Shown here: positions 1 to 64,000 of the stretch, piece by piece
How the letters are laid out: each line of letters starts with the position of its first letter
Numbering within the stretch: position 1 is the first letter of the stretch
Source of the DNA: an uncultured Chloroflexia bacterium
GTDB taxonomy: Bacteria > Chloroflexota > Anaerolineae > Aggregatilineales > UBA3940
Length of the DNA stretch: 64,000 nucleotides
Direction of reading: 5' to 3'
Assembly (NCBI GenBank): GCA_963787375.1
Contig: CAWBCR010000013.1
Span: forward strand, 101,654-165,653
Made by a program: the position numbers and the translations under genes
The notes under the pieces: model-generated
Told to the model about the DNA's origin: nothing
Database searches by the model: none
The model's input: only the letters and a program-made list of their open reading frames with translations

Positions 1-350
1 GCCATCGCGCCGGGGTAGGTGATGATCGCCCGGTCGGCCCCGCGTGACAGGATCACGCTGAAGCCGGTCTTCAGCGCGGGGTCGACGACGACCGGCGACA
101 CGTCCACGCCGCGCGCGTGGAGCGCATCCAGCATGAAGCGCCCGAACAGGTCGTCGCCCACCACGCCGACGAAGCCGACGCGCAGCCCCAGCCGGGCCGC
201 GCCACAGGCGAAGATCGCTGAGGACGCGCCGACGGTCAGCGCCGCGCGCTCGACCAGTGTCTCCTGCTGGCCGAAGCCAACGGCCAGCGCCGGGTCAGAC
301 AGGATCAGGTCGGGGTTGATCTCGCCCGCCACCAGCACGTCAAACGGCAC
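1..350 (-). CDS. PfkB/ribokinase-family carbohydrate kinase, N-terminal portion (3' end lies left of the window)
   Basis: Own minus-strand translation from GTG at 348-350: VPFDVLVAGEINPDLILSDPALAVGFGQQETLVERAALTVGASSAIFACGAARLGLRVGFVGVVGDDLFGRFMLDALHARGVDVSPVVVDPALKTGFSVILSRGADRAIITYPGAM. This resembles the N-terminal region of PfkB sugar kinases. The start lies 1 nt after the GH4 stop. It is absent from the ORF track because no stop falls in the window. Confidence 0.65.
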   Translation of the reverse strand, partial: MPFDVLVAGEINPDLILSDPALAVGFGQQETLVERAALTVGASSAIFACGAARLGLRVGFVGVVGDDLFGRFMLDALHARGVDVSPVVVDPALKTGFSVILSRGADRAIITYPGAM

Positions 351-351
351 G

Positions 352-1686
352 TCAGCGCCCCACGTCGACGTGCTTGAACTGCGGCAGGTGCTCGCGGTTC
401 TTTTGCAGCATCGTGCTGACCATGTCCTGAATCTCGTCCATGCTGAGCACTGCTGCCGTCAGCGGGTCGTGCAGGCAGGCCTGCATCACCAGTCGCGGGT
501 TGCCGGTCAGCGCCGCCTCGACCGCCATCTCCTCGACCATCACGCTGGTGTGGACCAGCGCGACAAGCTGCGGCGGCAGGTCGCCGACGTGGATGGCGTG
601 GAAGCCGCCCCGGTCGACATACACCGGCACTTCGACGCACGCGCCCTCCGGCAGGTTGGTGATCAACTGCGTGTTGGGCACATTCCCGTTGAAGCCGAAC
701 GGATCACCACCCTTGAGCGCGTTGACGATGTAGGCCGCGTACTCGGTGCCGCGCTCCAATTCGATGGGCGTCTCGCTGGCGAACCACTTCTTGGCCTCGT
801 CCTTCCAGATCGTCTCGTTGCGCTGGTATTCCTTCAGGATATAGGCGTACTCACCGGGGTTCCAGCCGGTGCCGTGCGTGCAGTACTTCTCGATCAGGTC
901 CGGGCGCTTGCGGAACCACGCGTTGTACTCAGAGTTGTGCCCGCTCGATTCGGTCGAGTAGTAGTCGAGGTGCAGGAACATCTCGTTGCGGACGATCTCC
1001 TCGTTGTAGACCTCAGGCCGCTCGGTGACGGCCTTGCGGATCAGCGGGTAGGCATCCTGCCCGTTCCATTCGTACTTGAGGTAGAACGCCTGGTGATTGA
1101 TCCCCGCGCAGGTATAGGTGATCTCGTCCTGCGGCGCGCCGATCCACTCGGCGAGCATCTCGGCGGTGCCCTGCACGCTGTGGCACAGCCCCGTCACCGG
1201 GATGCTGGTCGAGCGCTGCATGGCGCGGCACAGCATCGCCATCGGGTTGGTGTAGTTGAGCATCACCGCGTCGGGGCAGCAGTTTTCCATGCTCCTGACG
1301 ATGTCGAGCATCGGTGGGACGGTGCGCAGCGTGCGGAAGATGCCCGCCGGGCCGCGCGTGTCGCCCACGTTGATGTCGATGCCGTAGGTTTTGGGGATCT
1401 CGATGTCGTGCCGCCATACCTCGGTATCCCCAACCAGGATGGTGACCATCACCACGTCCGCGCCGTCGAGCGCCTTCTCGCGGTCGGTGGTGGCTTCGAC
1501 CGTCGCCGGGTAGCCGCCCATCTCGACGATCTTGCGCACGGATCGCTCGGCGAAGTCGAGCCGCTCCGGGTTGATGTCCATCAGGCTCAGCGTGCAGTCT
1601 TCCAGCAGCGGGAAGGTCAGGATGTCGCGCACCAGGTCGCGGGTGAACTCCAGGCTGCCCGCGCCGACAAATGCTATCTTGGTCAT
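352..1686 (-). CDS. Glycoside hydrolase family 4 (NAD+/Mn2+-dependent alpha-glucosidase/alpha-galactosidase type)
   Basis: 444-aa ORF. It has an N-terminal Rossmann segment [14 protein letters not shown], the NYTNPMAM motif and the GLCHSVQG Cys-His segment, all characteristic of GH4 enzymes (AglA/MelA-like). Confidence 0.85.
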
Positions 1687-1736
1687 GTTCTCTCCTTGGT
1701 AGATGGTTGGGAGCGGAAGCCGGCAGGCTCGCCGGC

Positions 1737-2791
1737 CTACAGGCGCGGCAGGCCGAACAGCCCCGCCGCGTTGTCGTGATAAACCTTCTTCAGCACGTCG
1801 TCGGGCAGGCTCAAGCCGTAGATCTGCCAGCGGCCCTCAGGCGGCACGCCCGCGCTGCCGCTGTAGCTGAAGTACTCATCGTCTGTCTCGAGAAAGCGGT
1901 AGTACGTCTGATACTCCGCCAGGTCGGGCCCCAGGTCCAGCCCGAACAGGATGCGATCTGCGTGCTCAACGAAAAGCGCCGCGCCGAATAGGGCTGGCGG
2001 CCCAGTTCGGGGACGCGCGCGGCGATGTCGATCCGGTAGTTGGGGCACGCGTCGAGCATGTGCCCGACCCAGCCCAGGTTCTCGGCGTAGCAGCCGACGT
2101 GCGCGCCGATGAACGTGGTCTGTGGGTGCCGGCGCACCAGCGCAAACAGCCCTTCGACGATGCTGATAAAGGAGGGGTAGGGCGGGCTGGGAAACTGCCA
2201 GTCAGGGTGGGCCTGCAGCTCTTCCCAGCGCTCGTTGGTCTCGTCGAGCGGGTCAAAGAACGCGACCGGGTCGGCCACGTGGATCAGCACCGGCAGGCCC
2301 AGTTCGCCGGCGGTGGCCCACAGCACGTCGAGGCGCTCGTCGTCAACGCTGACCAGATCGCCGTGCGGGTCGCGGACGTGGAGGCCAAACGGCTTCCACA
2401 CCTTCAACCCCTCCGCGCCGCGCTCCTTCTGAACGCGCAGCCGCCCGGCGGCCCATTCGGGGAAGGCGTCGCCGCGCTGCGGCCACTGGCTCCAGTCGAT
2501 GCCGCCGAATATCCTGAAACGCTCCGGCGCAGCCGCCTTGAAACGATCCAGATGCGCGTTGAGGATGTCCTCGCCCCAGCCGCCGTCGAGGTCGACGTAC
2601 AGTTGGATTCCGGCCTCGTCGAGGATGTTGAGCAGCGCCGGCAGCGGTTTGTGATCCCAGCCGCCGCCGAACGGTTCGGCCAGGTGATTGTGTGCGTCGA
2701 TCACAGGGAACTTCGGCTTGAGGACCGGTGTCTCTTTGGTCACCAGCCTCGAACGGGGGCGGTACTGCTCAAGGTCCATATCTGTCCTCAT
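1737..2791 (-). pseudogene. Amidohydrolase-2-type metal-dependent hydrolase, frame-disrupted as assembled
   Basis: ORF 1811-2791 carries the N-terminal VIDAHNHL metal-binding motif and reads sensibly up to ...ELGRQPYSARRF. The sensible C-terminus (VEHADRILFGLDLGPDLAEYQTYYRFLETDDEYF...GLFGLPRL) continues in the frame of ORF 1737-2048. The switch is at a T4 run near 1972-1976, and reading T5 restores RFFVEHAD. Confidence 0.75.
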
Positions 2792-3094
2792 GCAACGGTC
2801 AGGCGGAGGTGCAGGGCGTCGACCAGATCGGGGTCAGCCATCATCATGAACAGCTACCATTGTAAGGGCTTTTGGCCGGATTTCAAGCGGTGGTAAGCGC
2901 GAGCGCAGCCGGACTCGTTCTTACAGCGCCGCTGATCCAGATTATGTTCAGGCTTTGTTGGCACGTTCCATAGTATAATTCATGAAAGTTTTACACAATG
3001 GCAGGCTGCTCTGGCCTATAATCAGGCAGATACCGGCACGTATTTCGCGTCCCCTGGCAGACTGTCACCACGCATCTGCCTGGAAAACAGGTCG

Positions 3095-5013
3095 ATGAGC
3101 GGTTTTGCAGTGATCTTCAACCGGGACGGTTCGCCCGTCCCACCGGACAGTCTCGACGCCATTCTGGCGCGCCTCGCCCATCGCGGCCCTGATGGCCGCG
3201 AGGTATGGCAGGCGGGGAACGTGGCGATGGGCCACCTGCATTTCTGGACCACGCCAGAAGATGTTGGCAGCCACCAGCCGCTGTCCGACCCATCGGGCCG
3301 CTTCGTGATCGCGTTCGACGGGCGGCTGGACAATCGCGGCTGACCTGCTGGCTGCGCTCGGCATCGAGAGCAAGCAGGGCGGGCAGATGGCTGACGCCGC
3401 GCTGGCGCTGCAAGCCTTTCTGCGCTGGGGCGATGCGTGTTTCGAGCACCTGCTGGGGCCGCTGGCCGCCGCCATCGTCGACACGGTCGAGCAGCGGGTC
3501 GTGCTGGCGCGTGACGCGCTGGGCAGCCGCTCGGTGTACTATCACCTGGACGAGCACCTGCTGGTGGCGGCGTCGGAGCCGTTCGCGGTGCTGGCGCACC
3601 CGTCCGTTTCGGATGTGCTCGACGAGCGCACGCTGATTCGCTGGTACGCCGTGATGGCCCCGCGTATGGGCGCGACGTTCTTCGCGGATGTGAGTGAACT
3701 GCCCTACGCGCAGGCGATGGCTGTGGATCGGACGCTGGTGCGGCAGTGGCAGCACTGGCAGGTCGACCCGGAGCAGCGGCTGCACTATCGACGCGACGAC
3801 GAATACGCCGAGCACTTCCGCGACCTGCTGACGGAGAGCGTCAGGTGCCGGCTGCGGGCGACAACGCCGGTGGGAGTTTCGTTGAGTGGCGGCTACGACT
3901 CGTCGTCGGTGGCGGCGCTGGCGGCGAAGGAGCTTGCCACGCAGCCTGGCGCGGTGCGGCTGAAGTCATTCACCTGGCTGTTTGACGAACTACCCGAATG
4001 CGATGAGCGGAAATACGCCCAGGCAGTGGTCGATCACTGCGGCCTGGAGTCAGTCGACCATTCCGGGCGCTGACGCCTGGCCGCTGCGCGACTGGCAGAG
4101 CTGGTCGTGCAATCCGAACATGCCGGAAGGCAACGCCTATCGTTTGCTGATTGACCGGCTTTACAGTACAGTGGCGGGCGCAGGCGTGCGCGTGCTGCTG
4201 ACCGGCGCGCATGCTGACCAGGCGCTCACTGGCGGCGACTACTGGCTGGCCGAGCATCTGCGCGATGGGCAGCCGGCTGCCGCGCTGGCGGGTCTGCTGC
4301 GGTTGGTGCGCCGGCAGGGCCTCACCAGCCGGGCAACCCGGACCAGCCTGGTGCAGGTGGTGTCGTGGCTGCTCGATGTGATCCCCGGCGGGCGGCGGGT
4401 CCGCCCAAAGCGCAGGCCGCTGCCGCCGCCGTGGCTGACGCCGCAAGCGCGGGACATTCTCGCGCAGGATATGCTGGCCGACGAGACGCCGCAAGGGCCG
4501 AGGCCGGGCCAGGCAGATGCCATCCTGGGCGGCTACACGACGACGTTCGGCGCGATGTCCGGCGTCTTCGACGGCCTGACAGGCGTCGACACGCGCTATC
4601 CGTACCGCGACCGGCGGCTGGTCGAGTTCCTGATGGCGATACCGGCCTACGAGCTGTTCGATGGCCGGGACCATAAACTTGTGGTTAAGCGGGCCATGGC
4701 GGGCATTCTGCCAGACCTTGTCCTTGACAATCCGGTCCATGGCCGGCTGTACACGCTGTATATGCGCGGCGTGGAGCGCGAGCGGTCCGAATTCGAACGC
4801 ATATTGCACGGGGCTGGCGCGCTGTGGCAGCCATACGTTGAACCGGACGCGCTGTGGCATTCGCTCGATATGGCGCAGAATGGAACGGAGACAGGGCGAA
4901 GTGCCATGCTTCCCTGGTTCTGTGCTGCGGTAGAGATGTGGCGCAGCACAGCAGGCGATAAATCAGCCTGGCATGGCTGGAGGCCACCCAGAGAGACGAT
5001 AGACAGCCTATGA
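3095..5013 (+). pseudogene. Asparagine synthetase B homolog, lasso-peptide cyclase-like (C protein); two frame disruptions as assembled
   Basis: Three colinear pieces (3095-3343, 3387-4073, 3982-5013). The N-terminal Ntn-amidotransferase-like domain starts MSGFAVIF, with Ser where AsnB has the nucleophilic Cys. It has a PP-loop SLSGGYDSSSV. Junctions are near 3335-3345 and 4040-4060. It sits directly upstream of a lasso-type precursor ORF. Confidence 0.8.
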
Positions 5014-5034
5014 ACGATAAACCTCTGAACGAAG

Positions 5035-5202
5035 ATGTGCCCGCCGAAGCAGATGGGCAGAGAACAGCACGCCAAGCGCAAGAAGCCCTATTCAGCGCCG
5101 AGGCTGGAGGTGTATGGCTCGCTGCGCAGCGTCACGCTGGGTGGATCGCCCGGGACCTGGCGATCTGGGCAATCCTACCCTCTACGGGCCAGCAGCCCAT
5201 GA
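5035..5202 (+). CDS. Candidate lasso-peptide precursor (A peptide), 55 aa (49 aa from the alternative ATG at 5053)
   Basis: Own translation, too short for the ORF track: MCPPKQMGREQHAKRKKPYSAPRLEVYGSLRSVTLGGSPGTWRSGQSYPLRASSP. Counting back from the Gly after T-L gives Y-17, P-14, L-12, G-8 and T-2. This exactly matches the YxxPxLx3Gx5Tx lasso leader motif. The core has no Asp/Glu at positions 7-9 as assembled. Confidence 0.55.
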   Translation: MCPPKQMGREQHAKRKKPYSAPRLEVYGSLRSVTLGGSPGTWRSGQSYPLRASSP

Positions 5203-5231
5203 CGGGGCCATGATCCGTATCAGACTGCCGG

Positions 5232-6142
5232 GTGGCGGACATGGGCCAGGCGGCTCGCTATCGCGTCGCCGGGCGCGTGCTGGGCTGCGACAGCCCGCTG
5301 CCGGCGCTGGCCCCATTTCACACAAACGACGAGGAGCCTGGCCTGATGAGCCAGGCTCCATTTGATCTCGACCTGGGGGAGCACCTTGGCACGCGCCGGG
5401 CGACCGGCTGGGTGGCTGAGGAGTGGCGCACGGTGACATGCGCGGCATACGCCGCCGGCTATCGTATCGAGGTGGACGGCGTGGGCCGCTTTGCCGTCAG
5501 CGCCGACGGCAGCCAGATCGTGTGCGAAGAGACGGGCGGGCGAGAGCGTTATTGATGGGCTGCTCGTCGAGACGCTGCTCGGCCCGCCGCTGATCCTCGC
5601 GCTGGCCGCGCAGGGCATCACCTGCCTGCACGCCAGCGCCGTGCTGGTCGATGGGGCGGCGGTGGCGTTTGTGGGCGAGACCGGCGCTGGCAAATCGACG
5701 CTGGCGGCCTACCTGGCGCGGGAAGCGGGCTGGCTGCGGCTGGCCGACGACGTGCTGCCGGTCGCGCTGGGCGGCGCGGGTGGGCCTGCGGCGCTGCCGC
5801 ACTTCCCGCAGTTGAAGCTGCCCGCCGCCGAGCAGGTCGGGCCGGGCGTGCCGCAGCGCATGCCGCTGCGGGCCGTGTACGCGCTGGAGTTCGCCCCCCA
5901 GTGTCGAGACGGCTTCGCTTGAGCCGCTGAGTGGGCACGCCGCCGCCGCTGCGCTGATCGCGCACAGCATGGCCAACAGCCTGTTCGACGAACGGCTGCG
6001 TGCCGCGCACCTGGGAGCCGGCGCATCGGCGGCGGGCGCGCTCGTTGTGCAGCGCCTGATCTACCCGCACCGGCGCGAGGCGCTGCTGGATGTCGCCGCG
6101 CTGCTGGCAGGCACCCTCAGCGCGGGCGGCCCCGTCCGCTGA
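5232..6142 (+). pseudogene. HprK-related (HPr kinase C-terminal-domain-like) kinase; two frame disruptions as assembled
   Basis: N-terminus YRVAGRVLGCDSPLPALAPF, then LHASAVLVDGAAVAFVGETGAGKSTLAAYL (P-loop), then LEPLSGHAAAAALIAHSMANSLFDERL read in a third frame. Shifts are near 5540 and at a C6 run (5894-5899). The 3' end overlaps the convergent nucleotidyltransferase gene by 26 bp. Confidence 0.75.
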
Positions 6143-7274
6143 ACAGCGCCCGCAGCACCTCTCGAATCTGATCCAGCCAGCGAACAATGTAGAACGGCCA
6201 CACAGGCCGGCCTGCCGCGACCGCATAGCGGCGGCGCATGTAGTCCTGTGGCGGAACAGCCACGCGGGCGGCCATCGCCAGGCGATCCGCTGGCGGAAGC
6301 TGGACGAGCCGGCGACGAACCTGGAACCAGCGCGCGCCCTGGCCGCGCAGCCGGTCGACACGGGCCGTGTCCTCGTCGGCGGGGCGGTGCGCGCGGAGCT
6401 GCTCGACCAGACCTGGCGGCAGCGGCGTCTCGAACAGCGCGGCGCAGGTGCTCAGCGCGCGCTCGACCGGGTACGTCCAGCGCAGCGCGGCAGCCTGCTC
6501 GACCGCCAGCGGCCAGTCAGGCGGATCCGCGCAGATCAGCAGGTGTAGGTCGTAGCTGCGCTGGACGTACGTCTCGGCGTGCTGAAGCTCGGCGTGGGCG
6601 CACAGGTAAAGCAGGCTGGCGGTCGGTGTCAGCGTATGGAACTGGCCCCGTGCCGCGCGATACGGCTGCGTCTGCGACCAGAACCAGGCCAGCCCATCCG
6701 GCGACAGTATGCTTTCGTCAACGCTAAGCAGGTGGTGGTGAAGCTCCAGAATCACGGCGCGGGCCGGGCCGCCCATCAGCTGATCATGCTGGCTTCGCTT
6801 GAGGACGAGCGGATCGCCGGGGGCAAACAGGTGCGGGTCGTCGGGGCGGTAGGTGTAGCCCAGCGCGCGGACGGCCTCCAGCGCGTCGGCGCGCCGCGCC
6901 TGCGGAATGAGCACGTCGAGGTCGCTCATGGGACGCAGATCGGGGCGCGGGTAGAGCGTCTGCGCCAGGACGACGCCCTTGATCCACACCGTGTCGATGC
7001 CGGCTGCCTGCAGAACGGCCTCGATTTCCGCCTGCGCGATCTCCAGCGCCGCGTAATGGGCAGCGCTCTGGCGGGCGGACTGCTTCAGTGAGGCTGCGCT
7101 GGCAGCAGGCAGGCTCATGCCGGCCTCGTCGACGCGATGCAGCAGCAGCGGCCCCATGCCGTGCCGGACGGCCAGGCCGGCCAGCGCGGGCCAGCGCTCG
7201 GCGGGTACGGCGTCCGGTGGCAGCCGCCCGGCTACAACGGCAGCAAGCTCCTCAAGCGGAAATAACGAGCCCAT
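6117..7274 (-). CDS. Nucleotidyltransferase-family protein (NTP_transf_5/PF14907-like)
   Basis: ORF 6117-7337. The likely start is MGSLFPLEEL at 7274, 4 nt after the upstream stop. The segment WIKGVVLAQTLYPRPDLRPMSDLDVLIP resembles the catalytic region of the uncharacterised nucleotidyltransferase family that co-occurs with HprK-related kinases. Confidence 0.65.
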   Translation of the reverse strand: MGSLFPLEELAAVVAGRLPPDAVPAERWPALAGLAVRHGMGPLLLHRVDEAGMSLPAASAASLKQSARQSAAHYAALEIAQAEIEAVLQAAGIDTVWIKGVVLAQTLYPRPDLRPMSDLDVLIPQARRADALEAVRALGYTYRPDDPHLFAPGDPLVLKRSQHDQLMGGPARAVILELHHHLLSVDESILSPDGLAWFWSQTQPYRAARGQFHTLTPTASLLYLCAHAELQHAETYVQRSYDLHLLICADPPDWPLAVEQAAALRWTYPVERALSTCAALFETPLPPGLVEQLRAHRPADEDTARVDRLRGQGARWFQVRRRLVQLPPADRLAMAARVAVPPQDYMRRRYAVAAGRPVWPFYIVRWLDQIREVLRALFSGRGRPR

Positions 7275-7278
7275 CGCG

Positions 7279-9054
7279 CTACCGGCCCGGAAGGGTGACG
7301 CTGCCTTCGATGGACAGGTCACCGGGGCAGGTGCCATCGTAAAACGTCACGCGCTGCTCACCGCTGATCACGATCAAGTCCCCCTGCACGGTGATGGTCC
7401 CTGTTATGTCCTCGCTAGTCGTCGCCCGCGCGGCTGAGACGTCGAAGCTGGCGGTGACCGGGTCGTAGGTGCCGAGCAGGAGCGTGCCGTCGATCTGCCG
7501 CAGCAGGCTGATCCGCCGGTCGTTCAGGTTGAAGGTGTAGGTGGCGGTGAAACCTGAGTAGCCGGCGCAGTTGCTGATGTCGGTCGCGTCGATCAGCACC
7601 ACAAACGTGCCGGGCAGCTCCGGCGTCGGCACGGGGCTTGGGAACGCCGTCAGCGGCGTGTCGGGCACGGCGGGGCCTGGCCCGCTTGACACCGGCTGAG
7701 TGCCGATGCCGGTCACCGGCACATCGACCACGACAAACGGCAGCGCGTCAAACTGCGTGGTGGCGACCCAGCCGGTCTGCCCGTCCAGCGTGGCGACGAA
7801 TAGCCACTCGCCGGGATTGTCGCGACCCAGCACGTTGATTACCATCCCCGCCGGCAGGATCGACAGCGCCGCCGCCCCGGCGTCAGGCAGGGCGCGCAGG
7901 TGCGACTCATAGGACAGCGTCACCTGGCCGACGATTCGCGGCGTGGCCGGCGGCGCGGGCGTGGGGAACGCAGTCGGCGGCAGCGGCGTGACGGTGGGCG
8001 TGATCGTCGGCGTCGGGGTACGTGTCGGCGGTGAGTGGTAGCCCGACGGCGCACCTCCCCCTGCCAGGGCGCTCCCCATGAAGCCCACCACCTGGCGGCT
8101 GAACAGCGCAAATGCCCCCAGCAGCAGGCCGCACAGGATGGCGGCCAGCACCGGCAGAAGCCAGCGGCGGTTCGGCGGCTCGATGCGCAGCGGCGGCGGC
8201 TCGTCGTCCAGGATGTCGGGCGGCAGCGCCGCGACCGGCTGGTCAGCCGGAACCTGGAAGACGGCGCAGCCCGCATGATTCGCCGTCAGGCAGGTGCTGG
8301 CCTGGTAGGTCAGCTTGATCGGCTGCGGTACCGCCGGCCTCAGGCAGACATTGCGGGGGAGTAGCACCGCGCCCGTGCGGTCCTCAGCGCCCAGGAAAGA
8401 GCAGTAGCGCGGCTCGACGGGCAGCGGTGGCCGCTGCGGAGTGACGGCCTGCCTGGCGGATGATCCGGGCGGGGAAGGCACATGATCGAAGACATAGACC
8501 TCGGCGTCCCGCTGGAGCATGTCGAGGATGGGGCTGTGGGCGGCGCTCAGCTCGCGCAGGTCGACGTGGCTGGTCACGACGAAGGGAAGTGCATTCCCCT
8601 GGCGATAAGCGATCAAATCCTGAAGCTGCTGCAGTGCTGGGGCGCTCAACTCGACCCACGTGGCGGCAAAGTCGTCGACGATCAACACCGGCGCGCGATA
8701 CAACAGATCGCGCTCGACACCTTCCGGCATCGCGGACAGCAGATCAATGAGACGGCGCAGTGGGAGGAAGACGCCCGGCTGTGCGAGGTGCCCGGCGATG
8801 TACGCGGCCAGCATCGTCCGGCCCGTGCCCACCGCGCCGACGAGTACCAGGCTGCCATGGGGATTCGCGATAAAGGCCTCTGCTGCCCTGAACGCGACAG
8901 CGAACTGCGCGCGCTGGACCGGCGGCAGGCTGTGCGCGACACGCAGAACGTCGTCCCGTGTGAGTGACAGGTAGCGGGCCGGGATGGCACTGATCTGCTG
9001 CGGGTCCCGCGGGCCCGTGTCGCCGGGCTGGTTGTGATCGCTGTCTGCCGTCAT
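7279..9054 (-). CDS. Membrane-anchored P-loop ATPase with 4-Cys motif, single TM segment, Pro/Thr linker, SH3b-like domain and unknown C-terminal domain
   Basis: 591 aa. Walker A GAVGTGRTMLA and Walker B LIVDDF (DnaC/IstB-like AAA). Cys motif YCSFLG...VCLRP...STCLTANHAGCAVF. TM segment WLLPVLAAILCGLLLGAFALF. PTPTITPTVTP linker. GEWLFVATLDGQTGWVATTQF is SH3b-like. Confidence 0.6.
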   Translation of the reverse strand: MTADSDHNQPGDTGPRDPQQISAIPARYLSLTRDDVLRVAHSLPPVQRAQFAVAFRAAEAFIANPHGSLVLVGAVGTGRTMLAAYIAGHLAQPGVFLPLRRLIDLLSAMPEGVERDLLYRAPVLIVDDFAATWVELSAPALQQLQDLIAYRQGNALPFVVTSHVDLRELSAAHSPILDMLQRDAEVYVFDHVPSPPGSSARQAVTPQRPPLPVEPRYCSFLGAEDRTGAVLLPRNVCLRPAVPQPIKLTYQASTCLTANHAGCAVFQVPADQPVAALPPDILDDEPPPLRIEPPNRRWLLPVLAAILCGLLLGAFALFSRQVVGFMGSALAGGGAPSGYHSPPTRTPTPTITPTVTPLPPTAFPTPAPPATPRIVGQVTLSYESHLRALPDAGAAALSILPAGMVINVLGRDNPGEWLFVATLDGQTGWVATTQFDALPFVVVDVPVTGIGTQPVSSGPGPAVPDTPLTAFPSPVPTPELPGTFVVLIDATDISNCAGYSGFTATYTFNLNDRRISLLRQIDGTLLLGTYDPVTASFDVSAARATTSEDITGTITVQGDLIVISGEQRVTFYDGTCPGDLSIEGSVTLPGR

Positions 9055-9125
9055 TCAGAGCCTCTGAGATAGCCGTTCTGAGCTGCACGCTTTAGATTAC
9101 CGCAACACGCCCGGTTCCGCTGCAT

Positions 9126-9135
9126 TGATTAATCA
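9126..9135. promoter_or_regulatory. Perfect 10-bp palindrome TGATTAATCA in the divergent intergenic region (candidate operator)
   Basis: It lies in the AT-richer 242-bp gap between divergent genes starting at 9054 (-) and 9297 (+). It is flanked by GCA/TGC, giving an imperfect 17-bp palindrome. Confidence 0.25.
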
Positions 9136-9296
9136 TGCAAAATTCACGAAATCTTCTTCTCCACATAGCGCGCTTTGTGGTACAGTAAGGCTGGATTTAT
9201 CAGACAGAAATGCCCGTATTTATCTTTCTTAACCTTTGGGGGCCCAGATTATGCTGCTTTCCCATTGGAATTATCAGGTCAAGGGGTAAAGGAATC

Positions 9297-10460
9297 ATGG
9301 TTTATAGAGTTTTTGCTGGCCTGCGGGGTCGCTCGATTGAGCGCATCCTGGCAGTTGCCTCGTTTCTGGCGTTGCTGGCGCTGTTTCTGTCGCCGGCTCC
9401 GAGAGCGTTCTCGGAAGAGCTGCCGCCGCCCGAAAATCCGACCTATATTCAGACGAACGCGGCAGGCACCGATATCAGCCGCGGCGACTGGTACACCGCC
9501 GCTGCCGGCGGCGGCCCGGGTGGCTACCAGTATTATGCCATCTACGTGCCGTGCGGCTGGCCGACCAATAAGCCGGTCGATATTGACCTGTACAGCCCCG
9601 AGATGAACCAGAACGCGCTGGGGCTGGCCGATGAGGATGACAACGGCAACATCAACTGGGCCAACCCGACGGCTGCCAACCAGACGACCTTCGAGCTGTA
9701 CAGCCCGGGCACGACCTTTACATCCTATGCGACGCCCGGCCCCGGCGCTGCCGGCAGCCTGATCCAGACCAACTACCTGCCCAGCACCCAGCCCGAGCAG
9801 TGGGTGCGCTTCTACACCATCGACGTCGCCGCGACCGGCTGCGGACAGTACCTCCTGCGCGTAGCCGCTTCTGATGACGACCAGAACGGCTGGCGGCTGC
9901 GCATCGGCGCCGACGACGACAACAATCCCAACAACACCCCGCCGCCACTGGGCTACGACGACGCCGACAATACACCCGGCACCGGCGACGAACTAATCAT
10001 CGGCATGCTGCAGACGGCCTTCCAGCACGACAACGGCGTGCTGACCTGCCTCGACCTGTACCAGTACGTCACCCCCAGCCAGACGTCGGTGACATTCAAC
10101 AACTTTGACTTCGACTACCCCGGTCTGGGCACCGACACAACAGTGACCTATTACTCTCCAAACGGGAGGGTGATAACGGGCACGGCATCGGGCGGCACGG
10201 CCTGGAACAACGGCAGCAACACCACGCGCGGCGGTGATACCTACACCAGCGCCAATGCTGCCTTCGCCAGCGGCTGGTGGCGCATCCGTAGCTGCGTCAC
10301 GAATCACAACCAGTACATTCAGGAAGGCCAGCTTGCGGTGCCGACCTTCTACAAGCAGCCCCCGACGCCGGCCCTGAAGATCGAGAAGACGAACAAGTCT
10401 GTCACGAGGACCAACGGTCAAGTCGATAAGCTACGACATCACGATCACCAACACCTCTAA
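9297..10460 (+). CDS. Giant surface protein, fragment 1: signal peptide + unknown N-terminal domain + start of a DUF11-type repeat
   Basis: ATG 9297 is preceded by AAGGGG/AAGGAA. Signal peptide MVYRVFAGLRGRSIERILAVASFLALLALFLSPAPRAFS. The frame is lost near 10425, where LKIEKTNKSV...SYDITITNTSNVTYTPGE continues in the next frame. Three more shifts occur near 10648, 10692 and 10780. Confidence 0.7.
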   Translation: MVYRVFAGLRGRSIERILAVASFLALLALFLSPAPRAFSEELPPPENPTYIQTNAAGTDISRGDWYTAAAGGGPGGYQYYAIYVPCGWPTNKPVDIDLYSPEMNQNALGLADEDDNGNINWANPTAANQTTFELYSPGTTFTSYATPGPGAAGSLIQTNYLPSTQPEQWVRFYTIDVAATGCGQYLLRVAASDDDQNGWRLRIGADDDNNPNNTPPPLGYDDADNTPGTGDELIIGMLQTAFQHDNGVLTCLDLYQYVTPSQTSVTFNNFDFDYPGLGTDTTVTYYSPNGRVITGTASGGTAWNNGSNTTRGGDTYTSANAAFASGWWRIRSCVTNHNQYIQEGQLAVPTFYKQPPTPALKIEKTNKSVTRTNGQVDKLRHHDHQHL

Positions 10461-10909
10461 CGTGACTTACACACCCGGGGAGGCCAACAGCGTAGTCATT
10501 CGCGACACTCTGCCGGTCAGGGAGCAACGGCGCAACGCCGTCATCTATAATAGCTGCACGGTCAAGCCGCCCTACACCGGCACGTGCACCTACAATGCCA
10601 ACGGTGGCTCGGATCACTACCTCGACATTACCCTTAACCAGGGCATCGAGCGCGGGCGCGACGGCCATCGTCACCCTCAACGTCACGACGAACTGCTGGC
10701 ACACGCACCTACAACAACAGCGCCTGCGTTACCTACACAGATGAGCTCGGCAACCCTTTCCCTTCAACCTGTACGCCACCTTCACCGTCGATAAGCTCCA
10801 GGCGGGTGATACTGTCTGGCTGGACACGGACGGCGATGGCATTCGCGACGTAGGCGAGGCTGGCTTCCCCAACGTCACGCTGCGGCTGTACAACGTCGGC
10901 CCGGACGGC

Positions 10910-12103
10910 GTGCCGGGCGGCGGCGATGACGTGCTGGCGGGCACCACCACCACCGACGCGAACGGCTACTACCTGTTCAACTACACCATACCCGGCACGT
11001 ACTACGTCGACATCGACACCGCGACGCTGCCCGGCGGCGCGGCCCCGTGGACGGCTTCGCCCGGCACCACCGACCCGTCATCGCCGTTTAACCAGAGCGT
11101 CTACCTCGACGCCGACTTTGGCTACGGGGCCAGCCCATCCACCGCTGTGATCGGCGACCTGGTGTGGAGCGATGCCAACAATAACGGCGTCCGCGATCCC
11201 GGCGAGCCTGGCATCAGCGGCGTGACGCTCAACTTGATAGGCCCCGGCCCCGACGGCCTGCTGGGCACCGGCGATGACGTGGTCGTCGCGACGACCACCA
11301 CCAACGACAGCGGCAACTACTACTTCACCGGTGTCACGCCCGGCGAGTACCGGGTCGACGTGACGGACACCGGCGGCAGGCTGGCCGGCTACACCATCAC
11401 AGCGGGCTCACGCGATCCAACGCCGCCCATCACCGTCAACGCCGGCGACAACTACCTGAACGCTGACTTTGGCTACCGCAACACCGGGTTATACACCATC
11501 ACCGAACGTGTGTGGCTCGATACTAACGGCAACGGTGCGCAGGATGCAGGCGAGGTGGGCATTGCGAACGTCTCGGTTAACCTTGTCATCGCCGGCACAG
11601 ATGGCATCTTTGGCACCGCCGATGACCGTGTGATCGCCACCACAATCTCCGCCTCTAACGGCGATTTCACCTTCACCGGCGTGCGCAATGGCGACTACAG
11701 GATCGTGATCGGGGACCGGCATGGCGTGCTCGACGAGTACACCGGCACGACCGCCGATGCTACCAACAAATACCGCAACGTGACTGTCGCTGGTGCGAAC
11801 ATCACCGGCGTCCATTTTGGCTACCACCGCCGGGCACCATCGGCGATACCGTGTTCAGCGACCCGAACAACAATGGCGTGCAGGACCCCGGCGAGCCGGG
11901 CATCGGCGGCGTGTTTGTTGAGCTGTGGCAGGACACCGGCGACGGCGTCTTCAACAGCACAAACGACACGCGGCTCGGAATCACGCGCACGTGGCAGATG
12001 GCACCTATCTTTTCACCGGGCTCATCACCAGCGCCGGTGGCAACCGCTACTACGTGAGCGTTCTGGACAGCACGACGCTCGGCGGTATCAACAACCGATA
12101 TAA
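10910..12103 (+). CDS. Giant surface protein, fragment 2: SdrD-B/Cna-B-like repeats
   Basis: The frame is open from 10745. Repeats have the form GDxVWxDxNxNGxxDxGExGIxGVTxxL...TTTDxxGxYxFxGxxPGxYxV. The sensible reading leaves this frame near 11825 and passes through ORFs 11851-12057 and 11925-12191. Confidence 0.7.
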   Translation: MPGGGDDVLAGTTTTDANGYYLFNYTIPGTYYVDIDTATLPGGAAPWTASPGTTDPSSPFNQSVYLDADFGYGASPSTAVIGDLVWSDANNNGVRDPGEPGISGVTLNLIGPGPDGLLGTGDDVVVATTTTNDSGNYYFTGVTPGEYRVDVTDTGGRLAGYTITAGSRDPTPPITVNAGDNYLNADFGYRNTGLYTITERVWLDTNGNGAQDAGEVGIANVSVNLVIAGTDGIFGTADDRVIATTISASNGDFTFTGVRNGDYRIVIGDRHGVLDEYTGTTADATNKYRNVTVAGANITGVHFGYHRRAPSAIPCSATRTTMACRTPASRASAACLLSCGRTPATASSTAQTTRGSESRARGRWHLSFHRAHHQRRWQPLLRERSGQHDARRYQQPI

Positions 12104-12254
12104 CCAGGACGGGCTGCTCGGCTTTACGCGGACAACTGCTGACAATGAGACAGGCGTGAATGCCTCGGCACCCAGCGGACGATTGTGCTGACGATGCGTC
12201 GCACGCATCAACCTGACTGCCGACTTCGGCTACCGCAACACCAACCTGGTCAGC

Positions 12255-15200
12255 GTGTCGGGCACGGTGTGGAACGACCTCAACGTCAACGCCTACATCG
12301 ACGGCGGCGAGCCGGACCTCAGCAACGTGACGGTCGACCTGCTGGACGCCAAGGGGCGCGTGGTGGCTACCACCACCACCGACGCCAACGGCAACTACAC
12401 CTTCAGCGGCGTGCCGCGCGGCGGGTACACTGTGACGATCACCGACCGGAACCGCGTGCTGAACGGCTTCGAGCTTACCAGCGGCCTCGACAGCATCCCG
12501 GTGGCAGTGTGGACCAGCAACATCACCGGCGTCAACTTTGGCTACGTGCGCCCGCCATACAATGGCAGCATCGGCGACTTCGTGTGGTTTGACTCGGACC
12601 GCGACGGCGTGCAGGATGCCGGCGAAGGCGGCATCTCCGGAGTCACGCTGAACCTGTACAGCACCGGCACCGACGACATCATCGGCAATGGCGATGACGT
12701 GCTGATCGGCACGACCACGACCGACGCCACCGGCCACTACACCTTCGAGGGGCTTGCCCCCGGCAACTACTACGTCGACCCCGACGAGACCACGCTACCC
12801 AGCGGGCTGGCGGCGACGTTCGGGACCGGCGGCAACAGCGGCATGATCAACCTGAGTGCCAGCGAGACGTACGATAAAGCTGACTTCGGCTATGCGTCGT
12901 CGGGCGGCACCGTCGCCCTGGGCGACCGCGTGTGGTACGACGCCGACGGCAACGGCCTTCAGGACCCTGGCGAGGTGGGCATTGGCGGTGTGACCATCAC
13001 CATCACCGGCCCATCCGGCACGTTCCATGTGACCACCCGCCCTGACGGCTCGTGGCTGCAAACGGGCCTCGCGCCCGGCGACTATACCGTCACGGTAGAT
13101 GCCACGAACTTCTCGAGCGGCGTGCTACAGCCTCCCTATAACGCGACGCCGACCAACGGCCCGGTTTCGCGCACGCTGACTGTCCCACCGGGACAGGACG
13201 TGCTGTATGCCGACTTTGGTTTCAACGGCGGCACCGCCGGCACCATCGGCGACACGGTCTTCCTGGACCCCAACGGCAATGGCGTGCAGAATAGCGGCGA
13301 GCCCGGCCTGGCAGACGTGACGCTCAACCTGATCAACCAGACGACGGGTGCGATCATCGCGTCGACCGTCACCGACTCGGATGGGCACTACAGCTTCGTC
13401 GGCGTGCCCGCCGGAACGTACACCGTCCAGGTTACCGACATCAACGGTAAACTGGCCGGGCTGGTCAACTCAACCGTTAACCCCATCACCTCGATTGTGC
13501 TGGCCAGCGGCGCGACGTACAACGACGCCGACTTCGGCTACGTGCCGACCGCCGGCTCCATCGGTGACCTGGTGTGGAACGACATCAACGGCGACGGCGT
13601 GCACGACGCGGGCGAGCCCGGCATCCAGGGCGTCGAAGTCGACCTGTACTTTGACGTAAACGGCGACGGGCTGCTCGACCCCGGTGTGGACAACCTGATC
13701 CGCACCACATACACGGACGTCAACGGCCAGTACGGGTTCGAGGGCCTGCCGGTTGGCTCCTTCCTGGTGGACGTGGTCGAAACCAGCTCTGCGCTGACCG
13801 GCTTCTCAAAGACAACGGGCCCCAATCCGGGCACCAACGACAACAGCCAGTCTGACCCATACGTAGTGGTGCTGACCACTTCTACGTCAATCCGGAACGA
13901 TACGGCAGACTTTGGCTTCCAGGCGACCGGCACCGCCTACTCGATCACCGGCATCACGTTTGAGGACGTGAACAACAACGGTGCCTTCAACAGCGGCACC
14001 GACAAGCCCACCAGTAGCGTCCTGCTGTACCTGTATCGCGATCTGGATGGCGACGGTGTTCTGGACCCCGGCGAGCCGCTCATCGACCAGACTGTTTCGG
14101 GCAGCACCGGGACTGCCGGAGCCTACACCTTCGACGGTCTGCCGAACGGGCACTATATCGTGCAGGCGGACGCCTCGCACTCGATCCTGAATGGCTTCCA
14201 GCAGACGACGCAGACGACTTCGGGTGGTGTGCAGCCGGTGTTTATCAACAACGCCGACTCGGCCAACAACAACCTTGGCTTCTATGCCCCCGGCGGCGCG
14301 CAGACGACGCCCGTCACGCTGTCCTACTTCCACGCCTTCGATCAGGGTGAGACACTGCGTTTCGACTGGTCGACGTCGCTGGAGATTGGCAACGTCGGCT
14401 TCAACCTGTTCGCCAAGGTCGGCGGCGACCTGCGCCCGATCAACGACACGCTGATCGCCTCGCAGGCGGTCGACTCGACCGAGCGGCTGGATTATACCTA
14501 CACGGCCACCGGTGTTGAGGGCAGCACCTTCTACATCCAGGACGTCGACGTGCTGGGCCAGCCACAGATGCATGGACCGTTCGCGCTGGGCCAGGCCAGC
14601 GGCCAGCGTATCGCCCCCGACCCCATCGACTGGGCCAGCATCCAGGCCGAAAACGACAGCCTGGCCGCGCAGCGGCTGGCTGCCGAACGCGCCGCCGCTG
14701 AGGCTCAGGTCGCGCAGGCGCAGCTAAGCGACGGGCACGGGTTTGCCCGCGTGCGCCGCTCAGTTGCAACGGCGCTGGAATGGGTCGGTGGCCTGTTCAA
14801 CGGGAAGCAGGCGGCTGCCGACAGCGGCTACCCGGTCTTCAACCTGACGCTCGACCATACCGGCCTGTATCGCGTCACCTACGAGCAGCTTGCCGCCGCC
14901 GGGCTTGACCTGGACGGCGTGGCCGCCGCGGACATCGCGCTGACGTCTCAGGGCGCAAGCGTGCCCGTCCGCGTGGTGGGCGATCCGTTCGGGCCGGGCA
15001 GCTTCATCGAGTTCTACGGCGAGGCACTCGACACACTCTACACGCACACCAACGTGTACGCGCTGCACGTGGACCACAGCCTGGTGAGCCAGGTGGCGGT
15101 CGACAACACGCCGGTCGATGCAGGCGCGCCGGTTGCCAGCTACTACATGGCGCAGGCCACCTACGGCTCGGACAAGGCGTACTCCTTCAGCTCGCCAAAC

Positions 15201-17639
15201 GGCGACCCGTGGTATGACACGTCGATGCTGGCGCGCACGTCATCCAAGTCGTGGAACTACACCATCGCCGTTGATAACTACGCGGCCAGCGCAGCCCCCG
15301 CTACGTTGGACGTGCAGATGTGGGGCAGCACCGACTGGCCGCAGTCACCCGACCACCGCGTCGTGGTCGGCTTCAATGGCACGAACATCGCCGATCTGAC
15401 CGTCAACGGTATCGTCAACATCCCGGTGACGGCCAATCTACCGGATGGCACGCTGCAATCGGGCAACAACACGCTCAAGGTGACGCTGCCCGGCGATACT
15501 GGCGTGGCATACGACCTGGTAATGTTCGACAAGGCGACGGTGACCTATCCGCGCGGCTTTGTCGCCAAGAACGGCGCGCTGACCTTTGACGGGTCGGCGC
15601 AGGCTTTCCGAGTGACGAACCTGCCCTCGCCTAACGTGACCGTGTACCGCATCGACTCCGACGGCAGCCAGACGCTGCTGGCGGCCAGTGTCGATGGCAG
15701 CGGCGGCTCGTACAGCGCCACCTTCGCCGGCACGTCACATAACGCAACCTACATCGTGACGGCGGACAGCGCTGTGCGCACGCCCGACGTCGTACCCGGC
15801 AGCCAGCCGGTCGACCTGCTTGGCGGCAAGACCGACTTCCTGATCATCGCGCATCCCAACTTCATCGACGGCATCCAGACGCTGGCGCAGGTACGCGCGG
15901 CGCAGGGCCTCAAGGTGCGGGTGGTCAGCGTCGACGACGTGTACGCGCAGTACAGCGGCGGTGTGTTCGACCCGCAGGCCATCCGCGACTACATCAAGGA
16001 CGCGGTGAAGCAGGACGGTGTCAAATACGTGCTGCTGGTCGGCGGTGACACGTACGACTATCTGCACAACACCAGTGCCAGCGCGATCAGCTTTATCCCG
16101 ACTCTGTACGCGCCCACCGACGACCTAGGCATCGTGCAGTATGCGCCGGTCGACCCGCTGTACGCGGACGTGAACGGCGACAACGTACCGGACGTGGCGC
16201 TGGGGCGCTTCCCGGTGCGCACGAACGCCGAGCTTGACAGCATGATCGCCAAGACGCTGGCCTATGAAACCAACGACTACGGGCAGACGGCGGTCTTCGC
16301 CGCCGATATCTACGACGGCTCTGGCGACCAGCCGCTCAACTTCAGCGCTGACAGCGATGCGCTGATCTCGCAGCTTGGCGATGGTTGGTCGGTACAGCGC
16401 GCCTACCTGGACAACAGCAGCGTTGCAGCGGCGCAGGCCACCCTCGTTGATGCGATCAACAACGGCGTGGCGCTGACCAGCTTCATCGGCCACTCGTCGT
16501 ATGACCGCTGGACCTTCAGCGGGCTGTTCAGCATGAACCAGGCGACCGCGCTCACCAATGCGGGGAGCCCGACCATCATCAGCCAGTGGGGCTGCTGGAA
16601 TACCTACTTCGTCTCACCGACGGCCAACACGCTGGGCCACGCCTTCCTGCTCTCCGGCGACCGGGGCGCAGCAGCGGTGATGGGCTCATCGACGCTGACC
16701 GAGGACGCATCGGAGACGGCCCTCGGCCACATCCTGAACCCGTACCTCGTCCAGCCGGGCATGCGCATCGGCGACGCCATTACGCAGGCCAAGGCCGACC
16801 TGGCGGTAACCGACCCGTCGCTGCGCGATGTCTATCTTGGATGGACGCTGCTTGGCGACCCAACGCTGACCGTCGTGCGCGACCCGCACGCCAGCATGGC
16901 CCCGGTGGTCGATGCCGGCGCGAACGTCAGCACCAACATGGGCGACGAAGTGGGCTTCTCCGGTACCGTGCTTGACCTCGACCCTGGCGACAGCACCAGC
17001 GCCGCCTGGGACTTCGGCGACGGCACGACCGGCGGCGACACACTGACCCCAACCCACGTCTACACCTGGCCGGGCGTCTACACCGTCACGTTGACGGCAA
17101 CTGACAGCACCGACAAGACCGGCAGCGACACGCTGACTGTCACCGTGGGCGCGAACGGGGCCACCGTTGCGACCATCCAGCCTAACCCCGGCCTGTCTGC
17201 CGGCGAGGTCATGGTCTATCAGAATGGCTGGGAGACGCTCGACGGCAGCGTGGACGGCGCGGGCCGCCTCGCGGTGCAGCTCGACGCACTCCCGGATGAC
17301 ACGCCGCTGACGGCCCTCTACACCGTCACGCCTGCCCAGGACCTGGCGCTGTGCGGCCCGGCGGGACAGTGCGCCATCACACTGAACGGCGCGCCGGTCG
17401 ACACGACCCGCACCACGGCGGACGATGGCAGCATCGTCTACACGGCGGATAACACGCTGGCGGCAGGCACCGCCACGCTGATCGGGCTGGGGCTTGACCC
17501 CACCGCAGGCGGCGCAGGCGTCGATACGGCGCTCGAACTCCAACACCAACGTGCAGGTCTCGGCGCAGGGCGACATCGCGCAGGTGCTGTCCATGCCCGA
17601 CGGCGACGCGCAGCCGACCGGGATCGTCACCGCGGGTGA
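12255..17639 (+). CDS. Giant surface protein, fragment 3: SdrD-B-like repeats + peptidase C25 (gingipain-like) module with propeptide-like region + PKD domain
   Basis: 1794 aa. About 9 SdrD-B-like repeats come first. The C25-type module runs from GYPVFNLTLDHTGLYRVTYEQLAAAGLDL to LGDPTLTV (14826-16873), with candidate catalytic His (FIGHSSYDRW) and Cys (ISQWGCWNTYF). A PKD domain follows (WDFGDGTTGGDTLTPTHVYTWPGVYTVTLTATD). Confidence 0.8.
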   Translation: MSGTVWNDLNVNAYIDGGEPDLSNVTVDLLDAKGRVVATTTTDANGNYTFSGVPRGGYTVTITDRNRVLNGFELTSGLDSIPVAVWTSNITGVNFGYVRPPYNGSIGDFVWFDSDRDGVQDAGEGGISGVTLNLYSTGTDDIIGNGDDVLIGTTTTDATGHYTFEGLAPGNYYVDPDETTLPSGLAATFGTGGNSGMINLSASETYDKADFGYASSGGTVALGDRVWYDADGNGLQDPGEVGIGGVTITITGPSGTFHVTTRPDGSWLQTGLAPGDYTVTVDATNFSSGVLQPPYNATPTNGPVSRTLTVPPGQDVLYADFGFNGGTAGTIGDTVFLDPNGNGVQNSGEPGLADVTLNLINQTTGAIIASTVTDSDGHYSFVGVPAGTYTVQVTDINGKLAGLVNSTVNPITSIVLASGATYNDADFGYVPTAGSIGDLVWNDINGDGVHDAGEPGIQGVEVDLYFDVNGDGLLDPGVDNLIRTTYTDVNGQYGFEGLPVGSFLVDVVETSSALTGFSKTTGPNPGTNDNSQSDPYVVVLTTSTSIRNDTADFGFQATGTAYSITGITFEDVNNNGAFNSGTDKPTSSVLLYLYRDLDGDGVLDPGEPLIDQTVSGSTGTAGAYTFDGLPNGHYIVQADASHSILNGFQQTTQTTSGGVQPVFINNADSANNNLGFYAPGGAQTTPVTLSYFHAFDQGETLRFDWSTSLEIGNVGFNLFAKVGGDLRPINDTLIASQAVDSTERLDYTYTATGVEGSTFYIQDVDVLGQPQMHGPFALGQASGQRIAPDPIDWASIQAENDSLAAQRLAAERAAAEAQVAQAQLSDGHGFARVRRSVATALEWVGGLFNGKQAAADSGYPVFNLTLDHTGLYRVTYEQLAAAGLDLDGVAAADIALTSQGASVPVRVVGDPFGPGSFIEFYGEALDTLYTHTNVYALHVDHSLVSQVAVDNTPVDAGAPVASYYMAQATYGSDKAYSFSSPNGDPWYDTSMLARTSSKSWNYTIAVDNYAASAAPATLDVQMWGSTDWPQSPDHRVVVGFNGTNIADLTVNGIVNIPVTANLPDGTLQSGNNTLKVTLPGDTGVAYDLVMFDKATVTYPRGFVAKNGALTFDGSAQAFRVTNLPSPNVTVYRIDSDGSQTLLAASVDGSGGSYSATFAGTSHNATYIVTADSAVRTPDVVPGSQPVDLLGGKTDFLIIAHPNFIDGIQTLAQVRAAQGLKVRVVSVDDVYAQYSGGVFDPQAIRDYIKDAVKQDGVKYVLLVGGDTYDYLHNTSASAISFIPTLYAPTDDLGIVQYAPVDPLYADVNGDNVPDVALGRFPVRTNAELDSMIAKTLAYETNDYGQTAVFAADIYDGSGDQPLNFSADSDALISQLGDGWSVQRAYLDNSSVAAAQATLVDAINNGVALTSFIGHSSYDRWTFSGLFSMNQATALTNAGSPTIISQWGCWNTYFVSPTANTLGHAFLLSGDRGAAAVMGSSTLTEDASETALGHILNPYLVQPGMRIGDAITQAKADLAVTDPSLRDVYLGWTLLGDPTLTVVRDPHASMAPVVDAGANVSTNMGDEVGFSGTVLDLDPGDSTSAAWDFGDGTTGGDTLTPTHVYTWPGVYTVTLTATDSTDKTGSDTLTVTVGANGATVATIQPNPGLSAGEVMVYQNGWETLDGSVDGAGRLAVQLDALPDDTPLTALYTVTPAQDLALCGPAGQCAITLNGAPVDTTRTTADDGSIVYTADNTLAAGTATLIGLGLDPTAGGAGVDTALELQHQRAGLGAGRHRAGAVHARRRRAADRDRHRG

Positions 17640-18762
17640 TACCGGCGGCGACGCGACAGCCAGCTTCACGCTCGACAGCACGACGCAGGATGCGCTGTGC
17701 GTGGCCGCCAACGGCTGCTCGATCTTCGCTGGCGACGCCGAGACGCCGCTGGCGACCACCTACACGGCGCAGGACGATGGCAGCGCGCAGTACAGCGCAG
17801 CCCTGACCTTCGAGCCGTACGAGACGAAAGTGCTCACGCTGCGGCCCTACAGCGACACAACTCCGCCGGTCGTCAACTCGTTCGACGTGACGCCGCTCAC
17901 CGTCATGGGTGGGCAGGACGTGACCATCAGCGCCAGCCTGCACGATGACGGCGCGCTGGCCAGCGTCATCGCAACAGTCGACTTCGACGGCACGCAGACA
18001 CCCATCACGCTGACGCCGGTCGACGGGCAGCCGGGCAGCTTCCAGGCGACCTGGACCGCGCCCGATGGCGGCAACGGTGCCTTCAGCATGACGCTCGAAG
18101 CGCAGGACGCGACCGGCAATACTGCGACCAGCGATCCGATCAGCGGCGTGGTCGACAGCGAACCGCCGGCGCTCACCGGGCTGGTGGTCGACGCTGCGAA
18201 CTTCGACGGCGATGTGCCGCTCACCGCGCCGGGCGACTGCCTGACCTATCACGTGACCGCCGAGGACACGCTCAGCGGCGTGGCAGCGGTCACTCTGACC
18301 ATCACCGGGCCGGATGGGTCGACCAGCGACGTGGCGCTGACCTACGACGAAACCGCCGCAGAGTATAGCGGCCAGGTCTGCACCACCGCCGAAAGCCCGA
18401 CCGGCGACTACACCGCAGCCGTCCAGATCGCCGACGCGGCGGGCAATACCGCCAGCGCCGACGGCGGGACGTTCAAGCTGCTGACGCCACTGAGCGTCAC
18501 GCTGGGGCCGGACCAGTCGGCGGGCGTGGGCGAAGACGTGGCATTCAGCGCGACCATCGACAACGCCGACCCGAACGAGACGTACACCATCAACTGGGAC
18601 TTCGGTGACGGCGGCACAGCGGACGGCTCGCTCGACGCGACGCACGCCTACGCCGATGCCGGCAGCTACACGGTGACCGTCAGCGTGACGGACTCGCATG
18701 GCGGCAGCGGATCGGCCACGCAGACCGTAACCGTAGCCGACGCGCCCGCCGATCAGCCTTGA
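17494..18762 (+). CDS. Giant surface protein, fragment 4: Ig-like domains + PKD domain
   Basis: It continues fragment 3 after a shift near 17520. It contains beta-rich Ig-like modules (TPPVVNSFDVTPLTVMGGQDVTISASLHDDG...) and a PKD domain (INWDFGDGGTADGSLDATHAYADAGSYTVTVSVTDSHGG). Confidence 0.7.
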   Translation: MTPPQAAQASIRRSNSNTNVQVSAQGDIAQVLSMPDGDAQPTGIVTAGDTGGDATASFTLDSTTQDALCVAANGCSIFAGDAETPLATTYTAQDDGSAQYSAALTFEPYETKVLTLRPYSDTTPPVVNSFDVTPLTVMGGQDVTISASLHDDGALASVIATVDFDGTQTPITLTPVDGQPGSFQATWTAPDGGNGAFSMTLEAQDATGNTATSDPISGVVDSEPPALTGLVVDAANFDGDVPLTAPGDCLTYHVTAEDTLSGVAAVTLTITGPDGSTSDVALTYDETAAEYSGQVCTTAESPTGDYTAAVQIADAAGNTASADGGTFKLLTPLSVTLGPDQSAGVGEDVAFSATIDNADPNETYTINWDFGDGGTADGSLDATHAYADAGSYTVTVSVTDSHGGSGSATQTVTVADAPADQP

Positions 18763-19021
18763 GCGTCACGCTGGGGCCGGACCAGTCGGCGGGCGTGGGC
18801 GATGACGTGGCGTTCAGCGCGGCCATCGACAACGCCGACCCGAACGAGACGTACACCATCAACTGGGACTTCGGTGACGGCGGCACAGCGGACGGCTCGC
18901 TCGACGCGACGCACGCCTACGCCGATGTCGGCAGCTACACGGTGACCGTCAGCGTGACGGACTCGCATGGCGGCACCGGCTCGGCCACACAGACCGTAAC
19001 CGTAGCCGACGCGCCCGCCGA
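18491..19021 (+). repeat. Near-identical tandem duplication (period 269 bp) encoding two PKD domains
   Basis: 18491-18752 and 18760-19021 align base for base with only a handful of substitutions (for example gaagac/gatgac, gcattc/gcgttc, gcgacc/gcggcc, gatgcc/gatgtc, agcgga/accggc). Confidence 0.85.
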
Positions 19022-19355
19022 ACCGCAGACAGTCACCATCACCGTGAAGGGTGGCAAGGTCACGCTGAACCAGCGGAACGGCCAGACGACCGTCCAGATT
19101 GGCAACAGGAGCTTTGACGGCTCGCAGATCGACATAAGCACCGTGCGCTTCGGCGTGGCCGGCACGGAGGCCAGCGGAACGCAGTCCGGCAAGATCAAGA
19201 AGGGCACCCTGACGCTGGTCTTCTCGACCGCCGACCTGGGCATCACGCCTGAAGTGGTCAGCGGCGGCAGGGTGACGCTGGTGATGATCGGCAACCTGAA
19301 GGACGGCACGCCGTTCGTGGGTACCACCGAGGTCAAGGTCATGGGCCTCAGGTAG
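18759..19355 (+). CDS. Giant surface protein, fragment 5: second PKD copy + C-terminal domain
   Basis: It begins at the junction of a 269-bp tandem repeat, which is not a multiple of 3. Its PKD domain is near-identical to the one in fragment 4. It ends ...TTEVKVMGLR, followed by a strong terminator. Confidence 0.7.
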   Translation: MSVTLGPDQSAGVGDDVAFSAAIDNADPNETYTINWDFGDGGTADGSLDATHAYADVGSYTVTVSVTDSHGGTGSATQTVTVADAPAEPQTVTITVKGGKVTLNQRNGQTTVQIGNRSFDGSQIDISTVRFGVAGTEASGTQSGKIKKGTLTLVFSTADLGITPEVVSGGRVTLVMIGNLKDGTPFVGTTEVKVMGLR

Positions 19356-19386
19356 CGCCGGGCTCATCTCCCCGGCAGGAATCGCA

Positions 19387-19424
19387 CCGGCCACGCCTTG
19401 AGAGGGGCGTGGCCGGTTTCTTAT
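19387..19424 (+). terminator. Rho-independent terminator shared by two convergent genes
   Basis: CCGGCCACGCC (19387-19397) pairs with GGCGTGGCCGG (19406-19416) around an 8-nt loop, followed by TTTCTTATT. It lies between the stop at 19355 (+) and the stop at 19449 (-). Confidence 0.8.
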
Positions 19425-19448
19425 TGGCAGATCCGCCGGGGTAGGGCG

Positions 19449-22400
19449 CTACGGAGTCACGATCAGCGTTGGGTCGCCCAGGATCGTCCACTGCTGGAAG
19501 ATGTCTGTCCAGTACGGCGCAGTGCGGGCCAGGTCGGCCTTGGCGGCCTGTACCGCCTGCCCGATGCTCGTGCCGGGCTGCCCCAGGTGATCCATCAGCA
19601 GGTTGCCGAACTGCTGCTCAGCGTTGGCAATGCCCAGCGTCGGCGTGCCCATCAGCGCCGCAGCGCCGTGGTCGCCCGAGAGCAGGAAGGCGTAAGCCAG
19701 CGTGTTGTCGTCGGGCTGCACGAAGTACGTCCCCCAGCAGTTGAAGTCGGCGACTACCGTCGGACGCCCGGCGTTGGTCAGGGCCAGCGCGTCGCCCGCG
19801 TTGAACAGCCCACTGTATGACCACCGATCCACCGCGCCGTGCCCCATATAGCTGGTCAGCGCGACCCCGCCGTTGATGGCGTCGATCAGCGCAGCGTGCG
19901 CGGTCGCCACATCGGTGTCGTCGAGGTAATCGCGCTGGACGGTCCAGTCACTGCCCAGGTAGGTGATGAAGCCGTCGCTGAAGTTATTCCACCACAGCCA
20001 CTCGCCGGACTGGACCTTGTCGGCGGCGAAGATGGCCGTGTTGGCGTAATCCTTGCTGCCGTAGGCCAGTGTCTTGCCGACCAGCGTATTCAGCTCGGCC
20101 TGCGTGCGCACCGGGAAGCGGCCCAGCGCCACGTCGGGCATGTTGTCGCCGTTCACGTCTGCGTACAGCGGGTCGGAGGGCGCGTAGCGGATTTCGACGA
20201 AGCTGGTCGGCGCGTACAGCGTCGGGATGTAGCTGACCGCATTCGGGTACTGATAGCGGTGGTAGTCGATGGTGTCGCCACCGACCAGCAGCACAGCCTT
20301 GACGCCCATGTTATTGACCGCGTAGGTGATGTAATCATGGATGGCCTGCGGGTCGAACACGCCGCCACTGAACTGCGCATACACGTCGGCTGCGTCGACC
20401 ACCCGCACGCTCATGCCCTGCGCCTGGCGGGCCTGCACCAGCGGCTGGATGCCGTCGATGAAGTCCGCATGCGAGATGATGAGGAAGTCGGTGGTGCCGC
20501 TGGTGATGTCTGCCGCCGGGCGGGCCGCTGCGATAGCGGGCGTGTTCAGCGAGCCGGCGGCGCTGACGACGTACCGGTCATTGGCTGCCGTGCCGGGGAA
20601 GGTGACGCTGTAGCTCGCACCGTCTGGCTCGACCAGCGCGCCGGCCAGCCGCGTCATGCCGGACCCGTCCAGCCGGTAGACCAGCACATCAGGCGAAGGC
20701 AGGTTGGTCACGCGGAAGGCCTCGCCGGAGGCGGTGAAGGACAGCCCGCCACCGCGCGCCACGAACGCACGCGGGTAGGTGATGGCAATGCTCTCAAGGT
20801 TCACAATCTCGTAGTCGACGCCGCTGTCGCCGGGCAGCGTCAGCGCCACCGCGTTGTCGCCGTCGTGCAGCGCATCTGCCGTCAGTGAGACGTCGACCGG
20901 CTGGCTGCCGAGGCCGTTGAACATCTGGTCGGCAACGGTTGCGCTGTTCAGCGCGATCACCACGTGGTGGTCAGGCGTGGCGGGCCAGTCCGTGCCGCCG
21001 TACATCTGCACCGCCAGCGAGGCGGGCGCTGCGCCCGCGACGAGGTTGTCGACGCTCAGGTTGAAGATCCAGTTCTTCGAAGTCTTGTAGACCAGCATCT
21101 GCTGCGCGTACCAGGGGTCGGCCAGCGGCGAGGAGAACGTGTAGCCGTGGTTCTCGTCGTAGGTGGCGGTCTCTTCGTAGCTGGCCGTCAGGGCTGCGCC
21201 GGGCTGCGCGCTGGTTAAGTTGACCGAAGCGTGGCTGGCCAGCCCACCGTTCACCTGAAGCTCATAGACGTTTGCGTCGGTGTACAGGCTGTGCGCGGCC
21301 TGGCCGTAGAAGACGATGCTTGAGCCCAGCCCGAACACATCGCCGCCGATCATGTCGACGGGGATGCTGGCACCGCGCGCCGTTAGTGCGATGCTGCTGG
21401 CCGGCACGCCGGCCAGATCGAGGCCCGCTGCCTGCAGGTCTTCATATGTGACTTGGTACAGCCCGTCGGCGCTAACCCGCAGGTCGTACGTCGGATAGCT
21501 GATGTTAGGGTCGGCAGGCGGAACATCGGGCAGTGGCGTATCGGTGACCACATCGACGGCGACAGTGACGAGCGCGACATTGGAGACCGCGCCGCTGTCG
21601 TCCTGAACCGTGTAGGAGAACGTGTCGTCGCCGGGCGTGCCCGCATCGGGTGTGTACGCGACAAGCCCACTGTCCAGGTCGACCGCCGCCGTGCCAAGTG
21701 CCGGCGTGCCGACGATGGTGACCGTCGCCGGGTCAAGCTGGCCGCTGGCGGCGATGTCGTTGGCGAGCACGTTGATGTCCACCGAGGCATTCTCGTCGAC
21801 CGAGGCGCTGTCGTCCACGGCGGTTGGTGCGGAGCTGTCGGCGGGCGGTGCCAGGGGCGTGCCGACCGTAATGGTCACCGTGGCGACGTTCGATACAGCG
21901 CCCTGCTTATCGGTGATGGTGTAGGTGAAGCTGTCTATGCCGGAGAAACCGCGACTGGGCGTGTAAGTCGCGACAGCCTTCTTGTTCACCGAAACCCTAC
22001 CGTTGGCCGGCGGCGTGATGATGCTGACCGACTTCAGGTTGAGGCTATCGCCGGAGTCAGTTTCCTGGTCGTTGTCGGCCACGCTGATCCTGACAGATGT
22101 CCGGACGTCCGTGACGGCGCTGTCGTCATTGGCAATGGGCGGCGTCACGGGCGGAGCTGGCTCGACGGTGATGGTGACGGTCGCAATATTGGAGGTCGCG
22201 TCGTGCTTGTCGTTGACGATATAGGTGAAGCTGTCCTCGCCCGTGAAGTCGGGGTTGGGCGTGTAGGTCACGATACCTTTTGTCATGTTCAGCGAGATGC
22301 TGCCATCTGCCGGGTCGCTCACGATGATGACCGTCTTGACGTTGACCGTGTCCCCATGGTCGGGGTCCTGGTCGTTGGCCGTCACGTCGATGCTGACCGC

Positions 22401-22598
22401 CGTCCCGGCGGTTGTCGCAGCGCTGTCGTCGGCGGCGACGGGCGGCGTGTTAGGTCCACTCGTGCGGCTGGCGCCGTGCGCACCATCAGACGCGTAAGCC
22501 AGCGGCGGCAGCGCCAGTGCAATTACTACCAGGAGCATAGTAACTATGAGCTTTGCGCTGGGAAGATAGTTGTGCTGGCGATGTGCTTTCATGGTCAT
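19449..22598 (-). CDS. Secreted cadherin-like-repeat protein with C-terminal peptidase C25 (gingipain-like) module; paralog of the module in 12255-17639
   Basis: The ORF extends to 22655. The likely start is ATG 22598 (MTMKAHRQHNYLPSAKLIVTMLLVVIALALPPLAYA) after GCGGGGA. It has three repeats of about 100 aa (PPVAADDSAATTAGTAVSIDVTANDQDPDHGD...FTYIVNDKHDATSNIATVTITV). The C25 module runs from SYPTYDLRVSADGLYQVTYEDLQAAGLDL to LGDPTLIVTP, with MGHGAVDRW (His) and ADFNCWGTYF (Cys). Confidence 0.85.
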   Translation of the reverse strand: MTMKAHRQHNYLPSAKLIVTMLLVVIALALPPLAYASDGAHGASRTSGPNTPPVAADDSAATTAGTAVSIDVTANDQDPDHGDTVNVKTVIIVSDPADGSISLNMTKGIVTYTPNPDFTGEDSFTYIVNDKHDATSNIATVTITVEPAPPVTPPIANDDSAVTDVRTSVRISVADNDQETDSGDSLNLKSVSIITPPANGRVSVNKKAVATYTPSRGFSGIDSFTYTITDKQGAVSNVATVTITVGTPLAPPADSSAPTAVDDSASVDENASVDINVLANDIAASGQLDPATVTIVGTPALGTAAVDLDSGLVAYTPDAGTPGDDTFSYTVQDDSGAVSNVALVTVAVDVVTDTPLPDVPPADPNISYPTYDLRVSADGLYQVTYEDLQAAGLDLAGVPASSIALTARGASIPVDMIGGDVFGLGSSIVFYGQAAHSLYTDANVYELQVNGGLASHASVNLTSAQPGAALTASYEETATYDENHGYTFSSPLADPWYAQQMLVYKTSKNWIFNLSVDNLVAGAAPASLAVQMYGGTDWPATPDHHVVIALNSATVADQMFNGLGSQPVDVSLTADALHDGDNAVALTLPGDSGVDYEIVNLESIAITYPRAFVARGGGLSFTASGEAFRVTNLPSPDVLVYRLDGSGMTRLAGALVEPDGASYSVTFPGTAANDRYVVSAAGSLNTPAIAAARPAADITSGTTDFLIISHADFIDGIQPLVQARQAQGMSVRVVDAADVYAQFSGGVFDPQAIHDYITYAVNNMGVKAVLLVGGDTIDYHRYQYPNAVSYIPTLYAPTSFVEIRYAPSDPLYADVNGDNMPDVALGRFPVRTQAELNTLVGKTLAYGSKDYANTAIFAADKVQSGEWLWWNNFSDGFITYLGSDWTVQRDYLDDTDVATAHAALIDAINGGVALTSYMGHGAVDRWSYSGLFNAGDALALTNAGRPTVVADFNCWGTYFVQPDDNTLAYAFLLSGDHGAAALMGTPTLGIANAEQQFGNLLMDHLGQPGTSIGQAVQAAKADLARTAPYWTDIFQQWTILGDPTLIVTP

Positions 22599-22702
22599 TT
22601 GTGTCCCCGCAGTTCTCTGTCTGATGTGCTGTGTGCTATGGGTTCTCGGACCCAATCCGCCTTCGGCATGCTTCTCGTGTTATGTTCTAAGCGTAAACGA
22701 AA

Positions 22703-22728
22703 CAGCCGCCAGATACGCCCGGCGGCTG
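22703..22728 (-). other. Terminator-like hairpin in the 5' region of the C25 paralog (minus-strand sense)
   Basis: CAGCCGCC (22703-22710) pairs with GGCGGCTG (22721-22728). On the minus strand the stem is followed by TTTCGTTTACG. It lies about 105 nt upstream of the ATG at 22598. Confidence 0.35.
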
Positions 22729-22871
22729 CTGGATATTGGATTCAGGCAGAGTGTTGATTGTGAACTCGCACTTGTGGCCGATGGCTCGCTCAGCCAGGTG
22801 GGGGAGGTCGGGTTCGGTCAGCAGGCCAGCCCCCGACGAAAGAGGTTGGCCGAAAGGACTGTTGGCCCACT

Positions 22872-22915
22872 ACTTAAGCCCAACTTAAGGATAACTTAAG
22901 CGTCATTTAAGTCTG
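22872..22915 (+). promoter_or_regulatory. Four tandem 11-bp units (7-mer ACTTAAG/ATTTAAG + 4-nt spacer): candidate OmpR/PhoB-type activator site array
   Basis: ACTTAAG at 22872, 22883 and 22894, and ATTTAAG at 22905, give an exact 11-bp period. The fourth unit sits where a -35 element would be, 17 nt upstream of a TAAACT -10 candidate (22933-22938). The downstream gene starts at 22970. Confidence 0.45.
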
Positions 22916-22969
22916 GCGGCGGCGAATTCTGCTAAACTGTCGGTACTTCTGAAAGCAGAGGGGAGCATC

Positions 22970-23593
22970 ATGTCAAGGAATCGATATAACCAGAAATCCA
23001 ACGTCGGCCTGGCTTTCAAGCGGCTGTTTGTATCCGGCTTTGTGGTCTTCTCATTTGTGGCCTACGCCATTCATGAGCGGCTGACGGGCCAGACCGCGGC
23101 AGCCAGCACACCCCTGCGCGCCAAGGTGCCGTCGGCAGAGACGGCGGCCACGGCCCGGGCGAACCAGACCAGCACGGCCAATAACAACGGCTTCGCCGAC
23201 GCTGGCAGCGCCGCGAACAATGGCGGCGGGGCCAACCAAGCCTCCGCCCCTGCCAGCGCGCCGACTGCCGCGCCCACGGCTGCGCCAACCGCCGCACCGC
23301 AGGGCCAGTATAAGGATGGCACCTACACCGGGCCGGTGGTCAACGTCTTCTACGGGCTAGTGCAGATACAGGCGACGGTCCAGAACGGCCAGGTCTCGGA
23401 TGTGCAGTTCCTGCAGTATCCCCGCGACCGCCGGACCTCGCAGTTCATCAACAGCCAGGCGATGCCGTGGCTCACGCAGGAAGCCATCCAGGCACAGACT
23501 TCCAACGTGAACATCATCTCAGGGGCCACGCTGACCAGCGAAGGGTTCATCATGTCGCTGCAGTCGGCTCTCAGCTCAGCAAAGAACAACTAG
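22970..23593 (+). CDS. Membrane-anchored extracytosolic FMN-binding domain protein (ApbE substrate)
   Basis: 207 aa. RBS GAGGGGA. N-terminal TM segment LFVSGFVVFSFVAYAI, an Ala/Pro/Thr linker, and an FMN_bind-type domain with the flavinylation motif SGATLT (23519-23536), identical in form to the NqrC/RnfG sites. Confidence 0.8.
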   Translation: MSRNRYNQKSNVGLAFKRLFVSGFVVFSFVAYAIHERLTGQTAAASTPLRAKVPSAETAATARANQTSTANNNGFADAGSAANNGGGANQASAPASAPTAAPTAAPTAAPQGQYKDGTYTGPVVNVFYGLVQIQATVQNGQVSDVQFLQYPRDRRTSQFINSQAMPWLTQEAIQAQTSNVNIISGATLTSEGFIMSLQSALSSAKNN

Positions 23594-23595
23594 CC

Positions 23596-24345
23596 ATGCA
23601 GCAGACACGTATCCTGATGGGGATGCCCGTCACCGTGGACGTCGTCGGCAAGTTCGTGACGGAGGAGCCGCTCGACCTGGTCTACTCCTACTTCGAATAC
23701 GTCGACGAGAAGTTCAGCACGTACAAGGACGCCAGCGAGATCTCGCTGATCAACGTCAAGCAGCTCAGCCTGGAACAGGCCAGCGACGACATGCGGACCG
23801 TGTTTCAGTTGGCGGAGCGCACCCGGCACGAAACGTTCGGCTACTTTGACATCACCCGCAGCGATGGCACCTATGACCCGTCCGGGCTGGTGAAGGGCTG
23901 GGCGATCTACAACGCCGCGCTGCTGCTGCGGGAGCGCGGGTACCAGAACTTCTACGTCGACGCCGGGGGCGACATCCAGACCTGGGGGCTGACCGAGGAT
24001 GACCAGCCGTGGCGCGTCGGGATCCGCAACCCCTTCAACATGGCGGAGATCGTCAAGGCGGTCGCCGTCGGCAGCCAGGGCGTGGCGACCTCCGGCACGT
24101 ACGCGCGGGGCCAGCACATCTACCGCCCCAACCACGCCGACGAGCCCATCGAGGATATCGTCAGCCTGACCGTCATCGGCCCCAACATCTATGAAGCCGA
24201 CCGCTTCGCGACGGCAGCCTTCGCCATGGGCCGCGCCGGGATCACGTTCATCGAGAGCCTGGAGGGCCTTGAGGGATACCAGATCGACAGCAGCGGCATC
24301 GCTACTTATACCAGCGGCTTTGAGGAATACGTTTGCCATGATTAA
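23596..24345 (+). CDS. apbE: FAD:protein FMN transferase (ApbE family)
   Basis: ATG at 23596, 2 nt after the upstream stop. MQQTRILMGMPVTVDV...STYKDASEISLIN...YDPSGLVKGWA...VATSGTYARG follow the ApbE pattern. Confidence 0.8.
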   Translation: MQQTRILMGMPVTVDVVGKFVTEEPLDLVYSYFEYVDEKFSTYKDASEISLINVKQLSLEQASDDMRTVFQLAERTRHETFGYFDITRSDGTYDPSGLVKGWAIYNAALLLRERGYQNFYVDAGGDIQTWGLTEDDQPWRVGIRNPFNMAEIVKAVAVGSQGVATSGTYARGQHIYRPNHADEPIEDIVSLTVIGPNIYEADRFATAAFAMGRAGITFIESLEGLEGYQIDSSGIATYTSGFEEYVCHD

Positions 24346-25858
24346 GCTTATCGACCGTTTTTTGAACCGGATCACGATGTACAGGCTGGTCCTGTACACG
24401 CTGATCGTCCTGCTGGGGGCCGCGCTGGTCTTCAGCTTCGCGGGCATCCTGCCCTACGACCCGTTCGCGCTGCTGCTCACGGTTGCCATACTGGTGGCTG
24501 TAAGCTGGCTGACCAACACCATCTTCGCAAAGGTGTTCCGCGTGCCGACTAACGTCGAGTCGGCGTACATCACGGCGCTGATCCTGGCGCTGATCATCGA
24601 CCCGCTGTCGGGCCCTGGCGACTTCTGGTTCATCGTGTGGGCCGCTGTGCTGGCGATGGCCTCCAAGTACATCGTGGCGATCAAGGGCAAGCACCTGTTC
24701 AACCCGGCGGCTTTTGCCGTCGCGCTGACCGCGCTGGCTGTTGGCCGCACTGCGAGTTGGTGGGTCGGTAGCGCGCCGATGCTGCCGTTTGTGCTGCTGG
24801 GCGGCCTGCTGATCGTGCGCAAGTTACGCCGCGTCGACCTGGTGATGAGCTTCCTGCTCACGTCGCTGGCAGCCGTTGTGATCTTCACCGTGCTGGGCGG
24901 GGGCGGACTGGGCTTGGCGATGCAGAACATCCTGCTCTACTCGCCGCTGTTCTTCTTCGCCGCGATCATCCTCACCGAGCCGCTGACCACGCCGCCGACC
25001 ACCAGGCTGCAGGTGGCGTATGGCGCGCTGGTAGGGATCCTGTTCATCCCGCAGTTCCACCTGGGGTCGTTGTACCTGACACCCGAACTGGCGATCCTGT
25101 TCGGCAACGTGTTCTCGTACCTGGTCAGCCCCAAGGCAAAGCTGGTCCTCAGCCTGAAGGATCGCGTGCAGGTGGCCCCCGGCATCTACGACTTCCTCTT
25201 CGTGCCGAACCAGATACTGGCCTTTGAGCCGGGGCAGTACATGGAGTGGACGCTGGGCCACCAGGACCCCGACAACCGGGGCAACCGGCGCTACTTCACG
25301 CTGGCGTCCTCTCCGACCGAGCGCCTGCTGCGGGTGGGCGTCAAGTTCTACCAGAACTCCAGCTCGTTCAAGCAGTCGCTGTTGAAGATGCACCGGGGCA
25401 GTGAGATCGTCGCCTCGCAGTTGGCCGGCGACTTCGTGCTCCCGCGCGACCCGCGCCAGCCGTGCGTGTTCATCGCGGGCGGCATCGGCATCACGCCCTT
25501 CAGGAGCATGATCACATTCCTGCTGGATACCCGCCAGCCGCGCCCGATCACGCTGTTCTACGCCAACAAGACCGTCGACGAGATTGCCTACAAGGACGTG
25601 TTCGACCGGGCCTGGCAGGAGCTGGGCATCAGGACGTTCTACACACTGACCAACCGGCGCAGCGTCCCGCCCGACTGGAACGGGATGGTGGGACGCATCA
25701 CGCCAGAAGTGATCGTCAGCCAGGTGCCTGACTACAAGAACTGTATCTTCTACATCTCGGGGCCGAACGCGCTGGTCGATTCGTTCAGGCGGACGCTGCG
25801 CGCGATGGGTATCCGCAGCAGCCACATCAAAGCAGACTTCTTCCCCGGCCTGTCGTGA
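24338..25858 (+). CDS. Polytopic NqrB/RnfD-like membrane domain fused to an FNR-type FAD/NAD(P)H-binding reductase
   Basis: ATG 24338 overlaps the apbE stop. The first ~330 aa are multi-TM and include KHLFNPAAFAV. The C-terminal part has RRYFTLASSP (RxYS-type FAD motif) and CVFIAGGIGITPFRSM (NAD(P)H-binding motif). Confidence 0.75.
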   Translation: MIKLIDRFLNRITMYRLVLYTLIVLLGAALVFSFAGILPYDPFALLLTVAILVAVSWLTNTIFAKVFRVPTNVESAYITALILALIIDPLSGPGDFWFIVWAAVLAMASKYIVAIKGKHLFNPAAFAVALTALAVGRTASWWVGSAPMLPFVLLGGLLIVRKLRRVDLVMSFLLTSLAAVVIFTVLGGGGLGLAMQNILLYSPLFFFAAIILTEPLTTPPTTRLQVAYGALVGILFIPQFHLGSLYLTPELAILFGNVFSYLVSPKAKLVLSLKDRVQVAPGIYDFLFVPNQILAFEPGQYMEWTLGHQDPDNRGNRRYFTLASSPTERLLRVGVKFYQNSSSFKQSLLKMHRGSEIVASQLAGDFVLPRDPRQPCVFIAGGIGITPFRSMITFLLDTRQPRPITLFYANKTVDEIAYKDVFDRAWQELGIRTFYTLTNRRSVPPDWNGMVGRITPEVIVSQVPDYKNCIFYISGPNALVDSFRRTLRAMGIRSSHIKADFFPGLS

Positions 25859-25869
25859 GGGGTGGCCAG

Positions 25870-25899
25870 GCGTGGGGCGCTCCACTGAGCGCCCCACGC
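25870..25899. terminator. Strong hairpin between convergent genes
   Basis: GCGTGGGGCGCTC (25870-25882), loop CACT, GAGCGCCCCACGC (25887-25899): a 13-bp perfect stem. It lies between the stop at 25858 (+) and the stop at 25902 (-). The T-tract is weak. Confidence 0.6.
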
Positions 25900-25901
25900 G
25901 T

Positions 25902-26399
25902 CTATTCGCCCTGGTGCCCCGCAGACCACAGCCCCATCACCTGCCGCAGAATACCTATCTCGCCGACGTGGTAGGCGGTGTGATCCGTCGTCAACAGGAT
26001 TTCACGCAGGATGGTGTGCCCCGGCGCGCCGTGCGGAATCTGGGCTGTCAGGTCGGTCCCCGCGTCCTGCACGATGTCGACCAGCGCCTGCCGGTCCGAC
26101 AGGAACGAGTCAATCGTGCGCTGCCAGCCGGCGGCGTCGCTCGTCGCATCGGGGTCAGGCCAGTAGTCGTGCGGCCAGTCCGGGGCGGTGTAATCGGGAT
26201 TGCGAATGTAGTCGAGGATATCGGCCTGTGACAGGCGGATGTGCTCGATCAGGTGCCAGAAGGTGTATGGCACGTTGGTCGCCCGGCTGTTGATATGCTC
26301 GATGGGAAAATCCGCTACGGCGTCTTCAAACAGCATGTGCGCCTGCTGCCGCTGCAGCAGGTTGGTGAGCTGCCGGCGCAGTGTTTCGTTCTGATCCAT
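25902..26399 (-). CDS. DinB-superfamily protein
   Basis: Start at MDQNETLRRQL (26399). FWHLIEHIRLSQADILDY and TDHTAYHVGEIGILRQ match the His-containing helices of the DinB/YfiT-like four-helix bundle. Confidence 0.65.
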   Translation of the reverse strand: MDQNETLRRQLTNLLQRQQAHMLFEDAVADFPIEHINSRATNVPYTFWHLIEHIRLSQADILDYIRNPDYTAPDWPHDYWPDPDATSDAAGWQRTIDSFLSDRQALVDIVQDAGTDLTAQIPHGAPGHTILREILLTTDHTAYHVGEIGILRQVMGLWSAGHQGE

Positions 26400-26570
26400 G
26401 ATAGCTCTCTCCGATCCAGTGAATGGCAACATCCTCAGCGCGAGCACAGCGTCGTCTGGCCTTTCGCGCCGTGCGCGATCAATGCGTGGGCGACGCGCAG
26501 GTGCTGCCCCATGCCTTGAGGGCAAGATGTGTCCTCAGAGTGTATCTCGCGGCTGGCTTCGATGGCCCGC

Positions 26571-26604
26571 AAATGAAATGAAACCCCCGCCTGTGCGGCG
26601 GGGG
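26571..26604 (-). terminator. Rho-independent terminator of the alternative complex III operon
   Basis: The minus strand reads CCCCCGCC-GCACA-GGCGGGGG followed by TTTCATTTCATTT. It lies about 150 nt downstream of the last cytochrome gene. Confidence 0.65.
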
Positions 26605-26754
26605 ATCCAGGGTAGCAGGCGCGCGGGGCAGGCCCGCGACGGCGCAGAGCCAGAGCCTTATCGGCCTCTCCACACCATCTTGCAGCGACGAGCATGGGCG
26701 CGGCGCATCCCCCCTGTACGCCGCCCCTTGCAGGCCGTCACGCAGCGCGCTACT

Positions 26755-27642
26755 TCACCTATTCAGCGACATGACATACGCAATCACGTCCGCGATCTGC
26801 TGGTCGCTGAGCAGCTTGCCGTCGCCAAAGGCCGGCATGACGATCATCGGCCCGTCGCCCTCCGGCGTCGAGCCGTGCTCGACAAACAGGTCGACATTGG
26901 CCGCGAAGATCTTCGGATCGGCGTTGACCAGCGTCGAGTCGATGGGATTGAGCGGCGGCACGCTGCCGTCACCGGACCCGGGGTTCGGCACTCCCTGAAC
27001 GCCCTCCGGACCGTGGCAGGCCGCACAGTACAGGCCAAACACGATCTGCCCCTGCGCCGGGTCACCGGTCAGCGAGGCAGCCGCGCCCGGCCCACCCGCG
27101 TTCGATGGCTGGGCTGGCTCCGGCGTCGGGCCGCCCGCAGGGGCCGGCGCCTCGGTTGGTTCCGGTGGCAGCGGGGTCGCCGTCGGCAGTTTCTCGACGT
27201 CCTGGAGCGTGCGCAGGTAGGCGATCACCCCGGTAATCTGGTCCGCCGTGAGCGCGCCACCGTTGGCTTGCAGCCAGGCGGGCATCTCGGTCCCGCTGCG
27301 CCCGTTGGCGATGGTGTCGTAGATTTCCTGATCGGTGCCGGTCTGGATGAACTTATTGTTGCGCAGCGCCGGCGCATCGGTACCCTCGCCGAGCGCACCG
27401 TGACACATCGTACAGTTCTTCTCGAAGATGGCCGCGCCCAGCGCGGCGGCGTCCTGCCCGGCGGCGGGCATCACGCCCGCACTGACCGCTGGCACAATCT
27501 CGGCGACCAGCGTCGGCGTCGCTGCCGGGGCCAGCGTGGGGATCGGCGTGGGGCCGGGCGGGAGCGTGGTGCTCGCGCAGGCTGCCAGCGTCAGCGCGGC
27601 CACCAGGGTGGCGACCATCATGATCCGGTTTCGTATTGGCAT
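26755..27642 (-). CDS. Diheme c-type cytochrome lipoprotein (terminal gene of the ACIII operon)
   Basis: Two CxxCH motifs (CTMCH, CAACH). Lipobox LTLAAC. The start is probably ATG 27642 after GAGGTGG; the ORF-track start is 27654. Confidence 0.75.
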   Translation of the reverse strand: MPIRNRIMMVATLVAALTLAACASTTLPPGPTPIPTLAPAATPTLVAEIVPAVSAGVMPAAGQDAAALGAAIFEKNCTMCHGALGEGTDAPALRNNKFIQTGTDQEIYDTIANGRSGTEMPAWLQANGGALTADQITGVIAYLRTLQDVEKLPTATPLPPEPTEAPAPAGGPTPEPAQPSNAGGPGAAASLTGDPAQGQIVFGLYCAACHGPEGVQGVPNPGSGDGSVPPLNPIDSTLVNADPKIFAANVDLFVEHGSTPEGDGPMIVMPAFGDGKLLSDQQIADVIAYVMSLNR

Positions 27643-27660
27643 GACCCACCTCATTCGCGT

Positions 27661-28689
27661 TTACTTCTCAAGGCTGCGGACGTAGTTGATCACGTCCCAG
27701 CGTTCGTTGACGCTCAGATTCTCGGCGAGGCTGGGCATCAGCCCCCGCCCATCGGTGATCACCTGGAAGATGTCATTGTCGGACATGGCCTTGACTGTGT
27801 CACCGGTCAGGTCAGCCGGCGGCGGTGAGAAGAACGCCGACAGCGATCCGTTGCCCTGGGCCGTGCGGCCATGGCACAGCGCGCAGTCTATACTGAACAG
27901 CACCGCGCCACGCTGGATGGAGTCCTCAGTCGCCGGGAGCGGCTCGCTGGCCGGCTGCCCGGCGATCGTTGCCGGGCCCTGCACCGGCACGGCGTCTACG
28001 GGCGCGGCGAGGCGCGGCCCCTGCTCGGCGGCGGTCGAGAACTGCTCGTCCATCTGGTTGGGCAGCTTAATGGCGATGATCCCATACGTGAACAGCAGCA
28101 CAGCAAGCGCCGGGATGAGCAGCCCCGCGATGATGATCCCCCAGCGGATGACCGGGCCGCTCACGCGGGACGGGGCCTCTTCAATGCGCTGGATGTGGTG
28201 CGATCCGTGGTCGGTGAGGGTGCTCTCCACCGCGTCAAGCTGCGTCTCGTCGACCTGTACCAGCAGGCCGATATGCCCTTCGGTGATGTGCTCGTCGTAG
28301 GCGGATCGTCCGAAGAACGGGAAGCGGCTCTCGGCCAGCAGGCCGGCAAACGTGGCGACGATAGTGCCCATCATCGTCAGCTCGAATACGATGATCAGCG
28401 ACGGCGGAATGGGGATGTATGGCTGCCCGTTGACCACCAGCGGGTATAGCAGCGGCGTGCCCACCGTCAGGAACAGTCCGGTCAGCAGGCCGCCCAACGC
28501 GCCGATCAGCGCGACGGGGACCAGCCGCTCGTACCTCACGGTGCGTCCCAGCATCGACGTGGTATACGGGATGCCGGAGATCACGCTGAGCTTGTCTTCC
28601 GGCACGCCAAGCTGCGTCTCCAGCGCGTCGATGGCGTCGGCGGTCGGCGTGGCCTCGTGGAATAAGCCGAGTATCAGGCGGTCAGACAT
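27661..28689 (-). CDS. Alternative complex III ActD (DUF3341-like) fused to a monoheme cytochrome c (ActE-like)
   Basis: 342 aa. N-terminus MSDRLILGLFHEATPTADAIDAL plus two TM segments fit ActD. The C-terminal domain has CALCH and ...GRGLMPS.... Confidence 0.75.
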   Translation of the reverse strand: MSDRLILGLFHEATPTADAIDALETQLGVPEDKLSVISGIPYTTSMLGRTVRYERLVPVALIGALGGLLTGLFLTVGTPLLYPLVVNGQPYIPIPPSLIIVFELTMMGTIVATFAGLLAESRFPFFGRSAYDEHITEGHIGLLVQVDETQLDAVESTLTDHGSHHIQRIEEAPSRVSGPVIRWGIIIAGLLIPALAVLLFTYGIIAIKLPNQMDEQFSTAAEQGPRLAAPVDAVPVQGPATIAGQPASEPLPATEDSIQRGAVLFSIDCALCHGRTAQGNGSLSAFFSPPPADLTGDTVKAMSDNDIFQVITDGRGLMPSLAENLSVNERWDVINYVRSLEK

Positions 28690-28698
28690 GGTTGCCTC

Positions 28699-30168
28699 CT
28701 ATTCCTCCGGCTCAGAGCGCGTCGGGACCAACTGCTTGCCGACACGCCGCAGGGTCTGCAGAAGCTGACCTTCCTGCACTTCCCACACCGGGATGATCGG
28801 CACGATGCGCGTCAGCAGCAGGTACAGGAAGGCCACCAGGCAGAACGCTCCGGCGGTGATAACCGCCTCCGGCCAGTGCACGATGTAGTGACCCCAGTCG
28901 AACGGCATGTAGTTGGTGCCCAGCGTCACCGCCACGATCAGGAAGCGCTCGATGTACATGCCGACCTGCACGAAAACGCATACGACCAGCAGCACCGGCA
29001 GGTTGACACGCAGCTTCTTCGACCACAGCGTTGCCCACGGAATCAGGATGTTGGAGATCAGCATCAGGAACCACAGCGGCGCAGCCGACCCCTGGGCGAA
29101 CATGTGCAGTATGGTATCTTCTACAGGCTGGCTGCCATACCACGACGTGATGTACTCGGCGAAATAGAAGTAGGTCCACGTCATCGACAACACCAGCAGG
29201 AACTTGGCCATCCCGTCGAAGTGCTCCGGGCGCAGGAAGTACTCCAGGTGCATTGCCTTGCGGATGATGATCAGCACGATGATCACCGCTGCCACGCCGG
29301 AGAACAGCGCGCCGATGACGAAGTACGGGCCGAAGATCGAGCTGTGCCAGCCGGGCTGGAGCGCCATCGCAAAGTCCCACGACACGATGGTGTGCACCGA
29401 GAACATCACCGGGATGATGACAAAGCTGAAAACGTCGAGCGCGGTCTTCTGGTGCGCCCATTCGCGCTCCGTACCACGCCAACCCAGCGCCATCGCCGTG
29501 TACAGCTTGTGCCGCCAGCCCTCGGTGTGATCGCGAGCCATTGCCAGGTCGGGCAGCGCGCCGGTATAGAAGAACACGACGCTGCCCGTCAGGTAGGTGA
29601 AGATGGCCATCATGTCCCAGATCAGCGGCGAGTGGAAGCTGGGCCAGATCTGGCGCTGGTTGAAGAACGGGATCAGCCAGTAGAACTTCCACGTACGGCC
29701 CAGGTGCACCAGCGGGAACAGCGCCGCGGTCGATAGCGCGAACAGCGTCACCGCTTCCGCCGCGCGGCTAATGGGCCGCCGCCACTCGAACTTCAGCACG
29801 CGCAGCGCCGCCGAGATGAACGTGCCGGCGTGCCCGATCCCGATGAAGTAGACGAAGTTGGTGATGTACAGCGCCCATTCGACCGGGCGGTTCAAGCCGG
29901 TGACGCCGATCCCATTGAACATCTGGTAGGTCCAGGTGGCCAGAAAAGCCAGCACGCCGCCGCCCAGCACGAAGAACAGCAGCCAGAACACCGGGCCGGA
30001 CTTTTTCATCGGCGCGAGCACTTCTTGGTTGATATCCCACGGCGGCATCGGGTCGAGCATTAGGTGCCGCTTGCGCTGATCCTCGATTTGTTCCGCCAGC
30101 GCCTCGTCTTCTGGTACGGGCTGCCGCCACAGGGGAATGTCGCTGCTAGTCTCCGACATTGGACGCAC
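28699..30168 (-). CDS. actC: Alternative complex III ActC (NrfD/PsrC-like quinol-interacting membrane subunit)
   Basis: 489 aa, about 10 TM segments, NrfD-like composition. It lies between the Fe-S subunit and ActD. The alternative start is ATG 30159. Confidence 0.8.
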   Translation of the reverse strand: MRPMSETSSDIPLWRQPVPEDEALAEQIEDQRKRHLMLDPMPPWDINQEVLAPMKKSGPVFWLLFFVLGGGVLAFLATWTYQMFNGIGVTGLNRPVEWALYITNFVYFIGIGHAGTFISAALRVLKFEWRRPISRAAEAVTLFALSTAALFPLVHLGRTWKFYWLIPFFNQRQIWPSFHSPLIWDMMAIFTYLTGSVVFFYTGALPDLAMARDHTEGWRHKLYTAMALGWRGTEREWAHQKTALDVFSFVIIPVMFSVHTIVSWDFAMALQPGWHSSIFGPYFVIGALFSGVAAVIIVLIIIRKAMHLEYFLRPEHFDGMAKFLLVLSMTWTYFYFAEYITSWYGSQPVEDTILHMFAQGSAAPLWFLMLISNILIPWATLWSKKLRVNLPVLLVVCVFVQVGMYIERFLIVAVTLGTNYMPFDWGHYIVHWPEAVITAGAFCLVAFLYLLLTRIVPIIPVWEVQEGQLLQTLRRVGKQLVPTRSEPEE

Positions 30169-30901
30169 TGCCTTTCAGATAGTAGACCGATGGCTCGGTG
30201 CCCAGCTCCTCAAGCAATCTGAACTGCCTGGGGCTTTGCCCAACCATCTTGGAGACCTTACTGTTAGGGTCGTACGTGTCGCCGAAGTTCAGCGCGCTGG
30301 TCGGACAGGCCTGCACGCACGCCGGCACGACCTCGCCGTCTTGCAGGGTATAGTTCCCGACCAGCGCCTCTTCTTCCTTGCGCCGGATGCGCTGCACACA
30401 GAACGTGCACTTCTCCATCACGCCCGCGCTGCGCACCGTCACGTCAGGATTGAGCTGCTCGGTCAGCGCCCCGTCAAACTCCGGATCGAAGAAATTGAAG
30501 AAGCGAACCTTGTACGGGCAGTTGTTGGCGCAGTAGCGGGTGCCCACGCAGCGCTGGTAGGCCTGGATGTTGAGGTGCTCGCGCTCGCTGTGGTAGGTGG
30601 CATACACCGGGCACACCGATTCGCAGGGCGCGTTGCCGCACTGCTGGCACATCACCGGCGTGAAACGCGCCTTGACGTTGGGGTATTCGCCCTCCCAGTA
30701 GCGTTCGATGCGGATCCAGTGCTGGCCACGCCCGCGCGTGACCTCCTCCTCACTGACGATCGGGACGTTGTTCTCGGCGTGGCAGGCCACCACGCACGCG
30801 CTGCACCCCGTGCACTTGTCCAGGTCGATGACCATCGTCCATTTGTGTTCCGGTAACTGCGCTTGCTGCTGAATCTCGTTGATCGGAATGACGTTTTCCA
30901 C
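30146..30901 (-). CDS. Alternative complex III ActB2-like 4Fe-4S subunit (separate gene)
   Basis: Cys clusters CTGCSACVVACH, CQQCGNAPCESVCP, CVGTRYCANNCP and CTFCVQR. The proposed GTG start at 30901 lies 10 nt after GAGAGGAG and downstream of the ActB1 stop. The longer track ORF to 31051 would overlap ActB1. Confidence 0.7.
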   Translation of the reverse strand: MENVIPINEIQQQAQLPEHKWTMVIDLDKCTGCSACVVACHAENNVPIVSEEEVTRGRGQHWIRIERYWEGEYPNVKARFTPVMCQQCGNAPCESVCPVYATYHSEREHLNIQAYQRCVGTRYCANNCPYKVRFFNFFDPEFDGALTEQLNPDVTVRSAGVMEKCTFCVQRIRRKEEEALVGNYTLQDGEVVPACVQACPTSALNFGDTYDPNSKVSKMVGQSPRQFRLLEELGTEPSVYYLKGSASNVGD

Positions 30902-30936
30902 GATGTCGCTGCTCCTCTCGCCGGCGATAGCGCGCT

Positions 30937-33135
30937 TCAGCCGTTGCGATGCTGCCACTGATAGCCTTCGTTGACGCCCGCTGTGTTCTCGAACACAGCA
31001 AGCTGGACTTTCCTGCCGGTCTTCTCGACCTTCACCCGCACGCCCGTCCAACCGCCGCTGTCTGAATGGAACGGCTGTAAGTTGACCAGGTTCAGCGGGT
31101 TCGCGCCGCGCTGCACCGCGTAGCGCCCGTAGTCGGTGTGACCCTGCCCCAGCGGCAGCGCGACCGTGTCGGGCCGGATGGCCGGGAACACGTACACCGG
31201 CGCTTCGACCTCACCGTGCGGCGAGGTGATGCGCACCACGTCGCCGGCAATCACGCCGAGGATCGCCGCCGTCTGCGGGTTCAGCTCGACCCAGGTCTGC
31301 CACGAGATGGTCGTCATTGGGTCAGGCGAGCCTTGCAGCCAGGTCTGGTTGGCCCCACGCCCGTCGCTTAGCAGGTCGGAGAGATACAGGTGCAGATAAT
31401 AGGGATACTCACCCGGATCGCCCTCGAACTGCGGCAATGGCATCTCGACCGCCGCCGGGGCTGCCGGCTGCGGGGCTGTCCCCTCGCCGGGCGAGGCCGG
31501 CCACCAGCCGCCATGCTGCCGGAAGCGCGACCACAGCACTTCCGCGCCCGATCCGCCTGCCGCGCCGGGCGGCAGCTTGGTGATCGTCTCTTTGAGGAAA
31601 GCCACCTCGTCGTTCCAGGGCAGCGCCGTCGCTACCGCCGGGATGCCGCGCGCGACGGTCAGCAGCACGTCGCCGGTTGAGCGCGCGTCGAACTGCGCCT
31701 TGACGACCGGCTGCTGGCTGCTGACGATGGCTTCGCCAAACCCCGGCGCAACGACCTCGTAGCCCCACGATTTAAGGTAGGTGCGGTCGGGCAGGATCAG
31801 GTCGGCCTGCTGCGCCGTCTCGTCGACCACCGGGCTGAAGGACACTACAAGCGGCACGCTCTTGATGGCCTCGTCGAGCCCGGCGCTGGCCGGCAGGTCG
31901 AAGATGGGGTTCGCGCCGTGCACCAGCAGCGTCTTGATCTCGCCGCCCTTCATCTTAGTGATCAGCGCCTTCACGTCCTCCAGCGAGGACGTGTCGCGCC
32001 GGACCAGCGCCGGGAGCGGCGGCAGCGGCGACAGCCGCAGCCCATCAATGCCCGCGATCACGTTCAGCGCCTGCATGGCGTTCAGCGGCTCGCTGGGCAG
32101 GTCACCGCCGCCGGCGGTGCTGCCAGGGATGGCGACCGGTTTACCGGCAGTGGCGAAGACGCGGGCCAACTCCGTCAGGTCGCTGACCGGCACGTCGATA
32201 GTCTGCGCAATCGTGTTCACGTCAACGCCGGCGGCGAGCGCTTGCGCGCGCTGCACCCGCTCGGCGGAGCCGAACGCGTTGTCGGCGATCAACTGGACGA
32301 GCGCCTGCGCGGCCAGCCCCTCAGTGCCGGGCACAATCGGCACCCACTGGTCGGCGGTGGCAGCGGTGATCGACATACGCGGCTCAAGCTGGATCAGGTA
32401 GCCGCGCTTGCCCAGCGGCTGCGTGCGGAAATCGCCCAGCTCGACGCCATAGCGTGTGGACGACAGCCACGTGCCCAGGAAGTTCGCGCCGAACGACAGG
32501 ATCACGTCGGCCTGGCTCAACTCGTAGGCCGGCAGCGCGTCCTGAGCGAACAGGGCGGCGTCGGCGCTTTGCAGCGCGTGGTAGCCATGAAAAGCGGTGT
32601 ATAGATCGTAGACGACCGGATCGGGCGCGCCGACTGCTTTGGTGAAGCGCCGGAACAGGTCGACCAGGTGGCCCGACGTCGTCGAGCCCAGCCACACGGC
32701 GAGGCTGCTACCGGCCCCGTTCACGCCGTCGTACAGCCGGTTGAGCGCCTCGTTCCATTCCAGCGGCGCAAACTGGCGGCTGCCGCGCACGTCCTGCCGG
32801 ACGGCTCCCGGCAGCCGGTCGGGGTCATACAGCACCTGCAGGCCAGCCTGCCCGCGCGCGCACAGCTTGCCCTGGTTCAGCGGGTGCTCGGGATTGCCCT
32901 CAATCTTGACCGCGCGCCCATTCATAATGCGTACCACGATCCCGCAGCCCGCCGGGCACTGTCGGCAGGTGCTGGCGTACCATGTCGCCTGGCCGGTCAC
33001 CTGTTCCTCCGGCGGCGTGACGTAGGGCTCAAGCGTCACCCAGCGGCGAGGCTGCTGGCAGCCTGCCAGGATGGTGCCGGCGGTGCCGGCGATGCCCAGC
33101 TTGATGAACCCGCGTCGTGAGATCCGTTTGGTCAT
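30937..33135 (-). CDS. Alternative complex III ActB1-like molybdopterin-oxidoreductase-family subunit, Tat-exported
   Basis: 732 aa. Twin-arginine signal MTKRISRRGFIKLGIAG. N-terminal Cys cluster CRQCPAGCG...C. MopB-family layout. Confidence 0.8.
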   Translation of the reverse strand: MTKRISRRGFIKLGIAGTAGTILAGCQQPRRWVTLEPYVTPPEEQVTGQATWYASTCRQCPAGCGIVVRIMNGRAVKIEGNPEHPLNQGKLCARGQAGLQVLYDPDRLPGAVRQDVRGSRQFAPLEWNEALNRLYDGVNGAGSSLAVWLGSTTSGHLVDLFRRFTKAVGAPDPVVYDLYTAFHGYHALQSADAALFAQDALPAYELSQADVILSFGANFLGTWLSSTRYGVELGDFRTQPLGKRGYLIQLEPRMSITAATADQWVPIVPGTEGLAAQALVQLIADNAFGSAERVQRAQALAAGVDVNTIAQTIDVPVSDLTELARVFATAGKPVAIPGSTAGGGDLPSEPLNAMQALNVIAGIDGLRLSPLPPLPALVRRDTSSLEDVKALITKMKGGEIKTLLVHGANPIFDLPASAGLDEAIKSVPLVVSFSPVVDETAQQADLILPDRTYLKSWGYEVVAPGFGEAIVSSQQPVVKAQFDARSTGDVLLTVARGIPAVATALPWNDEVAFLKETITKLPPGAAGGSGAEVLWSRFRQHGGWWPASPGEGTAPQPAAPAAVEMPLPQFEGDPGEYPYYLHLYLSDLLSDGRGANQTWLQGSPDPMTTISWQTWVELNPQTAAILGVIAGDVVRITSPHGEVEAPVYVFPAIRPDTVALPLGQGHTDYGRYAVQRGANPLNLVNLQPFHSDSGGWTGVRVKVEKTGRKVQLAVFENTAGVNEGYQWQHRNG

Positions 33136-33144
33136 GCTGGCCTC

Positions 33145-33678
33145 CTACTGGTGACAGACGATGCAGTCCATCAACTGCTGGTGGTTAGGCTGCTTCTCGT
33201 GACAGTCGAGGCACCATCCCATGTTCATGTCGACGACCTGCTGGGTGACTTCCATGTGGGCCACGTCGCCGTGGCATTGCTCACAGTTGAGGCCGCCGTT
33301 CACGACGTGCACTTCGTGGCTGAAGTAGACGTAGCGCGGCAGCGTGTAGACACGCACCCACGGGATCGGCTGCTGGTTCTGCCAGTACGCGGCCAGCTTT
33401 TGCACCTCAGTGTTGGTAGGCCTGATGACTCTGTGGCAGCCCATACACTTCTCAACGGTGGGCATACCGGCCATCGCCGAACGGGTGGCGTCGGCGTGAC
33501 AGTAAAGGCACGGCACGCCTGAGCCAACCATTGCCTTGTGGCTGAACTCAATCGGCTGCACCGGCGCTGGCGGCTGCTTAGGGGTGAGCACAAAGATCGC
33601 ACCCACCGAGACGATCAGCACCACGGCTACCCCGGCGATCCATCGCCAGATGCGAGGAATTCTTGCTAAGAGACGCAT
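33145..33678 (-). CDS. actA: Alternative complex III ActA, pentaheme c-type cytochrome
   Basis: 177 aa with an N-terminal anchor and five CxxCH motifs (CLYCH, CMGCH, CEQCH, CLDCH, CIVCH). It is the first gene of the operon. Confidence 0.8.
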   Translation of the reverse strand: MRLLARIPRIWRWIAGVAVVLIVSVGAIFVLTPKQPPAPVQPIEFSHKAMVGSGVPCLYCHADATRSAMAGMPTVEKCMGCHRVIRPTNTEVQKLAAYWQNQQPIPWVRVYTLPRYVYFSHEVHVVNGGLNCEQCHGDVAHMEVTQQVVDMNMGWCLDCHEKQPNHQQLMDCIVCHQ

Positions 33679-34430
33679 TTCGTCACCTTTCTGTCATCCG
33701 CACGCTTGCTCCGGGTGTGACGGTCCGACGTCGACAAACAAGGCGGCGGGCTCTGGCCGCGTTCGGCCCGGAAACCGCCAGCCTATGCGCTGCGTGCAAG
33801 GCTGTCCAGCGGGGCGTCGCGCGGCTCAAATAGCCGTGGCCGCCGGGCAGAATCTGCCTGACCTGCGCCAAGGTAATGGATTCCATTCTACATGAATAAC
33901 AACTCAAGACAAGCGGCCCTGGGATAGTCGTCGCTCGGACAAGTCGACTCTCGCGATCCCGACATATGCAGCCCAGTTTAAGGGTTGAGACGCGCACCGG
34001 TCCTTAAGCTGAGCTAACGGCGAGCTTAGGAAAAGCCCGATCCTGCAAACAGTATCGCGGCTGCTGGCCTGACCTTATATCGATGGCTGCCGATTTTGAA
34101 ATAGAGGCGATCTGCCGTCGCTTCTCACGTTACACGCAATCTGGCTGCTGTGCTGACAGATCGAACTCTCTCCACTTTATTGATGATAATCGGCTCGCGA
34201 GTCGAAATGCAACAGACTTTGCAAGATTAGTCTATCATAGCATAATTCTGGCCTGCGGCAGCTTTGCGGTGTGGGCAACTGTCATGATGATCCTCCAATG
34301 GGGCAATGATGCGACGTATTATTGTCATGGTCCTCGCGCAATGCGCTCCCGGCGTTCCCGGCCCGATTGACGTTCCAGCCGGTGTCTCTTACACTCGGAT
34401 TGAGACCCTGAACCATCCAGGAGGAACATA

Positions 34431-34830
34431 ATGCAGCGGCTTACCGTCGAAACACGTCAGGGCAGGCAGGTCGTCGATATCACCGGGCAGCTTGAACGGC
34501 TGATCGGGCAGAACGGCATGCAGCGCGGGCTGTGCAGCGCCACGATCCTGCATACCACCGCCGCGCTGACGACCGCCGACCTCGATCCCGGCACCGACCT
34601 CGACATGCTCGACGCCTTCAGCGGCATGCTGCCCGACATCCGCTACCGGCACCCGCACAACCCGGCCCACACGCCCGACCACATCCTGGCCTCGCTGCTG
34701 GGCCCGACCGTCACGCTGCCGGTCGAACTCGGGCCGGCTGGTGCTGGGCACGTGGCAGCGCGTCGTCCTGTTCGAGTTCAACGGGCCGCGCTCGCGCAGC
34801 ATCGTGGTGACGTTTATCCCCGAGCCGTAG
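34431..34830 (+). pseudogene. YjbQ/UPF0047-family protein (secondary thiamine-phosphate synthase type), one frame disruption as assembled
   Basis: MQRLTVETRQGRQVVDITGQLERL...ILHTTAALT...HILASLLGPTVTLPVELG. The sensible C-terminus RLVLGTWQRVVLFEFNGPRSRSIVVTFIPEP is in the +1 frame from about 34733, where an extra C appears in GGGCCGG. RBS AGGAGGAA. Confidence 0.75.
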
Positions 34831-34882
34831 CGTCTCACCCCGCCGCGAATCTTCACGCTTGTGAGCGCGGGCTGCCAGCGTG

Positions 34883-34926
34883 TTGACAGCCCGCAAATTG
34901 ATGTTATACAATACTAACGCGTGTTA
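34883..34926 (+). promoter_or_regulatory. Candidate sigma-70-type promoter (TTGACA-N18-TACAAT) with overlapping LacI-type operator TAACGCGTGTTA
   Basis: TTGACA at 34883-34888 and TACAAT at 34907-34912. The 12-bp palindrome with one mismatch at 34915-34926 sits at the expected transcription start. GCGTGTTAC is repeated directly at 34918 and 34931. Confidence 0.4.
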
Positions 34927-34971
34927 CTGTCGCGTGTTACTTGCCATTTGTTTCACAACCAGGAGCAGTTT

Positions 34972-36021
34972 TTGACAGCCAAGCGGGTGACAATGCGCCA
35001 GATCGCCGAGACGGCTGGTGTGTCACGCACAACTGTTTCCTTCGTTCTGAACAACGTGCCAGGCATCAACATCAGCGATGAAACTCGCCAGCGCATCCTC
35101 GAAACGGCACGCCAACTGAGTTACATCCCGGACTCCGCAGCGCGGAGCCTGGCCAGCGGTCGAGCGGGGGCGGTGGCGCTGGTGCTGCGCCAGAGCGCGC
35201 ACCAGGTGATCAGCGATGCCTTTCTGGCTCCGGTCGTCCAGGGCGTCGCAGCAGCAGTTAAGGATTACGGCTGTCACGTGTTGATCGAGCCGCTTGATCC
35301 AGCCGACATCAACGGGTCGTATGGCGACCTCGTCCGCAGCAGGCGCGCCGATGGTATTCTGATGTCTGGGCCCCGGCTGGATGACAGCGAGCTTGCACGC
35401 ATCGCCGCCGAGAATATCCCCGTGGTGATGATCGGCCAGCTTCCCGGCAGCAACATCCCCTTTGTCGATATCGACAACGTTCAGTGCGCGCGCACGGCCG
35501 TCGAGCACCTGCTGTCGCTGGGCCATCGACGTATCGCGTGCATCACCAACGCGGCGCTGGCCTACACCGCCAGCCGCGACCGCCTGGAAGGCTACCGGCA
35601 GGCCATCGAAGCCGCCGGCATCTCCTACACACAGTCGCTTGTCCGCTATGGCGATTTCACCGACGAAAGCGGCGAGCGGGCGATGGCCGATCTGCTTGAG
35701 CGCGCCAATCCCCGCCCTACGGCGGTCTTTGTGGCCAGCGACGTCGTCGCGCTGGGCGCGCTGAACGCCATACGCGCCGCCGGCCTGTGCATCCCTGACG
35801 ACATCGCACTGGTCGGCTTCGACGATATCCCGCTGGCCCAGTACGTCGACCCGCCGCTGACGACCATTCGACAGCCCGCATACGCCATCGGCTGGGGAGC
35901 CGGCCAGATGCTGGCTCGCCTGATCGCCGATCGCGGTGACGTACAGGACACGGCTATTCTGCTGGACACCGAGCTTGTCGTACGCAAATCATGTGGCGCA
36001 TGGCGTGATGACAGGCCGTGA
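34972..36021 (+). CDS. LacI-family transcriptional regulator
   Basis: HTH VTMRQIAETAGVSRTTVSFVLNN followed by a periplasmic-binding-protein-like effector domain. The proposed TTG start at 34972 lies 6 nt after AGGAG; the alternative ATG is at 34993. Confidence 0.8.
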   Translation: MTAKRVTMRQIAETAGVSRTTVSFVLNNVPGINISDETRQRILETARQLSYIPDSAARSLASGRAGAVALVLRQSAHQVISDAFLAPVVQGVAAAVKDYGCHVLIEPLDPADINGSYGDLVRSRRADGILMSGPRLDDSELARIAAENIPVVMIGQLPGSNIPFVDIDNVQCARTAVEHLLSLGHRRIACITNAALAYTASRDRLEGYRQAIEAAGISYTQSLVRYGDFTDESGERAMADLLERANPRPTAVFVASDVVALGALNAIRAAGLCIPDDIALVGFDDIPLAQYVDPPLTTIRQPAYAIGWGAGQMLARLIADRGDVQDTAILLDTELVVRKSCGAWRDDRP

Positions 36022-36141
36022 ACTTCACTCGTTCGAGCATAAAGAGGAGGAGGTGCTGAAGCGACCGATGAAAGAGAAGAGGAAGACGGGTGGTGTCACC
36101 CATAACGTGTTCTACATTAACCTTACTTGGAGGAGAAGTAA

Positions 36142-37458
36142 ATGAAACGCAATAAGTGGTGGCTTGCAATCAGTCTCGCACTGATCACTGCGCTGGCCCT
36201 CTCGGCCTGCGCACCGGCAACCCCTGCCGCGACTACCGCCCCCGAAGCGACGATGGCCCCCGCAACGGGTGGCATCGACTGCATGGGCGCTCAGAGCGGC
36301 GACACGATCTCAATGCTCTACCAGTGGTCGGGCACTGAAGAAGAGAATCTGAACAAGATCCTCCAGCCGCTGGTGGATGCCTGCGGCATCGTTCTGCAGC
36401 CCGAATCAACGCGTGACCAGGCCCTGCTTGACACGCGCGTTCAGGCCGGCACGCCGCCGGACATCGCCTTCTGGAATGTCACCCAGCTCACACAGTACCA
36501 GGACAAGCTGGTCGCGATGACCGACCTGGGCGTCAACGCCGCCAACTATGCCAGCTACTGGCAGACGATTGGCACGGTCAACGGCAAGTGGCTTGGCCTG
36601 CCGGTCAAGGCCGACCCCAAGACGCTGATCTGGTACAACCCGGCCAACTTCACATCAGCCGGTTATGCCGTCCCAACCACCTGGGATGAGCTGAACACGC
36701 TGGTCGAGAAGATGGTTGCCGACGGCAACGTGCCGTGGTCGATGGGCTTCGAGTCAGGTGACGCCACCGGCTGGACGGGCACGGACTTCATCCAGGATAT
36801 CCTCCTGGTGACCCAGGGCCCCGACTACGTGAACGGTATCATCGACGGCTCGGTACCCTACGATGATCCGGGCGTTAAAGCGGCGTACCAGATCTACGGC
36901 AAGTGGGCGATGGACCCGAAGTACACGGTGGGCGGCGCGCAGGGCACGCTCTCGACGGCCTTCGGTGACGCGCTCCTCCAGCCTTTCTCCGATCCGCCGC
37001 AGTCCTACATGGTCAAGCAGTCCGGCTTCGCCGGCGGCGCGATCGCGGCGCAGTACCCCGACCTGAAATACGGCACGGACTACGACTTCTTCGGCGTGCC
37101 AGGCGCGCAGGGCCTGCAGGGCGGCTCTGACTGGATGATGTCCTTCAGCGACAGCAACGCAGTGAAGGCGCTGGTCGCCTACCTGTCGAGCGATGCTGGC
37201 GGGCAGAAATGGGCTGAAGTCGGCTTCGACCTGACTCCCAACAGCGCGGGCACGAGCGCATACACCGACCCGGCGCTCCTCAAGAAGGCGCAGATCCTGG
37301 CCAACGCTCAGGGCTTCACACCTGACATCGGCGACTCCATCCCCGGCGGTTTCGGCTCAGCCGAATTCAAGGGGATCACCGACTTCGTCGGTGGCGCGGA
37401 CCTCGATACGGTCCTGGCCCAGATCGCGGCGGCTCAGAAGGCCGGTCTCGGCCAATAG
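36142..37458 (+). CDS. Sugar ABC transporter substrate-binding lipoprotein (family 1 SBP)
   Basis: 438 aa. RBS GGAGGAG. Lipobox LALSAC. Typical maltose/trehalose-type SBP composition. Confidence 0.8.
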   Translation: MKRNKWWLAISLALITALALSACAPATPAATTAPEATMAPATGGIDCMGAQSGDTISMLYQWSGTEEENLNKILQPLVDACGIVLQPESTRDQALLDTRVQAGTPPDIAFWNVTQLTQYQDKLVAMTDLGVNAANYASYWQTIGTVNGKWLGLPVKADPKTLIWYNPANFTSAGYAVPTTWDELNTLVEKMVADGNVPWSMGFESGDATGWTGTDFIQDILLVTQGPDYVNGIIDGSVPYDDPGVKAAYQIYGKWAMDPKYTVGGAQGTLSTAFGDALLQPFSDPPQSYMVKQSGFAGGAIAAQYPDLKYGTDYDFFGVPGAQGLQGGSDWMMSFSDSNAVKALVAYLSSDAGGQKWAEVGFDLTPNSAGTSAYTDPALLKKAQILANAQGFTPDIGDSIPGGFGSAEFKGITDFVGGADLDTVLAQIAAAQKAGLGQ

Positions 37459-37477
37459 TCTTTCGCATGCTATGGCT

Positions 37478-37507
37478 GTGGGGGCGCTCCGCAAGGGGCG
37501 TCCCCAC
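37478..37507 (+). other. Intercistronic stem-loop after the SBP gene
   Basis: GTGGGGGCGC (37478-37487) pairs with GCGTCCCCAC (37498-37507), including one G-U pair. This is the common position for an mRNA-stabilising or attenuating hairpin in ABC operons. Confidence 0.4.
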
Positions 37508-37611
37508 GCTCTGATCATCGCGGGAGTTTGCCCACGAACCCCGCCCGACCCCCTGTTGAGCAGAGTGCGCCCGTTCAGCCGCCCGGCTGGCGGCGCGCGG
37601 AGGAGGAGGGT

Positions 37612-38604
37612 ATGACTGTCAAAGCGCAGGCCAAATCAGCAGCATCGAGCAGCACTGTCCCGAAAATCATGCGGCAGGGCGCGGCTGCCCCGTGGATGTA
37701 CCTCGCGCCGGCGTTGATCGTAATGGCGATGTTCATCGTCTACCCAATGCTGAACACGCTGCGCCTCAGCTTCTTGAACAAGGATGCCACTGCCTCAGCG
37801 GCCACAACCTGCGTAACCGGCAAAGCCTGCTGGGGTATCTTCGAGAACTATCATTATGCGCTGACGGCTGAGATGGACTTCAGCTCGGTTGGCTCGTTCT
37901 GGAAGACTTTCTGGCTGTCGTCATACGGCAACAACATCAAGTGGATCCTGCTGATGGTCACCGGCACCGTGGTATTCGGCCTGGTGATGGCATTGCTGGC
38001 CGACCGGGTCAAGTATGAGTCGCTGGCCAAAGCGGTGATCTTCTTGCCAATGGCGATCTCGTTCGTTGGCGCGGGGATCATCTGGAAATTCGTCTACGAC
38101 TTCGGCACAACACAGGTGCAGGTCGGGCTGCTCAACGCGATCATCACCGGGGTGGGCGGCAAACCCGTCGCCTGGCTCTCGACGACAGGGCTGAACACGC
38201 TATCGCTGATCGTCGTCGGCATCTGGATATGGACCGGCTTCTGCATGACGATCCTGTCGGCATCGCTCAAGTCTGTTCCCGGCGAGATTATCGAGGCGGC
38301 GCGTGTCGACGGCGCGAACGAGTGGCGTGTGTTCTGGAACATCACCATCCCGATCATCATGCCGACCGTTGTCGTGGTCATCACCACGATGGTCATCAAC
38401 GTCCTCAAGATATTCGACCTCGTCTACGTGATGACCGGTGGCAACTCCGGCAGCGACGTGATGGCGAACCGTATGTACACCGAGATGTACAAGAACTTCA
38501 ACACGGGGCACGGCACCGCCGTCGCAGTGGTGCTCATCGTCGTCATCGTCCCCTTCATCATCGTCAACGTGAAGCGCTTCCGTGAACAGGAGGCTATTCG
38601 ATGA
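37612..38604 (+). CDS. Sugar ABC transporter permease (MalF/ThuF-like)
   Basis: ATG 37612 after AGGAGGAGGG. Six TM segments and an EAA-type loop (EAARVDGANEWRVFWNITIP). Confidence 0.8.
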   Translation: MTVKAQAKSAASSSTVPKIMRQGAAAPWMYLAPALIVMAMFIVYPMLNTLRLSFLNKDATASAATTCVTGKACWGIFENYHYALTAEMDFSSVGSFWKTFWLSSYGNNIKWILLMVTGTVVFGLVMALLADRVKYESLAKAVIFLPMAISFVGAGIIWKFVYDFGTTQVQVGLLNAIITGVGGKPVAWLSTTGLNTLSLIVVGIWIWTGFCMTILSASLKSVPGEIIEAARVDGANEWRVFWNITIPIIMPTVVVVITTMVINVLKIFDLVYVMTGGNSGSDVMANRMYTEMYKNFNTGHGTAVAVVLIVVIVPFIIVNVKRFREQEAIR

Positions 38605-39786
38605 ACTGGGAACACATCAAGCATCAGTTCCGGCTGCTGCCGACGCACGTTGCCGTCATCCTGCTGTGCCTGATCTGGTTCATCCCGACACTGGGCCTGC
38701 TGGTGACGTCAATCCGGCCTGTCCAGGCCGTCAACACCTCCGGCTGGTGGACGGCGCTCGCCGCGCCGACCGGCAAACATGCCTACGAGGCTAACTGCGC
38801 GGCCTGCCACGGCGCGAACGGCAAAGAGCTCCCGAACGCCGATCTGACCGACCCCAACCTGATCGGGCAGTTTCCGCGGTCGACTCAGCTGCTGGCTTCG
38901 CTGAATCAGGACATTAACGGCCAGCCGCACATGGGCAGCATGGCCGTGCCTGACGTGCAAACCGCCGCCAACATCACCGTGTACCTCAAGCGCATCTCCG
39001 GCATCAGCGCCCCGCCGAAATTCACCATCAACAACTATGTCGACGCGCTGGTAGGCTATCGCGGCACCGAGACGTACTATCAGGCCTGCGCCGATGGCAG
39101 CGCGCCGAGCGACCTGAATTGCAACACTGGCGACCTGCTTAATCCGCGCGGCATGGGCCGCGCCCTGCTCAACACGCTGATCGTCACGCTCCCGGCCACT
39201 TTCCTGCCGATCCTGTTCGCGGCGTTCGCCGGTTACGCGTTCTCCTGGCTTGATTTTCCTGGCCGCCAGTGGCTGTTCGCTATCCTGGTCGGCCTGCAGG
39301 TCGTCCCGCTGCAGATGACGCTGGTCCCGATCTCGCGCCTTTATGCGCAGGTTGGGCTGAACGGCACCTTCCTGGGCGTGTGGTTATTCCATACCGGGTT
39401 CGGGATGCCGTACGCCATCTACCTGATGCGTAACTTCCTGGGTATGCTCCCGCGCGACCTGTTCGAGTTCGGCATACCTGGATGGCGCATCACACTGGAC
39501 GGCCTTCACCAAGCTCGCGATCCCGCTGGCGATGCCAGCCATCGCGTCGCTGGCCATCTTCCAGTTCCTGTGGGTGTGGAATGACCTGCTGGTCGCGCTG
39601 GTCTTCCTGGGTGGCACCAAGCCGGTGCTCACCTACCAGATCAGCAACATGGTCACGTCGCTGGGGGCAGGCTGGCAGCTTCTGACGGCTGCCGCGTTCG
39701 TCTCCTTCCTCTTGCCCATGATCGTGTTCTTCGGCCTCCAGCGCTTCTTTGTGCGCGGTCTGCTGGCCGGATCGGTCAAGGGCTAG
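38601..39786 (+). pseudogene. Sugar ABC transporter permease (MalG/ThuG-like) with a class I cytochrome c domain in the first periplasmic loop; one frame disruption as assembled
   Basis: TM1, then KHAYEANCAACHGANGKELPNADL...GQPHMGSM...TAANITVYLKRISG, with CAACH at 38796-38810. The permease core follows. After ...NFLGMLPRDLFE the sensible reading (AYLDGASHWTAFTKLAIPLAMPAIASLAIFQFLWVWNDLL...) continues in the frame of ORF 39532-39786. There is an extra T near 39466-39470. Confidence 0.75.
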
Positions 39787-39932
39787 GTCGGACATCGCTG
39801 GCGGCGCGCAGGCGCAGCCGGAAGGCTGCACGTGCGTGAAGGCCGCGCTTTCGAAGGCTACTATCGGGGATCGCGGCGGTGTGGCGTGTCATCCACGCAG
39901 CATCGCCGCGATTCAACCCGGCGAGGGGATCG

Positions 39933-41588
39933 ATGGCCTCAGCAGATGAGGTTCTGTGGTACCAGAATGCCGTTTTTTATGAGCTGTACATCCGTGCCTT
40001 TCGTGACTCAAACGGCGACGGCCATGGCGACCTGCCGGGCGTGATCGAGAAGCTCGACTACATCAAGGATCTCGGCGTCGACTGTATCTGGCTGCTGCCG
40101 TTCTATCCATCGCCGCTGCACGACGACGGCTACGACATCGCCGACTACTATGGCATTCATCCCGGCTATGGGACAATCGAGAACCTGGACAGCCTGGTGC
40201 GGGAAGCTCATTCCCGCGGTCTGCGCATCATCACCGATCTGGTCGTCAATCACACTTCCGACCGGCACCCCTGGTTCGTCGAGTCGCGCTCCTCGCGTGA
40301 CAATCCCAAGCGCGACTGGTACGTGTGGAGCGACACTGACCAGCGCTACGCCGACGCGCGCATCATCTTCCTGGACACCGAAACGTCAAACTGGACCTAC
40401 GACGAGGCGACCGAGCAATACTACTGGCACCGCTTCTATTCCTCGCAGCCCGATTTGAACTACGACAACCCGGAAGTGCAGCAGGCCATGGTCGACGTGA
40501 TGCGCTACTGGCTCGAAAAGGGTGTCGACGGCTTTCGGGTCGACGCCGTGCCCTACCTCTACGAGCGCGAAGGCACCAACTGCGAGAACCTGCCTGAGAC
40601 GCACACTTACCTCAAGGACATACGCCGCTTCCTGGCCGATCACTGGCCTGAGGGGATGATCCTGTGCGAAGCGAACCAGCTCCCTGAAGACGTTGTCTCC
40701 TACTTTGGCGACGGCGACGAATTCCAGATGGGCTTCCACTTCCCGCTGATGCCGCGCATCTTCATGGGCCTGAAGCGCGGCGTGGGAACTCCCATCCGCG
40801 AGATCATGGAGCGCACCCCGGCCATCCCGCATGGCTGCCAGTGGTGCATTTTCCTGCGCAATCATGACGAGCTGACGCTGGAGATGGTCACCGAGGAAGA
40901 GCGCCAGTGGATGTGGCAGCAGTACGCGCCCGACCCCCGCATGCGGCTCAACCTGGGCATTCGCCGCCAACTCGCGCCGCTGCTCGACAACCGCTACGAG
41001 CGGATCGTGCTGGCTAACCGCATCCTGTTCTCGCTGCCCGGCGCGCCGATCATCTATTACGGCGACGAGATTGGCATGGGCGACAACATCCAGCTCTTCG
41101 ACCGCAACGGGGAGCGCACGCCGATGCAGTGGGACAGCTCGCCCAACGCCGGGTTCTCGCGTGCGGCGGCTGACAAGCTGTACGCGCCGGTCATCGACGA
41201 CAACACGTATGGCTACCGCACGGTCAACGTGGCCGCCCAGCGTGGGGACCCCGGCTCGCTGTATAACCAGATGCGCGCGCTAATCGAGACCCGCAAGCAG
41301 CACCCCGTCTTTGCTAGCGGCCTGCTGCATTTCCTCGACGCAGGCAGCGAGAAGGTGCTGGTCTACTTCCGCTCCGACGACGACGAGACGATCCTGGTCG
41401 TGCACAACCTGTCCGAATCGCACCAGACGGTGCGACTGGACCTGTCCGGCTTTGCCGGCAGCGTGCCGCTCGACCTGCTGGAGCCCGACGCCTCATTCCC
41501 AGAGGTGGGCGAGCAGCCCTACCGGCTGCGCCTGGCCTCCTCGCAGAGCCACTGGCTGCTGCTGCGCGGCCCGCAGCAAGGCGAATAG
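39933..41588 (+). CDS. treS: Trehalose synthase / maltose alpha-D-glucosyltransferase (GH13)
   Basis: Start MASADEVLWYQNAVFYELYIRAFRDSNGDGHGDLPGVIEKLDYIKDLGVDCIWLLPFYPSPLHDDGYDIADYY. GH13 catalytic segments GFRVDAV, EANQ and LRNHDELT. Confidence 0.8.
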   Translation: MASADEVLWYQNAVFYELYIRAFRDSNGDGHGDLPGVIEKLDYIKDLGVDCIWLLPFYPSPLHDDGYDIADYYGIHPGYGTIENLDSLVREAHSRGLRIITDLVVNHTSDRHPWFVESRSSRDNPKRDWYVWSDTDQRYADARIIFLDTETSNWTYDEATEQYYWHRFYSSQPDLNYDNPEVQQAMVDVMRYWLEKGVDGFRVDAVPYLYEREGTNCENLPETHTYLKDIRRFLADHWPEGMILCEANQLPEDVVSYFGDGDEFQMGFHFPLMPRIFMGLKRGVGTPIREIMERTPAIPHGCQWCIFLRNHDELTLEMVTEEERQWMWQQYAPDPRMRLNLGIRRQLAPLLDNRYERIVLANRILFSLPGAPIIYYGDEIGMGDNIQLFDRNGERTPMQWDSSPNAGFSRAAADKLYAPVIDDNTYGYRTVNVAAQRGDPGSLYNQMRALIETRKQHPVFASGLLHFLDAGSEKVLVYFRSDDDETILVVHNLSESHQTVRLDLSGFAGSVPLDLLEPDASFPEVGEQPYRLRLASSQSHWLLLRGPQQGE

Positions 41589-41617
41589 GCGGTCCGATCT
41601 GCCGCCCTAAAGCAGCA

Positions 41618-41639
41618 TGGCCCGGCGCAAGCCGGGCCA
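41618..41639. terminator. Hairpin between convergent genes
   Basis: TGGCCCGGC (41618-41626), loop GCAA, GCCGGGCCA (41631-41639). T-tracts are weak on both strands. Confidence 0.45.
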
Positions 41640-41660
41640 CGTTATAATGGGTTGAAATGG

Positions 41661-42455
41661 CTATTTTGTCACGAAACCCGCGACTGTCAACTGGCCGTTC
41701 TCGGCGGTGATCTCCGTCAGCGTGACCTGCGTTTCGCTTTGCGCGCTGGCCCCGGTGATGGCTGCCGTCAGCCCATCGGAGATCGCGGCCAGCATCAGCT
41801 CAGGCATATCAACCGTCTCCACCGTGGCACTGTCGACGGTCAGCACGAGCTTACTGTTGTCGTCAACGGTCGGCACGAACGCTGCGCTGGCATGGACCCC
41901 CACCGAGCTCACCATCACGATAAACGCCATTGATATCTTGCCGTCGGCCAGGGTTACGTTGAGGTCGGTTATGCTGGCACCGGACGTGGTTCGGGCGAGC
42001 GCCGCCGTGACGCCAGCCTCGATCGCCGCCTCGGCGGTCGCCTCGTCTGTCGTAATCATGAAAGGCATGCCCGGCGCAAGCGCCCGCGCCTGCGTCCAGG
42101 CAGTGTCCATCGCGTCGGCGCTGCCCAGCGCCTCAATAGCAACCGGCGTCGCGTCGGCAGCGCTGGCCTCGGTCGCGGCCTCGGCGGCAGTGGGTTCAGT
42201 GGCACTGGCTTCGGTGGCGCTGGGCTCGGCGGCGGCCTCGGTCGGCGTTTCAGCCGGCGCACGTGTGGGGAAAGCGAATGCGCCTGCCGGCTGCTTGTAG
42301 ACGGTTGGGGTCGGGTAGATGGTCACCTGCGCCTCGTTTACGCCGCCGGTCTGTGGTCCGGCTGGCTGCGATCCACCGCTTGTTCCGCCGCCGCAGGCGA
42401 CCAGCAGCGCAAGCGCCACGACGCCGCTCAAAATCAAAACCTGCTGTCTCCTCAT
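41661..42455 (-). CDS. Hypothetical secreted lipoprotein
   Basis: RBS GGAGGAG. Lipobox LLVACGG, an Ala/Glu/Thr-rich linker and a C-terminal beta-rich domain of unknown family. Confidence 0.6.
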   Translation of the reverse strand: MRRQQVLILSGVVALALLVACGGGTSGGSQPAGPQTGGVNEAQVTIYPTPTVYKQPAGAFAFPTRAPAETPTEAAAEPSATEASATEPTAAEAATEASAADATPVAIEALGSADAMDTAWTQARALAPGMPFMITTDEATAEAAIEAGVTAALARTTSGASITDLNVTLADGKISMAFIVMVSSVGVHASAAFVPTVDDNSKLVLTVDSATVETVDMPELMLAAISDGLTAAITGASAQSETQVTLTEITAENGQLTVAGFVTK

Positions 42456-42676
42456 ACTCTCCTCCTCAGGGGTTGCCCGCAGCCCGGCGCTGGGTCCCTC
42501 AACTCCGGGCCGCTACATGGCTGTGTTGCTGCCTGCCTTCTTCAGCCGCCGGAAGGCTGACGATGTGCTCGCCTCAGCGGCACAGTTGGCGCGCGCCGCC
42601 GCTCTCCTACACAGGCGGGCCCATTATAGTCCCCTTGCAATAATAACAAAACCTGCCCGCTCACGCGGGGGACCGT

Positions 42677-43588
42677 TCAGCCATCGACCTGCTCGCAGAC
42701 AGCGCCTTCCATATCGACCGACAGGATCCACGTCCGCACCGGCTTGCCGGTAGCCGCACCCAACGCCGCCGCTACTGCCTTCGCGATGGCCTCGTGGCCG
42801 CTGTGCGCGAACGCGATCAGTGATGGACCAGCCCCGCTGATCGCCATCGCTGCTGCGCCCGCTGCCCTTGCCGCTTCGACTGCGTCCCCATAGCCCGGAA
42901 TGTTCTGCTGGCGGTACGGCTCGTGCAGCGCGTCGCACATCGCCTCGCCCAGCAGGTCGAGGTCACCGCTGCGCAGCGCCTCGACGACCAAGACAGCCCG
43001 CCCGATATTCCCGGCAGCATCTGCCAGCGAAACGGTCTGCGGCAGCAGCGCGCGCAGCTCCTTGGTCGACAGCCGCAGTGCGGGCATCGCGACGACGACC
43101 TGCATTGCCGCCACCGGAACGCGCCGCCCGACCAGATCGCAGCGGCCCATGCTGCTGACGGTCAGGCCGCCCAGCAGCGCCGCGGTCACGTTGTCCGGGT
43201 GCCCCTCCATCTCGACCGCCAGCCGCAGCACCTCGTCGCGCGTCAGCGGCTCGCCGAGCAGCGCGTTGGCTGCCACCACTCCGCCGACCAGCGCCGCGGC
43301 GCTGCTGCCCAGCCCGCCCCCCGGCGGGATGGCATTCGTCAGCGAGACGTGCAGCCCCGGCAGCGGTTCCCCGGCGCGCTCGTACACTGCGCGCATCGCG
43401 CGGGCGACAGCGTTGCTTGCGTCTCTGGGGAGGCTGTCTGCGTCTTCACCGCTGATGTCGATGCGCAGGCCGGTCCCGTTGTAGCGCGCCTCGACGGTGT
43501 TATGCAGCGTCAACGCCAGCCCCAGCGTGTCGAAGCCGGGCCCCAAATTGGCCGATGTGGCCGGTATCCTTACTCTTACAGCGTTCAT
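42677..43588 (-). CDS. thrB: Homoserine kinase
   Basis: MNAVRVRIPATSANLGPGFDTLGLAL and the GHMP motif PPGGGLGSSAAALV. Confidence 0.85.
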   Translation of the reverse strand: MNAVRVRIPATSANLGPGFDTLGLALTLHNTVEARYNGTGLRIDISGEDADSLPRDASNAVARAMRAVYERAGEPLPGLHVSLTNAIPPGGGLGSSAAALVGGVVAANALLGEPLTRDEVLRLAVEMEGHPDNVTAALLGGLTVSSMGRCDLVGRRVPVAAMQVVVAMPALRLSTKELRALLPQTVSLADAAGNIGRAVLVVEALRSGDLDLLGEAMCDALHEPYRQQNIPGYGDAVEAARAAGAAAMAISGAGPSLIAFAHSGHEAIAKAVAAALGAATGKPVRTWILSVDMEGAVCEQVDG

Positions 43589-43725
43589 GGTTCACTCTCG
43601 CGTATGGCAATTCGGCCTATTCTACAGGAACTCGCGCCAATCGAAAAACGCCCATCTTACGCAAAAGGCGCACGCCGTGCGCCCTGACCTGCTCAATCTA
43701 TTCCCCGCCCTGCCGTCCCATATCC

Positions 43726-44655
43726 TTATATCCGCCACCCGCCGACTGCCAGCAGCAGCCCCAGCGTCTCCAGCGCGCCGGTGCCCACCAGCAGCGCGAT
43801 GCCCCACAGCGCGACGCCAGCCTGCTGCGAGCGGTCGGACCACGCGCCGCGCGCCACGCGCGCCGCCTGAAACAGCGCCACAGGCAGCATGAGCGCGGCC
43901 AGCGCCCCGGCGGGTTGCGGCAGCCCGGCCAGCACCGCCAGCGCCAGCGCGCCATACGCCGCGCCAAGCAGGCCCACGTACAGCCACGCCGCGCAGCAGC
44001 CCCCCAGCCGAACGGTCAGGGTGCGCTTGCCCGTGGAACGGTCGCTTGCCTCGTCAGGGAACTCGACGGTGAGCAGCATTCCCACCTGGAGCAGAAACAC
44101 CGGCGCAATCGCCAGCCCCAGCAGCGCCGGGGCGCGCCCGATCTGCACCACACAGGACAGCATCGGCGTCAGCACGGTGACGATGCCTGCCGCGACGACT
44201 TCGCCCAGCCCGGTCGAATGCAGCCGCAGTGGTGGCGCGGAATAGCCCCACGCCAGCGCTGCGCCCAACGCCACGATCACCAGCGCGGCGGGCCGGCCCA
44301 GTGCCGCCAGCACGCCGCCTGCCGCCAGCGCCACGCCTGCCAGCGACAGTGCCGCGATCAGCGCCACCCGGCCCGGCAGCGCGCTCGCAAGCAGCACCCG
44401 GCTGCCACCCGACCACGGCGTCGGGTTGTCGTTGGCGCGGTCGTTGGCCTGGTCGAAGTAGTCGTTGGCGTAGTGGGTCATCAACTGGGTGGCGGTCACG
44501 GCGAGCTGTCCCACCGCGTAGCCCGCCCACCACACGCCGCGCCCTTCGTGCAGCGCCACTGCCGCGCCCAGCGCATAGAATACGAAGCCGCCCGCCAGAA
44601 ACAGCGGGCGGCCCAGCCGTATGAAGTTGGCCGCGCGCTGCGCGAGCCGTCTCAC
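43726..44655 (-). CDS. UbiA-family aromatic prenyltransferase
   Basis: Polytopic protein with Asp-rich motifs YANDYFDQANDRAND and EFPDEASD. The proposed GTG start at 44655 lies 7 nt after GAGGGG; the ORF-track TTG start is 44670. Confidence 0.7.
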   Translation of the reverse strand: MRRLAQRAANFIRLGRPLFLAGGFVFYALGAAVALHEGRGVWWAGYAVGQLAVTATQLMTHYANDYFDQANDRANDNPTPWSGGSRVLLASALPGRVALIAALSLAGVALAAGGVLAALGRPAALVIVALGAALAWGYSAPPLRLHSTGLGEVVAAGIVTVLTPMLSCVVQIGRAPALLGLAIAPVFLLQVGMLLTVEFPDEASDRSTGKRTLTVRLGGCCAAWLYVGLLGAAYGALALAVLAGLPQPAGALAALMLPVALFQAARVARGAWSDRSQQAGVALWGIALLVGTGALETLGLLLAVGGWRI

Positions 44656-44673
44656 CGCTGTACCCCTCAAGGC

Positions 44674-45333
44674 TCAGGTCTCCCCGCCGGGCGCGGCGAC
44701 GATCCCGCCACCCTTGAACGTCTGCGCAGCGACAGGCAGCACCGCCGCCACCAGCCGCACGATCTCCTCGGGCCGGAAGTAATCAAAATGGATGCCCCAC
44801 ACCTCGTGCCAGCCCGCCGCTGCCAGCGCCTCACGCTCGGCGGCGGGCAGCGCCGCACCCCTGCGAATCTCGCCCGCCGGGCCGATCCACACCTGCTCGC
44901 GAACGAGGATGTCTTTCAGACGCGGGTGGTATGCGGCACGCTCACGCTTGATGCCCGACAACTGCTTCTGCGCGGCCTTGATCGCCTCCTCCAGCGCCGT
45001 GAAGCCGCGCAGCGAGGCATGCGGGAACAGCCCCGGTATCAACGCGCTCAACACGCCCATCGCGATGATCAGCGGCTGGTTCTCGCGATAGCGCATCGCG
45101 CCGTCGACAGCCTCGCGCATCCCCTGCGACCACGCCGACCAGGCCGCGACGCGCTGGTCGGCGCCCAGCGCCGCGTCACGCTCAAATAGCCGCAGCGCGG
45201 TGCGCAGATAGCCGATGGCCATACTCTCGTAGATCGGCAGGCCCAGCGCCGCGATCTCGACGGCCTCGTCCCTGCTGAGGCCCTCGACGGTCAGCAGGGC
45301 GCGGATCACCGGCTGGCGGTCATGGTCGGCCAC
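44674..45333 (-). CDS. Hypothetical protein, helical, no family recognised
   Basis: 219-aa ORF with a GTG start after GAGG. Coding-like composition. It is tightly packed with the UbiA gene, whose alternative start codons lie 3-18 nt downstream of this gene's stop (44674-44676). Confidence 0.5.
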   Translation of the reverse strand: MADHDRQPVIRALLTVEGLSRDEAVEIAALGLPIYESMAIGYLRTALRLFERDAALGADQRVAAWSAWSQGMREAVDGAMRYRENQPLIIAMGVLSALIPGLFPHASLRGFTALEEAIKAAQKQLSGIKRERAAYHPRLKDILVREQVWIGPAGEIRRGAALPAAEREALAAAGWHEVWGIHFDYFRPEEIVRLVAAVLPVAAQTFKGGGIVAAPGGET

Positions 45334-45408
45334 GTCAGACCTCGCGTTCAGATCCCACTCTTGCCAGCAGTATAGCAGACTTTCGGCACTATATACGTGG
45401 AAAAGAGA

Positions 45409-45477
45409 AACCGCAGAGATCGCAGAGATCGCAGAGTAACTTCTATTTCCTCTGCGCGCTCCGCGTCCTCTGCGGTT
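45409..45477 (-). repeat. Composite inverted/direct repeat downstream of thrC (possible terminator)
   Basis: The plus strand has GCAGAGATC x3 (45413-45439) facing CCTCTGC x2. The outer arms AACCGCAGAG (45409-45418) and CTCTGCGGTT (45468-45477) pair. On the minus strand the structure is followed by TCTCTTTTCC. Confidence 0.45.
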
Positions 45478-45513
45478 GGGATTTCCTTGCGCTCGGTATG
45501 GCGGGCCTTTTCC

Positions 45514-46599
45514 CTAGCCCCTCTCGATCAGCGCGGCCAGGGCGTCGAACCGCGCCGGGATCGTCTCCGGCTGCGCGGCGCGCGCCAGCACGATCTCCGG
45601 GTCCTTCAGCCCGTGGCCGGTCACCACGCACACCACGCGCTGCCCGTGCACGTCGACCTCGCCCTGCGTGATCTGCTGTCGCAGCCCGGCCACGCCCGCC
45701 GCCGAGGCCGGTTCGACGAACACACCCTCCAGCGTGGCGATCAACTGCCACGCGTCGAGGATGTCGTCGTCGCTCACTGCCGTGATGATGCCGCCCGACT
45801 CGTCGAGCGCCTGCACGGCCTCATGCCAGCGCGCCGGGTTGCCGATGCGGATCGCCGTCGCCACCGTCTCCGGGTGTTTCACGATCTCGCCGCGCACGAT
45901 GGGCGCAGCCCCCGCCGCCTGCGCGCCGAGCAGTATCGGGGTATGGTGAGCGTTCCCGGCGGCATGGTACTGCGTGAAGCCCATCCAGTAGGCGGTTATA
46001 TTGCCTGCGTTGCCGACCGGCAGGCACAGCCAATCGGGCGCGTCGCCCAGCGCATCAACAATCTCGAAGGCGGCGGTCTTCTGCCCCTGCAGCCGGTAGG
46101 GGTTGATCGAGTTGACCAGTGTGATCGGCAGCCGCTCCGCGGCCTCGCGCACCATGGCGAGCCCTTCGTCGAAGTTGCCGGTGATGTTGACCACCGTCGC
46201 CCCGTAGGCCAGCGCACCGGCCAGCTTGCCTTTGGCAATCTGGCCCTCCGGCACGATCACCACGCAGCGCAGCCCCGCCCGCGCGGCATAGGCCGCCGCC
46301 GAAGCCGCCGTGTTGCCGGTGCTGGCGCAGATCACTGCCTGCGCGCCATCGTGTGCCGCCTGGGTGATCGCTGCCGTCATGCCCCGATCTTTGAACGACC
46401 CGGTCGGGTTGAGGCCCTCGTATTTCAGCCAGAGCTCAAAGCCACCGCCCAACGCCTGCGCCAGCCTGGGGGCGGGCACCAGCGGCGTGTTGCCTTCGAG
46501 CAGCGTCACAACCGGCGCGTCACGCGCAACGTCAAGCAGGGGCCGGTAGCGCGTCACGATGCCGGGCCAGGGTCCGTCTGCGGATTCATGCGCCATCAT
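45514..46599 (-). CDS. thrC: Threonine synthase
   Basis: PLP-lysine motif GSFKDRGMT and typical ThrC layout. ATG 46599 follows GGAAGGA; the ORF-track TTG start is 46617. Confidence 0.85.
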   Translation of the reverse strand: MMAHESADGPWPGIVTRYRPLLDVARDAPVVTLLEGNTPLVPAPRLAQALGGGFELWLKYEGLNPTGSFKDRGMTAAITQAAHDGAQAVICASTGNTAASAAAYAARAGLRCVVIVPEGQIAKGKLAGALAYGATVVNITGNFDEGLAMVREAAERLPITLVNSINPYRLQGQKTAAFEIVDALGDAPDWLCLPVGNAGNITAYWMGFTQYHAAGNAHHTPILLGAQAAGAAPIVRGEIVKHPETVATAIRIGNPARWHEAVQALDESGGIITAVSDDDILDAWQLIATLEGVFVEPASAAGVAGLRQQITQGEVDVHGQRVVCVVTGHGLKDPEIVLARAAQPETIPARFDALAALIERG

Positions 46600-46683
46600 C
46601 GGGTGCTGTCCTTCCAACGTAGGGCCACCGCGAATGGCTCGCGGCCTGTGCAGGGTAGGGGGTAATCTGGCTTACGAGGGATC

Positions 46684-48777
46684 TTAATCCGGGCCGGCGT
46701 CATCCGCCAGCGGCAGGCACAGCGAGAACGTGCTGCCATGCCCCGGCGCGCTCACCGCGCGGATCGACCCACCGTGCGCCTCGACAATCGTCTTGACCGC
46801 GTACAGCCCCTGCCCGACCCCGCGCACGTCGAGCGGCTCGCCATTGGCTCCGACCGGGCTGCCCCGGTAGAAGCGGTCGAAGATGTATGGCAGGTCCTCC
46901 GGGGAGATGCCCACGCCGGGGTCGATGATGTGCAGCCAGGCCATGCCGCCCGAGACGCGAGTCTCGATCAGCACGTTGCCGCCCTCCGGGCTAAAGCGTG
47001 AGGCGTTGTGGACCAGCGCGTCGAGCGCGCGCCGCAGCCGGACCGCGTCGCCGTCGATCAGCAGCGGTCCCGGCGCGTGCCGGAAGACGGGCACCAGCCC
47101 ACTCAGCGCCAGCTCTTCCCGCCAGTCATCGACGGCTTCGGCGGTCAGCGCGTTGAGATCCAGCCGGCTGACGTGCATCGCGTTTCTGCCAGAGCTGCGC
47201 ATACCCGTCAGGTCGATCACCTCGTCGATCATGCGCGCCAGCGTCTGCGTCTGGGTCAGGATGGCGGAGATAGCGCGCTCTCGTACTTCAGGCCGCAGCC
47301 GGTCGCCGCCCAGCCGCATCACGTCCGCGTAGCCCTTGATGACCGTCAGCGGGGTGCGCAGCTCGTGCCCGACGTGGTCGAGGAAGCTGTCCTTGGTTCT
47401 CTCGACCAGCGCCTCCTGCGTGACATCGCGCAGCACCAGCACGTCACCCAGGCTCGCGCCGTCCGGCGTGCGGACGGCAGCCACGCTCACGTCGAGGATG
47501 CGCTCGCCGACTTCCAGCCGCCGGTGATAGTCATCCTCGCCGCCGGTGCTGGCCACAATCGGCTCAAGGGGCTCCGGCGTGAACCCCGTCTCGCCCGTCA
47601 GCATCGCCACAGCAGCCGGGTTCGCCAGTATGATGTGGCCCTCGGGGTTGCGCAGCACCACGCCGTCGGCGATGCTGCCCAGGATGGCGCTGGTGCGCGC
47701 GTTTTCCTCTTCGAGGCGATGGAAGATCGGGCGGGTGTTCCTCGCCGCGATGGTGAAACCACCGACGACCTCCAGCACAATCGCCAGCCACGCCGCCGCG
47801 ATAAAGGCAGTGTCGGCGGTCGCCGCTGCCAGCGGCACCGGCAGCGGGTTGCGGACCAGCAGCGCCAGCACGCCCACTGCGCGGCCCTCAATCGCGGCGG
47901 GGATGGTTGCGATAGCGTACTCTGTGCCATCCAGCGTGACCTGCCGGATGCCCTTCATCATCATCGGGCCCTCTTCGGGCATGGCCAGCATGTCGTGGTA
48001 CTGCGCCGCGCTCAACGCCAACGACTGCTGCGCAGCAGGGCTGTCCCAGCCGGGCAGCGTCCCGGCCTGCGGAGGCCCGGCAGCAGTATACAGCAGCACA
48101 TCGGTGTTCGTTTCCTGCTGGATTGCCGACAGCAGCCGCTCGACACTGATGTCGCCGATGGCGCTCCTGCCGCCGCCCAGCGGCCTGACGCTGCGCAGCG
48201 TCATGTGGCCCACCTGGCCGACCACCCCGGCCAGCACCGCCGACCCGCTGCCGTCGGCTCTGCCCGTCAATGCGTCGGGCATGCCGCTGTCAGAGGATGC
48301 GTTGCTGACGACGGTGTTCGTAATCGACCCCGACTGCGCGCCGCGCACAGTTTCGACGGCGCCCAGCGACTGCCCGGTGGCGTCCACAATCGCCAGACGA
48401 TCCATGTCGCCGAGGATGGCTGTGCGCGTCATGGCGGCTACGTCAGGCGCTGCGGCCTGAGCGGTGTCGAACTGGGCGGCGAGGTCCGACAGCGCGCCGT
48501 CGACCGCCTCCCCCTTCGCGGAGAGGAGGTCGTAGGCGCTGCGGCTGGCGTCGAGCAGGCGCTGCTCCATCTGGGTGCGTATACCGCTGATCGTCAGCCG
48601 GGCCACCGTGATCGCCACCAGCAGCGCCGCCGACAGGATGGTCAGACGTAAGTAGGGGAGAAAAATCCGAGCGGCCAGCGTATTGGCGCGCGGCGCGCGG
48701 AACGGGCTCTTCAGCCTGAGAGGGGAGACAGAGCGCACGCCGGAGGCGTGTGTGCTGCGCGCGTTTTCGTGTGCCAT
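46684..48777 (-). CDS. Sensor histidine kinase (TM - periplasmic domain - TM - PAS - HisKA - HATPase_c)
   Basis: H-box FLDHVGHELRTPLTVIKGY. N, G1 and G2 boxes are present (VHNASRF, DPGVGI, GQGLYAV). The start is taken at MAHENARS (48777), because the longer ORF would overlap the upstream response regulator. Confidence 0.75.
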   Translation of the reverse strand: MAHENARSTHASGVRSVSPLRLKSPFRAPRANTLAARIFLPYLRLTILSAALLVAITVARLTISGIRTQMEQRLLDASRSAYDLLSAKGEAVDGALSDLAAQFDTAQAAAPDVAAMTRTAILGDMDRLAIVDATGQSLGAVETVRGAQSGSITNTVVSNASSDSGMPDALTGRADGSGSAVLAGVVGQVGHMTLRSVRPLGGGRSAIGDISVERLLSAIQQETNTDVLLYTAAGPPQAGTLPGWDSPAAQQSLALSAAQYHDMLAMPEEGPMMMKGIRQVTLDGTEYAIATIPAAIEGRAVGVLALLVRNPLPVPLAAATADTAFIAAAWLAIVLEVVGGFTIAARNTRPIFHRLEEENARTSAILGSIADGVVLRNPEGHIILANPAAVAMLTGETGFTPEPLEPIVASTGGEDDYHRRLEVGERILDVSVAAVRTPDGASLGDVLVLRDVTQEALVERTKDSFLDHVGHELRTPLTVIKGYADVMRLGGDRLRPEVRERAISAILTQTQTLARMIDEVIDLTGMRSSGRNAMHVSRLDLNALTAEAVDDWREELALSGLVPVFRHAPGPLLIDGDAVRLRRALDALVHNASRFSPEGGNVLIETRVSGGMAWLHIIDPGVGISPEDLPYIFDRFYRGSPVGANGEPLDVRGVGQGLYAVKTIVEAHGGSIRAVSAPGHGSTFSLCLPLADDAGPD

Positions 48778-48814
48778 GGTGTGCGGCTCGCTCGCCAAAG
48801 GGCGGGCGTGTGCG

Positions 48815-49249
48815 CTAGTGAACTTCCGCACGCCGCGCGACGATTGCCTTGACCACGTCCAACAGTTCGTCCATAGGCGGCAGCGGCTTATACAGCAGCT
48901 CGTCGGCCCCCGACGTAGCCAGGTACTGTTCGGCGTCTTTGCCGGCAAGCTCATAGGCGGTCATAAGGATGATGCCGATGTTTGACAACCGGGCGTGCTG
49001 CCGGATCTTCGAGCTGATCTCGTGGCCCCACGGCCCCGGCATACGGATATCCAGCAGGGCGATGTCCGGCAGCGGGTCGGGATTGTCGTTCTCCAGGTAT
49101 TCGGTGGCCTGGAAGCCATCCTTCAAAGAGACGACCTTAAAGTTCCACAGGTCGCACATCGTGGCGATTACGTCACGGATGGCGTAGTCGTCTTCGACGA
49201 CCAGCCATGTCATCTGGCCGTCGCCGGTGCTGTCGGAAGCCTCAACCAT
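48815..49249 (-). CDS. Stand-alone CheY-like response regulator receiver
   Basis: WLVVEDD, phospho-acceptor context ALLDIRMPG, LMTAY and YKPL. Confidence 0.8.
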   Translation of the reverse strand: MVEASDSTGDGQMTWLVVEDDYAIRDVIATMCDLWNFKVVSLKDGFQATEYLENDNPDPLPDIALLDIRMPGPWGHEISSKIRQHARLSNIGIILMTAYELAGKDAEQYLATSGADELLYKPLPPMDELLDVVKAIVARRAEVH

Positions 49250-49407
49250 TCTACTTAGTCCTCAGCGCACTGTGTTCACATTGGCGACAATCGCGCCCGA
49301 ATAATCGTTCATGCCTGTATACGTTGATTGTACTCCATGTGGAAATCGCGGCAATCACCCTCCGATACTATGCAGGCCGGTCGCACGGCTGCCGGGGTTC
49401 GTGTACA

Positions 49408-50607
49408 ATGTCCGACATATACAACGAAAAGGAACGCGAAATGTCACTAGATCCTCGCTGGGCGCAGTACACCTCTCAGCAGATTGTCGAACCAGGCCAG
49501 TACATATTCAAGGAAGGCGATCCTTCAGATGCGCTGTACATCATCCTGAGCGGCCAGGTTGCGATCCACAAGGAGATTGAGGGCAGCGATCCACTGGTGC
49601 TGGGCTATCGTGGCAAAGACGAACTGATCGGCGAGGTCAGCCTGCTGCACGAAACGTCGCGTTCGGCCTCTGTGCTGGCCATCGACCGCACAACGCTGCT
49701 GTCCATTGGCCACGATGCGTTCTGGAAACTGTTCGACTCGGCCCCGGCGTTTCGCCAGATGATCACCGACGCGATTATCGAGCGCCTGCTGGCCGCCGAT
49801 CTCAGCCGCGTGCGCGCTGCCGTTTCCGAGCAGCAGTTGTTCGACCGCCTGGGTTCGATCAAGGATGAGAACGAACGTCTGGCCGAGCTGATGCAGCTTC
49901 GAAACGAGACGATTGGCTTCATCGTCCACGATCTGCGCAACCCGCTCAACCTCGTCCAGATGGCGCTGTCGATGATCGAGGTCGACCCGGCTTACAGCGC
50001 CGATGCCGATACGCGGCGCTTTCTGGCGATGGCGTCCGGCGGCGTCCGGCGTGTGTTCGCCCTGATCGAATCCCTGCTGGACGTCGAACGCCTGGATTCC
50101 GGCGAGGTCGTGCTCAATCTGGCACCGGTCGACCTGGCCGCGCTGGTCGACACGGTCGTCCAGCGCATCCAACCGCTGGCCCGCGCCTCAAAAGTCGAGC
50201 TTACGGCAGCGCACCGCGAAGCTGACATGCCACCGATCATCGCCGATCAGGAGCGACTGGACCGCGTGATCACCAACCTGGTCGACAACGGCCTGAAGTT
50301 CACGCCTGCCAGCGAGTCGGTCACGGTGACGACGTGGCACGATGGCGATCATGAGTTCGTCTCGGTTGAGGATGGCGGGCCGGGCATCCCACAGGAGCAG
50401 CGCGCCCGCGTATTCGATCGCTTTGTGCAGGGGAATCAACAGTCGCGCGGGAGCCGTGGGTTTGGGCTGGGGCTGGCCTTCTGCCGCTCGGCGGTGCAGG
50501 CCCACGGGGGCCGCATCTGGCTGGAAGACACCGCCGAAGGGAAGGGCGTGCGCTTTGTCTTCGCGCTGCCGATCACCCCTTCTGCCCGGGCAAAGGCTGC
50601 CGATTAA
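49408..50607 (+). CDS. Cyclic-nucleotide-binding-domain histidine kinase (cNMP-binding + HisKA + HATPase_c)
   Basis: FKEGDPSDALYIILSGQVAI...GEVSLLHETSRSASVLA is a Crp-type cNMP cassette. H-box FIVHDLRNPLNLV. DNGLKF, DGGPGI and GFGLGLAF follow. The alternative start is ATG 49441 after AAGGA. Confidence 0.75.
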   Translation: MSDIYNEKEREMSLDPRWAQYTSQQIVEPGQYIFKEGDPSDALYIILSGQVAIHKEIEGSDPLVLGYRGKDELIGEVSLLHETSRSASVLAIDRTTLLSIGHDAFWKLFDSAPAFRQMITDAIIERLLAADLSRVRAAVSEQQLFDRLGSIKDENERLAELMQLRNETIGFIVHDLRNPLNLVQMALSMIEVDPAYSADADTRRFLAMASGGVRRVFALIESLLDVERLDSGEVVLNLAPVDLAALVDTVVQRIQPLARASKVELTAAHREADMPPIIADQERLDRVITNLVDNGLKFTPASESVTVTTWHDGDHEFVSVEDGGPGIPQEQRARVFDRFVQGNQQSRGSRGFGLGLAFCRSAVQAHGGRIWLEDTAEGKGVRFVFALPITPSARAKAAD

Positions 50608-51287
50608 CCTGTGTGCTGCGCCTGCTCGTCGAGCAGTGCCGCCAGATCTGCGACCTGCACCGCCGCCACCGACTCGTAGACCCGGTCGGCAAGCTGCAGC
50701 GCCTCCGGCGCGCGCGTCGTGGCGACGGCCACGCAGCGCATCCCTGCCGCCCGCGCGGCCTCCAGGCCACCACCCGAATCCTCGATGACCACGCACTGCC
50801 GGGGCGGCACGCCCAGCCGCTGCGCTGCCAGCGTGAACAGCGCCGGGTCGGGTTTGCCACGCGCCACGTCCTCCAGGCAAATGCGGGTCTTCAGCACCCC
50901 GTCCAATCCGAACGTCGTGACGACCAGGTCGAGGTTGGCGCGCGGCGCAGACGTGGCGATAGCCTGCCGCCAGCCTGCTGCGTCGAGTGCCTCGATCAGC
51001 GCACGCGCGCCGGGCTGCATCGTGATGCCGGACGTCGCCCGCGTGCGGAACAGCTCCTCTTTTTCGTGGTATACGTGGTCGACCTGCGCGGGGTCGGGGC
51101 TACCGCCCATCACGCGCCGCACCGTCTCGTACCCGTCGATGCCAAACAGCCCGGCGAAGCGCTCGCGGGTCAGCTCGAAGCCCAATTCGCGGGCCAGCAC
51201 GTCACGCCAGCTTGTGTAATGAGCCTCGTGCGAGTCAATCAGCACGCCGTCCATATCCCAGATGATTGCGCGTTGTGTGGTGTTCAT
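50604..51287 (-). CDS. HAD-superfamily hydrolase (beta-phosphoglucomutase-like subfamily)
   Basis: Start MNTTQRAIIWDMDGVLIDS (DxDGxxxDS motif I). ATSAP is motif II. GKPDP...IEDSGGGLEAARAAGM is motif III/IV. Confidence 0.8.
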   Translation of the reverse strand: MNTTQRAIIWDMDGVLIDSHEAHYTSWRDVLARELGFELTRERFAGLFGIDGYETVRRVMGGSPDPAQVDHVYHEKEELFRTRATSGITMQPGARALIEALDAAGWRQAIATSAPRANLDLVVTTFGLDGVLKTRICLEDVARGKPDPALFTLAAQRLGVPPRQCVVIEDSGGGLEAARAAGMRCVAVATTRAPEALQLADRVYESVAAVQVADLAALLDEQAQHTG

Positions 51288-51399
51288 GGTAGGCTGAAGT
51301 GTAACGTGCGACTGACATGAGGGCAATGGATTCTATGGGCGAAATCTCTCGACGCACGGCTCTGAAAGCCGCCGGTCTGGCCGGCATGGGGCTGCTGGC
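51263..51399. repeat. Copy A of a 137-bp duplicated module (HAD 5' codons + 29-bp divergent intergenic + Tat signal-peptide codons)
   Basis: It aligns without gaps to 52928-53064 (offset 1665 bp) with about 7 mismatches. Confidence 0.85.
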
Positions 51400-52888
51400 C
51401 GGGTGCAACTCCCCCTCTCCGATGAACCCTACAACCTCATCCACCGGAACGCCGACAGCTTCGTCTCCGGCGACCGCTACCCCTATCCCGCCAGCCGCCA
51501 CGCACGTCCCCTCAACCGAAACCCTCACGCCCGATGTGCCTCTGGCTGAAGATGGCCCATGGTTCGTGTTCTCGACCACCAACAGTGACAGACTCAACAA
51601 GCTGTGGGCGGTCAATGCCGATGGGTCGGGGCTGACCCAGCTTACCGGTGACACTTACATCACTACCGGCTATGATCTGAAGACTGCTATCTCACCGGCG
51701 AGCGGTCACGTAGTCTTCGTCTCACAGTCAAGTCTACGAGCCTATGACCCAACGCTTCACCTCCTGTGGCTGCCCAACGGCGAAGACACGATCATCACGC
51801 GGCTGATGGCCCCGGATGCAGCGCTTGGTGCGGGCGGCATTCAAGACCCGTTCATGTGGGCCATCGCGGCTGTCGAAGCTGAAGGCGGCCTGGCCTGGTC
51901 GCCCGATGGTGCGCAGCTTGCCTTCATCGGCGCGCAGGATGGGCCAACTGCTGACCTGTATGTCTATTCGGTAGGCGACGGCTCGATCACGCGACTCAGC
52001 AGCGGGGCAAGCCAGGCCTGTGGCCCAACCTGGTCTCTGGATGGCCAGTATATCGTGCATGGCGGCGCAGGTACTGTAGACCTTGGCGGACAGGGGAATC
52101 TCAATAGCACAGGGGTGTGGGCAGCCCGCGCCGACGGCTCGGGGATCATTGATCTCTACCAGCCGCACAGCACCGGCGAGACCTTCTCTGGCTGGACCGG
52201 CCCACACACATTCCTGGTTTACAGCCAGATGCCCGACAGCGGACCCGGTAACCTGCGCACGTTCAACATTGATACCGGCCAGTCGATCTCCATCTGGCCC
52301 GATCCCTTGTTCCCCGATGGCGCGAACGGGCCGGGGATTTTCGCGTGGGATCCAGACGGTGGTACTGTGCTGATCCTGGTCGATCACCTCAATTCCTCCG
52401 CCAGCCTCCGGGAAGGTATGTATCTGACCGATGTAAATGGGACAAGCCCCCGGTTTCTGGATAATCGTGTGGGCTATCCTGTCTGGATGCCAGAACTTGG
52501 CGCGTTCTTCGTTGAGGCGGCTGATGGGGTGATAAGAATATCACCCACTGGGGAGGTGGAGACGGGTGGCCTGCCCGATCTGGGTCGCTATGTCAGCCCG
52601 TTGATGCACGTCCGCGATCTGGCTTGGTCGCCGGACGGCACATGGTGGGCATGGCCTGGATCGGCTGGCCTGTGGATAGGCCCGATCGGAGAGGACGCGC
52701 CGATGCAGGTGTCCGATCAGGTTGTGAAGTACGCTACGTGGTCACCGGACGGGCAGAACGTGCTGTTCTTCACCCACAGTGCGCTGTATGTGGTCGGGCG
52801 AACCGGTGGGCAGCCTGCGCTGCTGTCCAACAGGCTGCTGTTTAATACGTACTATGGTGCCGGATGGGTCATGTCGGCAGCGCGTTGA
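51317..52888 (+). CDS. Tat-signal lipoprotein with TolB-like (PD40/WD40-like) beta-propeller repeats
   Basis: ISRRTALKAAGLAGMGLLAGC (Tat motif + lipobox), a Pro/Thr linker, and repeated xWSPDGxxxxF blades (LAWSPDGAQLAF, PTWSLDGQYIV, LAWSPDGTWWAW, ATWSPDGQNVLF). Confidence 0.7.
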   Translation: MRAMDSMGEISRRTALKAAGLAGMGLLAGCNSPSPMNPTTSSTGTPTASSPATATPIPPAATHVPSTETLTPDVPLAEDGPWFVFSTTNSDRLNKLWAVNADGSGLTQLTGDTYITTGYDLKTAISPASGHVVFVSQSSLRAYDPTLHLLWLPNGEDTIITRLMAPDAALGAGGIQDPFMWAIAAVEAEGGLAWSPDGAQLAFIGAQDGPTADLYVYSVGDGSITRLSSGASQACGPTWSLDGQYIVHGGAGTVDLGGQGNLNSTGVWAARADGSGIIDLYQPHSTGETFSGWTGPHTFLVYSQMPDSGPGNLRTFNIDTGQSISIWPDPLFPDGANGPGIFAWDPDGGTVLILVDHLNSSASLREGMYLTDVNGTSPRFLDNRVGYPVWMPELGAFFVEAADGVIRISPTGEVETGGLPDLGRYVSPLMHVRDLAWSPDGTWWAWPGSAGLWIGPIGEDAPMQVSDQVVKYATWSPDGQNVLFFTHSALYVVGRTGGQPALLSNRLLFNTYYGAGWVMSAAR

Positions 52889-52927
52889 CGATTAAGACCA
52901 GGAGACAGCGATATACATGACGCCAAG

Positions 52928-53064
52928 TGATTGCGCGTTGTATGGTGTTCATGGTAGGCTGAAGTGTAACGTGCGACTGACATGAGGGCAATGGATGTCA
53001 TGGGCGAAATCTCTCGACGCACGGCTCTGAAAGCTGCCGGGCTGGCCGGCGTGGGGCTGCTGGC
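52928..53064. repeat. Copy B of the 137-bp duplicated module
   Basis: See copy A. On the minus strand it retains an 8-codon remnant of the HAD gene start (MNTIQRAI) that then diverges into nonsense. Confidence 0.85.
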
Positions 53065-54022
53065 GCAGCGGGCTGTCAGGCCCGCCCGCGCGCAGGCCGT
53101 GACCGATCACTGGGATGGCTCGCCGCTGGGGCGGGTCTTGCAGAACGTGATGACCGTCTACAGCGAGCCCGCCTGGGGATCGGCGCACACCGGGCAGAGC
53201 CTGTACTGGAACGACGTGGTGCCGGTGCTGGCTGCCGTCGACGGCGATGGGCTGTACAGCACCAACCCCACCTGGCTCCAGATCGACGGCGGCTACATTT
53301 ACTCGTCATGGGTGCAGCCGGTGGCCGATATCCCCACCAACCCGACCGTGCCCATCGGCGAGGGCGGCGCGTGGGGCATCGTGACCGTTCCCTACACGTG
53401 GGTGCGCGGCGGCCCGTCGGACGACTCCTACCGCAGGCAGCGCATGGTGTACAACACTACCCACCGGCTCGTCGCCGCCGAAAACGACTATTACCTGGTG
53501 CAGGAAATCTATGGCTCGCAGTACTGGATCAAGGCCGGGCACGTGCGCATCTTCCCGCCGGAGGAGATCGCGCCGATCTCACCCGACGTGCCCGCCGACG
53601 CCAAGCGCGTCGAGGTCAGCATCTACCAGCAGCGGCTGTTCGCCTATGAAGGCGACCAGGTGGTGTTCACCGCGCCGGTCTCGACCGGCGTACCGCACAC
53701 GCCTACGCCGCTTGGCGAGTTCCACGTGCACACCAAGCGCATCGGCCAGCGCATGATCGGCGGGCAGGGCGACGGCTTCTACAACCTGCCGGGCATCCCG
53801 TGGGTGGGCTACTTCACGCAGGGGTGGGCGGCCCTGCATGGCACCTACTGGCACAACGACTATGGCCGCCAGCACTCCAACGGCTGCGTCAACCTGCATC
53901 CCGAGGCGGCCAAGTGGCTGTTCCGCTGGACGACGCCGCTGCCCAATTACGCCGATTACAGCGCTTATGCCGACCCGCGTAATGGCAATCCCGGCACGCT
54001 CGTGGTGGTGCGGGCGGTGTGA
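52982..54022 (+). CDS. L,D-transpeptidase (YkuD domain), Tat signal
   Basis: ISRRTALKAAGLAGVGLLAQRAVRPARAQA. Catalytic region GYFTQGWAALHGTYWHNDYGRQHSNGCVNL (His...SxGC motif). Confidence 0.8.
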   Translation: MRAMDVMGEISRRTALKAAGLAGVGLLAQRAVRPARAQAVTDHWDGSPLGRVLQNVMTVYSEPAWGSAHTGQSLYWNDVVPVLAAVDGDGLYSTNPTWLQIDGGYIYSSWVQPVADIPTNPTVPIGEGGAWGIVTVPYTWVRGGPSDDSYRRQRMVYNTTHRLVAAENDYYLVQEIYGSQYWIKAGHVRIFPPEEIAPISPDVPADAKRVEVSIYQQRLFAYEGDQVVFTAPVSTGVPHTPTPLGEFHVHTKRIGQRMIGGQGDGFYNLPGIPWVGYFTQGWAALHGTYWHNDYGRQHSNGCVNLHPEAAKWLFRWTTPLPNYADYSAYADPRNGNPGTLVVVRAV

Positions 54023-54058
54023 CCCAGGAGTGAAGGGGCCGCCTCCGCGAGTAAACTA

Positions 54059-54655
54059 CCGCCGCCAGAGGCGGCGGCTTTGGGATTGCACCTGGAAGGT
54101 GCTCTCTGCCACACCGCCTAATCGAATAAGCGACCCTGTATCGCCTCAGCTCGTTTCTCGTGCGTTTCTTGCCATTGCACGTACTTGCGTATCTTCTCTT
54201 CGTCCAACCCGACTGTGCTGACACAATAGCCGCGTGACCACAGATGCCTGCCCCAGTATTTCTTGCCCAGGTGTTCGTACTGGGCAAACAGCCGCAGTGC
54301 CAGCTTCCCTTTCAAATAGCCCATCACACTCGATACTGCGTACTTGGGCGCAATCGACAATACCAGGTGGGCATGATCAGCCTGGATATTCAACTCCAGG
54401 ATTTCTATTCGGTCTTTCTGTTTGCAGAGTTGTCGTATCTCCCGTTCCGTGAACTCCGCCACCTCTCCATACAAGATACGGTAGCGGTACTTCGGGCAGA
54501 ACACGATGTGATATTTGCACTCGTAGAGAGAGTGCGATAGCCTGTTGAACCGTGGGGGCATGATGAACCTCCTGAAGCTCGCACCTTCCAGGTTCGTTCA
54601 TCTTACCCCCTTTTACGGTGGAACCTTTTCATCGGACCACTGCCAGAGGCAGTGG
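54059..54655 (-). mobile_element. IS200/IS605-family insertion sequence (tnpA only), bounded by two matching hairpins
   Basis: CCGCCGCC-AGA-GGCGGCGG (54059-54077) and CCACTGCC-AGA-GGCAGTGG (54637-54655) are both 8-bp stems with AGA loops. They flank a Y1 transposase gene. G+C is visibly lower than in the surroundings. Confidence 0.7.
54118..54561 (-). CDS. tnpA: IS200/IS605-family Y1 (HUH) transposase TnpA
   Basis: 147 aa. YHIVFCPKYRYRIL, HUH motif DHAHLVL, and catalytic Tyr context WSRGYCVSTVG. Confidence 0.9.
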   Translation of the reverse strand: MPPRFNRLSHSLYECKYHIVFCPKYRYRILYGEVAEFTEREIRQLCKQKDRIEILELNIQADHAHLVLSIAPKYAVSSVMGYLKGKLALRLFAQYEHLGKKYWGRHLWSRGYCVSTVGLDEEKIRKYVQWQETHEKRAEAIQGRLFD

Positions 54656-54718
54656 GTTCATTCTTGGACTGAACGTCGCGGCTGTCGGCCCCGGCGAAGA
54701 AGCGTGGCGGCGCGATTT

Positions 54719-54747
54719 TTGCACGCCCCCGCGACAGACGCTATAAT
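54719..54747 (+). promoter_or_regulatory. Sigma-70-type promoter of tRNA-Phe (TTGCAC-N17-TATAAT)
   Basis: TTGCAC at 54719-54724 and TATAAT at 54742-54747. The tRNA 5' end lies 13 nt downstream. Confidence 0.6.
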
Positions 54748-54759
54748 AGCCCTCGCTTT

Positions 54760-54835
54760 GCCGAGGTAGCTCAGTTGGTAGAGCACATCACTGAAAATGA
54801 TGGGGTCCCCAGTTCAAGTCTGGGCCTCGGCACCA
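54760..54835 (+). tRNA. tRNA-Phe (anticodon GAA), CCA encoded
   Basis: Hand-folded cloverleaf. Acceptor stem GCCGAGG/CCTCGGC, D stem GCTC/GAGC, anticodon stem CATCA/TGATG with loop CTGAAAA, T stem CCCAG/CTGGG with loop TTCAAGT, 3' ACCA. 76 nt. Confidence 0.9.
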
Positions 54836-54913
54836 CCGCAGCAGGCCGCCCGGGATCGCGCATCCGACGGCCTGCTGGCCGTTTATTCCGCTGGCAGACC
54901 AGGAGATCCACGC

Positions 54914-56476
54914 GTGCAACAGCATTCCTCGCCATGGGACACGATCCGCGCGCGGCTGACCCCGGCACGGCTGATAGTCGTCGGCCTGCTGGCGGGCTGG
55001 ATTGCCCTCAATCTGCTGACCCTCGACCGCTACCCCATCGCCGGGTGCGACGAAGCCTCCCGCAGCCAGGTGGCTTACAACATCATCCATACGGGGCGCT
55101 TTGGCTATGACGCGCGGTTGGGCCTGGGCGGCAGCGCCGCCAACATCGCGACCAACGGTCGGCTGGCCGAGATCGCCATCGCCCTGACTCAGCTTGCCTT
55201 CGGCCCGACGCTGTGGGCCAGCCGGTTGTCGTCGCTGATCGCGGGGCTGGTCACGGCGCTGGTGCTATTCAAGCTGGGCGAAGCCATCGCCAACCGGCGC
55301 ACGGGCGCTGTCGCCGCGCTGGTCTACCTGCTGCTGTGGCGCACGCTGTACCACACACATTTCGCCCGGCCTGAAGCCTGGACAGCCGCGGCTGCTGTCG
55401 TGGCCCTGTGGCTGCTGTGGCGGATGATCGAGCGGCCCACCTTCTGGAACGGCGCGCTGGCCGGGCTGGCCGCCGCGCTGGTGGTCGACTTCCACTTCCT
55501 GGGGCTCAGCTTCGCCGCCGCTGCCGGGCTGATCGTCGTGTTTGTCGGCGTCCGCAGCCACCGCTGGCCAATGGTGGGGGCGTTTGCCGCCGGCGGTGCG
55601 CTGGGTCTGATTTACTGGCTGGCAGCTCACCTGCTGCCCGACCCGTCCGCGTTCATGACGCAGGTCTTTCAGGTCCACGCCCAGCACGGCGCGACGAATT
55701 TCGCCGGGTTCAGCGTGCTGGGCTCGGTCGTGGGGCTGGGGCGCTTCTACTGGGGCGAGTTCGTTGGCAGCAACGGCTATCTCGACGCGTTCCCGGCGCT
55801 GTTCTTCGCCATCGGCATCGCCGGTACGGTCCTGCGCCGTGATCGCGGCTCGCGGCTGACGCTGGGCTATTATGGCCTATCCACACTGGTCTTCACTTTC
55901 ATCGCTCCGGTCAAGAAATGGTACAACGCGATGGACTGGGTACCGCTGTTGGCTTTGATGGTCGGGCTGGCGCTGGACAGCCTGCCCGACCTGCTGGTGA
56001 AGCTCAGGACGCTGTCGCGCATTTCGCCGCAGGCAATCCGGGTGGGGCTGCTCGCACCGCTGGTGGTTGGACTGCTGGCCGGCGACCTGTATCTGCTGTA
56101 CAAGTTTCGCAGCGCGAACTTCTACGCCTACAGCGAGCCGCTCACGTCTGTCGTCCCGCCCGGCGAGACGCTCGTCGGCCCGCACCAGTTCTGGTTCGCG
56201 CGGCCCGATCAGCCGTTCGTTGCCACGACCGTCACACAGTGGATGGATGTCAGCGAGGGGCGTCCGTTTGACTCCGCCATGGCTCAGCAGCTGTATGACC
56301 TCATTGCGCCGGCCTACGTCGTGATGCTCCCGCAGTGGGAATGCCTGACGGCCCCGGTGCCCAGCTATGACGTGATGGCGCCCGTCATCTTCGACCACTG
56401 TACACCGGTCGCTTCGAGTTCGACGCAGTGGTACCCCGACGCGACGCTGTATCAGTGCCCGGCGTCGACACCGTAG
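54914..56476 (+). CDS. GT-C-fold glycosyltransferase family membrane protein (ArnT/PMT, GT39/GT83-like)
   Basis: The proposed GTG start at 54914 lies 7 nt after AGGAGA; the ORF-track start at 54797 lies inside the tRNA. It has many TM segments and an early DE motif ([11 protein letters not shown]) typical of the first loop of ArnT/PMT-like enzymes. Confidence 0.6.
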
Positions 56477-56562
56477 GCCGGGCGGCCTTCGCATTCCCCG
56501 CCCCCTGCTTTTGCGAGCGGCGGCATCTGTAGCTATGATTAGGCACTCTGACAGGGGGCACC

Positions 56563-57687
56563 ATGGCAGTCAAGCGCATTCGGGTGGGCGTCATTTTCGG
56601 CGGGCGCAGCGGCGAGCATGAAGTCTCGCTGCGCTCGGCGAAATCAGTCATGGACGCGATTGACAGGGACAAGTACGAGGTGCTGCCGATTGGCATCACG
56701 CGCGAGGGCCGCTGGATCGCCGGCGGCGATCCGCTCAAAGTGCTGGCGTCCGGCTCCGGTGATGGGATCCCGGCGGCGCTGCTCGGCGAGCCGGGCGACC
56801 CGACGATCAAGGCTATTGCGCCTGCCGGTGAGCGCGCATCCGCCAGCCTGACCGACATCGCCACCGTCGACGTGATCTTCCCGGTGCTGCACGGCCCCTA
56901 TGGCGAGGATGGCACGGTGCAGGGTCTGCTGGAGCTGGCCGACATCGCCTACGTTGGGTCAGGCGTGGTGGGCTCGGCGGTGGGCATGGACAAGGCCGTC
57001 TTCAAGGCGGTGATGCAGGCCCATGACATCCCGGTGCTGCCCTACCTGCTGATCCTGCGCGGCGAATGGGATTCGGGCCCGGACGCCGTGCTCGACCGGA
57101 CCGAGGCGGCGCTGGCCTACCCGGTGTTCGTCAAGCCGGCCAACATGGGCAGCAGCGTCGGCGTGACAAAAGCCCACAACCGCGACGATCTGCGCGCCGC
57201 CTTCGCCGAGGCCGCGCAGTACGACCGCCGCCTGCTCGTCGAGCAGGGTATCGATGCCCGCGAGATCGAGATCAGCGTGCTGGGCAACGAGGCTCCGACT
57301 GCCTCGGTGCCGGGCGAGGTGGTCCCCGGTGACGAGTTCTACTCCTATGACGACAAGTACATCAACGACGCCGCGCGGCTGCTGATCCCTGCCCCGCTCG
57401 ACGAGGCGACCACCGCCCGAGTGAAGAAGATAGCCGTCGCCGCGTACAGCGCCATCGATGCTGCCGGGCTGGCCCGCTGCGACTTCCTACTCGACAGGGC
57501 AACCGGCAAGCTGTGGATGAACGAGATCAACACCATCCCCGGCTTCACGTCGATCAGCATGTACCCCAAGCTGTGGGAGGCCAGCGGCATATCCTACCCG
57601 GAGCTGATCGACCGGCTGATCCAGCTTGCGCTGGAGCGCCACGCCGAGAAGCGCCGCAACAAGACATCCTACGAGCGCGGCCAGTAG
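56563..57687 (+). CDS. ddl: D-alanine--D-alanine ligase
   Basis: [40 protein letters not shown] and ATP-grasp motifs up to [10 protein letters not shown]. Confidence 0.9.
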
Positions 57688-57708
57688 GGTTCGCGGTATA
57701 GTATCGCC

Positions 57709-58527
57709 ATGACACAGCCAACCATCCGCACCCCGCGCCGCAGCGACCCCACGCGGCCCGCCGCCCGGCCCATGCCGCGCTTCGGCTTTCGCCTGCTGCC
57801 GGCGGGCGACGTGTTCCCGTGGCGGGCGGTCAGCGGGCTGATCGTCGTGGCGCTGCTGGCTGCTGGCGCGTTCCTGTTCACCAACCCGCTGTTCTTCGTG
57901 ACCCGCGCCGAAGTCGGTGGGGTGCGCTACACGCCCGCCGAGGAGTTGTTCACCGACGCCGGTATCGCCGGGCTGCATGTGCTGTGGGTCGACCCGGACG
58001 CGGTGCAGGCAAGACTGGCCGAGTCGCCCGGCCTCGACTTAGTGCAGGTGCTGGTGCGCTGGCCCGCCCGCGTGATCATCCTGGTGCGCGAGCGCGAGCC
58101 AGCGCTGGTGTGGGAGCAGGGCGGCGAGCGTTACTGGGTTGATGTGAACGGCAACCTGATGGTCATGCGCCGCGACCTGCCCAACCTGGTGCGGGTGATC
58201 AACGAGGGCGACGCGATCCCGTTCCACTGCCCCGGCCCGACCTGTACCAACAACAACACGGTCACCATCGACCCGGAGGTGGTGCTCGGCACGCAACAGC
58301 TTAAGACGCTGCGATCTAACATAGACGTGCTATACTATGATCCGGTGCGCGGCTTGAGCTACCAGGACGGGCGCGGCTGGCGCGGCTATTTCGGCGTCGG
58401 CACCGACATGGACCTCAAGCTGACCATCTACGAGCAGATTGTCGCGGACCTCGTGGCGCGCGGCTTGCAGCCGGTGTATATCGACGTGGGCCACCCGGAC
58501 GCGCCGTTCTACGCGGTGAAGCGCTAG
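57709..58527 (+). CDS. ftsQ: Cell division protein FtsQ (POTRA domain)
   Basis: An N-terminal TM segment followed by a POTRA-like region (VRYTPAEELFTDAGIAGLHVLWVDPDAVQARL). Located between ddl and ftsA. Confidence 0.75.
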   Translation: MTQPTIRTPRRSDPTRPAARPMPRFGFRLLPAGDVFPWRAVSGLIVVALLAAGAFLFTNPLFFVTRAEVGGVRYTPAEELFTDAGIAGLHVLWVDPDAVQARLAESPGLDLVQVLVRWPARVIILVREREPALVWEQGGERYWVDVNGNLMVMRRDLPNLVRVINEGDAIPFHCPGPTCTNNNTVTIDPEVVLGTQQLKTLRSNIDVLYYDPVRGLSYQDGRGWRGYFGVGTDMDLKLTIYEQIVADLVARGLQPVYIDVGHPDAPFYAVKR

Positions 58528-58639
58528 AGGGCCTCACTACCCCCCAACACCGGCACAGGGTTCAGGGGCGTGTGTGGACCCCGGCTGCCTTTTGCATCAG
58601 GTCCGGCGATTGCGCCGGCCATGAATGGACTGAACAACC

Positions 58640-59890
58640 GTGAGCACAGAACGTATCGTCGTCGGCCTTGACGTGGGCACAACCAAGATCAGCACGATCG
58701 TGGGCGAGATCGGCAGTGGCGAGGACATCCGCATCATCGGCGTCGGCATCGAGCCGGCGCGCGGTATGAGCAAGGGCACCGTGGTCGACGTGGCGCTCGC
58801 CACCGAAGCGGTGCGATCCGCCAAGCGCCAGGCCGAGCGCACCTCCGGCTATGAGATCGGGCGGGCCTACGTCAGCGTGGCGGGCAAGCACATCGCCTCG
58901 ATCAACAGCCGCGGCGTCACGGGCCTCAACCCCAACAGGGGTGTCGTCGAACAGGACGACCTTGAGCGCGCCATCGAGGCCGCCCGCGCTGTCGCGCTGC
59001 CCCACAACCGCGAAGTGCTGCACGTCATCGCTCGCTCATATACCGTCGACGGGCGCGACGGCATCCGCAACCCACTGGGTATGGCCGCCTACCGCCTCGA
59101 AGTCGAGGCGCACATTATCACCGCTGCGTCGTCGTCGCTGCGAAACCTGGAGAAGTGCGTCAACGACGCCGGGCTGTCGGTCGACCGCTTTGTGCTGAAC
59201 CCGCTGGCCAGCGGCGAGGCCGTGCTGACCGAGGCCGAGCGCGAGTCGGGCGTAGTGGTGATCGACATCGGCGGCGGCACGACCGATATCGCCGTGTTCA
59301 TCGAGGGGACGGTGTGGCACACCGCCGTGATCGAGGTGGGCGGCAACCACATCACCAGCGACATCGCCCATGTGCTGCACCTGCCCATCGACGAGGCCGA
59401 GCGGATCAAGGTGGAGCACGGCAACGCGCTGCCGGAGACCGTCGAGCGCGATCGGATCATCACCGTGCAGCCGTTCGGCGAGGAGATGCCCACGCAGGTC
59501 CTCGGCTACGACGTGTCGCAGATCATCGAGGCGCGCGTCGACGAGATCTTTACGCTCGTCATGCAGGAACTGAAGCGCTCTGGCTACGATGGTCTGCTGC
59601 CGGCGGGCGTGGTGCTCACCGGCGGCACGTCGATGCTCAAGAACATCCGTAACAGCGCCAGCCGCGTGATGCACCTCCCGGTCCGCGTCGCGCAGCCGGG
59701 CGGCATCACCGGTCTGGTCGATAAGCTGGCATCGCCGGCGCATTCCACCGGGGTGGGGCTGCTGCGCTTCGCGCAGCGCATCGACTCCGGTGATACGCTC
59801 GGCACGCGCCCGCGCCGCCCCCACAAAGACCGCCCCGACATCGGCAAGGCGCTCGGCGACATCTTTGGCCGCCTGCTGCCCGACGAGTAG
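58640..59890 (+). CDS. ftsA: Cell division protein FtsA
   Basis: IVVGLDVGTTKISTIVGE, VIDIGGGTTDIAVF and VLTGGTSMLKNI are actin-like ATPase motifs. GTG start. Confidence 0.9.
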   Translation: MSTERIVVGLDVGTTKISTIVGEIGSGEDIRIIGVGIEPARGMSKGTVVDVALATEAVRSAKRQAERTSGYEIGRAYVSVAGKHIASINSRGVTGLNPNRGVVEQDDLERAIEAARAVALPHNREVLHVIARSYTVDGRDGIRNPLGMAAYRLEVEAHIITAASSSLRNLEKCVNDAGLSVDRFVLNPLASGEAVLTEAERESGVVVIDIGGGTTDIAVFIEGTVWHTAVIEVGGNHITSDIAHVLHLPIDEAERIKVEHGNALPETVERDRIITVQPFGEEMPTQVLGYDVSQIIEARVDEIFTLVMQELKRSGYDGLLPAGVVLTGGTSMLKNIRNSASRVMHLPVRVAQPGGITGLVDKLASPAHSTGVGLLRFAQRIDSGDTLGTRPRRPHKDRPDIGKALGDIFGRLLPDE

Positions 59891-60088
59891 CCGGCCTTTG
59901 CGCCGGCGTCGGGCCAGAATTACTGCCCTGCCTGCACCGGCTTCACGCTGTTTGCCGCCAGGACCAAAGGCCGCTTGCGCGATTTTCAAGCTTGTCATAA
60001 GATGGTGCTACTCTATACCGTATACATCCGATCCGCGCGCCGGGCATGGCCAATGAGCGTGGACAAAGCATCCAGAAGGTGTTGAGTT

Positions 60089-61285
60089 ATGTCCGACAGT
60101 GATCAACTGAATCTGCCAGCAGTTGGGCGTCCGCAGGACCGAGGAGACCGGCCAATGAGTGAAGCAAAGCAGCAGCAAAGCAAATCATCTTACGCCAAGA
60201 TCAAGGTGATCGGCGTGGGTGGCGGCGGCAATAACGCCGTCAACCGCATGATTGAAGAAGGGCTTCAGGGCGTGGAGTTCATGTCGATCAACACCGACGC
60301 CCAGGCCCTCGACACCTCGCTGGCCAAGGAGCGCGTGCAGGTCGGTGGCAAGCTCACGCGCGGGCTGGGCGCGGGCGGCGATCCGGAAGTGGGCCGCAAG
60401 GCCGCCGAAGAATCGCGCGACGAGCTGGGCAAGGCTATCGGCGAGACGGACATGGTGTTTATTACCGCCGGTATCGGCGGTGGCACCGGCACCGGCGCAT
60501 CACCGATCATTGCCGACATCGCCAAGAAGCAGGGCGCGCTGACCATTGGCGTCGTCACCCGCCCGTTCAGCTTCGAAGGCCGCCAGCGCGAGCGCGTCGC
60601 CATCGACGGCATCGAGCGGCTCAAGAACGCGGTCGACACGCTGATCGTCATCCAGAACGACCGGCTGCTCAAGATTGTCGACAAGCGCGCCAGCCTGCGT
60701 GAAGCCTTCTCGACTGCCGACGACGTGCTGCGGCAGGGCATCCAGGGCATCAGCGAGCTGATTACCGTCCCCGGCCTGATTAATCTCGACTTTGCGGATG
60801 TGCGCACGATTATGTCGGAGGGCGGCGCGGCGCTGATGGCCGTCGGCGTGGCCGCCGGCGAGGAACGCGCGCGGAAGGCCGCGCAGCAGGCCATCACCAA
60901 CGAGCTGCTCGACGTGACCATCAACGGCGCATCCGGCATCCTGTTCAACGTGACCGGTGGCCCCGACATGTCGCTGTTCGAAGTCAACCAGGCCGCCGAG
61001 ATCATCCAGGAGACAGCGGACCCCAACGCCAACCTGATCTTCGGCGCGGTCATCGACGAGTCGATGGTCGACTCGATGCGCATCACGGTAATCGCGACCG
61101 GCTTCGGCCAGATCCGCACGTCACGCCCGCGCTTTGGCGTCGACCAGTCGGCGGCAGCGAGCACCACGCACACCCCCGACCTCCAGCGCCCGCCCGCTGC
61201 CGATCAGCAGCCGGCCAGCTATGAGGACAACCTGGAGATCCCGGCCTTCCTGCGCCGTCGCAGCCGCGACCAGGGCCACGACTGA
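60089..61285 (+). CDS. ftsZ: Cell division GTPase FtsZ
   Basis: [17 protein letters not shown] and the tubulin signature [11 protein letters not shown]-terminal peptide LEIPAFLRR. The alternative start is ATG 60155 after GAGGAGA. Confidence 0.9.
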
Positions 61286-61305
61286 TCGCCAGACCGCTCA
61301 ACAAA

Positions 61306-61338
61306 ACGACCCTGCCGCCGGCAGGGTCGTTTGTTTAT
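61306..61338. terminator. Bidirectional rho-independent terminator
   Basis: ACGACCCTGC (61306-61315), loop CGCCG, GCAGGGTCGT (61321-61330), then TTGTTTAT. The reverse strand reads the same stem followed by TTTTGTTG. It lies between the ftsZ stop and the convergent stop at 61355. Confidence 0.85.
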
Positions 61339-61354
61339 GGCAGTGGGATGGCTT

Positions 61355-62155
61355 TCATGCCATCAGCGCATCCTGCGGAAAGGAGAGCCGCTGCGGGTCG
61401 GGCTGGCCCGCCTCAAGCATCTGCCGGTTGGTCTGCTCAAACTGGCGATGCAGCGCAAGCTGCACTTCCCGCTGCGCCACCGATGGCTCTGACGTGTACA
61501 CCACCAGCGTCGCCGCATACGCACCGGAGATGTAGGCCAGCCACCGCCCGCCGTCGATCTGCGTTGAGCTGCTCTGTTCCGCCGACTGTTCGCCGGGGCT
61601 GCGCTGGAGGTTGGCCATCAGCGATGCCATCGCCTCGCCGTCGAGCAGGCAGTCGCCCAGCAGCTTCAGCGGGCTGCCCGTCCACATGTCAAATACCACC
61701 ACACCGCTGACTTCCGCCGCGTGCTGCTTGCGCAGGAATGCGGTGTGTCCTTCGACGGCAACCCGCTTCCAGGCGTCCGAGTTGGGGTTGCGCTTCAGCA
61801 GCCGGCCAATGACGGCACGCTGCTCGGCGTAGTGGGTGAAGATCGCCTGGAACTGCGCCTGGTTGATGCGCCCCTCGTTCAGCTCGCGTGCCACCTGCAC
61901 CATCTTCTCGTCGAGCGCCTCAAGCGCGCCCTCCGCCTGCTGCGCGATCTCCGCCGCCGGCCTGCCCCCCGCCGCCAACTGGTCGAGGGCGACGTCGAGG
62001 TCGTCGGTCGAGAAGGGGCTGACGTGCTCGCCGGCGGGTGCTGCTTGCGGCTGGTCATCAGCAGCCTTGAGCCGTCCCAGCAGCGAGTGCGACGCGGGTG
62101 ACCACGGCAACGGTGCGTCGTCTGGTTTGGGGTCGTCGTCGCGATTACCTGTCAT
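61355..62155 (-). CDS. Hypothetical protein (acidic N-terminus, coiled-coil middle, C-terminal region faintly Roadblock/LC7-like)
   Basis: 266-aa ORF with coding-like composition. The domain assignment is a by-eye impression only. Confidence 0.45.
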   Translation of the reverse strand: MTGNRDDDPKPDDAPLPWSPASHSLLGRLKAADDQPQAAPAGEHVSPFSTDDLDVALDQLAAGGRPAAEIAQQAEGALEALDEKMVQVARELNEGRINQAQFQAIFTHYAEQRAVIGRLLKRNPNSDAWKRVAVEGHTAFLRKQHAAEVSGVVVFDMWTGSPLKLLGDCLLDGEAMASLMANLQRSPGEQSAEQSSSTQIDGGRWLAYISGAYAATLVVYTSEPSVAQREVQLALHRQFEQTNRQMLEAGQPDPQRLSFPQDALMA

Positions 62156-62378
62156 GCTTGCTCACCTGGTCCAGTTGTCCCGTACACCCCTCATTATAAC
62201 CAGCCGCAGGCGCAGCCACGACTCCGTTTCGCTATTTTCAGGCCTTTTTCGTTTTTCGGCGCGCAGCCCCGCCGGACTGCGCCGTTTGTGGAATGCGCCC
62301 GTGAAACTATAATGGCAAGGTATGCCACGTGGATACGCCCGGCCCAGTCTCACCCTACTGCCAAAGGACGGAGTGCCT

Positions 62379-64000
62379 ATGAATGAGCCTGACATGAATA
62401 CGCTGCGTCACGACCTGGCCCGCGAGCGGCGCAAACTCGACCTGATCATGGCGCTGGACAGCATCCGCGATGTGCCGCAGGAGCCCGCTGCGATGCTGTC
62501 GGCCATCGTGAACCGCCTGGCCGACGAGTTCTCAGCTGCGCTGGTGCTGCTGATCCTGTTCGACCGCGACACGGGCGACCTTGAGCTGCGCGGCATCACC
62601 GACCGGAGCCGCCGCTTTGGCAGCCTCACCGCCGACGCGCTGCGCGACGTGACGCTGCGGATCATCAAACAGGCCTCGATTGCCATCTGGGAGGGTGAGG
62701 AGATCCAGGCTGCGCTGGGCATGCCCGGCGAGCAGGGGCTCCAGGTCGCCGCCGTCCCGATCATCATGGGCACCAAGCTGCGGCTCGGCGCGCTGCTTGT
62801 CGCGCGGATCGGCACGCCGTTTGACCAGGACGACATGGATCTGCTCGACGTGGCAGAGAGCCAGCTCGACTCGGCGGTGATCCAGAGCTACGACTATTAC
62901 GAGCTGCACCTACGCAACCGCGAGCTGGAGACGATCTACCGCGTCGACCGCATTCGCGACGAGAACATGCCCTTTGACCACATGCTGACCGCCGTGCTGC
63001 AGGAGCTGCGCAAGGCCATCCCGTCCGAGATGGGCTTCATCATGCTCTACGACCGGGCCGGCGACCGGCTGGAGCTGCGCGCCGTGGCGCACGACGACCT
63101 GTTCCGCGTGGCAGGCTACTACGACGTAATCGACGAGGTCGGCAACGAAGCGCTGCGCGCGGGCCACGCCGTCTTTCACAATGACCGCTCCGGCGACCTG
63201 CACTCCATCGTCGCCATCCCGCTGATCCTGCGCAACGAGATACTGGGCGTGTTTGGCGTCATCAACAGCGTCAGCGGATCGGGCTTCGAAGAAGGGGAGC
63301 GCCGCCTGCTGGCGGCCATCGCCAGCCAGATGGACACCGCTATCTTTGAGAGCATGGAGCAGCGGCGGCTACGCCGCGTGCTGGGGCGCTCGGTGGACCC
63401 GCGAATCCTCGAACGCCTGCTGGCCAACCCCGATGTCGATTTCCTCAAGGGCGAGCGCGCGGTGGTGACTGTGCTGTACGCCGACGTGCGCGGCTCGACC
63501 AGCCTGGCCGAGCGTACCGAGCCGGAGCAACTGGTCGGCTTTCTGAACGCCTACCTGGGACGCATGGCTGACATCGTCTTCGAGCACGAGGGAACGCTGG
63601 ATAAGTTCGTCGGCGACGAGGTGATGGCGCTGTTCAGCGCGCCGTTCGACATGCCCGACCACGCGCTGCGGGCTGTGCGGGTGGGCCTGGCGATGCAAGA
63701 AGCCCACGCCGTCTTGATGGAGGATTGGAAGGCGCGCGGCGTCGACGCCGCCCCGATTGGCGTGGGCATCGCCACCGGCGAGATGATCGTCGGCGAGATT
63801 GGCTCGGTGCACCGCACGGACTACACCGTGATCGGGCAGGCAGCCAACCTTGGATCGCGCATCTGCGGCGTGGCGCAACCGGGCCAGGTGCTCATCAGCC
63901 AGGCGACCTACGACCTGGTGATGGGGCAGGTGGAGGCCAGGCCCATCGTCGGCCTGGAACTAAAGGGGGTCCACGAGCCGGTCACCGTCTACGACGTGGC
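62379..64000 (+). CDS. GAF-GAF-class III adenylate/guanylate cyclase (3' end beyond window)
   Basis: Own translation from ATG 62379 after GGACGGAG; it is not in the ORF track because there is no stop. MNEPDMNTLRHDLARERRKLDLIMALDSIRD..., two GAF-like modules, then VVTVLYADVRGSTSLAE...LDKFVGDEVMALF...GVGIATGEMIVGEIGS...DYTVIGQAANLGSRI (CYCc catalytic core). Confidence 0.8.
   Translation, partial: MNEPDMNTLRHDLARERRKLDLIMALDSIRDVPQEPAAMLSAIVNRLADEFSAALVLLILFDRDTGDLELRGITDRSRRFGSLTADALRDVTLRIIKQASIAIWEGEEIQAALGMPGEQGLQVAAVPIIMGTKLRLGALLVARIGTPFDQDDMDLLDVAESQLDSAVIQSYDYYELHLRNRELETIYRVDRIRDENMPFDHMLTAVLQELRKAIPSEMGFIMLYDRAGDRLELRAVAHDDLFRVAGYYDVIDEVGNEALRAGHAVFHNDRSGDLHSIVAIPLILRNEILGVFGVINSVSGSGFEEGERRLLAAIASQMDTAIFESMEQRRLRRVLGRSVDPRILERLLANPDVDFLKGERAVVTVLYADVRGSTSLAERTEPEQLVGFLNAYLGRMADIVFEHEGTLDKFVGDEVMALFSAPFDMPDHALRAVRVGLAMQEAHAVLMEDWKARGVDAAPIGVGIATGEMIVGEIGSVHRTDYTVIGQAANLGSRICGVAQPGQVLISQATYDLVMGQVEARPIVGLELKGVHEPVTVYDV

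Follow-up and report, generated by a model that had tools for sequence, protein, structure and literature searches.

Two lasso peptide clusters, those of pseudomycoidin (psmCAKB1B2ND of Bacillus pseudomycoides, PMC6993621) and paeninodin (Paenibacillus dendritiformis), start with the genes for a cyclase, a precursor peptide and an HprK-like kinase (C-A-K). In the pseudomycoidin pathway, PsmK phosphorylates and PsmN attaches a hexose to the phosphate (PMC6993621; PMC9266682). The tailoring by K and N, the dispensability of pseudomycoidin B1 and B2 in heterologous hosts, and a C-A-K cluster devoid of B genes in Stanieria have already been published (PMC6993621). A K and N module, together with a YxxP-type leader, also occurs in the linear polyphosphorylated peptide (LPP) clusters (PMC13381572) and in Haft's HprK-related kinase A / PqqD system (TIGR04352).

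Here, we analysed a 64-kb stretch of DNA from the phylum Chloroflexota (hereafter, the window), in which a locus with the same C-A-K start was found. The locus is most probably a class II lasso cluster tailored by a kinase and an NTP transferase, similar to those of paeninodin and pseudomycoidin, residing in an Anaerolineae-like host and having lost B1-B2. It has in common with pseudomycoidin the HprK-like kinase, and the model of its uncharacterised NTP transferase matches ANT(2'')-Ia (5cfs/4xje), to which the pseudomycoidin enzyme is also distantly related. With both Bacillota clusters it shares the YxxP leader motif and, once the frame is corrected, the predicted class II ring between Gly/Ala1 and Asp/Glu. 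It differs from pseudomycoidin in the lack of B1, B2 and ABC exporter (D) genes, in N being convergent instead of co-directional, and in its linkage to genes of an SH3 membrane protein and a giant C25 surface protein. Moreover, its precursor does not end in Ser, the residue that accepts the phosphate at the end of paeninodin and pseudomycoidin. The cluster of Stanieria cyanosphaera PCC 7437 (PMC6993621), compared by its description, likewise contains a cyclase, a precursor and a PsmK-like kinase with no B gene at the locus; however, it carries a conventional glycosyltransferase where the window has a PF14907 protein, and only in the window has the B loss been mapped to a defined position through relatives. 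Like the LPP and TIGR04352 systems, which are often placed in cell-envelope or polysaccharide loci, the window locus combines K and N with a YxxP-type leader in such surroundings.

The lasso cyclase C, an Asn-synthetase-like macrolactam synthetase (3095..5013, plus strand, about 638 aa after correction), runs through three frames, changing near 3340 and again near 4055. In the HMM search, the lasso cyclase family NF033535 was the top family for each piece, and the frame-corrected protein scored 372.7 bits against it and 195.9 bits against asparagine synthase TIGR01536. This large difference led us to reject a housekeeping AsnB identity, which the initial annotation had named as a possible outcome. 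The score is below the curated NF033535 cut-off of 525, as is that of the intact homolog from locus L001 (362). The Ser replacing the usual Cys of AsnB-type enzymes, and the intact PP-loop, had been pointed out before; we found Ser2 in all 94 of the 94 homologs covering the position, and the SGGxDS loop is unbroken. A profile of 120 homologs spans positions 1-81, 82-317 and 315-611 across three consecutive frames. The search yielded 719 homologs, the nearest ones being located in lasso clusters; identity to P0001-P0005 amounts to 49-53%.

Precursor A is encoded on the plus strand, with a start at 5035/5053 and an end at about 5202-5213. Its leader, YSAPRLEVYGSLRSVTL, on direct reading matches YxxPxLx3Gx5Tx exactly, as stated initially, and passes the NF033521 cut-off (24 bits against 19); tblastn of the precursors of two related loci, L003 and L004, onto A gave an E value of 1e-8. 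The leader is closed by Thr-Leu at 5134-5139, and the core begins at 5140. As assembled, the core, GGSPGTWRSGQSYPLRASSP, is without any Asp or Glu. An insertion of 1 nt near 5157 shifts the frame within the ring-coding part, and when one base is removed there the core reads GGSPGTGDLG..., with Asp8 placed as in the homologs. A second 1-nt insertion probably lies in the GGGG run near 5205, and the frame-corrected core is then GGSPGTGDLGNPTLYGPAAHDGP, about 23 aa long. The ring pattern G-x-x-x-G-x-[GA]-[DE] is present in seven of the eight homologous cores (the exception, from L012, keeps Gly1 and Glu8 but differs in the residues between), and the window core fits it only in the +1 frame. Since the alternative frame restores the conserved ring sequence of the clade at the nucleotide level, we take the assembled tail of A to be a frameshift product. 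The core ends in ...SSP as assembled and in ...DGP when corrected, thus not in Ser in either case; in the eight homologous cores the last residues are F, P, G, G, P, I, P and P, and thus never Ser.

If the assembled core were the real product, the locus would yield a linear, LPP-like peptide, phosphorylated and modified by K and N. We regard this as highly improbable. The assembled core does have a Ser-rich C-terminus and no ring acceptor, K and N do belong to the LPP family as well (PMC13381572), and an LPP-like K-N-RRE-SpI locus (L013) exists in related bacteria. However, the defining genes of an LPP cluster are those for an SpI peptidase, an RRE and an MsbA-like exporter, with no cyclase among them, and the window is the reverse on all four points. 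In addition, the restored ring sequence speaks against a linear product, and the K gene is frame-broken too.

The kinase K, a ScmC-like P-loop enzyme of HprK/PEPCK fold (5232..6142, plus strand, about 300 aa), occupies three frames, which change at a GGG run near 5540 and at a C6 run near 5895, its profile spanning positions 12-111, 118-230 and 235-302. It possesses a P-loop, GETGAGKST, as well as an ADD motif, and its homologs bear PF27840. Matches to TIGR04352, TIGR04249 and the HprK sequence models were weak, and K reached no curated family cut-off. Sequence searches of PDB returned P-loop matches only, and the fold was placed through the predicted structure: the AlphaFold model (pLDDT 93) matched HprK/P and PEPCK in Foldseek at probability 1.0. 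The predicted fold is thus in agreement with the initial description as an HprK-related kinase. Affiliation with the HprK-related kinase A / PqqD system is not indicated, as K scores 25.1 bits where TIGR04352 requires 200 and no PqqD gene is present in the 64 kb.

The nucleotidyltransferase N (6117..7274, minus strand, 385 aa) is intact and was correctly described before as a PF14907 enzyme (E value 6e-44) which converges on K with a 3' overlap of 26 bp. It is 100% identical to P0121, matches N of L001, L003 and L004 in a single frame (47-53% identity) and has a conserved DLD (DxD) motif. Its structural model resembles MenT1, LnuA, ANT(2'')-Ia (5cfs/4xje) and FKRP, which suggests a Pol-beta-type NTase fold. 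Judging by the published description of PsmN and the shared PDB relatives (5cfs, 4xje), the two may be counterparts.

In order to place the locus among its relatives, we used a neighbourhood sample of eight independent related loci with context, in which L003 = L015 and L004 = L005 (MAG GCA_016928235) are duplicates; searches of genomes and metagenomes with the N alignment gave 7 and 3 loci, respectively, mostly known already. Five related loci, with cyclases 30-53% identical, have C, A, K and N together with B1 (PqqD) and B2 (Transglut_core3). In three of these (L001, L003 and L004) C-A-K is followed by N, B1-B2 and SH3, and the other two (L012 and L020) have all six genes in other orders. 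Another locus, L018, contains C, A, K, N and B1, all of them intact, and no B2; its B1 and SH3 genes are 15 bp apart, and its SH3 protein is without the P-loop domain. In one related locus N is fused to a signal-peptidase-like domain. The closest group (L001, L003/L015, L004/L005, L018 and L020) shares with the window cyclase, K and N proteins of 41-53% identity, the precursor leader and the ring consensus GGSPGxGDSG, giant C25 neighbours, the SH3 protein (except on the L020 contig, where it was not observed) and the absence of an exporter gene. K and N converge in L001, L003, L004 and L018 as they do in the window. The genes of the group are uninterrupted, unlike those of the window, and upstream of C there is LytR_cpsA_psr in L001 and L003 but an amidohydrolase in the window. 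The clade has so far been found only in metagenome bins of Anaerolineae-type Chloroflexota.

The loci also differ in the B genes: B1 and B2 are both present in L001, L003, L004 and L020, L018 has B1 only, and the window has neither. A tblastn search of the 64-kb window with B1 and B2 from three related loci found no such genes, and a six-frame search of the whole window with family HMMs built from related loci gave nothing better than E=1 for B1 (RRE, PqqD-like, PF05402) or B2 (transglutaminase-like, PF13471). The absence of B1 and B2, claimed initially for 5 kb on either side, thus extends to 64 kb, and a pair hidden by frame errors was not found in the six-frame pieces. An ABC exporter is likewise missing from the neighbours within 5 kb, and the whole 64 kb contains no exporter gene. 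In the three nearest relatives, N and the SH3 gene directly flank the B1-B2 pair. In the window these two genes are separated by only 4 bp (7275..7278; cgcg, read directly) between the SH3-gene stop and the N start. We conclude that B1 and B2 were lost, and that the window is distinctive through this loss and not through a gain. The initial annotation had proposed an undescribed lasso system. The lasso locus with an HprK-like kinase, PF14907 and no B1, B2 or exporter is confirmed, but the claim that it is undescribed is not supported, as the relatives carry the same genes with B1 and B2 added; we regard the locus as a derived and possibly dead version of an already known type of cluster.

It had also been suggested that the PF14907 nucleotidyltransferase and a P-loop ATPase stand in for the RRE and protease functions. 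The only observation in favour is that N, K and the SH3/P-loop protein lie together at a locus without B genes, and there is very little chance that the idea is correct. N, K and the SH3/P-loop protein occur together with B1 and B2 in L001, L003 and L004, so the distribution is not complementary and N and the SH3 protein are not replacements. Moreover, L018 lacks B2 and the SH3 P-loop domain together, and the Walker A lysine is substituted (GTGRT) in the SH3-protein family. The predicted fold of N, like that of ANT(2'') and LnuA, would be neither a protease nor an RRE fold.

A different possibility is that lasso maturation in this clade is independent of B2, and here also of B1. The frame breaks would then be technical, and the leader would be removed by a general protease, a signal-peptidase-I-like enzyme or the neighbouring C25 peptidase. 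The window and L018 would be working B-deficient clusters whose peptide acts with the SH3, C25/SdrD and LytR-type envelope genes and not as an exported antibiotic. L018 is intact without B2, pseudomycoidin was produced in E. coli and B. subtilis in the absence of PsmB1/B2 (PMC6993621), the Stanieria cluster has C-A-K and no B gene (PMC6993621), and N and SH3 of the window are intact and tightly coupled. The L018 locus and the fusion of N to a signal-peptidase-like domain elsewhere leave a modest chance of B2-independent maturation. However, B1 and B2 are kept in five of the eight independent relatives, and the window leader retains the full YxxP...T-x motif recognised by B1/B2. The window contains no SpI-like sequence, and the C25 protein is predicted to be a surface protein. 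As to whether B-less loci recur, a question raised initially, L018 lacks B2 only, and the absence of B genes in L006 and L019 is weak evidence because of their short contigs. Taken together, we consider such a pathway unlikely.

With B1-B2 gone and two one-base insertions in each of C, A and K, the locus is not self-sufficient. There are six such insertions, and not four disruptions in three genes as counted initially. Breaks are limited to about 1.9-18.8 kb, and the rest of the window is clean: 20 genes in 25.9-57.7 kb are full length with end-to-end Pfam matches, so a uniformly poor assembly was rejected. Three candidate frameshifts, at 23.5, 24.3 and 48.8 kb, proved to be normal boundaries between genes. 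Consensus error is favoured by the fact that each of the six breaks lengthens a short G/C run by one base, that no in-frame stop is left after correction, and that K keeps 52 of its 53 conserved columns. Decay is favoured by the restriction of the breaks to this interval, by the 20 clean genes, by the N and SH3 genes (2.9 kb, flanked by broken genes) being free of breaks, and by C, which with no more than 146 of 182 conserved columns retained ranks at the 4th percentile among homologs. It is quite conceivable, with a likelihood somewhat short of even, that the consensus is wrong at the breaks and that the leader, which is still canonical, is processed by B1 and B2 encoded elsewhere in the genome. 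We give a comparable weight, again a little below an even chance, to a recent inactivation of the lasso genes while N and the SH3 gene remain under selection. That B2 is not needed for leader removal in this clade seems doubtful.

In the pathway predicted by homology, the PqqD-like RRE B1 would bind the YxxPxL...T-x leader of A, and B2, a transglutaminase-like Cys protease, would cleave A after Thr-Leu. C would then adenylate Asp8 and link it to Gly1, so that a core of about 23 aa would bear a ring of eight residues. K may phosphorylate the peptide, both the reaction and its site being predicted, and N could put a further group onto the phosphate in the manner of PsmN. The clade is characterised by the lack of the usual C-terminal Ser for the kinase, the lack of an exporter and the constant linkage to cell-surface genes, which point to a function different from that of a secreted antibiotic. 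A working cluster would represent natural lasso formation without linked B1/B2, hitherto seen only in heterologous hosts (pseudomycoidin). If it is a relic, it would be an ordinary case of biosynthetic gene-cluster erosion, and it would illustrate how deletions and local assembly errors can mislead genome-mining rules which require or forbid B genes.

The genes within 5 kb of the locus encode PfkB, GH4, Amidohydro_2, the SH3 membrane protein and the giant SdrD_B/C25 protein. The SH3 gene (7279..9054, minus strand) is intact and syntenic in L001, L003, L004 and L018. Its product consists of a DnaC/IstB-like degenerate P-loop domain, one TM and SH3_3, with matches to SH3_3 and IstB/AAA; the profile spans positions 94-675 of 680, and the first ~93 residues (a Cys-rich region) which the homologs have are missing. 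The giant SdrD_B / Peptidase_C25 / PKD surface protein (9210..18762, plus strand) was identified by Pfam matches and by tblastn with homologous giant proteins, and direct reading revealed many frame disruptions in it between 10.4-12.2 kb and also at about 17.5 kb.

The locus described in the initial annotation, comprising an AsnB-type cyclase, a leader-bearing ORF, a kinase and a PF14907 nucleotidyltransferase, is borne out by the ORFs and the family matches. In gene calls based on the ORF listing and three-frame translation, the cyclase gene (C; 3095-5013, forward strand) occupies three successive frames and is followed on the same strand by the precursor ORF (A; 5035 or 5053 to 5202, 49-55 codons) and the P-loop gene K (5232-6142, three frames). 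The 385-codon nucleotidyltransferase gene N (6117-7274, reverse strand) shares 26 bp at its 3' end with K, and its product matched PF14907 in the family search (E 6e-44). The lasso peptide isopeptide bond-forming cyclase family NF033535 was the best family for every cyclase piece; the joined cyclase scored 372.7 bits on it, versus 195.9 bits for asparagine synthase, and an uninterrupted homolog reached 362 bits. The SGGxDS motif is conserved in C, and Ser2 was found in 94 of 94 cyclase homologs covering that position. Identity to the nearest cyclases is just 49-53%.

We recovered the genomic context of these nearest cyclases and of the N homologs. In three related loci (L001, L003 and L004, the last of which is from an Anaerolineae MAG) C, A and K are read forward with N convergent on K; next come B1 (PqqD) and B2 (Transglut_core3), also forward, and convergent on them a gene for a membrane protein with an SH3 domain. 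A giant SdrD_B/Peptidase_C25 protein adjoins the cluster in all three. Two further loci, L012 and L020, likewise contain C, A, K, N, B1 and B2, arranged differently. Between the stop of the SH3 gene (7279) and the start of N (7274), the window has "cgcg" alone. The absence of B1 and B2 noted in the initial annotation is real: neither tblastn of the 64 kb with B1/B2 queries from three loci nor HMMs for B1 (from seven sequences) and B2 (from four), run against all its six-frame pieces, returned a match. Since the three relatives with the common order carry both genes at one set place, the comparison of gene orders identifies the state of the window as a loss from a defined position. The idea that N and a P-loop ATPase substitute for the missing B proteins is not supported, because N, K and the SH3/P-loop protein coexist with B1 and B2 in the relatives and are thus not replacements. 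The cluster indeed lacks an exporter gene, as was also remarked; since none of the close relatives has one in its cluster either, this lack is a feature that the clade shares. We conclude that the locus is a derived member, without B genes, of a clade of Anaerolineae lasso clusters tailored by a kinase and an NTP transferase. Its overall layout, the fact that B1/B2 can be dispensed with and the occurrence of B-less C-A-K clusters have all been published already (PMC6993621), so we count it as a variant and not as a new kind.

By sequence, K is matched weakly by HprK-type models, and its homologs carry PF27840 (ScmC family). For its AlphaFold model (58 sequences in the alignment, pLDDT 93), structural comparison gives HPr kinase/phosphatase and ATP-PEPCK at probability 1.0, and the protein has the P-loop GETGAGKST and an ADD motif. 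The predicted model of N (pLDDT 89) resembles the Pol-beta-type nucleotidyltransferases MenT1, LnuA and ANT(2'')-Ia (5cfs, 4xje), with FKRP also among the matches; 5cfs and 4xje are likewise among the published structural relatives of PsmN from the pseudomycoidin cluster (PMC6993621). In pseudomycoidin, the peptide is phosphorylated by PsmK and a hexose is then put on the phosphate by PsmN (PMC6993621; PMC9266682).

The precursor passes the lasso leader model NF033521 (24 bits, cut-off 19). Gly1 and Asp/Glu at position 8 are present in all eight homologous cores (GGSPGAGDSG..., GGSPGVGDSG..., GGSPGGGDSG..., GSSSGIGESG..., GSKPGIGDSL..., GSPAGSGDSA..., GPSIGVADVS... and GGTGRNPEQQ...), and seven of them fit G-x-x-x-G-x-[GA]-[DE]; the last, from L012, deviates between positions 2 and 7. 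The core of the window as assembled, GGSPGTWRSGQSYPLRASSP, has no acidic residue. The adjacent frame reads GGSPGTGDLGNPTLYGPAAHDG... and the frame-corrected core is GGSPGTGDLGNPTLYGPAAHDGP; one surplus base near 5157 thus removes the ring acceptor from the reading frame, and the stop codon is reached only with a second surplus base in a GGGG run near 5205. By homology, cyclization would yield a Gly1-Asp8 macrolactam, which would then be phosphorylated and receive a further addition on the phosphate. In paeninodin-type precursors a C-terminal Ser is the phospho-acceptor (PMC9266682), whereas the cores of this clade end otherwise, none of them in Ser.

Instead of the four frame disruptions in three genes counted initially, there are six, two each in C (~3340, ~4055), A (~5157, ~5205) and K (~5540, ~5895). 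Each fits the gain of one base in a short run of G or C, and no in-frame stops are left in the corrected genes. A lasso product cannot be made from the locus as assembled; if the breaks are errors, the locus either requires B1/B2 from elsewhere or works without them. At least 13 disruptions lie in 1.9-18.8 kb, versus about one in the remaining 45 kb (19.4-64 kb), where an ABC permease near 39.47 kb is the sole apparently split gene. They include an upstream amidohydrolase split near 1955 (Pfam profile positions 73-232 and 232-289 in different frames) and many breaks in the giant gene (9210-18762, forward strand) between 10.4 and 12.2 kb, with about three shifts within 60 nt at 12170-12210, and again near 17.5 kb. 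Being concentrated in one region, the breaks are local and not a sign of generally poor assembly, which is ruled out by twenty genes at 25.9-57.7 kb with Pfam matches end to end. They may be technical errors or of very recent origin: every break is a single-base change, there are no nonsense codons, K keeps 52 of 53 columns conserved at >=80%, above all 57 homologs, and inside the giant gene the breaks are spread more patchily than neutral decay would leave them. Equally, they may reflect real decay. Over 2.9 kb with broken genes on either side, N and the SH3 gene are intact, where the break density of their neighbours predicts ~5-6 breaks (p ~0.003, our own Poisson estimate from these counts), B1 and B2 are gone, the SH3 protein is N-terminally truncated, and C keeps 146 of 182 conserved columns, in the 4th percentile of homologs.

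Whether B-deficient loci recur had been raised at the outset, and the states of L018, L006 and L019, within a sample of eight independent loci (two on short contigs), show that they do. L018 has C, A, K, N and B1 intact and lacks B2 (region 14407-15879), with a B1-SH3 gap of 15 bp; its SH3 protein is without the N-terminal P-loop domain (390 aa versus about 680). L006 carries cyclase, precursor, kinase and B1, with no B2 on its short contig, and its N (4312-5967, forward strand) ends in a signal peptidase I domain of the archaeal type (TIGR02228, E 1.9e-10), which may serve as an alternative leader peptidase. In L019, C-A-K is followed by a phage-type integrase (5518-6606) where N and B1/B2 are expected, which suggests that a mobile element broke up the cluster. 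L013, a Chloroflexota-type metagenome contig with K, N, two PqqD, two radical-SAM genes (one SPASM) and a signal peptidase I-like ORF but no cyclase (4751-11182), resembles clusters for linear polyphosphorylated peptides (PMC13381572).

Wherever a related locus has sufficient flanking sequence (L001, L003, L004, L006, L018 and L020), a giant SdrD_B/Peptidase_C25 protein stands beside the lasso cluster; in the window, the surface-protein neighbourhood covers 9210-18762 (forward strand) and 19449-22655 (reverse strand). The SH3_3 membrane protein occurs in the window, L001, L003, L004 and L018, and occasional neighbours are LytR_cpsA_psr (L001, L003, L019), Wzz (L004) and glycosyltransferase genes (L003). 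As this association with envelope genes is kept though the cyclases are 35-53% identical, it suggests a functional tie between the lasso cluster and the cell envelope. The SH3 protein of the window (7279-9054, reverse strand) misses the first ~93 residues (CxxC...CxC region) of its counterparts in L001, L003 and L004. In the Walker A motif, GTGRT, the lysine is missing, likewise in homologs, and the protein is probably not an active ATPase. Farther along, at 26755-33678 on the reverse strand, lies an intact operon of the kind usual for alternative complex III (ActD, NrfD-like, molybdopterin-oxidoreductase-like, 4Fe-4S and multihaem cytochrome c genes), which fits a Chloroflexota-type organism.

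Follow-up and report, generated by a model that had tools for sequence, protein, structure and literature searches.

Organization of the locus

A putative lasso-peptide precursor gene is found between a lasso cyclase gene and a kinase gene on the plus strand of the window (the whole 64-kb stretch of DNA analyzed). The cyclase (C; Asn-synthase-like) occupies positions 3095–5013 (+) and is distributed over three reading frames (mod3 of 2, 0, and 1, in this order), all of which were detected by tblastn. Its +1 breaks are located near 3336–3341 and 4040–4058; the first abuts an in-frame TGA, and the second maps upstream of the stop. The fragments were matched by the Asn_synthase and GATase models of Pfam, and the stitched protein of 638 aa aligned with cyclases of 607–668 aa at ~50% identity across 97% of its length. 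The top NCBIfam match of the cyclase was the lasso cyclase model NF033535 (374.7 bits), under the cut-off of 525. A profile search of the genome contigs with the cyclase alignment retrieved distant cyclases, which had at most 41% identity among the matches listed.

Downstream of the precursor region, an HprK-like P-loop kinase homologue (ScmC-like) is encoded at 5232–6142 (+), and it was also matched by tblastn in three frames (mod3 of 0, 1, and 2). The +1 breaks are found at GGGCGGG (5534–5540) and in a run of six C residues (5894–5899). The corrected kinase (299 aa) aligned over its full length and retained the segments LHASA, GxxGAGKSTLA, ADDVLP, and PHFPQLKLP. Its relatives showed weak matches to TIGR04352 (HprK_rel_A), ScmC, and Hpr_kinase_C. 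A terminator-like hairpin at 5333–5359 was rejected, as it lies inside the kinase ORF and the hairpin count was not above that of shuffled sequence.

Two intact genes follow on the minus strand. An NTP_transf_5 nucleotidyltransferase (6117–7337; Pfam PF14907, E 6e-44), which is a PsmN-like tailoring candidate, probably starts at ATG 7274, and tblastn with three relatives matched it in one frame. An AAA/SH3_3 protein is encoded at 7279–9054, with synteny conserved in the closest relatives, and the junction of the two genes has a 4-nt operon-type spacing. In all three closest relatives, genes for B1 (PqqD) and B2 (transglutaminase) lie between these two genes. Neither B1 (PqqD-like RRE) nor B2 (transglutaminase-like leader peptidase) was found in the 64 kb by tblastn or by searching the six-frame translation with HMMs built from 66 and 61 sequences, respectively.

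Further downstream are two genes of Peptidase_C25 proteins. The gene at 9210–19355 (+) encodes a giant surface protein with SdrD_B repeats, a Peptidase_C25 domain (Pfam E 1.2e-72), and PKD domains, and it is interrupted by at least six frame breaks and by an in-frame stop codon (12189–12191). It is one of the class of C25 genes found alongside this precursor family. The second gene (19449–22679, −) is intact and encodes cadherin/Big_9 repeats and a C-terminal C25 domain (Pfam E 1.6e-67), in which the invariant GH...C dyad is kept.

The precursor ORF and its leader

Direct reading of frame mod3 = 1 gives a 55-aa peptide from ATG 5035 to TGA 5200–5202, consisting of the leader MCPPKQMGREQHAKRKKPYSAPRLEVYGSLRSVTL (5035–5139, +) and the core GGSPGTWRSGQSYPLRASSP. 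Counted back from the Leu/Gly junction (5139/5140), the leader has Tyr at −17, Pro at −14, Leu at −12, Gly at −8, and Thr at −2, and Gly at core position 1 (GGT, 5140–5142) directly follows Thr-Leu, exactly as the original prediction had described. It had also pointed out that the assembled core lacks Asp or Glu at positions 7–9 and thus could not form a canonical macrolactam. These positions are indeed Trp7, Arg8, and Ser9, and no acidic residue is present anywhere in the core. The reading in frame mod3 = 2 is ...PGPGDLGNPTLYGPAAHDGAMI..., and its first stop appears only at 5365. In frame mod3 = 0, a 67-codon ORF spans 5010–5213, and its ATG overlaps the TGA of the cyclase (ctATGAac, 5010–5013).

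A family HMM built from 120 homologues, with the window sequence left out, was searched against the 1340 six-frame ORFs of the window. The sole match was the ORF at 5029–5199 (59.2 bits, E 1.9e-17), and the runner-up had an E value of 0.85. The NCBIfam model NF033521 (lasso_leader_L3), named "lasso RiPP family leader peptide-containing protein," scored the leader at 24 bits, above its cut-off of 19. Several family members bear an NCBI annotation matching this name; the model is confined to a 20-residue segment at the leader end and is silent on the GGSPGxGDSG core and the gene neighborhood. These matches, together with the cyclase at 3095–5013, corroborate the predicted adjacency of a lasso precursor and a lasso cyclase.

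The overlap of the frame-0 ORF with the cyclase stop, which had been noted previously, was confirmed, but a +1 error at 5085–5095, which had been suggested with it, was excluded, because this segment encodes the conserved leader sequence KKPYSA in frame 1. A switch from frame 0 to frame 1 would therefore lie upstream of ~5070. Two start codons are possible for the leader: ATG 5010 would give 43 aa, equal to the median of the family, at the cost of another indel, and ATG 5035 would give 35 aa. With a start at ATG 5010 in frame 0, a further extra base may be present within 5010–5070. Codon-usage scoring did not discriminate between the frames in the short region of the leader start or in the core, where frame 1 scored lowest of the three (−12.2 bits). 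The 67-aa product of frame 0 was ruled out as a gene, as it matched neither any known family nor the family HMM.

The precursor family and repair of the core

The core GGSPGxG(D/E)SG is common to more than 120 homologues from Chloroflexota, Acidobacteriota, and several Proteobacteria; the family was defined by G-G-S-P-G-x-G-[DE]-S-G straight after Thr-Leu. Among 120 precursors, Gly1 is present in 118, Ser3 in 120, Gly5 in 120, Gly7 in 113, Asp or Glu at position 8 in 120, and Ser9 in 118. Relatives with ~50% identical cyclases have an uninterrupted precursor at the equivalent position, and in L001, L003, and L004, it is unbroken between the cyclase and the kinase. The cores of the syntenic homologues are GGSPGAGDS, GSSSGIGES, and GSKPGIGDS. 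Hence, the comparison with precursor ORFs beside homologous cyclases, which had been recommended with the original prediction, revealed a conserved small ORF at this position with an invariant acidic residue at core position 8. In the literature on this precursor family, no characterized member was found, and because none has a characterized product, the lasso topology of the family is a prediction. Judged from sequence, the window gene is a genuine lasso-peptide precursor gene whose reading frame is broken by single-base indels in the assembly, and it is the predicted precursor (A) of a cluster arranged C-A-K-N, belonging to a large cross-phylum family.

The core peptide is encoded at 5140–5213 (+). 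GGSPG is present as assembled in frame 1 (5140–5154), whereas the family residues Gly7 and Asp8 appear only once the frame is mended, from 5159–5164 in frame 2. The original prediction that reading across the CCCGGG region gives a Gly1–Asp8 ring agrees with the invariant acidic residue and with the syntenic homologues; the run itself is located at 5149–5154, not at 5148–5153 as given before. Removal of one base within 5149–5158 yields GGSPG(T/P)GD. In a scan of single deletions with the family HMM, the score increased from 58.9 to 63–65 bits when one base at 5148–5156 was removed, and two-event reconstructions reached 67–69 bits. The most straightforward interpretation is that an extra base within 5149–5158 puts Trp-Arg in place of the putative ring-forming Gly7-Asp8, and a second indel close by is also required. 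The tail is either ...GDLGNPTLYGP... (frame 2, with one more indel) or ...GDSGQSYPLRASSP (frame 1 again). The former has Leu at core position 9 and needs an indel in 5192–5210 to reach TGA 5211–5213 or 5200–5202. The latter, SGQSYPLRASSP, has Ser at this position and corresponds to a missing T at 5164/5165, with the stop at 5200–5202. When the latter reconstruction was used as a query, only two relatives were retrieved, and neither has a GQSYPL-like tail. Overall, comparison with the relatives recovers the predicted ring with confidence and pinpoints the bases in doubt. A gene caller would report the homologue-less 67-aa ORF of frame 0 or the acid-less peptide of frame 1, missing the canonical Gly1–Asp8 core.

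Here, we propose how the peptide would be produced, based on established lasso biochemistry. The encoded peptide would consist of a leader ending in ...KKPYSAPRLEVYGSLRSVTL, the core GGSPG(T/P)GD, and the LGNPTLYGP... or SGQSYPLRASSP tail. The YxxPxLxxxGxxxxxTx leader would direct processing, and it would be cut after Thr(−2)/Leu(−1). The Asn-synthase-like cyclase would adenylate the side chain of Asp8 and join it to the amine of Gly1, forming an eight-residue ring around the tail. Candidate tailoring enzymes are the HprK-like kinase and the NTP_transf_5 enzyme.

The possible substrate of the kinase can be considered in relation to known systems. According to the account of Zhu et al. (2016) given in PMC9266682, the kinase of paeninodin (PadeA/PadeK) and of ThcoA/SyanA phosphorylates a strictly conserved C-terminal Ser. 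As far as these kinase-tailored class II systems are described there, they share with the window a split-B-type leader motif (YxxPxL...T−2), a small N-terminal ring residue, and a cluster that includes a gene for an HprK-like kinase; their ring closure on Asp at position 8 or 9 would be shared by the window peptide after frame repair. The corrected window kinase retains the His...GKS...DD motifs of the paeninodin-type kinases in that account (LHASA, GAGKST, and ADDV), but the similarity is only distant (26 bits for TIGR04352 against a cut-off of 200). Unlike in paeninodin as described there, a C-terminal Ser is present in only 3 of the 120 GGSPG precursors, although the family has the kinase, and it is present in neither reconstruction of the window peptide. 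Other kinase-linked lasso families among the fetched loci do have a C-terminal Ser. The earlier suggestion that an ASSP tail would suit a paeninodin-type kinase is not supported; the window peptide would end with Pro in all reconstructions.

Origin of the frame breaks

We consider that the frame breaks are most probably assembly or base-calling errors and that the mended gene encodes a Gly1–Asp8 lasso precursor; the probability of this reading is roughly 60%, and it is favored over genuine decay. The cyclase and the kinase have two +1 breaks each, and once mended, both align over their full lengths, keep all invariant motifs, and are free of in-frame stops. Single-base indels also occur in short runs of unrelated genes, namely those encoding a YjbQ-like protein (GGG), an ABC permease (TT), and an amidohydrolase. 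With frameshifts in these three genes as well as in the cyclase, kinase, and giant C25 genes, the assembly is as prone to indels as had been suspected. The window proteins are absent from protein collections, which fits an unannotated low-quality assembly. Several observations count against assembly error. The density of breaks is ~10 times higher in the lasso operon (6–7 in 3 kb) than in the NTP_transf_5 and SH3 genes (none in 2.9 kb), and every break in the operon is a +1 shift; uniform random error does not predict this contrast and direction. The frame-2 reading changes the near-invariant Ser9 to Leu, and the absence of B1/B2 from the 64 kb was also listed on this side.

Genuine decay is the second most probable reading. 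Under decay, the indels are real, the C, A, K, and giant C25 genes are pseudogenes, B1/B2 have been lost, and no lasso peptide is made. The breaks are gathered in the lasso operon and in the C25 gene, which is a family-wide partner and contains the in-frame stop; the simplest reconstruction has Leu instead of Ser9; B1 and B2, present in all three closest relatives, are missing from the entire window; and the cluster of the relative L087 is interrupted by transposases, indicating that such clusters do decay. However, the corrected cyclase has five changes at otherwise invariant columns, within the range of intact homologues (0–7), all conserved kinase motifs are kept, and the operon is free of in-frame stops and larger deletions. 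The single indels in the permease, YjbQ-like, and amidohydrolase genes have no relation to a lasso system, and the SH3/NTP_transf_5 junction is tidy. The missing B1/B2 genes are not evidence of decay, because among family loci of 10 kb or longer, more than half also lack them, and B-less clusters have been described (PMC6993621).

Two further readings take the sequence as correct or as decoded by the cell. It is very improbable that the 55-aa frame-1 peptide is functional in an acid-less form, either non-cyclized or non-canonically modified. Its ORF runs unbroken from the ATG to the TGA, GGSPG is kept, and Ser9-Gly10 are in the family register, but Trp7-Arg8 is unprecedented in a family with nearly invariant Gly7 and invariant Asp/Glu8, the adjoining cyclase and kinase are themselves out of frame, and the codon score of its core is the lowest of the three frames. 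Hardly any weight is given to biological decoding of the breaks, whether through slippage during transcription or programmed +1 frameshifting of the ribosome, or to the frame-0 ORF being an unrelated small gene. The uniform +1 direction and the TGA abutting the first cyclase break would suit decoding, and the frame-0 ORF exactly spans the cyclase stop to the kinase start. Nevertheless, no slippery motif is common to the sites, four of the five sites are 15–45 nt before the next stop, the second cyclase break lies upstream of the stop, and each of these proteins is encoded in one frame in the relatives; programmed +1 frameshifting was ruled out on the missing shared motif and the single-frame relatives. 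As to a small gene, 67-codon ORFs are common in DNA of 66% GC, and the product has no homologues, as described above.

Comparison with pseudomycoidin and association with Peptidase_C25

The pseudomycoidin cluster of Bacillus pseudomycoides (psmCAKB1B2ND) resembles the window in having a cyclase, a precursor, an HprK-like kinase, and an uncharacterized NTP-transferase together, and its B1 and B2 are dispensable in heterologous hosts (Zyubko et al. 2019, PMC6993621). The B-less cluster of the cyanobacterium Stanieria, with a cyclase, precursor, and kinase and no B genes, is also similar to the window (PMC6993621). Pseudomycoidin has an Ala1–Glu9 ring and a C-terminal Ser bearing phosphate and hexose (PMC6993621). 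In contrast, the peptides of the window family have a predicted Gly1–Asp8 ring and a core that hardly varies, lack a C-terminal Ser, and are associated with a giant gene for a C25 peptidase.

Giant Peptidase_C25 genes are present at 13 of the 22 family loci and at none of the 63 other lasso loci. This companionship with the GGSPG precursors was unexpected. In many cases, the C25 gene shares the operon, being located immediately upstream of the cyclase or precursor gene or in between them, and its product retains an invariant GH...C dyad. Nothing relevant was found in the literature that would connect lasso peptides with GGSPG cores, C25 peptidases, or gingipains. Lasso peptides are known for hypervariable cores, and an almost invariant core across phyla is unusual for the class; it points to a single conserved partner rather than to an antibiotic shaped by an arms race. 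We tentatively suggest, at somewhat less than even odds, that the GGSPGxGDSG peptides are a distinct uncharacterized class of lasso-type RiPPs that act together with giant secreted proteins of the Peptidase_C25 type (cysteine peptidases of clan CD). In this scheme, the C25 protein might remove the leader, might be the target that the peptide inhibits or regulates, or might be a transpeptidase attaching the peptide. If the partnership is true, the frame breaks gathered in the lasso operon and the C25 gene would represent a joint loss of the system. The association with C25, the HprK-like kinase without a C-terminal Ser substrate, and the frequent absence of B1/B2 are unusual traits of the GGSPG family. 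A functional link to C25 would provide a new partner enzyme or target for lasso biology and would bear on how B-less clusters remove the leader.

The precursor gene and repair of its core

The gene between the lasso cyclase and the HprK-like kinase is a real lasso-peptide precursor of an already known kind, disrupted in the present assembly. The direct translation of 5035–5202 in frame mod3 = 1 is MCPPKQMGREQHAKRKKPYSAPRLEVYGSLRSVTL|GGSPGTWRSGQSYPLRASSP*, in which Y-17, P-14, L-12, G-8 and T-2 of the leader stand exactly where the original prediction had placed them. The expected Gly1 (5140–5142) opens the core, and the reported lack of an acidic residue extends to the entire assembled core in this frame. 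The NF033521 (lasso_leader_L3) score of the precursor exceeds the curated cut-off, and a family HMM built from 120 sequences, with the window excluded, matched only ORF 5029–5199 (E = 1.9e-17) among 1340 six-frame ORFs of the window. Frame mod3 = 2 reads ...PGPGDLGNPTLYGPAAHDGAMI... and is open up to 5365. Frame mod3 = 0 is a 67-codon ORF (5010–5213), whose ATG does share bases with the cyclase TGA, as had been pointed out. The frame error suggested at 5085–5095 is excluded because frame 1 here reads KKPYSA, a conserved part of the leader. Initiation at ATG 5010 would require an extra base upstream of ~5070 and would give a 43-aa leader, equal to the family median; a start at ATG 5035 requires no further repair, and codon statistics did not discriminate between the two.

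The CCCGGG run proposed as the site of repair exists, at 5149–5154, one base further right than first placed. Any one-base deletion in 5148–5156 changes T-W-R to (T/P)-G-D, restoring G7-D8; the family score, 58.9 bits as assembled, then reaches 63–65 bits. Because of this, a predicted ring GGSPG(T/P)GD with Gly1-to-Asp8 closure is well supported, and for the ring the proposed frame repair was right. In one reconstruction of the tail (option A), it would remain in frame 2 (GDLGNPTLYGP...), and a second indel in 5192–5210 would be needed before any stop; for example, taking the GGGG run (5204–5207) as GGG would give ...AAHDGP*. Among 153 family tails, 14 contain the GNP motif, and the longer strings GNPTLF and GNPTVF are represented too. 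In the other (option B), a T missing at 5164/5165 would return the tail to frame 1 (GGSPGTGDSGQSYPLRASSP*), by which the near-invariant Ser9 is regained and the assembled stop is used. The family score is 66.9 bits for option A versus 69.3 bits for option B, and a search with the option B reconstruction found no relative carrying its tail.

Relatives and the GGSPG family

The three loci with the closest cyclases share the gene order of the window: cyclase, small ORF, kinase, NTP_transf_5 (minus) and SH3 (minus); in these three loci, the PqqD-like B1 and then the transglutaminase-like B2 gene lie between the last two. Their small ORFs have unbroken reading frames and encode ...KKNYHSPRFEKYGSLRNITL|GGSPGAGDSGASPTYKPFGQIDAF, ...KKKPYTQPKLESYGHLHNVTL|GSSSGIGESGNREFVP and ...RTPYHAPRFEKYGSLQNITF|GSKPGIGDSLSPLTNQG. 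A profile search gave 386 related peptides, the best 120 of which were used for the core statistics and the family HMM. In these 120, the core residues are conserved as G1 (118), G2 (118), S3 (120), P4 (118), G5 (120), G7 (113), D/E8 (120), S9 (118) and G10 (102), and the median lengths of core and leader are 20 and 43 residues, respectively. Lasso peptide cores are usually highly variable, and a near-invariant core is unusual. The core start GGSPGxG(D/E)SG is nearly invariant across the precursors (P0121–P0240; loci L088–L153), which range over Chloroflexota, Acidobacteriota, Methylococcales, Xanthomonadales and Deltaproteobacteria bins.

Assembly error and decay as possible sources of the frame breaks

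The Asn-synthase-like cyclase upstream of the precursor (3095–5013) is encoded in three frames, the breaks falling near 3336–3341 and 4040–4058. The HprK-like P-loop kinase homologue downstream (5232–6142) also occupies three frames, broken at GGGCGGG (5534–5540) and a C6 run (5894–5899). Every break in the lasso operon is +1, i.e., one surplus base, mostly within a short run of G or C. When stitched together, the cyclase (638 aa) shows ~50% identity over 97% of its length to 607–668-aa cyclases from Anaerolineae-type metagenome bins. The NTP_transf_5 (6117–7337) and AAA/SH3_3 (7279–9054) genes, both on the minus strand, are intact. The protein encoded by the latter has a DnaI/IstB-like AAA region at its N-terminus, joined to an SH3_3 domain by a Pro/Thr-rich linker, and its position beside the cluster is conserved in the window and the closest relatives (L001, L003 and L004). 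Within the kinase ORF, a 10-bp GC-rich hairpin (5333–5359, plus strand) is followed by ATTTGATCTC; terminator-like sites are no commoner in this region than in shuffled sequence.

We favor assembly error as the cause of the breaks (probability about 0.6), since unrelated genes of the window are broken likewise: a YjbQ-like gene (~34715, plus; extra G in GGG), a sugar ABC permease (~39465, plus; extra T in TT), an amidohydrolase (~1995, 1990–2000, minus; one-base loss) and a giant Peptidase_C25 (C25) gene (10400–12200 and 17536–18755, plus; at least six breaks in 10 kb), which also has an in-frame stop at 12189–12191. Moreover, the corrected cyclase has five changes at otherwise invariant columns (0–7 in intact homologues), the corrected kinase keeps LHASA, GAGKST, ADDV and PHFPQLKLP, and the operon lacks in-frame stops and larger deletions. 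That the lasso genes are genuine pseudogenes is a possible but distinctly less probable explanation, to which the 6–7 breaks in the 3-kb operon (all +1, with the following 2.9 kb free of breaks) and the change of Ser9 to Leu under option A would point. B1 and B2 were not found in the window (1–64000), but their absence is a weak argument for decay because B1 is present in only 10 and B2 in 8 of the 22 family loci that span 10 kb or more, more than half lacking B1/B2 in the fetched flanks, and because earlier work reported cyclase–precursor–kinase clusters without B genes and found that pseudomycoidin can dispense with B1/B2 (PMC6993621).

Break density in 3095–6142 is approximately ten times that of the adjacent intact genes (6117–9054). 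The window has two hot spots of breakage, one in the lasso operon and one in the C25 gene, and across the family these two also occur together as partners. Loci flagged with the window for B1/B2 absence are L005–L008, L085, L086, L102, L105 and L128. In a related cluster (L087, 4700–12900), DDE transposase genes interrupt the locus, the cyclase is split and the kinase is truncated; this is an instance of genuine decay.

Peptidase_C25 partners and the kinase

Giant C25-domain proteins adjoin GGSPG-type precursors. In the window, a frameshifted protein with SdrD_B repeats and PKD (9210–19355, plus; C25 E = 1e-72) is followed by an intact second C25 protein (19449–22679, minus; E = 2e-67). In other loci (L006, L008, L086, L089, L094, L111, L117, L119 and others), the C25 gene has the same orientation and either immediately precedes the cyclase or precursor or is located between the two. 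Of the 22 family loci with a length of 10 kb or more, 13 contain C25, versus 0 of 63 other lasso-cyclase loci (Fisher p = 7e-10). The C25 domains share an invariant GH...C pair, ~40 residues apart, which is probably the catalytic dyad by comparison with clan CD peptidases. C25 and the precursor often share an operon (C25-accompanied loci: L006, L008, L086, L087, L089, L094, L111, L117–L122, L128, L133, L143 and L147). In L086 (4412–9195), the start of the GGSPG precursor gene overlaps the stop of a C25 gene of 1530 aa, and the 9 kb on each side contain neither a cyclase nor a kinase nor a B gene. A literature search found no paper linking lasso peptides to C25 peptidases.

The known lasso kinases PadeK, ThcoK, SyanK and PsmK add phosphate to a conserved Ser at the C-terminus (PMC9266682, PMC6993621), and other kinase-linked precursors in the fetched loci are Ser-terminal (...DLTFS, ...DITS and ...GIYS). 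GGSPG precursors mostly do not end in Ser (Ser in 3 and Pro in 36 of the best 120 of 386), and a terminal Ser is absent from both reconstructions of the window peptide. The earlier proposal that an HprK-type kinase would act on the ASSP tail is therefore unsupported. Candidate targets in the family may be the conserved Ser3, or Ser9 where present. The part that merits attention is the family context: an invariant core, a C25 partner, frequent absence of the B genes and a kinase without a C-terminal Ser.

Follow-up and report, generated by a model that had tools for sequence, protein, structure and literature searches.

Sortase activity among C25 enzymes is known only for PorU, which has so far been regarded as peculiar to the T9SS of Bacteroidota. 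PorU (P. gingivalis PG0026; PDB 6ZA2) is the T9SS C-terminal signal peptidase/sortase of MEROPS family C25, and the catalytic residues of the gingipain RgpB are numbered His211/Cys244. Lasso peptides have been studied as antibiotics and stable scaffolds, and lasso peptide isopeptidases of the AtxE2 type are serine peptidases of family S9, whose substrate is presumably the mature peptide. In published descriptions, the T9SS occurs in Bacteroidota only (PMC11285876, PMC5445135), and PorU combines peptidase and transpeptidase activities and attaches cargo to anionic LPS (PMC11285876). Known lasso clusters with split B1/B2 genes and an HPr-kinase-type tailoring kinase are of the paeninodin type, and those with an NTP_transf_5 nucleotidyltransferase are of the pseudomycoidin type (PMC8498205).

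We analyzed a 64-kb stretch of Chloroflexota DNA (hereafter, the window) carrying two C25 modules, and compared it with related loci. The module is probably a PorU-like secreted peptidase/transpeptidase that acts on or with a lasso peptide, with a half-dismantled system in the window; this reading was given a probability of roughly 0.55. The module gains a concrete, testable context because it heads a lasso-peptide operon in most of the related loci examined. If the reading is correct, a lasso-dedicated secreted cysteine peptidase/transpeptidase would add a tailoring or anchoring step not known before and might be of use as a new ligase tool. It would also offer an initial clue to the function of the giant repeat proteins of filamentous Chloroflexota.

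Architecture of the C25 modules

Copy 1 (14826..16873, + strand; 682 aa) is PorU-like and uninterrupted, and copy 2 (19452..21500, − strand; 683 aa), also PorU-like, is the C-terminal end of its protein. BLASTP of the translated stretches yielded 369/681 identities (54%), 69% positives, and four gaps (E = 0), in agreement with the sequence-only reading, which had described colinear modules of about 680 aa with roughly half of their residues identical by eye. The shared strings that it listed (FRVTNLPSP, PLYADVNGDNxPDVALGRFPVRT, LGDPTL, and others) are visible in the alignment. Both modules belong to Peptidase family C25 (clan CD), and the proposal of two C25 paralogues with a clan CD fold was borne out by Pfam matches, AlphaFold, and Foldseek. 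Peptidase_C25 (PF01364) was matched by copy 1 (E = 1.2e-72; 245.7 bits) and copy 2 (E = 1.6e-67; 228.8 bits) against a cutoff of 23 bits over profile positions 1-373 of 374, a match spanning just the C-terminal c. 340 aa of either module. The NCBIfam PorU model NF033707 aligned over the whole module (profile positions 106-734 of 1095), as did the NCBIfam PorU2 model (positions 36-767 of 879), and the N-terminal c. 340 aa were colinear with the N-terminal domains of PorU. The two modules scored 179.9 and 152.6 bits with NF033707, below its equivalog cutoff of 420.

The AlphaFold model of copy 2 (pLDDT 93.5, pTM 0.91) displayed the caspase-like fold expected earlier. Foldseek ranked PorU (6ZA2) at the top (E = 8e-32; 795 aligned columns), followed by RgpB and Kgp, which were aligned in the catalytic half only, and below them by CHAT proteases and separase. 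The architecture of the module is three N-terminal β-domains and a caspase-fold C25 catalytic domain (~680 aa in total), and this order, together with the conserved dyad, is shared with PorU. The closest characterized full-length relative is PorU and not the gingipains, and the label "gingipain-like" used previously was therefore dropped. The gingipains RgpB and Kgp (PDB 1CVR, 4IEF, and 4RBM) share the C25 catalytic domain, the caspase-like fold, and the aligned dyad, but their alignment comprised c. 370-390 columns at 15-19% identity. Unlike them, the module has no IgSF and CTD domains after the catalytic domain, and neither copy matched the prodomain Propeptide_C25 (PF08126) at E ≤ 0.01. A general gingipain-type protease role for the module is not thought likely.

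The module also differs from PorU in that profile positions 735-1095 (Ig-like domains and the retained CTD) are absent, because it stops right after the catalytic domain. It further differs in its host (Chloroflexota, Anaerolineae-type, instead of Bacteroidota), its fusion to adhesin-type repeats, and its link to lasso genes. The C-terminus of neither protein matched Por_Secre_tail, and no T9SS CTD, LPXTG, or PEP-CTERM signal was found, as had been noted by eye.

The candidate dyad is His556 (codon 16491-16493) and Cys590 (codon 16593-16595) in copy 1, and His554 (codon 19839-19841) and Cys588 (codon 19737-19739) in copy 2. These residues, already singled out in the first reading as retained, align with the RgpB dyad His211/Cys244, and 33 of the 34 family members aligned share them. 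Copy 1 retains 139 of the 141 family columns conserved at ≥90%, and copy 2 has a normal level of conserved residues.

The subfamily that the module defines is large and uncharacterized (8,292 representative clusters at E ≤ 1e-30) and is found in Chloroflexota, Acidobacteriota, and some Proteobacteria; a PorU-like module without T9SS domains is very common in the first two phyla, with thousands of sequence clusters. Members begin with a Sec signal peptide and may carry variable adhesin-like repeats ahead of the module, and they lack the C-terminal Ig/CTD domains of PorU. In 111 of 118 homologues, no more than four residues followed the module, Sec signal peptides were present on stand-alone members, and the N-terminal scaffolds varied freely (SdrD_B, DUF11, GEVED, and tandem-95).

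Genes carrying the two modules

Copy 1 lies in a giant surface-protein gene on the + strand (9297..19355) that extends from a signal-peptide start at 9297 to a stop codon at 19355. The encoded order is a signal peptide, a 387-aa domain without a Pfam match, a DUF11-like stretch (recognized by eye only), at least nine SdrD_B repeats, c. 175 aa without assignment, the C25 module, PKD/Ig-like domains, and a 110-aa C-terminal domain without a family match. As sequenced, the gene carries about six frameshifts (near 10440, 10700-10760, 11815, 12000, 17520, and 18757) and one in-frame stop at 12189. One shift coincides precisely with the boundary between two tandem repeats that are 97% identical, and the 1794-aa ORF 12255-17639 is present in the same form in a public protein library. 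As the gene is broken by frameshifts, the layout in which the module is preceded by SdrD_B repeats and followed by PKD domains describes a reconstructed protein rather than an ORF. The module itself displays no sign of decay, and the GC3 frame plot tracks the shifted frames, with codon bias undiminished in each shifted segment. The undiminished bias and the 139/141 conserved columns imply that any decay is very recent or that the shifts are assembly errors.

The − strand gene carrying copy 2 (19449..22598; Met at 22598) is intact and encodes 1049 aa, with a Sec signal peptide (...LPPLAYA/SDG), three tandem-95/cadherin-like (Big_9) repeats, and the C-terminal C25 module; the protein terminates three residues past LGDPTL. 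It matched the full-length homologue P0003 in a single frame (tblastn), and it is the likelier of the two copies to be expressed. The earlier description of two different adhesin-type scaffolds (SdrD_B/PKD, and cadherin-like with C25 last) was correct as to the domain types, but the + strand "protein" is not one ORF. A terminator shared by the two genes had also been proposed. A single G+C-rich hairpin (19386..19417; 14 bp with 10 G-C pairs) does separate the two convergent genes, with 31 nt to the stop codon of either, but the adjoining T-run is present on the + strand only, and only on that side does the hairpin resemble a canonical terminator.

Lasso-peptide operon in related loci

The related loci were the 80 best GTDB matches to the window module, of which 66 were informative, and they are not an unbiased sample of the family. 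In 48 of the 66, a same-strand lasso cyclase gene lay within 1 kb downstream of the C25 gene (median gap, 78 bp). The C25 gene opened a lasso-peptide operon in about three quarters of these loci. Five more had lasso genes elsewhere in the locus, and 13 had none nearby. The order downstream of the C25 gene was cyclase C, precursor A, an HprK-like kinase, B1, and B2, and the C25-lasso unit was present in several phyla. The kinase-like gene was usual, and an NTP_transf_5 gene was sometimes present. Literature searches aimed at the C25-lasso link retrieved no report of it.

The gene set in these loci comprises a lasso cyclase, B1, B2, and a precursor. The cyclases scored 360-397 bits with NF033535, under its cutoff of 525; B2 scored 83 and 67 bits with NF033537 (cutoff, 33); B1 is a PqqD domain (E = 1e-13); the leader model NF033521 was above its cutoff in L006; and the kinase match was weak (24-26 bits vs a cutoff of 200). 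Among 41 precursors, Thr-2 was present in 39, Gly1 in 39, and Asp/Glu8 in 37, and 40 had an acidic residue within core positions 7-9; the cores were often long (17-41 aa), with proline-rich tails. In the cyclase, the PqqD-type B1, the transglutaminase-type B2, and the Thr-2/Gly1/acidic-8 precursor, the loci resemble clusters of the paeninodin and pseudomycoidin types. They differ from these in beginning with a large secreted C25 gene, in their often long cores, and in that no D-type ABC transporter (lasso exporter) was found among their conserved neighbours.

The linkage shows a functional connection between the C25 and lasso genes and not its nature. From the linkage, we infer that the C25 protein may be an extracytoplasmic cysteine endopeptidase/transpeptidase whose substrate or partner would be the lasso peptide, presumed to be exported. 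Its likeliest action would be the cutting or transfer of the unusually long, variable C-terminal lasso tail or the opening of the conserved ring, and the repeats may anchor the enzyme at the cell surface or matrix. We consider it rather unlikely that the modules are ordinary proteases, secreted or on the surface, that sit on adhesin stalks and serve nutrition or matrix remodelling, and that the lasso genes are nearby only through co-regulation or a common mobile island, the enzyme having no relationship to the peptide. A standard C25 catalytic domain with an intact dyad, N-terminal scaffolds as freely variable as in other surface enzymes, the 13 of 66 loci without nearby lasso genes, and the absence of such genes directly downstream of the intact − strand copy are consistent with this alternative. 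The C25-lasso gene order, however, is kept with ~80-bp gaps across Chloroflexota, Acidobacteriota, and Proteobacteria, and a second C25 gene is located within the operon, between cyclase and kinase, in two loci (L015 and L065). Generic lasso loci also lacked C25, with one exception: of 80 loci chosen by generic lasso-cyclase patterns, only the one nearest to the cyclases of our loci carried it. The 13 loci and the intact − strand copy imply that the module may also work without lasso genes.

A more specific form of the lasso-linked reading, which is tentative and rather doubtful, is that the C25 subfamily would be a dedicated extracellular lasso partner, either a tail-cutting PorU-type transpeptidase that ligates the peptide or a cysteine-type isopeptidase. 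In the former case, the ligation targets might be the cell surface, an exopolysaccharide, or the enzyme's own adhesin stalk. In the latter, activity on the lasso ring would be suggested purely by functional analogy with the AtxE2-type isopeptidases, for which a dedicated peptidase gene is likewise kept beside the lasso cluster; the fold and catalytic type are unrelated, and the C25 enzyme is a secreted protein that is frequently attached to giant repeat proteins. With either activity, the subfamily would form a new class of lasso-tailoring enzymes and provide the first case of PorU-like sorting outside the T9SS.

Genes of another kind were also present in the neighbourhood: a Wzc-like chain-length/BY-kinase gene after the operon in at least 12 related loci, DUF4012 genes downstream in ~11, and a GT-C-like glycosyltransferase in L028. 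Together with PorU, a peptidase and transpeptidase, as the best whole-length profile and fold match, they would fit a true PorU-type sortase outside the T9SS that cuts a C-terminal segment from surface proteins, perhaps including its own stalk, and joins these proteins to a glycan or exopolysaccharide; the lasso peptide would then be a regulator or unrelated. This is unlikely, as lasso genes are far more strongly linked to the module than polysaccharide genes are, the profile scores (180 and 153 bits) are far under the PorU cutoff, the CTD is missing, and no candidate cargo class was identified. Furthermore, no PorV, PorZ, or PorQ-type genes were recognized among the scanned window ORFs and the conserved neighbours of the related loci.

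Remnant of the lasso operon in the window

The window carries part of the operon upstream of the + strand C25 gene. A lasso cyclase-like gene of the Asn-synthetase family (3059..5013, + strand) is split over three reading frames, in which tblastn with cyclases of related loci identified segments 3059/3095-3382, 3342-4067, and 4060-4950; these fragments matched NF033535 and Asn_synthase. A lasso precursor-like ORF follows (5035..5202, + strand), whose leader YSAPRLEVYGSLRSVT fits the family. In the frame as sequenced, positions 7-9 of its core (GGSPGTWRSG...) lack an acidic residue; if a single base of cccggg (c. 5150) is removed, the reading becomes GGSPGPGDLGNPT, in which Asp8 is present. After this correction, the precursor matched the lasso_leader_L3 model NF033521 with 24.4 bits vs a cutoff of 19. 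Next are a P-loop, HprK-related kinase-like gene fragment in two frames (5256..5922, + strand) and an intact NTP_transf_5 nucleotidyltransferase gene (6117..7337, − strand), a family also found near the C25-lasso operon in 10 other loci. B1 and B2 were not found by tblastn across the 64 kb, and the lasso set (A, B1, B2, and C) in the window is neither complete nor intact.

The remnant at 3.06-5.9 kb and the + strand C25 gene, within 3.06-19.4 kb, contain about 11 frame disruptions as sequenced, and one further disruption was observed in an amidohydrolase gene (1740-2791, − strand); none was found in the large ORFs checked at 22.6-64 kb. The system in the window looks half-dismantled. These disruptions and the missing B1/B2 genes would also fit a relic, in which the lasso genes have become pseudogenes, as has the + strand copy, while the − strand copy is a leftover without a current role. 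We regard this as very unlikely, because the − strand gene is full-length, encodes a signal peptide, and has conserved residues at a normal level, the + strand module has kept its conserved columns, and the GC3 bias is undiminished in every shifted segment. Taken alone, the window gives a more modest result, namely one intact and one apparently broken copy of the module beside a degraded lasso cluster. The informative lasso context (3.06-5.9 kb) lies outside the region considered in the sequence-only reading. The threonine synthase of the host groups with Chloroflexota/Anaerolineae proteins, to which it is 79-80% identical.

C25 modules of PorU-like architecture

The translations of the two C25 modules at 14826-16873 (+) and 19452-21500 (-), referred to here as the + and - modules, were aligned end to end with 369 identities over 681 positions (54%), 4 gaps, and E = 0, which bore out the sequence-only reading that they are colinear paralogs with about half of their residues identical. 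Their assignment to family C25 was also upheld, as the Pfam Peptidase_C25 profile matched both modules (E 1.2e-72 for the + module and 1.6e-67 for the - module), with coverage limited to the C-terminal c. 340 residues in both cases. The catalytic His and Cys that had been proposed by eye (+ copy: His556 and Cys590; - copy: His554 and Cys588) were aligned with those of RgpB, and this candidate dyad was kept in 33 of the 34 aligned family members.

The whole module was matched by the NCBIfam PorU model NF033707 for the T9SS sortase (profile positions 106-734 of 1095; E 5.6e-53 and 9.7e-45 for the two copies) and by a "PorU2" model (positions 36-767 of 879), both with scores far under the equivalog cutoffs. 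An AlphaFold model of the - module, built from a 34-sequence alignment (pLDDT 93.5, pTM 0.91), comprised an alpha/beta catalytic domain preceded by three beta-rich domains (residues c. 1-335). When it was compared with the PDB using Foldseek, PorU (6ZA2) ranked first (E 8e-32, 795 aligned columns, TM 0.60), RgpB and Kgp followed over c. 370-390 columns only, and CHAT proteases and separase came after them, all of which agrees with the clan CD fold. On the basis of the profile matches and the Foldseek ranking, the module is assigned to clan CD and family C25, with a PorU-like rather than gingipain-like architecture. The earlier label "gingipain-like" thus holds for the family and clan, but the gingipain likeness itself was rejected because only the catalytic half matches gingipains while the entire module matches PorU; the observation was confirmed, and its interpretation was right in part.

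The alignment with the gingipains RgpB and Kgp is confined to the catalytic domain. An HMM scan of the modules gave no match to Propeptide_C25, and neither an IgSF domain nor a CTD was found C-terminal of the catalytic domain in the module. The order of N-terminal domains and catalytic domain is like that of PorU, whereas no CTD follows the catalytic domain here. PorU cuts the C-terminal domain off T9SS cargo and, for a subset of this cargo, attaches the new C-terminus to anionic LPS (PMC11285876).

A word-indexed search returned 240 homologues, many spanning the whole module at 40-54% identity; the closest C25 homologues of the window modules were about 52% identical. Where names were given, they were hypothetical protein, "C25 family cysteine peptidase", or "tandem-95 repeat protein", and the named sources included Anaerolineae/Chloroflexi, Acidobacteria, and Delta- and Gammaproteobacteria. 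When 1.84 billion representatives were searched with a profile, 8,292 proteins were retrieved at E<=1e-30, the best 150 of which all contained the full module and reached lengths of up to 5,174 aa. In 111 of 118 homologues, no more than 4 residues separated the end of the module from the C-terminus, and stand-alone members (c. 700 aa) started with typical Sec signal peptides. Both modules are new members of this large, unnamed PorU-like branch of family C25; no relevant paper on peptidase C25 in Chloroflexi was found in the open literature. One protein of the representative library (P0121, 1554 aa) matched the profile in two stretches (1888 bits) and may carry two C25 modules in tandem. The threonine synthase of the host was 79-80% identical to Chloroflexota/Anaerolineae proteins.

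In the neighbour-joining distance analysis, the nearest relative of the - copy was the + copy (0.461); at 0.457 and 0.459, copies from other Anaerolineae lay equally near to the + copy. The mutual distance of the window copies (0.46) is similar to their distances to other Anaerolineae copies (0.457-0.49); judged from these distances, the split between the two copies is an old one.

Linkage to lasso-peptide operons in related loci

Using the module alignment, we retrieved 76 loci of species representatives in GTDB, clustered their ORFs, and mapped representative neighbours back using tblastn. For the 66 informative loci, which represent the nearest relatives of the window module only, 48 encoded a c. 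640-aa lasso cyclase of the Asn-synthetase type on the strand of the C25 gene and no more than 1 kb downstream of its stop (median gap of 78 bp), and lasso genes lay elsewhere in the locus in 5 more. The remaining 13 were without lasso genes; three of them represent the leading member of a tandem C25 pair in which the second member adjoins lasso genes. The usual gene order was C25, cyclase (C), precursor (A), a kinase-like gene, B1, and B2. The cyclases scored 360-397 bits on NF033535 (below its cutoff of 525), B2, a transglutaminase-type protein, scored above the cutoff on NF033537, and B1 consisted of a PqqD domain. The kinase-like protein contained a P-loop, and its HprK-related matches were weak.

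In 41 loci, the cyclase and kinase-like genes flank the gene of a short precursor with the consensus …KPYxxPxLExLGDLRxLT/LGGSPGxGDSG…. Thr at -2 and Gly at position 1 were each present in 39 of the 41 and Asp/Glu at position 8 in 37; the cores were 17-41 aa long, commonly with proline-rich tails, and the leader of one precursor (locus L006) matched NF033521 above the cutoff. The ring-forming acidic residue was followed by Ser or Thr in 39/41 precursors (…G-D-S-G…), for example at 13971-14150 of locus L028, and this conserved Ser is a candidate target of the co-encoded kinase-like protein. In paeninodin, it is the C-terminal Ser that is phosphorylated, whereas the candidate Ser of the C25-linked precursors adjoins the ring.

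Two C25 copies were also present in several related loci, and in two loci of Anaerolineales, the second C25 gene was inserted between the cyclase and the kinase-like gene (L015, 2789-11615; L065, 3270-12874). The two L065 modules had the same sequence, pointing to a duplication that either is very recent or was introduced by the assembly.

As a control, C25 was found in one of 80 metagenome loci collected with generic lasso-cyclase patterns, namely, the locus closest to the C25-linked cyclases; these patterns were degenerate and yielded mostly distant lasso-cyclase or Asn-synthase loci (24-36% identity), and the set serves as a negative control only. No report of lasso clusters linked to C25/PorU enzymes was found in the open literature; the association of this branch with lasso-peptide operons has no earlier report that we found, and the experimental path is clear.

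The module is secreted, has a PorU architecture and an intact dyad, and stands in tight operon linkage to a specific lasso pathway across phyla. We infer that the C25 enzyme would act in the extracytoplasmic space, either on the lasso peptide or jointly with it, and that the repeat stalks would hold the enzyme at the surface. The long variable lasso tail might be trimmed or transferred by PorU-style acyl-enzyme chemistry. By analogy with lasso isopeptidases, the conserved Gly1-Asp8 ring might be opened instead. The weak points of a lasso partnership are that no conserved lasso exporter was seen among the neighbours of the related loci, that some family members have no lasso neighbours, and that the sample consists of nearest relatives. 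It is unlikely that the enzyme is an ordinary surface protease whose only relation to the lasso genes is its position.

Downstream of B2, a Wzz/GNVR plus P-loop gene (Wzc-like chain-length/BY-kinase) was observed in at least 12 loci, a DUF4012 gene in about 11, and a TMEM260-like GT-C glycosyltransferase in L028; examples of such envelope-type genes are L004 17916-19985, L010 11777-13786, L031 15070-16782, and L028 15656-21092. The operon thus frequently sits within a polysaccharide or cell-envelope locus. In some loci, the proximity of polysaccharide genes hints at a true sortase attaching proteins to glycan, a role that we consider quite unlikely.

Reading frames and the lasso remnant in the window

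The - module ends the protein of an intact gene, running from Met 22598 to the stop at 19449, with a Sec signal peptide (…LPPLAYA/SDG) and three Big_9/cadherin-like ("tandem-95") repeats before the module; it matched a full-length homologue in a single frame. The + module lies in a giant gene (9297-19355, +) that starts with a signal peptide at 9297 (MVYRVFAGLRG…FLALLALFLSPAPRAFS), with SdrD_B repeats before the module, PKD domains after it, and c. 820 residues following it, which is atypical for the family. Both scaffolds were as the sequence-only reading had described them, but the + strand protein is not encoded by a single ORF: its frame changes near 10440, 10700-10760, 11815, 12000, 17520, and 18757, and an in-frame stop occurs at 12189. 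The GC3 codon bias tracks every shifted frame, undiminished in the shifted segments. The + module itself is uninterrupted and retains 139 of the 141 family columns with at least 90% conservation, compared with a family mean of 5.3 mismatches, and thus shows no decay.

The c. 175 aa directly upstream of the + module (14304-14826; TTPVTLSYFHAFDQGETLRFDWSTSLEIGNVGFNLF…, then an Ala/Glu-rich linker) had no Pfam match; the region is conserved upstream of the module in three homologous proteins (P0004, P0012, and P0022) and absent from the - copy. The 387-aa N-terminal domain (9297-10457) and the 110-aa beta-rich C-terminal domain (19020-19352) of the reconstructed + protein had no Pfam match either, and the ORFs containing them had no relevant NCBIfam match; the C-terminal domain might have an unrecognised function in anchoring or sorting. 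A 14-bp hairpin (19386-19417) lies between the convergent stops, 31 nt from either stop codon, with a T-run on the + side only.

A lasso cyclase homologue spread across three frames was located at 3059-5013 (+), followed by a precursor-like ORF (5035-5202, +) with the family leader and a core that lacks Asp8 as read. A one-base deletion in "cccggg" near 5150 gives back GGSPGPGDLGNPT, and the corrected precursor scored 24.4 bits on NF033521 (cutoff of 19). A kinase-like fragment in two frames (5256-5922, +) and an intact NTP_transf_5 gene (6117-7337, -) come next. As the two C25 genes lie 4-17 kb from this remnant, the window represents a rearranged, degraded form of the common layout in which two C25 genes accompany one lasso operon.

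The disruptions cluster at 1740-19355, with about 11 in + strand genes (cyclase, precursor, kinase-like gene, and giant C25 gene) and one in an amidohydrolase gene (1740-2791, -) that looks frameshifted, whereas three - strand genes within or next to this zone (6117-7337, 7279-9054, and 19449-22598) are intact. The large ORFs inspected from 22.6 to 64 kb showed none; thus, the disruptions are local, and uniform sequencing error was rejected as their sole cause. The 1794-aa ORF at 12255-17639 occurs in the same form in the public representative library (P0140), so the frame shifts belong to the deposited assembly. Local misassembly is possible because the shift at 18757 falls exactly at the junction of two tandem PKD-coding repeats (18491-18752 and 18759-19020; 97.3% identical DNA over 262 nt), and this shift could be a repeat-collapse artefact. 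The disruptions mean either that an island has recently been inactivated or that the assembly is poor at this place; neither B1 nor B2 was found within the 64-kb window, which favours real loss. That both C25 copies and the lasso genes are all a relic in this genome is considered highly unlikely.

Suspected in-frame stops at 43.7-46.6 kb were resolved into separate genes (UbiA, one ORF without assignment, and threonine synthase), as were suspected frameshifts at 22970-25858 (+), which correspond to FMN_bind, ApbE, and RnfD/NAD-binding genes. The latter adjoin a respiratory gene set resembling alternative complex III (26755-33135, -), comprising ActD plus a cytochrome c domain, an NrfD-type membrane subunit, and a molybdopterin-oxidoreductase-like subunit; this set and its neighbours appear to be unrelated to the C25 and lasso genes.

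Follow-up and report, generated by a model that had tools for sequence, protein, structure and literature searches.

Sugar transporter operon and the second permease

The window, by which we mean the whole stretch of DNA that was analysed (64,000 nucleotides), holds a sugar-transport gene cluster downstream of an ACIII operon. The following genes and features were located:

26755–33678: ACIII operon encoding multi-heme subunits (1.2 kb upstream of the sugar cluster)
34921–36021, plus strand: LacI-family repressor, first gene of the cluster (Pfam LacI and Peripla_BP_3/1/4)
36142–37458, plus strand: substrate-binding lipoprotein (SBP) of a CUT1-type sugar ABC importer, with the lipobox LSAC (weak NCBIfam matches to GlcS and NgcE)
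37528–38604, plus strand: first permease, MalF/SugA/AglF-type (PF00528, 67.6 bits; NCBIfam GlcT/UgpA/MalF-like)
38601–39786, plus strand: second permease, MalG/SugB/AglG-type, bearing the predicted cytochrome c insertion (PF00528 and fold matches)
39468–39469, plus strand: single-base insertion (TT for T), which shifts the frame inside the EAA/coupling-helix motif of the second permease
39879–41588, plus strand: TreS, trehalose synthase/maltose alpha-D-glucosyltransferase (TIGR02456)

Searches against Pfam and NCBIfam confirmed the operon as the set of LacI repressor, SBP, two permeases and TreS that had been proposed from the sequence. TreS scored 841.5 bits against the equivalog TIGR02456, the cut-off of which is 678.35, and the stop codon of the first permease overlaps the start codon of the second in an ATGA at 38601–38604. 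A Pfam scan of the SBP at 36142–37458 gave no match; its orthologs, at 66–82% identity, occupy the same place in related loci. Synteny of the SBP and the partner permease was observed in nearly all of 80 related loci, most related loci have a LacI homolog 5' of the SBP, and TreS follows the heme permease in about 48 of the 80. The substrate of the importer is probably trehalose, maltose or another alpha-glucoside; JGI names the orthologs of the heme permease 'alpha-glucoside transport system permease'. The lack of an ATPase gene in the window, which had likewise been pointed out, agrees with a motif search in which neither Walker A (GxSGxGKST) nor LSGGQ was found in any frame of the 64 kb. CUT1 systems often use a shared ATPase encoded elsewhere, so that the missing gene is compatible with membership in an ABC importer. 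In many loci a gene of about 600 aa lies between the permease and TreS. It was considered as a conserved redox partner and rejected, as it has no redox motif; judged by eye, it seems to resemble (alpha/alpha)6-barrel glycosidases, and at the P0127 locus a PfkB kinase takes its place.

With the frame repaired as described below, the second permease matched PF00528 (BPD_transp_1) at residues 205–386 (E 5.8e-14; 52.7 bits versus a cut-off of 26.4). The best match of the full permease model in a Foldseek search of the PDB was 8hps_B (SugB of LpqY-SugABC, E 3.7e-7), followed by MalG (3rlf_G and 2r6g_G, probability 1.00). Like MalG of the E. coli MalFGK2 complex, SugB and AglG, the frame-repaired protein is a type I importer subunit (PF00528) with six TM helices and, in the repaired frame only, an EAA coupling helix; as in those systems, its operon also encodes an SBP and a MalF-like partner, beside a trehalose/maltose enzyme. 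From the homology to MalG and SugB we infer an N-in orientation of TM1. The AlphaFold model of the permease shows low pLDDT over its final ~60 residues. Intact homologs (119 aligned) are 370–420 aa long, mostly 394 aa, and 72–79% identical.

A frameshift had been suspected near 39466–39470, and the analysis confirmed it: an additional T at 39468/39469 (GAG-T-TCG) causes the frame to stop at 39584, and removal of one T at this position yields a 394-aa protein that ends at 39786. The EAA coupling helix (EAAxxDGAxxxxxFxxIxLP), ESAYLDGASHWTAFTKLAIPLAMP, is readable only after this deletion and is disrupted as assembled. A DNA alignment revealed that the extra T is missing from a 97% identical metagenomic contig (L081), which encodes an intact 394-aa protein (P0121). 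The copy in the window is an assembly artefact or else a dead gene; the former is more likely than a true pseudogene. In the latter case the transporter would be inactive in the source organism, as could be suggested by the position of the extra T, which truncates the protein within the coupling helix with loss of TM5–TM6, and by the public database record for the contig, which is the 327-aa product (P0086). An exact search with that product retrieved no recorded contig. We regard a genuine pseudogene as rather unlikely, given the intact population variant at 97% identity and the frame past the extra T, which is still perfectly conserved and carries no more damage. The neighbouring genes of the operon are intact as well, and related MAG assemblies contain split genes too (Perm1 in L026 and TreS in L060), as is typical of assembly indel errors. 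ActB1/ActB2 was also considered, as a second frameshift indicative of poor assembly, and was rejected because ActB2 has its own RBS and a GTG start.

Predicted cytochrome c domain in the P1 loop

The P1 loop of MalG is short and cofactor-free. Unlike the solved MalG/SugB homologs, which comprise 257–293 residues, the second permease has about 115 extra residues in P1, in which a predicted heme c domain is followed by a loop with a pair of Cys residues. The features of this region are:

38643–38711, plus strand: TM1, approximately residues 15–37 (AlphaFold helix 3–37; positive charges on the N-terminal side)
38763–39002, plus strand: predicted class I c-type cytochrome domain, residues 55–134, about 80 in all (HMMs, AlphaFold, Foldseek and profile search)
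38796–38810, plus strand: CxxCH heme-attachment motif with C66, C69 and H70, invariant in relatives, the two middle residues being variable among them
38928–38933, plus strand: His110-Met111, with His110 as probable distal heme ligand (from conservation)
39033–39140, plus strand: second clade-specific loop insertion, with Cys163 (39087–39089) and Cys174 (39120–39122) (alignment A1)

The original prediction placed a small c-type cytochrome in the TM1–TM2 loop of a MalG-type permease, and HMMs, structure prediction, fold search and orthologs all agree with it. The peptide quoted at the time is present in the frame assigned to it, with residues 59–134 at 38775–39002 as compared to a claimed range of 38772–39006, and the CxxCH motif lies exactly at 38796–38810, where it reads CAACH. 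Both Pfam profiles suggested for a check scored above their curated cut-offs on the repaired permease, PF13442 with 30.3 bits (cut-off 27, E 5e-7) and PF00034 with 25.2 bits (cut-off 21.3). The loop alone reached 33.8 bits against PF13442, and this profile matched 42 of the 42 family loops tested; the P0127-like subfamily, at 16.9 bits, falls under the cut-off. For the region between TM1 and the permease core, AlphaFold predicted a cytochrome c fold with a confidence of about 90 (pLDDT 88–94 throughout the domain). The best 50 Foldseek matches of the domain in the PDB are all c-type cytochromes, with probabilities of up to 0.99 and target-normalised TM scores of 0.5–0.64; the E-values are weak (0.045 at best) and the match list is uniform. 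A profile search with the domain retrieved CcoP (E 6e-6) and TtX183A (E 5e-4). The domain resembles PF13442-type cytochromes (CcoP, c6/c-552/c-553 and the c-domain of cd1 nitrite reductase) in that its CxxCH lies close to the N-terminal helix, its core is made up of three helices, its C-terminal helix contains a conserved Tyr and its predicted location is extracytoplasmic. Unlike these cytochromes, the domain is set between two transporter TM helices and an invariant His replaces Met-Pro.

Loss of CxxCH in close orthologs, which had been named as speaking against a cytochrome, was not seen: the motif was kept in 120 of 120, 82 of 82 and 109 of 109 relatives (311/311), down to 53% identity. A His 40 residues past H70 is present in 120/120 and 82/82 relatives, and 109/109 have one between +37 and +44. 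The adjacent Met111 had been proposed as the sixth ligand. This assignment did not hold, since Met gives way to Leu or Ile in 19 of the 82 species, and in the deeper subfamily 93 of 103 members have Ile, Val or Leu here; neither Met111 nor M114 is conserved, and both were rejected as a universal sixth ligand. With His110 invariant and Met111 variable, conservation points to His/His ligation (H70 and H110) as more likely than His/Met. The host's own carrier cytochromes show the canonical Met-Pro ligand motif, which is absent from the heme permeases, where P-H-(M/L/I/V) is found instead. Further conserved hallmarks of class I cytochromes are Gly71, Gly74, Pro117, Tyr128 in the C-terminal helix and, four positions ahead of the first Cys, an aromatic residue (Y62), which is Tyr or Phe in 120/120.

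C163 and C174 are both invariant in alignment A1, and the insertion that carries them occurs in each of the three heme-bearing subclades and is missing from non-heme relatives. The cytochrome domain never occurs without the Cys-pair insertion. By homology to MalG and SugB, whose P1 loop is periplasmic, the predicted cytochrome domain is assigned to the extracytoplasmic side; the conserved Cys pair fits an oxidising outside compartment. We consider it very likely that the protein is a MalG/SugB/AglG-type subunit of an SBP-dependent sugar importer with a complete mono-heme class I cytochrome c domain and a two-Cys loop in P1.

As for other cytochromes c of the host, the ACIII operon in the window encodes penta-, mono- and di-heme c subunits. 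A recent copy of the domain from these ACIII cytochromes was considered and rejected, because BLAST similarity is limited to about 22 residues around CxxCH. The WWD motif of CcsA/CcmF was not found within the 64-kb window.

Spread and origin of the fusion

A survey of MalG/ThuG homologs and of the spread of the insertion, as the original prediction had proposed, located it in at least 245 species-level genomes and in thousands of metagenomic sequences. Wherever examined the hosts belong to the Chloroflexota (80 of 80 genomes, mostly named as lineages of the class Anaerolineae), 165 weaker genome matches lying outside the set from which the taxonomy was taken. Anaerolineae-type Chloroflexota are abundant in sludge, sediments and soils, where they have a carbohydrate-based lifestyle across oxic-anoxic gradients. 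Cultivated hosts are Pelolinea submarina (MO-CFX1, locus L049) and, from a separate protein search, Aggregatilinea lenta (P0296). Pelolinea and Bellilinea are among the genomes with the fusion, and both are strictly anaerobic fermenters according to the species descriptions. The fusion is found together with respiratory complexes, as in the window, and also in lineages described as strict fermenters.

In a neighbor-joining tree calculated from TM1 (residues 15–50) and the permease core (186–394), with loop insertions excluded and without bootstrap support, all heme-bearing permeases form one clade, which suggests that the cytochrome domain was probably inserted once. Sequence comparison strongly supports that purifying selection has maintained the domain across Chloroflexota, mostly in Anaerolineae lineages. 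The site itself is an insertion hot spot: short relatives run from SGWW directly into (F/W)TxxNY, and others bear unrelated inserts. That the loop might be a common non-heme insertion was considered and rejected, as the inserts of the relatives are non-homologous and the whole heme clade keeps CxxCH.

Possible role of the heme in sugar import

Upon Sec insertion, the loop would be placed outside the cytoplasmic membrane, where C66 and C69 would receive a covalent heme from the cytochrome c maturation machinery. H70 would then be the proximal and H110 most likely the distal ligand of a low-spin bis-His heme. The P1 loop of MalG is important for the docking of MalE (PMC6906923), and since it helps to dock the binding protein, the heme domain would probably be found at the docking surface. 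Oxidation of the heme or a change in its ligation, possibly relayed via the Cys pair, may alter SBP docking or the coupling between TM1 and TM2, and sugar import would thereby be tuned to the external redox or O2 state. To this explanation as a whole, a heme-bearing importer with redox tuning, we assign a probability of about 40%. Its functional part, the heme domain as a redox-responsive module that tunes import at the SBP-docking surface, is proposed tentatively and by analogy. More doubtful is the stricter version, also drawn by analogy, of a redox- or gas-gated importer of filamentous Anaerolineae in which the bis-His heme and a dithiol/disulfide pair would form an extracellular switch for trehalose/maltose-type uptake.

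ABC importers are textbook machines, and to our knowledge their known regulation targets the cytoplasmic ATPase, for example by EIIAGlc on MalK, by regulatory C-terminal domains or by the Fe-S clusters of Dpp/Opp. If the redox-tuning explanation is true, an external heme on the membrane subunit would be a different control point, at which the transporter itself reads redox state or oxygen outside, and redox gating would be a mode of regulation that is not known to have been described for any ABC importer. A redox-active cofactor in a type I ABC importer has a precedent in the [4Fe-4S] clusters on DppD/DppF, oxidation of which destabilises the complex (PMC12136057). Unlike the predicted heme, the Dpp/Opp cofactor is cytoplasmic, bound to the NBD and of the iron-sulfur type. 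In MalF, too, a loop of a type I importer's membrane subunit contains a large folded domain outside the cytoplasm: the P2 loop is an Ig-like periplasmic insertion that touches the binding protein (PMC6906923). In contrast to the heme permease, MalF P2 belongs to the other subunit, has a different fold, is cofactor-free and has no redox potential.

Another parallel is provided by the c-heme sensors of chemoreceptors and kinases, among them the periplasmic DcrA of Desulfovibrio. In GSU0582 and GSU0935 of Geobacter the c-type heme sensor lies in an extracytoplasmic loop flanked by two TM helices (PMC3460858, PMC8396549), and Cache_heme is an extracytoplasmic domain with covalent c-type heme that senses redox state or gases (PMC12889525). 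The heme permease shares with these sensors a covalent heme, predicted here, between two TM helices. Their folds are PAS or Cache and their signalling is cytoplasmic, unlike the heme permease, where the domain is a class I cytochrome and any output would be transport activity; neither a PAS nor a Cache fold was found for this domain, and the likeness is functional and topological only. It counts against a sensor that known c-heme sensor domains are PAS/Cache and that proteins of the class I fold usually carry electrons.

Of the alternatives to redox tuning, the one that survives best assumes that the heme is a folding cofactor and the cytochrome fold a rigid SBP platform similar to MalF P2, with no redox regulation. 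The MalG P1 loop touches MalE, and the inserts of relatives at the same site are unrelated and cofactor-free (60–250 residues, with Ig-like repeats in P0169), which suggests that the site tolerates or needs bulk, not chemistry. Docking would also be in line with L001 and L004, where the heme-permease operon is duplicated and each copy pairs its own diverged SBP with a diverged heme domain. However, covalent heme requires a dedicated maturation system and would make a costly scaffold, and the two axial-ligand candidates and the Cys pair are invariant over class-level divergence, which speaks for functional chemistry. A purely structural domain is an unlikely explanation in our estimate.

Still less probable is that the permease is a mere anchor for a domain that carries electrons, be it in respiration, in an extracellular redox process or to a sugar-oxidising enzyme. 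Class I is the classic electron-carrier fold, the ACIII operon lies 1.2 kb upstream in the window, and single-membrane Chloroflexota, a hypothesis cited in PMC4653792, would need anchored small c-type cytochromes. X183 class I cytochrome domains on carbohydrate-active proteins give electrons to LPMOs (PMC8981238, PMC10916295). CjX183 and TtX183A resemble the domain of the heme permease as small class I cytochrome domains within a carbohydrate-utilisation protein, and TtX183A (8q1v) is both a fold match and the profile match at E 5e-4 mentioned above; unlike the heme permease, X183 domains are part of secreted multi-domain proteins that reduce LPMOs, with no transporter context. The internal loop of a LacI-controlled sugar permease would, however, be an odd anchor, and no conserved oxidoreductase or partner cytochrome was found beside the operon in the 80 related loci, nor was the ACIII neighbour seen at other related loci. 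Furthermore, the Met-Pro of the host's carriers is replaced, and the fusion is retained in lineages described as strict fermenters. Since it occurs in hosts with respiratory complexes as well as in those described as fermenters, a role intrinsic to the transporter fits better than one in a single respiratory pathway.

Finally, a degenerate cytochrome-like relic, or a thiol- or metal-binding loop that keeps a CxxCH-like motif, is very improbable: the Pfam scores exceed the cut-offs by just a few bits and those of the P0127-like subfamily lie under them, but C, C and H are invariant in all 311 relatives, and so are the distal His, the aromatic at −4, the glycines and the Tyr of the C-terminal helix, a pattern that fits heme pockets and not relics, the fold is predicted with confidence, and other c-type cytochromes are made by the host.

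Within the limited collection of literature searched, no description of a fusion between a cytochrome c and an ABC permease was found, consistent with the earlier remark that such a protein was not known to be described; PMC9012536, considered as a prior report, concerns CcmC and not a sugar permease. The two cultivated hosts, Pelolinea submarina and Aggregatilinea lenta, make the fusion directly testable. The family is also a case for annotation, as the heme domain of one subfamily escapes routine Pfam searches and all members are named just 'ABC transporter permease'.

Identity and reading frame of the heme permease

The permease gene extends over 38601-39786 (+ strand), and the following features were located in it:

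38601-39584, + strand: heme-permease open reading frame as assembled, reading as quoted in the original prediction
38775-39002, + strand: segment quoted in that prediction, residues 59-134 (translation of the window)
38796-38810, + strand: CAACH, residues 66-70 (translation of the window)

The CxxCH motif was thus found where it had been placed. The frame is broken at GAG-TT-CGG. Removal of one T at 39468/39469 lets it continue to 39786, giving a protein of 394 aa with a canonical EAA region, ESAYLDGASHWTAFTKLAIPLAMP. The public record for the contig is the truncated 327-aa product (P0086); P0121, an intact protein of 394 aa, shares its 90% cluster, and the DNA encoding P0121 (L081), 97% identical to the window here, is without exactly that T. 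The frameshift suspected near 39466-39470 is therefore real in the assembly and reflects an assembly indel or, alternatively, a lesion of very recent date; the permease family itself is intact. Apparent frameshift-split genes also occur in related MAG assemblies, affecting Perm1 in L026 (6936-7881) and TreS in L060 (9185-10766), an indication that data of this type often contain indel errors.

In the repaired protein, PF00528 matched residues 205-386 (52.7 bits) and PF13442 residues 55-128 (30.3 bits, cut-off 27); PF00034 matched with 25.2 bits (cut-off 21.3). In the full-length AlphaFold model, TM1 is followed by a helical domain predicted well (residues 55-135, pLDDT 81-90), after which come the permease helices. 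Among solved structures the model matched best E. coli MalG and the SugB subunit of LpqY-SugABC, the trehalose importer of mycobacteria; at 257-293 residues these chains are too short for such a domain. When the loop was modelled alone, the cytochrome part reached pLDDT 88-94, and all 50 best PDB matches were c-type cytochromes, with probabilities up to 0.99 and weak E-values (0.045 or worse); they included the c-domain of cd1 nitrite reductase, c6, c-552, c-553 and TtX183A. The sequence profile of the loop matched CcoP (E 6e-6) and TtX183A (E 5e-4). Pfam, AlphaFold and the all-cytochrome PDB matches together establish the identity of both parts, the MalG-type permease and the predicted class I cytochrome c domain within it.

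Taxonomic spread and heme ligation

Thousands of relatives were found in a large protein collection. Its best 120 matches consist of the truncated product and 119 homologs that are 72-79% identical, in most cases 394 aa long, and encoded in MAGs of Anaerolineales and other Chloroflexota; JGI names them 'alpha-glucoside transport system permease'. With one genome scanned per species, the loop was encoded in 245 genomes, the best 80 of which were all Chloroflexota, most labelled as Anaerolineae lineages (among them Anaerolineales, Promineifilaceae, Ardenticatenaceae, Thermoflexales, Bellilinea and the cultivated Pelolinea submarina). When the representative that diverges most (P0127, 59% identical) served as query in another search, a further subfamily of 398-407 aa was recovered, to which the cultivated Aggregatilinea lenta belongs; the permease is thus directly testable in two cultivated species. 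The cytochrome domain of this subfamily (P0127, P0276-P0383) lies below the Pfam thresholds and goes unannotated by routine Pfam, a heme domain hidden from annotation pipelines. The fusion is also found among lineages that have been described as strict anaerobes living by fermentation. Respiration is encoded by many 'anaerobic' Anaerolineae (PMC4653796, PMC4653793) and is missing from some (PMC4653792).

No ortholog had lost the CxxCH motif. Exactly one copy, with variable middle residues, was present in 120/120 best matches, and the motif was kept in 82/82 loop copies at the loci of the best 80 genomes and in 109/109 sequences of the P0127 subfamily. In the alignment of close homologs C66, C69, H70, G74, L82, S94, H110, P117 and A123 are invariant and Y62 (Y or F), G71 and Y128 nearly so, which by sequence is a heme-pocket pattern.

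The host would itself mature c-type cytochromes, judging from the complete operon for an alternative complex III (ACIII) in the window:

26755-33678, - strand: ACIII-like operon, complete
33145-33678, - strand: ActA, penta-heme
30937-33135, - strand: ActB1, molybdopterin-like
about 30146-30902, - strand: ActB2, 4Fe-4S, encoded separately, with an RBS and a GTG start of its own
28699-30168, - strand: ActC, NrfD-like
27661-28689, - strand: ActD-cytochrome c fusion
26755-27654, - strand: di-heme cytochrome c

The ACIII-associated cytochromes have a canonical Met-Pro motif, whereas the permease domain reads P-H-(M/L/I/V). Met had been proposed as sixth ligand, which did not hold as a universal assignment: Met111 is conserved in 105/120 close homologs and 63/82 species copies, and in only 10/103 members of the deeper subfamily, the position being otherwise L, I or V. 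The preceding His110 is invariant. The distal His follows the proximal His by exactly 40 residues in 120/120, 82/82 and 103/109 sequences of the three sets and lies within a few residues of this in the remaining six; in the P0127 subfamily it is invariant, in the motif H-(I/V/L)-P-E. As His110 is the sole universal candidate, bis-His ligation with His110 as putative distal ligand is favoured. A hand alignment to cytochrome c6 would place Met111 on the ligand Met; a role for Met in some members, or a His/Met switch, is thus conceivable.

Origin of the insertion

In a library of representatives clustered at 50% identity, P0127 and five fragments were the only ones of the 150 best matches to carry CxxCH. 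The alignment revealed a conserved frame of TM1, PTxGLxxxSxR...SGWW, a variable segment, (F/W)TxxNY and the core. Between SGWW and (F/W)TxxNY, short relatives (about 300 aa) lack any insert and others hold unrelated ones, at most about 250 residues long and in some cases Ig-like, while the heme clade keeps the cytochrome domain, which answers the homolog survey suggested with the original prediction. The AglG-like permeases P0130, P0139, P0142, P0169 and others hold unrelated inserts there, in which no confident Pfam domain was found, P0169 giving only sub-threshold Ig/cadherin-like matches. By sequence, this loop position is a hot spot for insertions.

The heme clade has a second insert after NYxD with two invariant cysteines. 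This pair accompanies the heme domain in 3/3 heme-bearing subclades (main clade, L001/L004 paralog, P0127 group) and is absent from the heme-less paralog in L071. A neighbour-joining tree, calculated without bootstrap support from residues 15-50 (TM1) and 186-394 (permease core) and thus without the loop insertions, united all heme-bearing proteins in a single clade that has non-heme sisters. The pattern points to one insertion, with vertical descent and duplication thereafter. The diverged heme-bearing permease of about 406 aa in L001 (2649-3887) and L004 (2613-3851) has CASCH, GQ(A/P)HL and a Cys pair of its own, and its C-terminal helix region is longer. It belongs to a second copy of the SBP-permease-permease cluster, located immediately upstream of the main one; some genomes therefore carry two heme-permease systems.

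Operon context and possible function

Domain matches and a motif scan agreed with the operon as predicted: a LacI repressor, a substrate-binding lipoprotein (SBP), a MalF-like permease whose stop overlaps the heme-permease start, the heme permease and a true trehalose synthase (TreS; TIGR02456, 841 bits), with no ABC ATPase motif anywhere in the 64-kb window. This order is conserved across the related Chloroflexota loci. Some have an extra gene of about 600 aa between heme permease and TreS, by eye resembling an (alpha/alpha)6-type glycosidase, and at the P0127 locus a PfkB sugar kinase takes the place of TreS.

Full-text literature searches gave no description of an ABC permease with a cytochrome c domain, consistent with the initial view that heme on a carbohydrate importer subunit is undescribed, and the database names of the heme permeases are all generic. 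Cytochrome domain and permease are each well known; their combination is not. We infer, tentatively and with a probability of about 0.35-0.4, that the heme domain is a module at the surface where the SBP docks and would respond there to redox state or ligand. This ranking draws on the conserved context, on the first extracytoplasmic loop (P1) of MalG, important for MalE docking in the maltose system (PMC6906923), and on precedents among sensors and ABC importers. Covalent c-hemes are known in extracytoplasmic segments between two TM helices of sensors (PMC3460858, PMC8396549, PMC12889525). The known redox cofactors of ABC importers sit on cytoplasmic ATPases (PMC12136057), whereas the heme-permease domain is predicted to be extracytoplasmic. 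A purely structural docking domain, placed lower on the same grounds, is rather unlikely. A tethered electron carrier is more doubtful still; no conserved oxidoreductase or partner cytochrome was found near the operon in the related Chloroflexota loci. That no heme is bound at all seems very improbable.

The SBP (36142-37458, + strand) matched no Pfam family at E <= 1 and carbohydrate-SBP families of NCBIfam only weakly (27-32 bits); it is 66-82% identical to its orthologs across the related loci and appears to represent a divergent SBP family. TreS is followed directly, on the other strand (41661-42455, -), by an Ala/Thr/Glu-rich protein of 264 aa that has a lipoprotein-like N-terminal signal (VACGG) and matched no Pfam family. 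Two very large secreted proteins, of 1794 aa (12255-17639, +) and 1068 aa (19449-22655, -), each combine a Peptidase_C25 (gingipain-like) domain with many SdrD_B/Ig/cadherin-like/PKD repeats.
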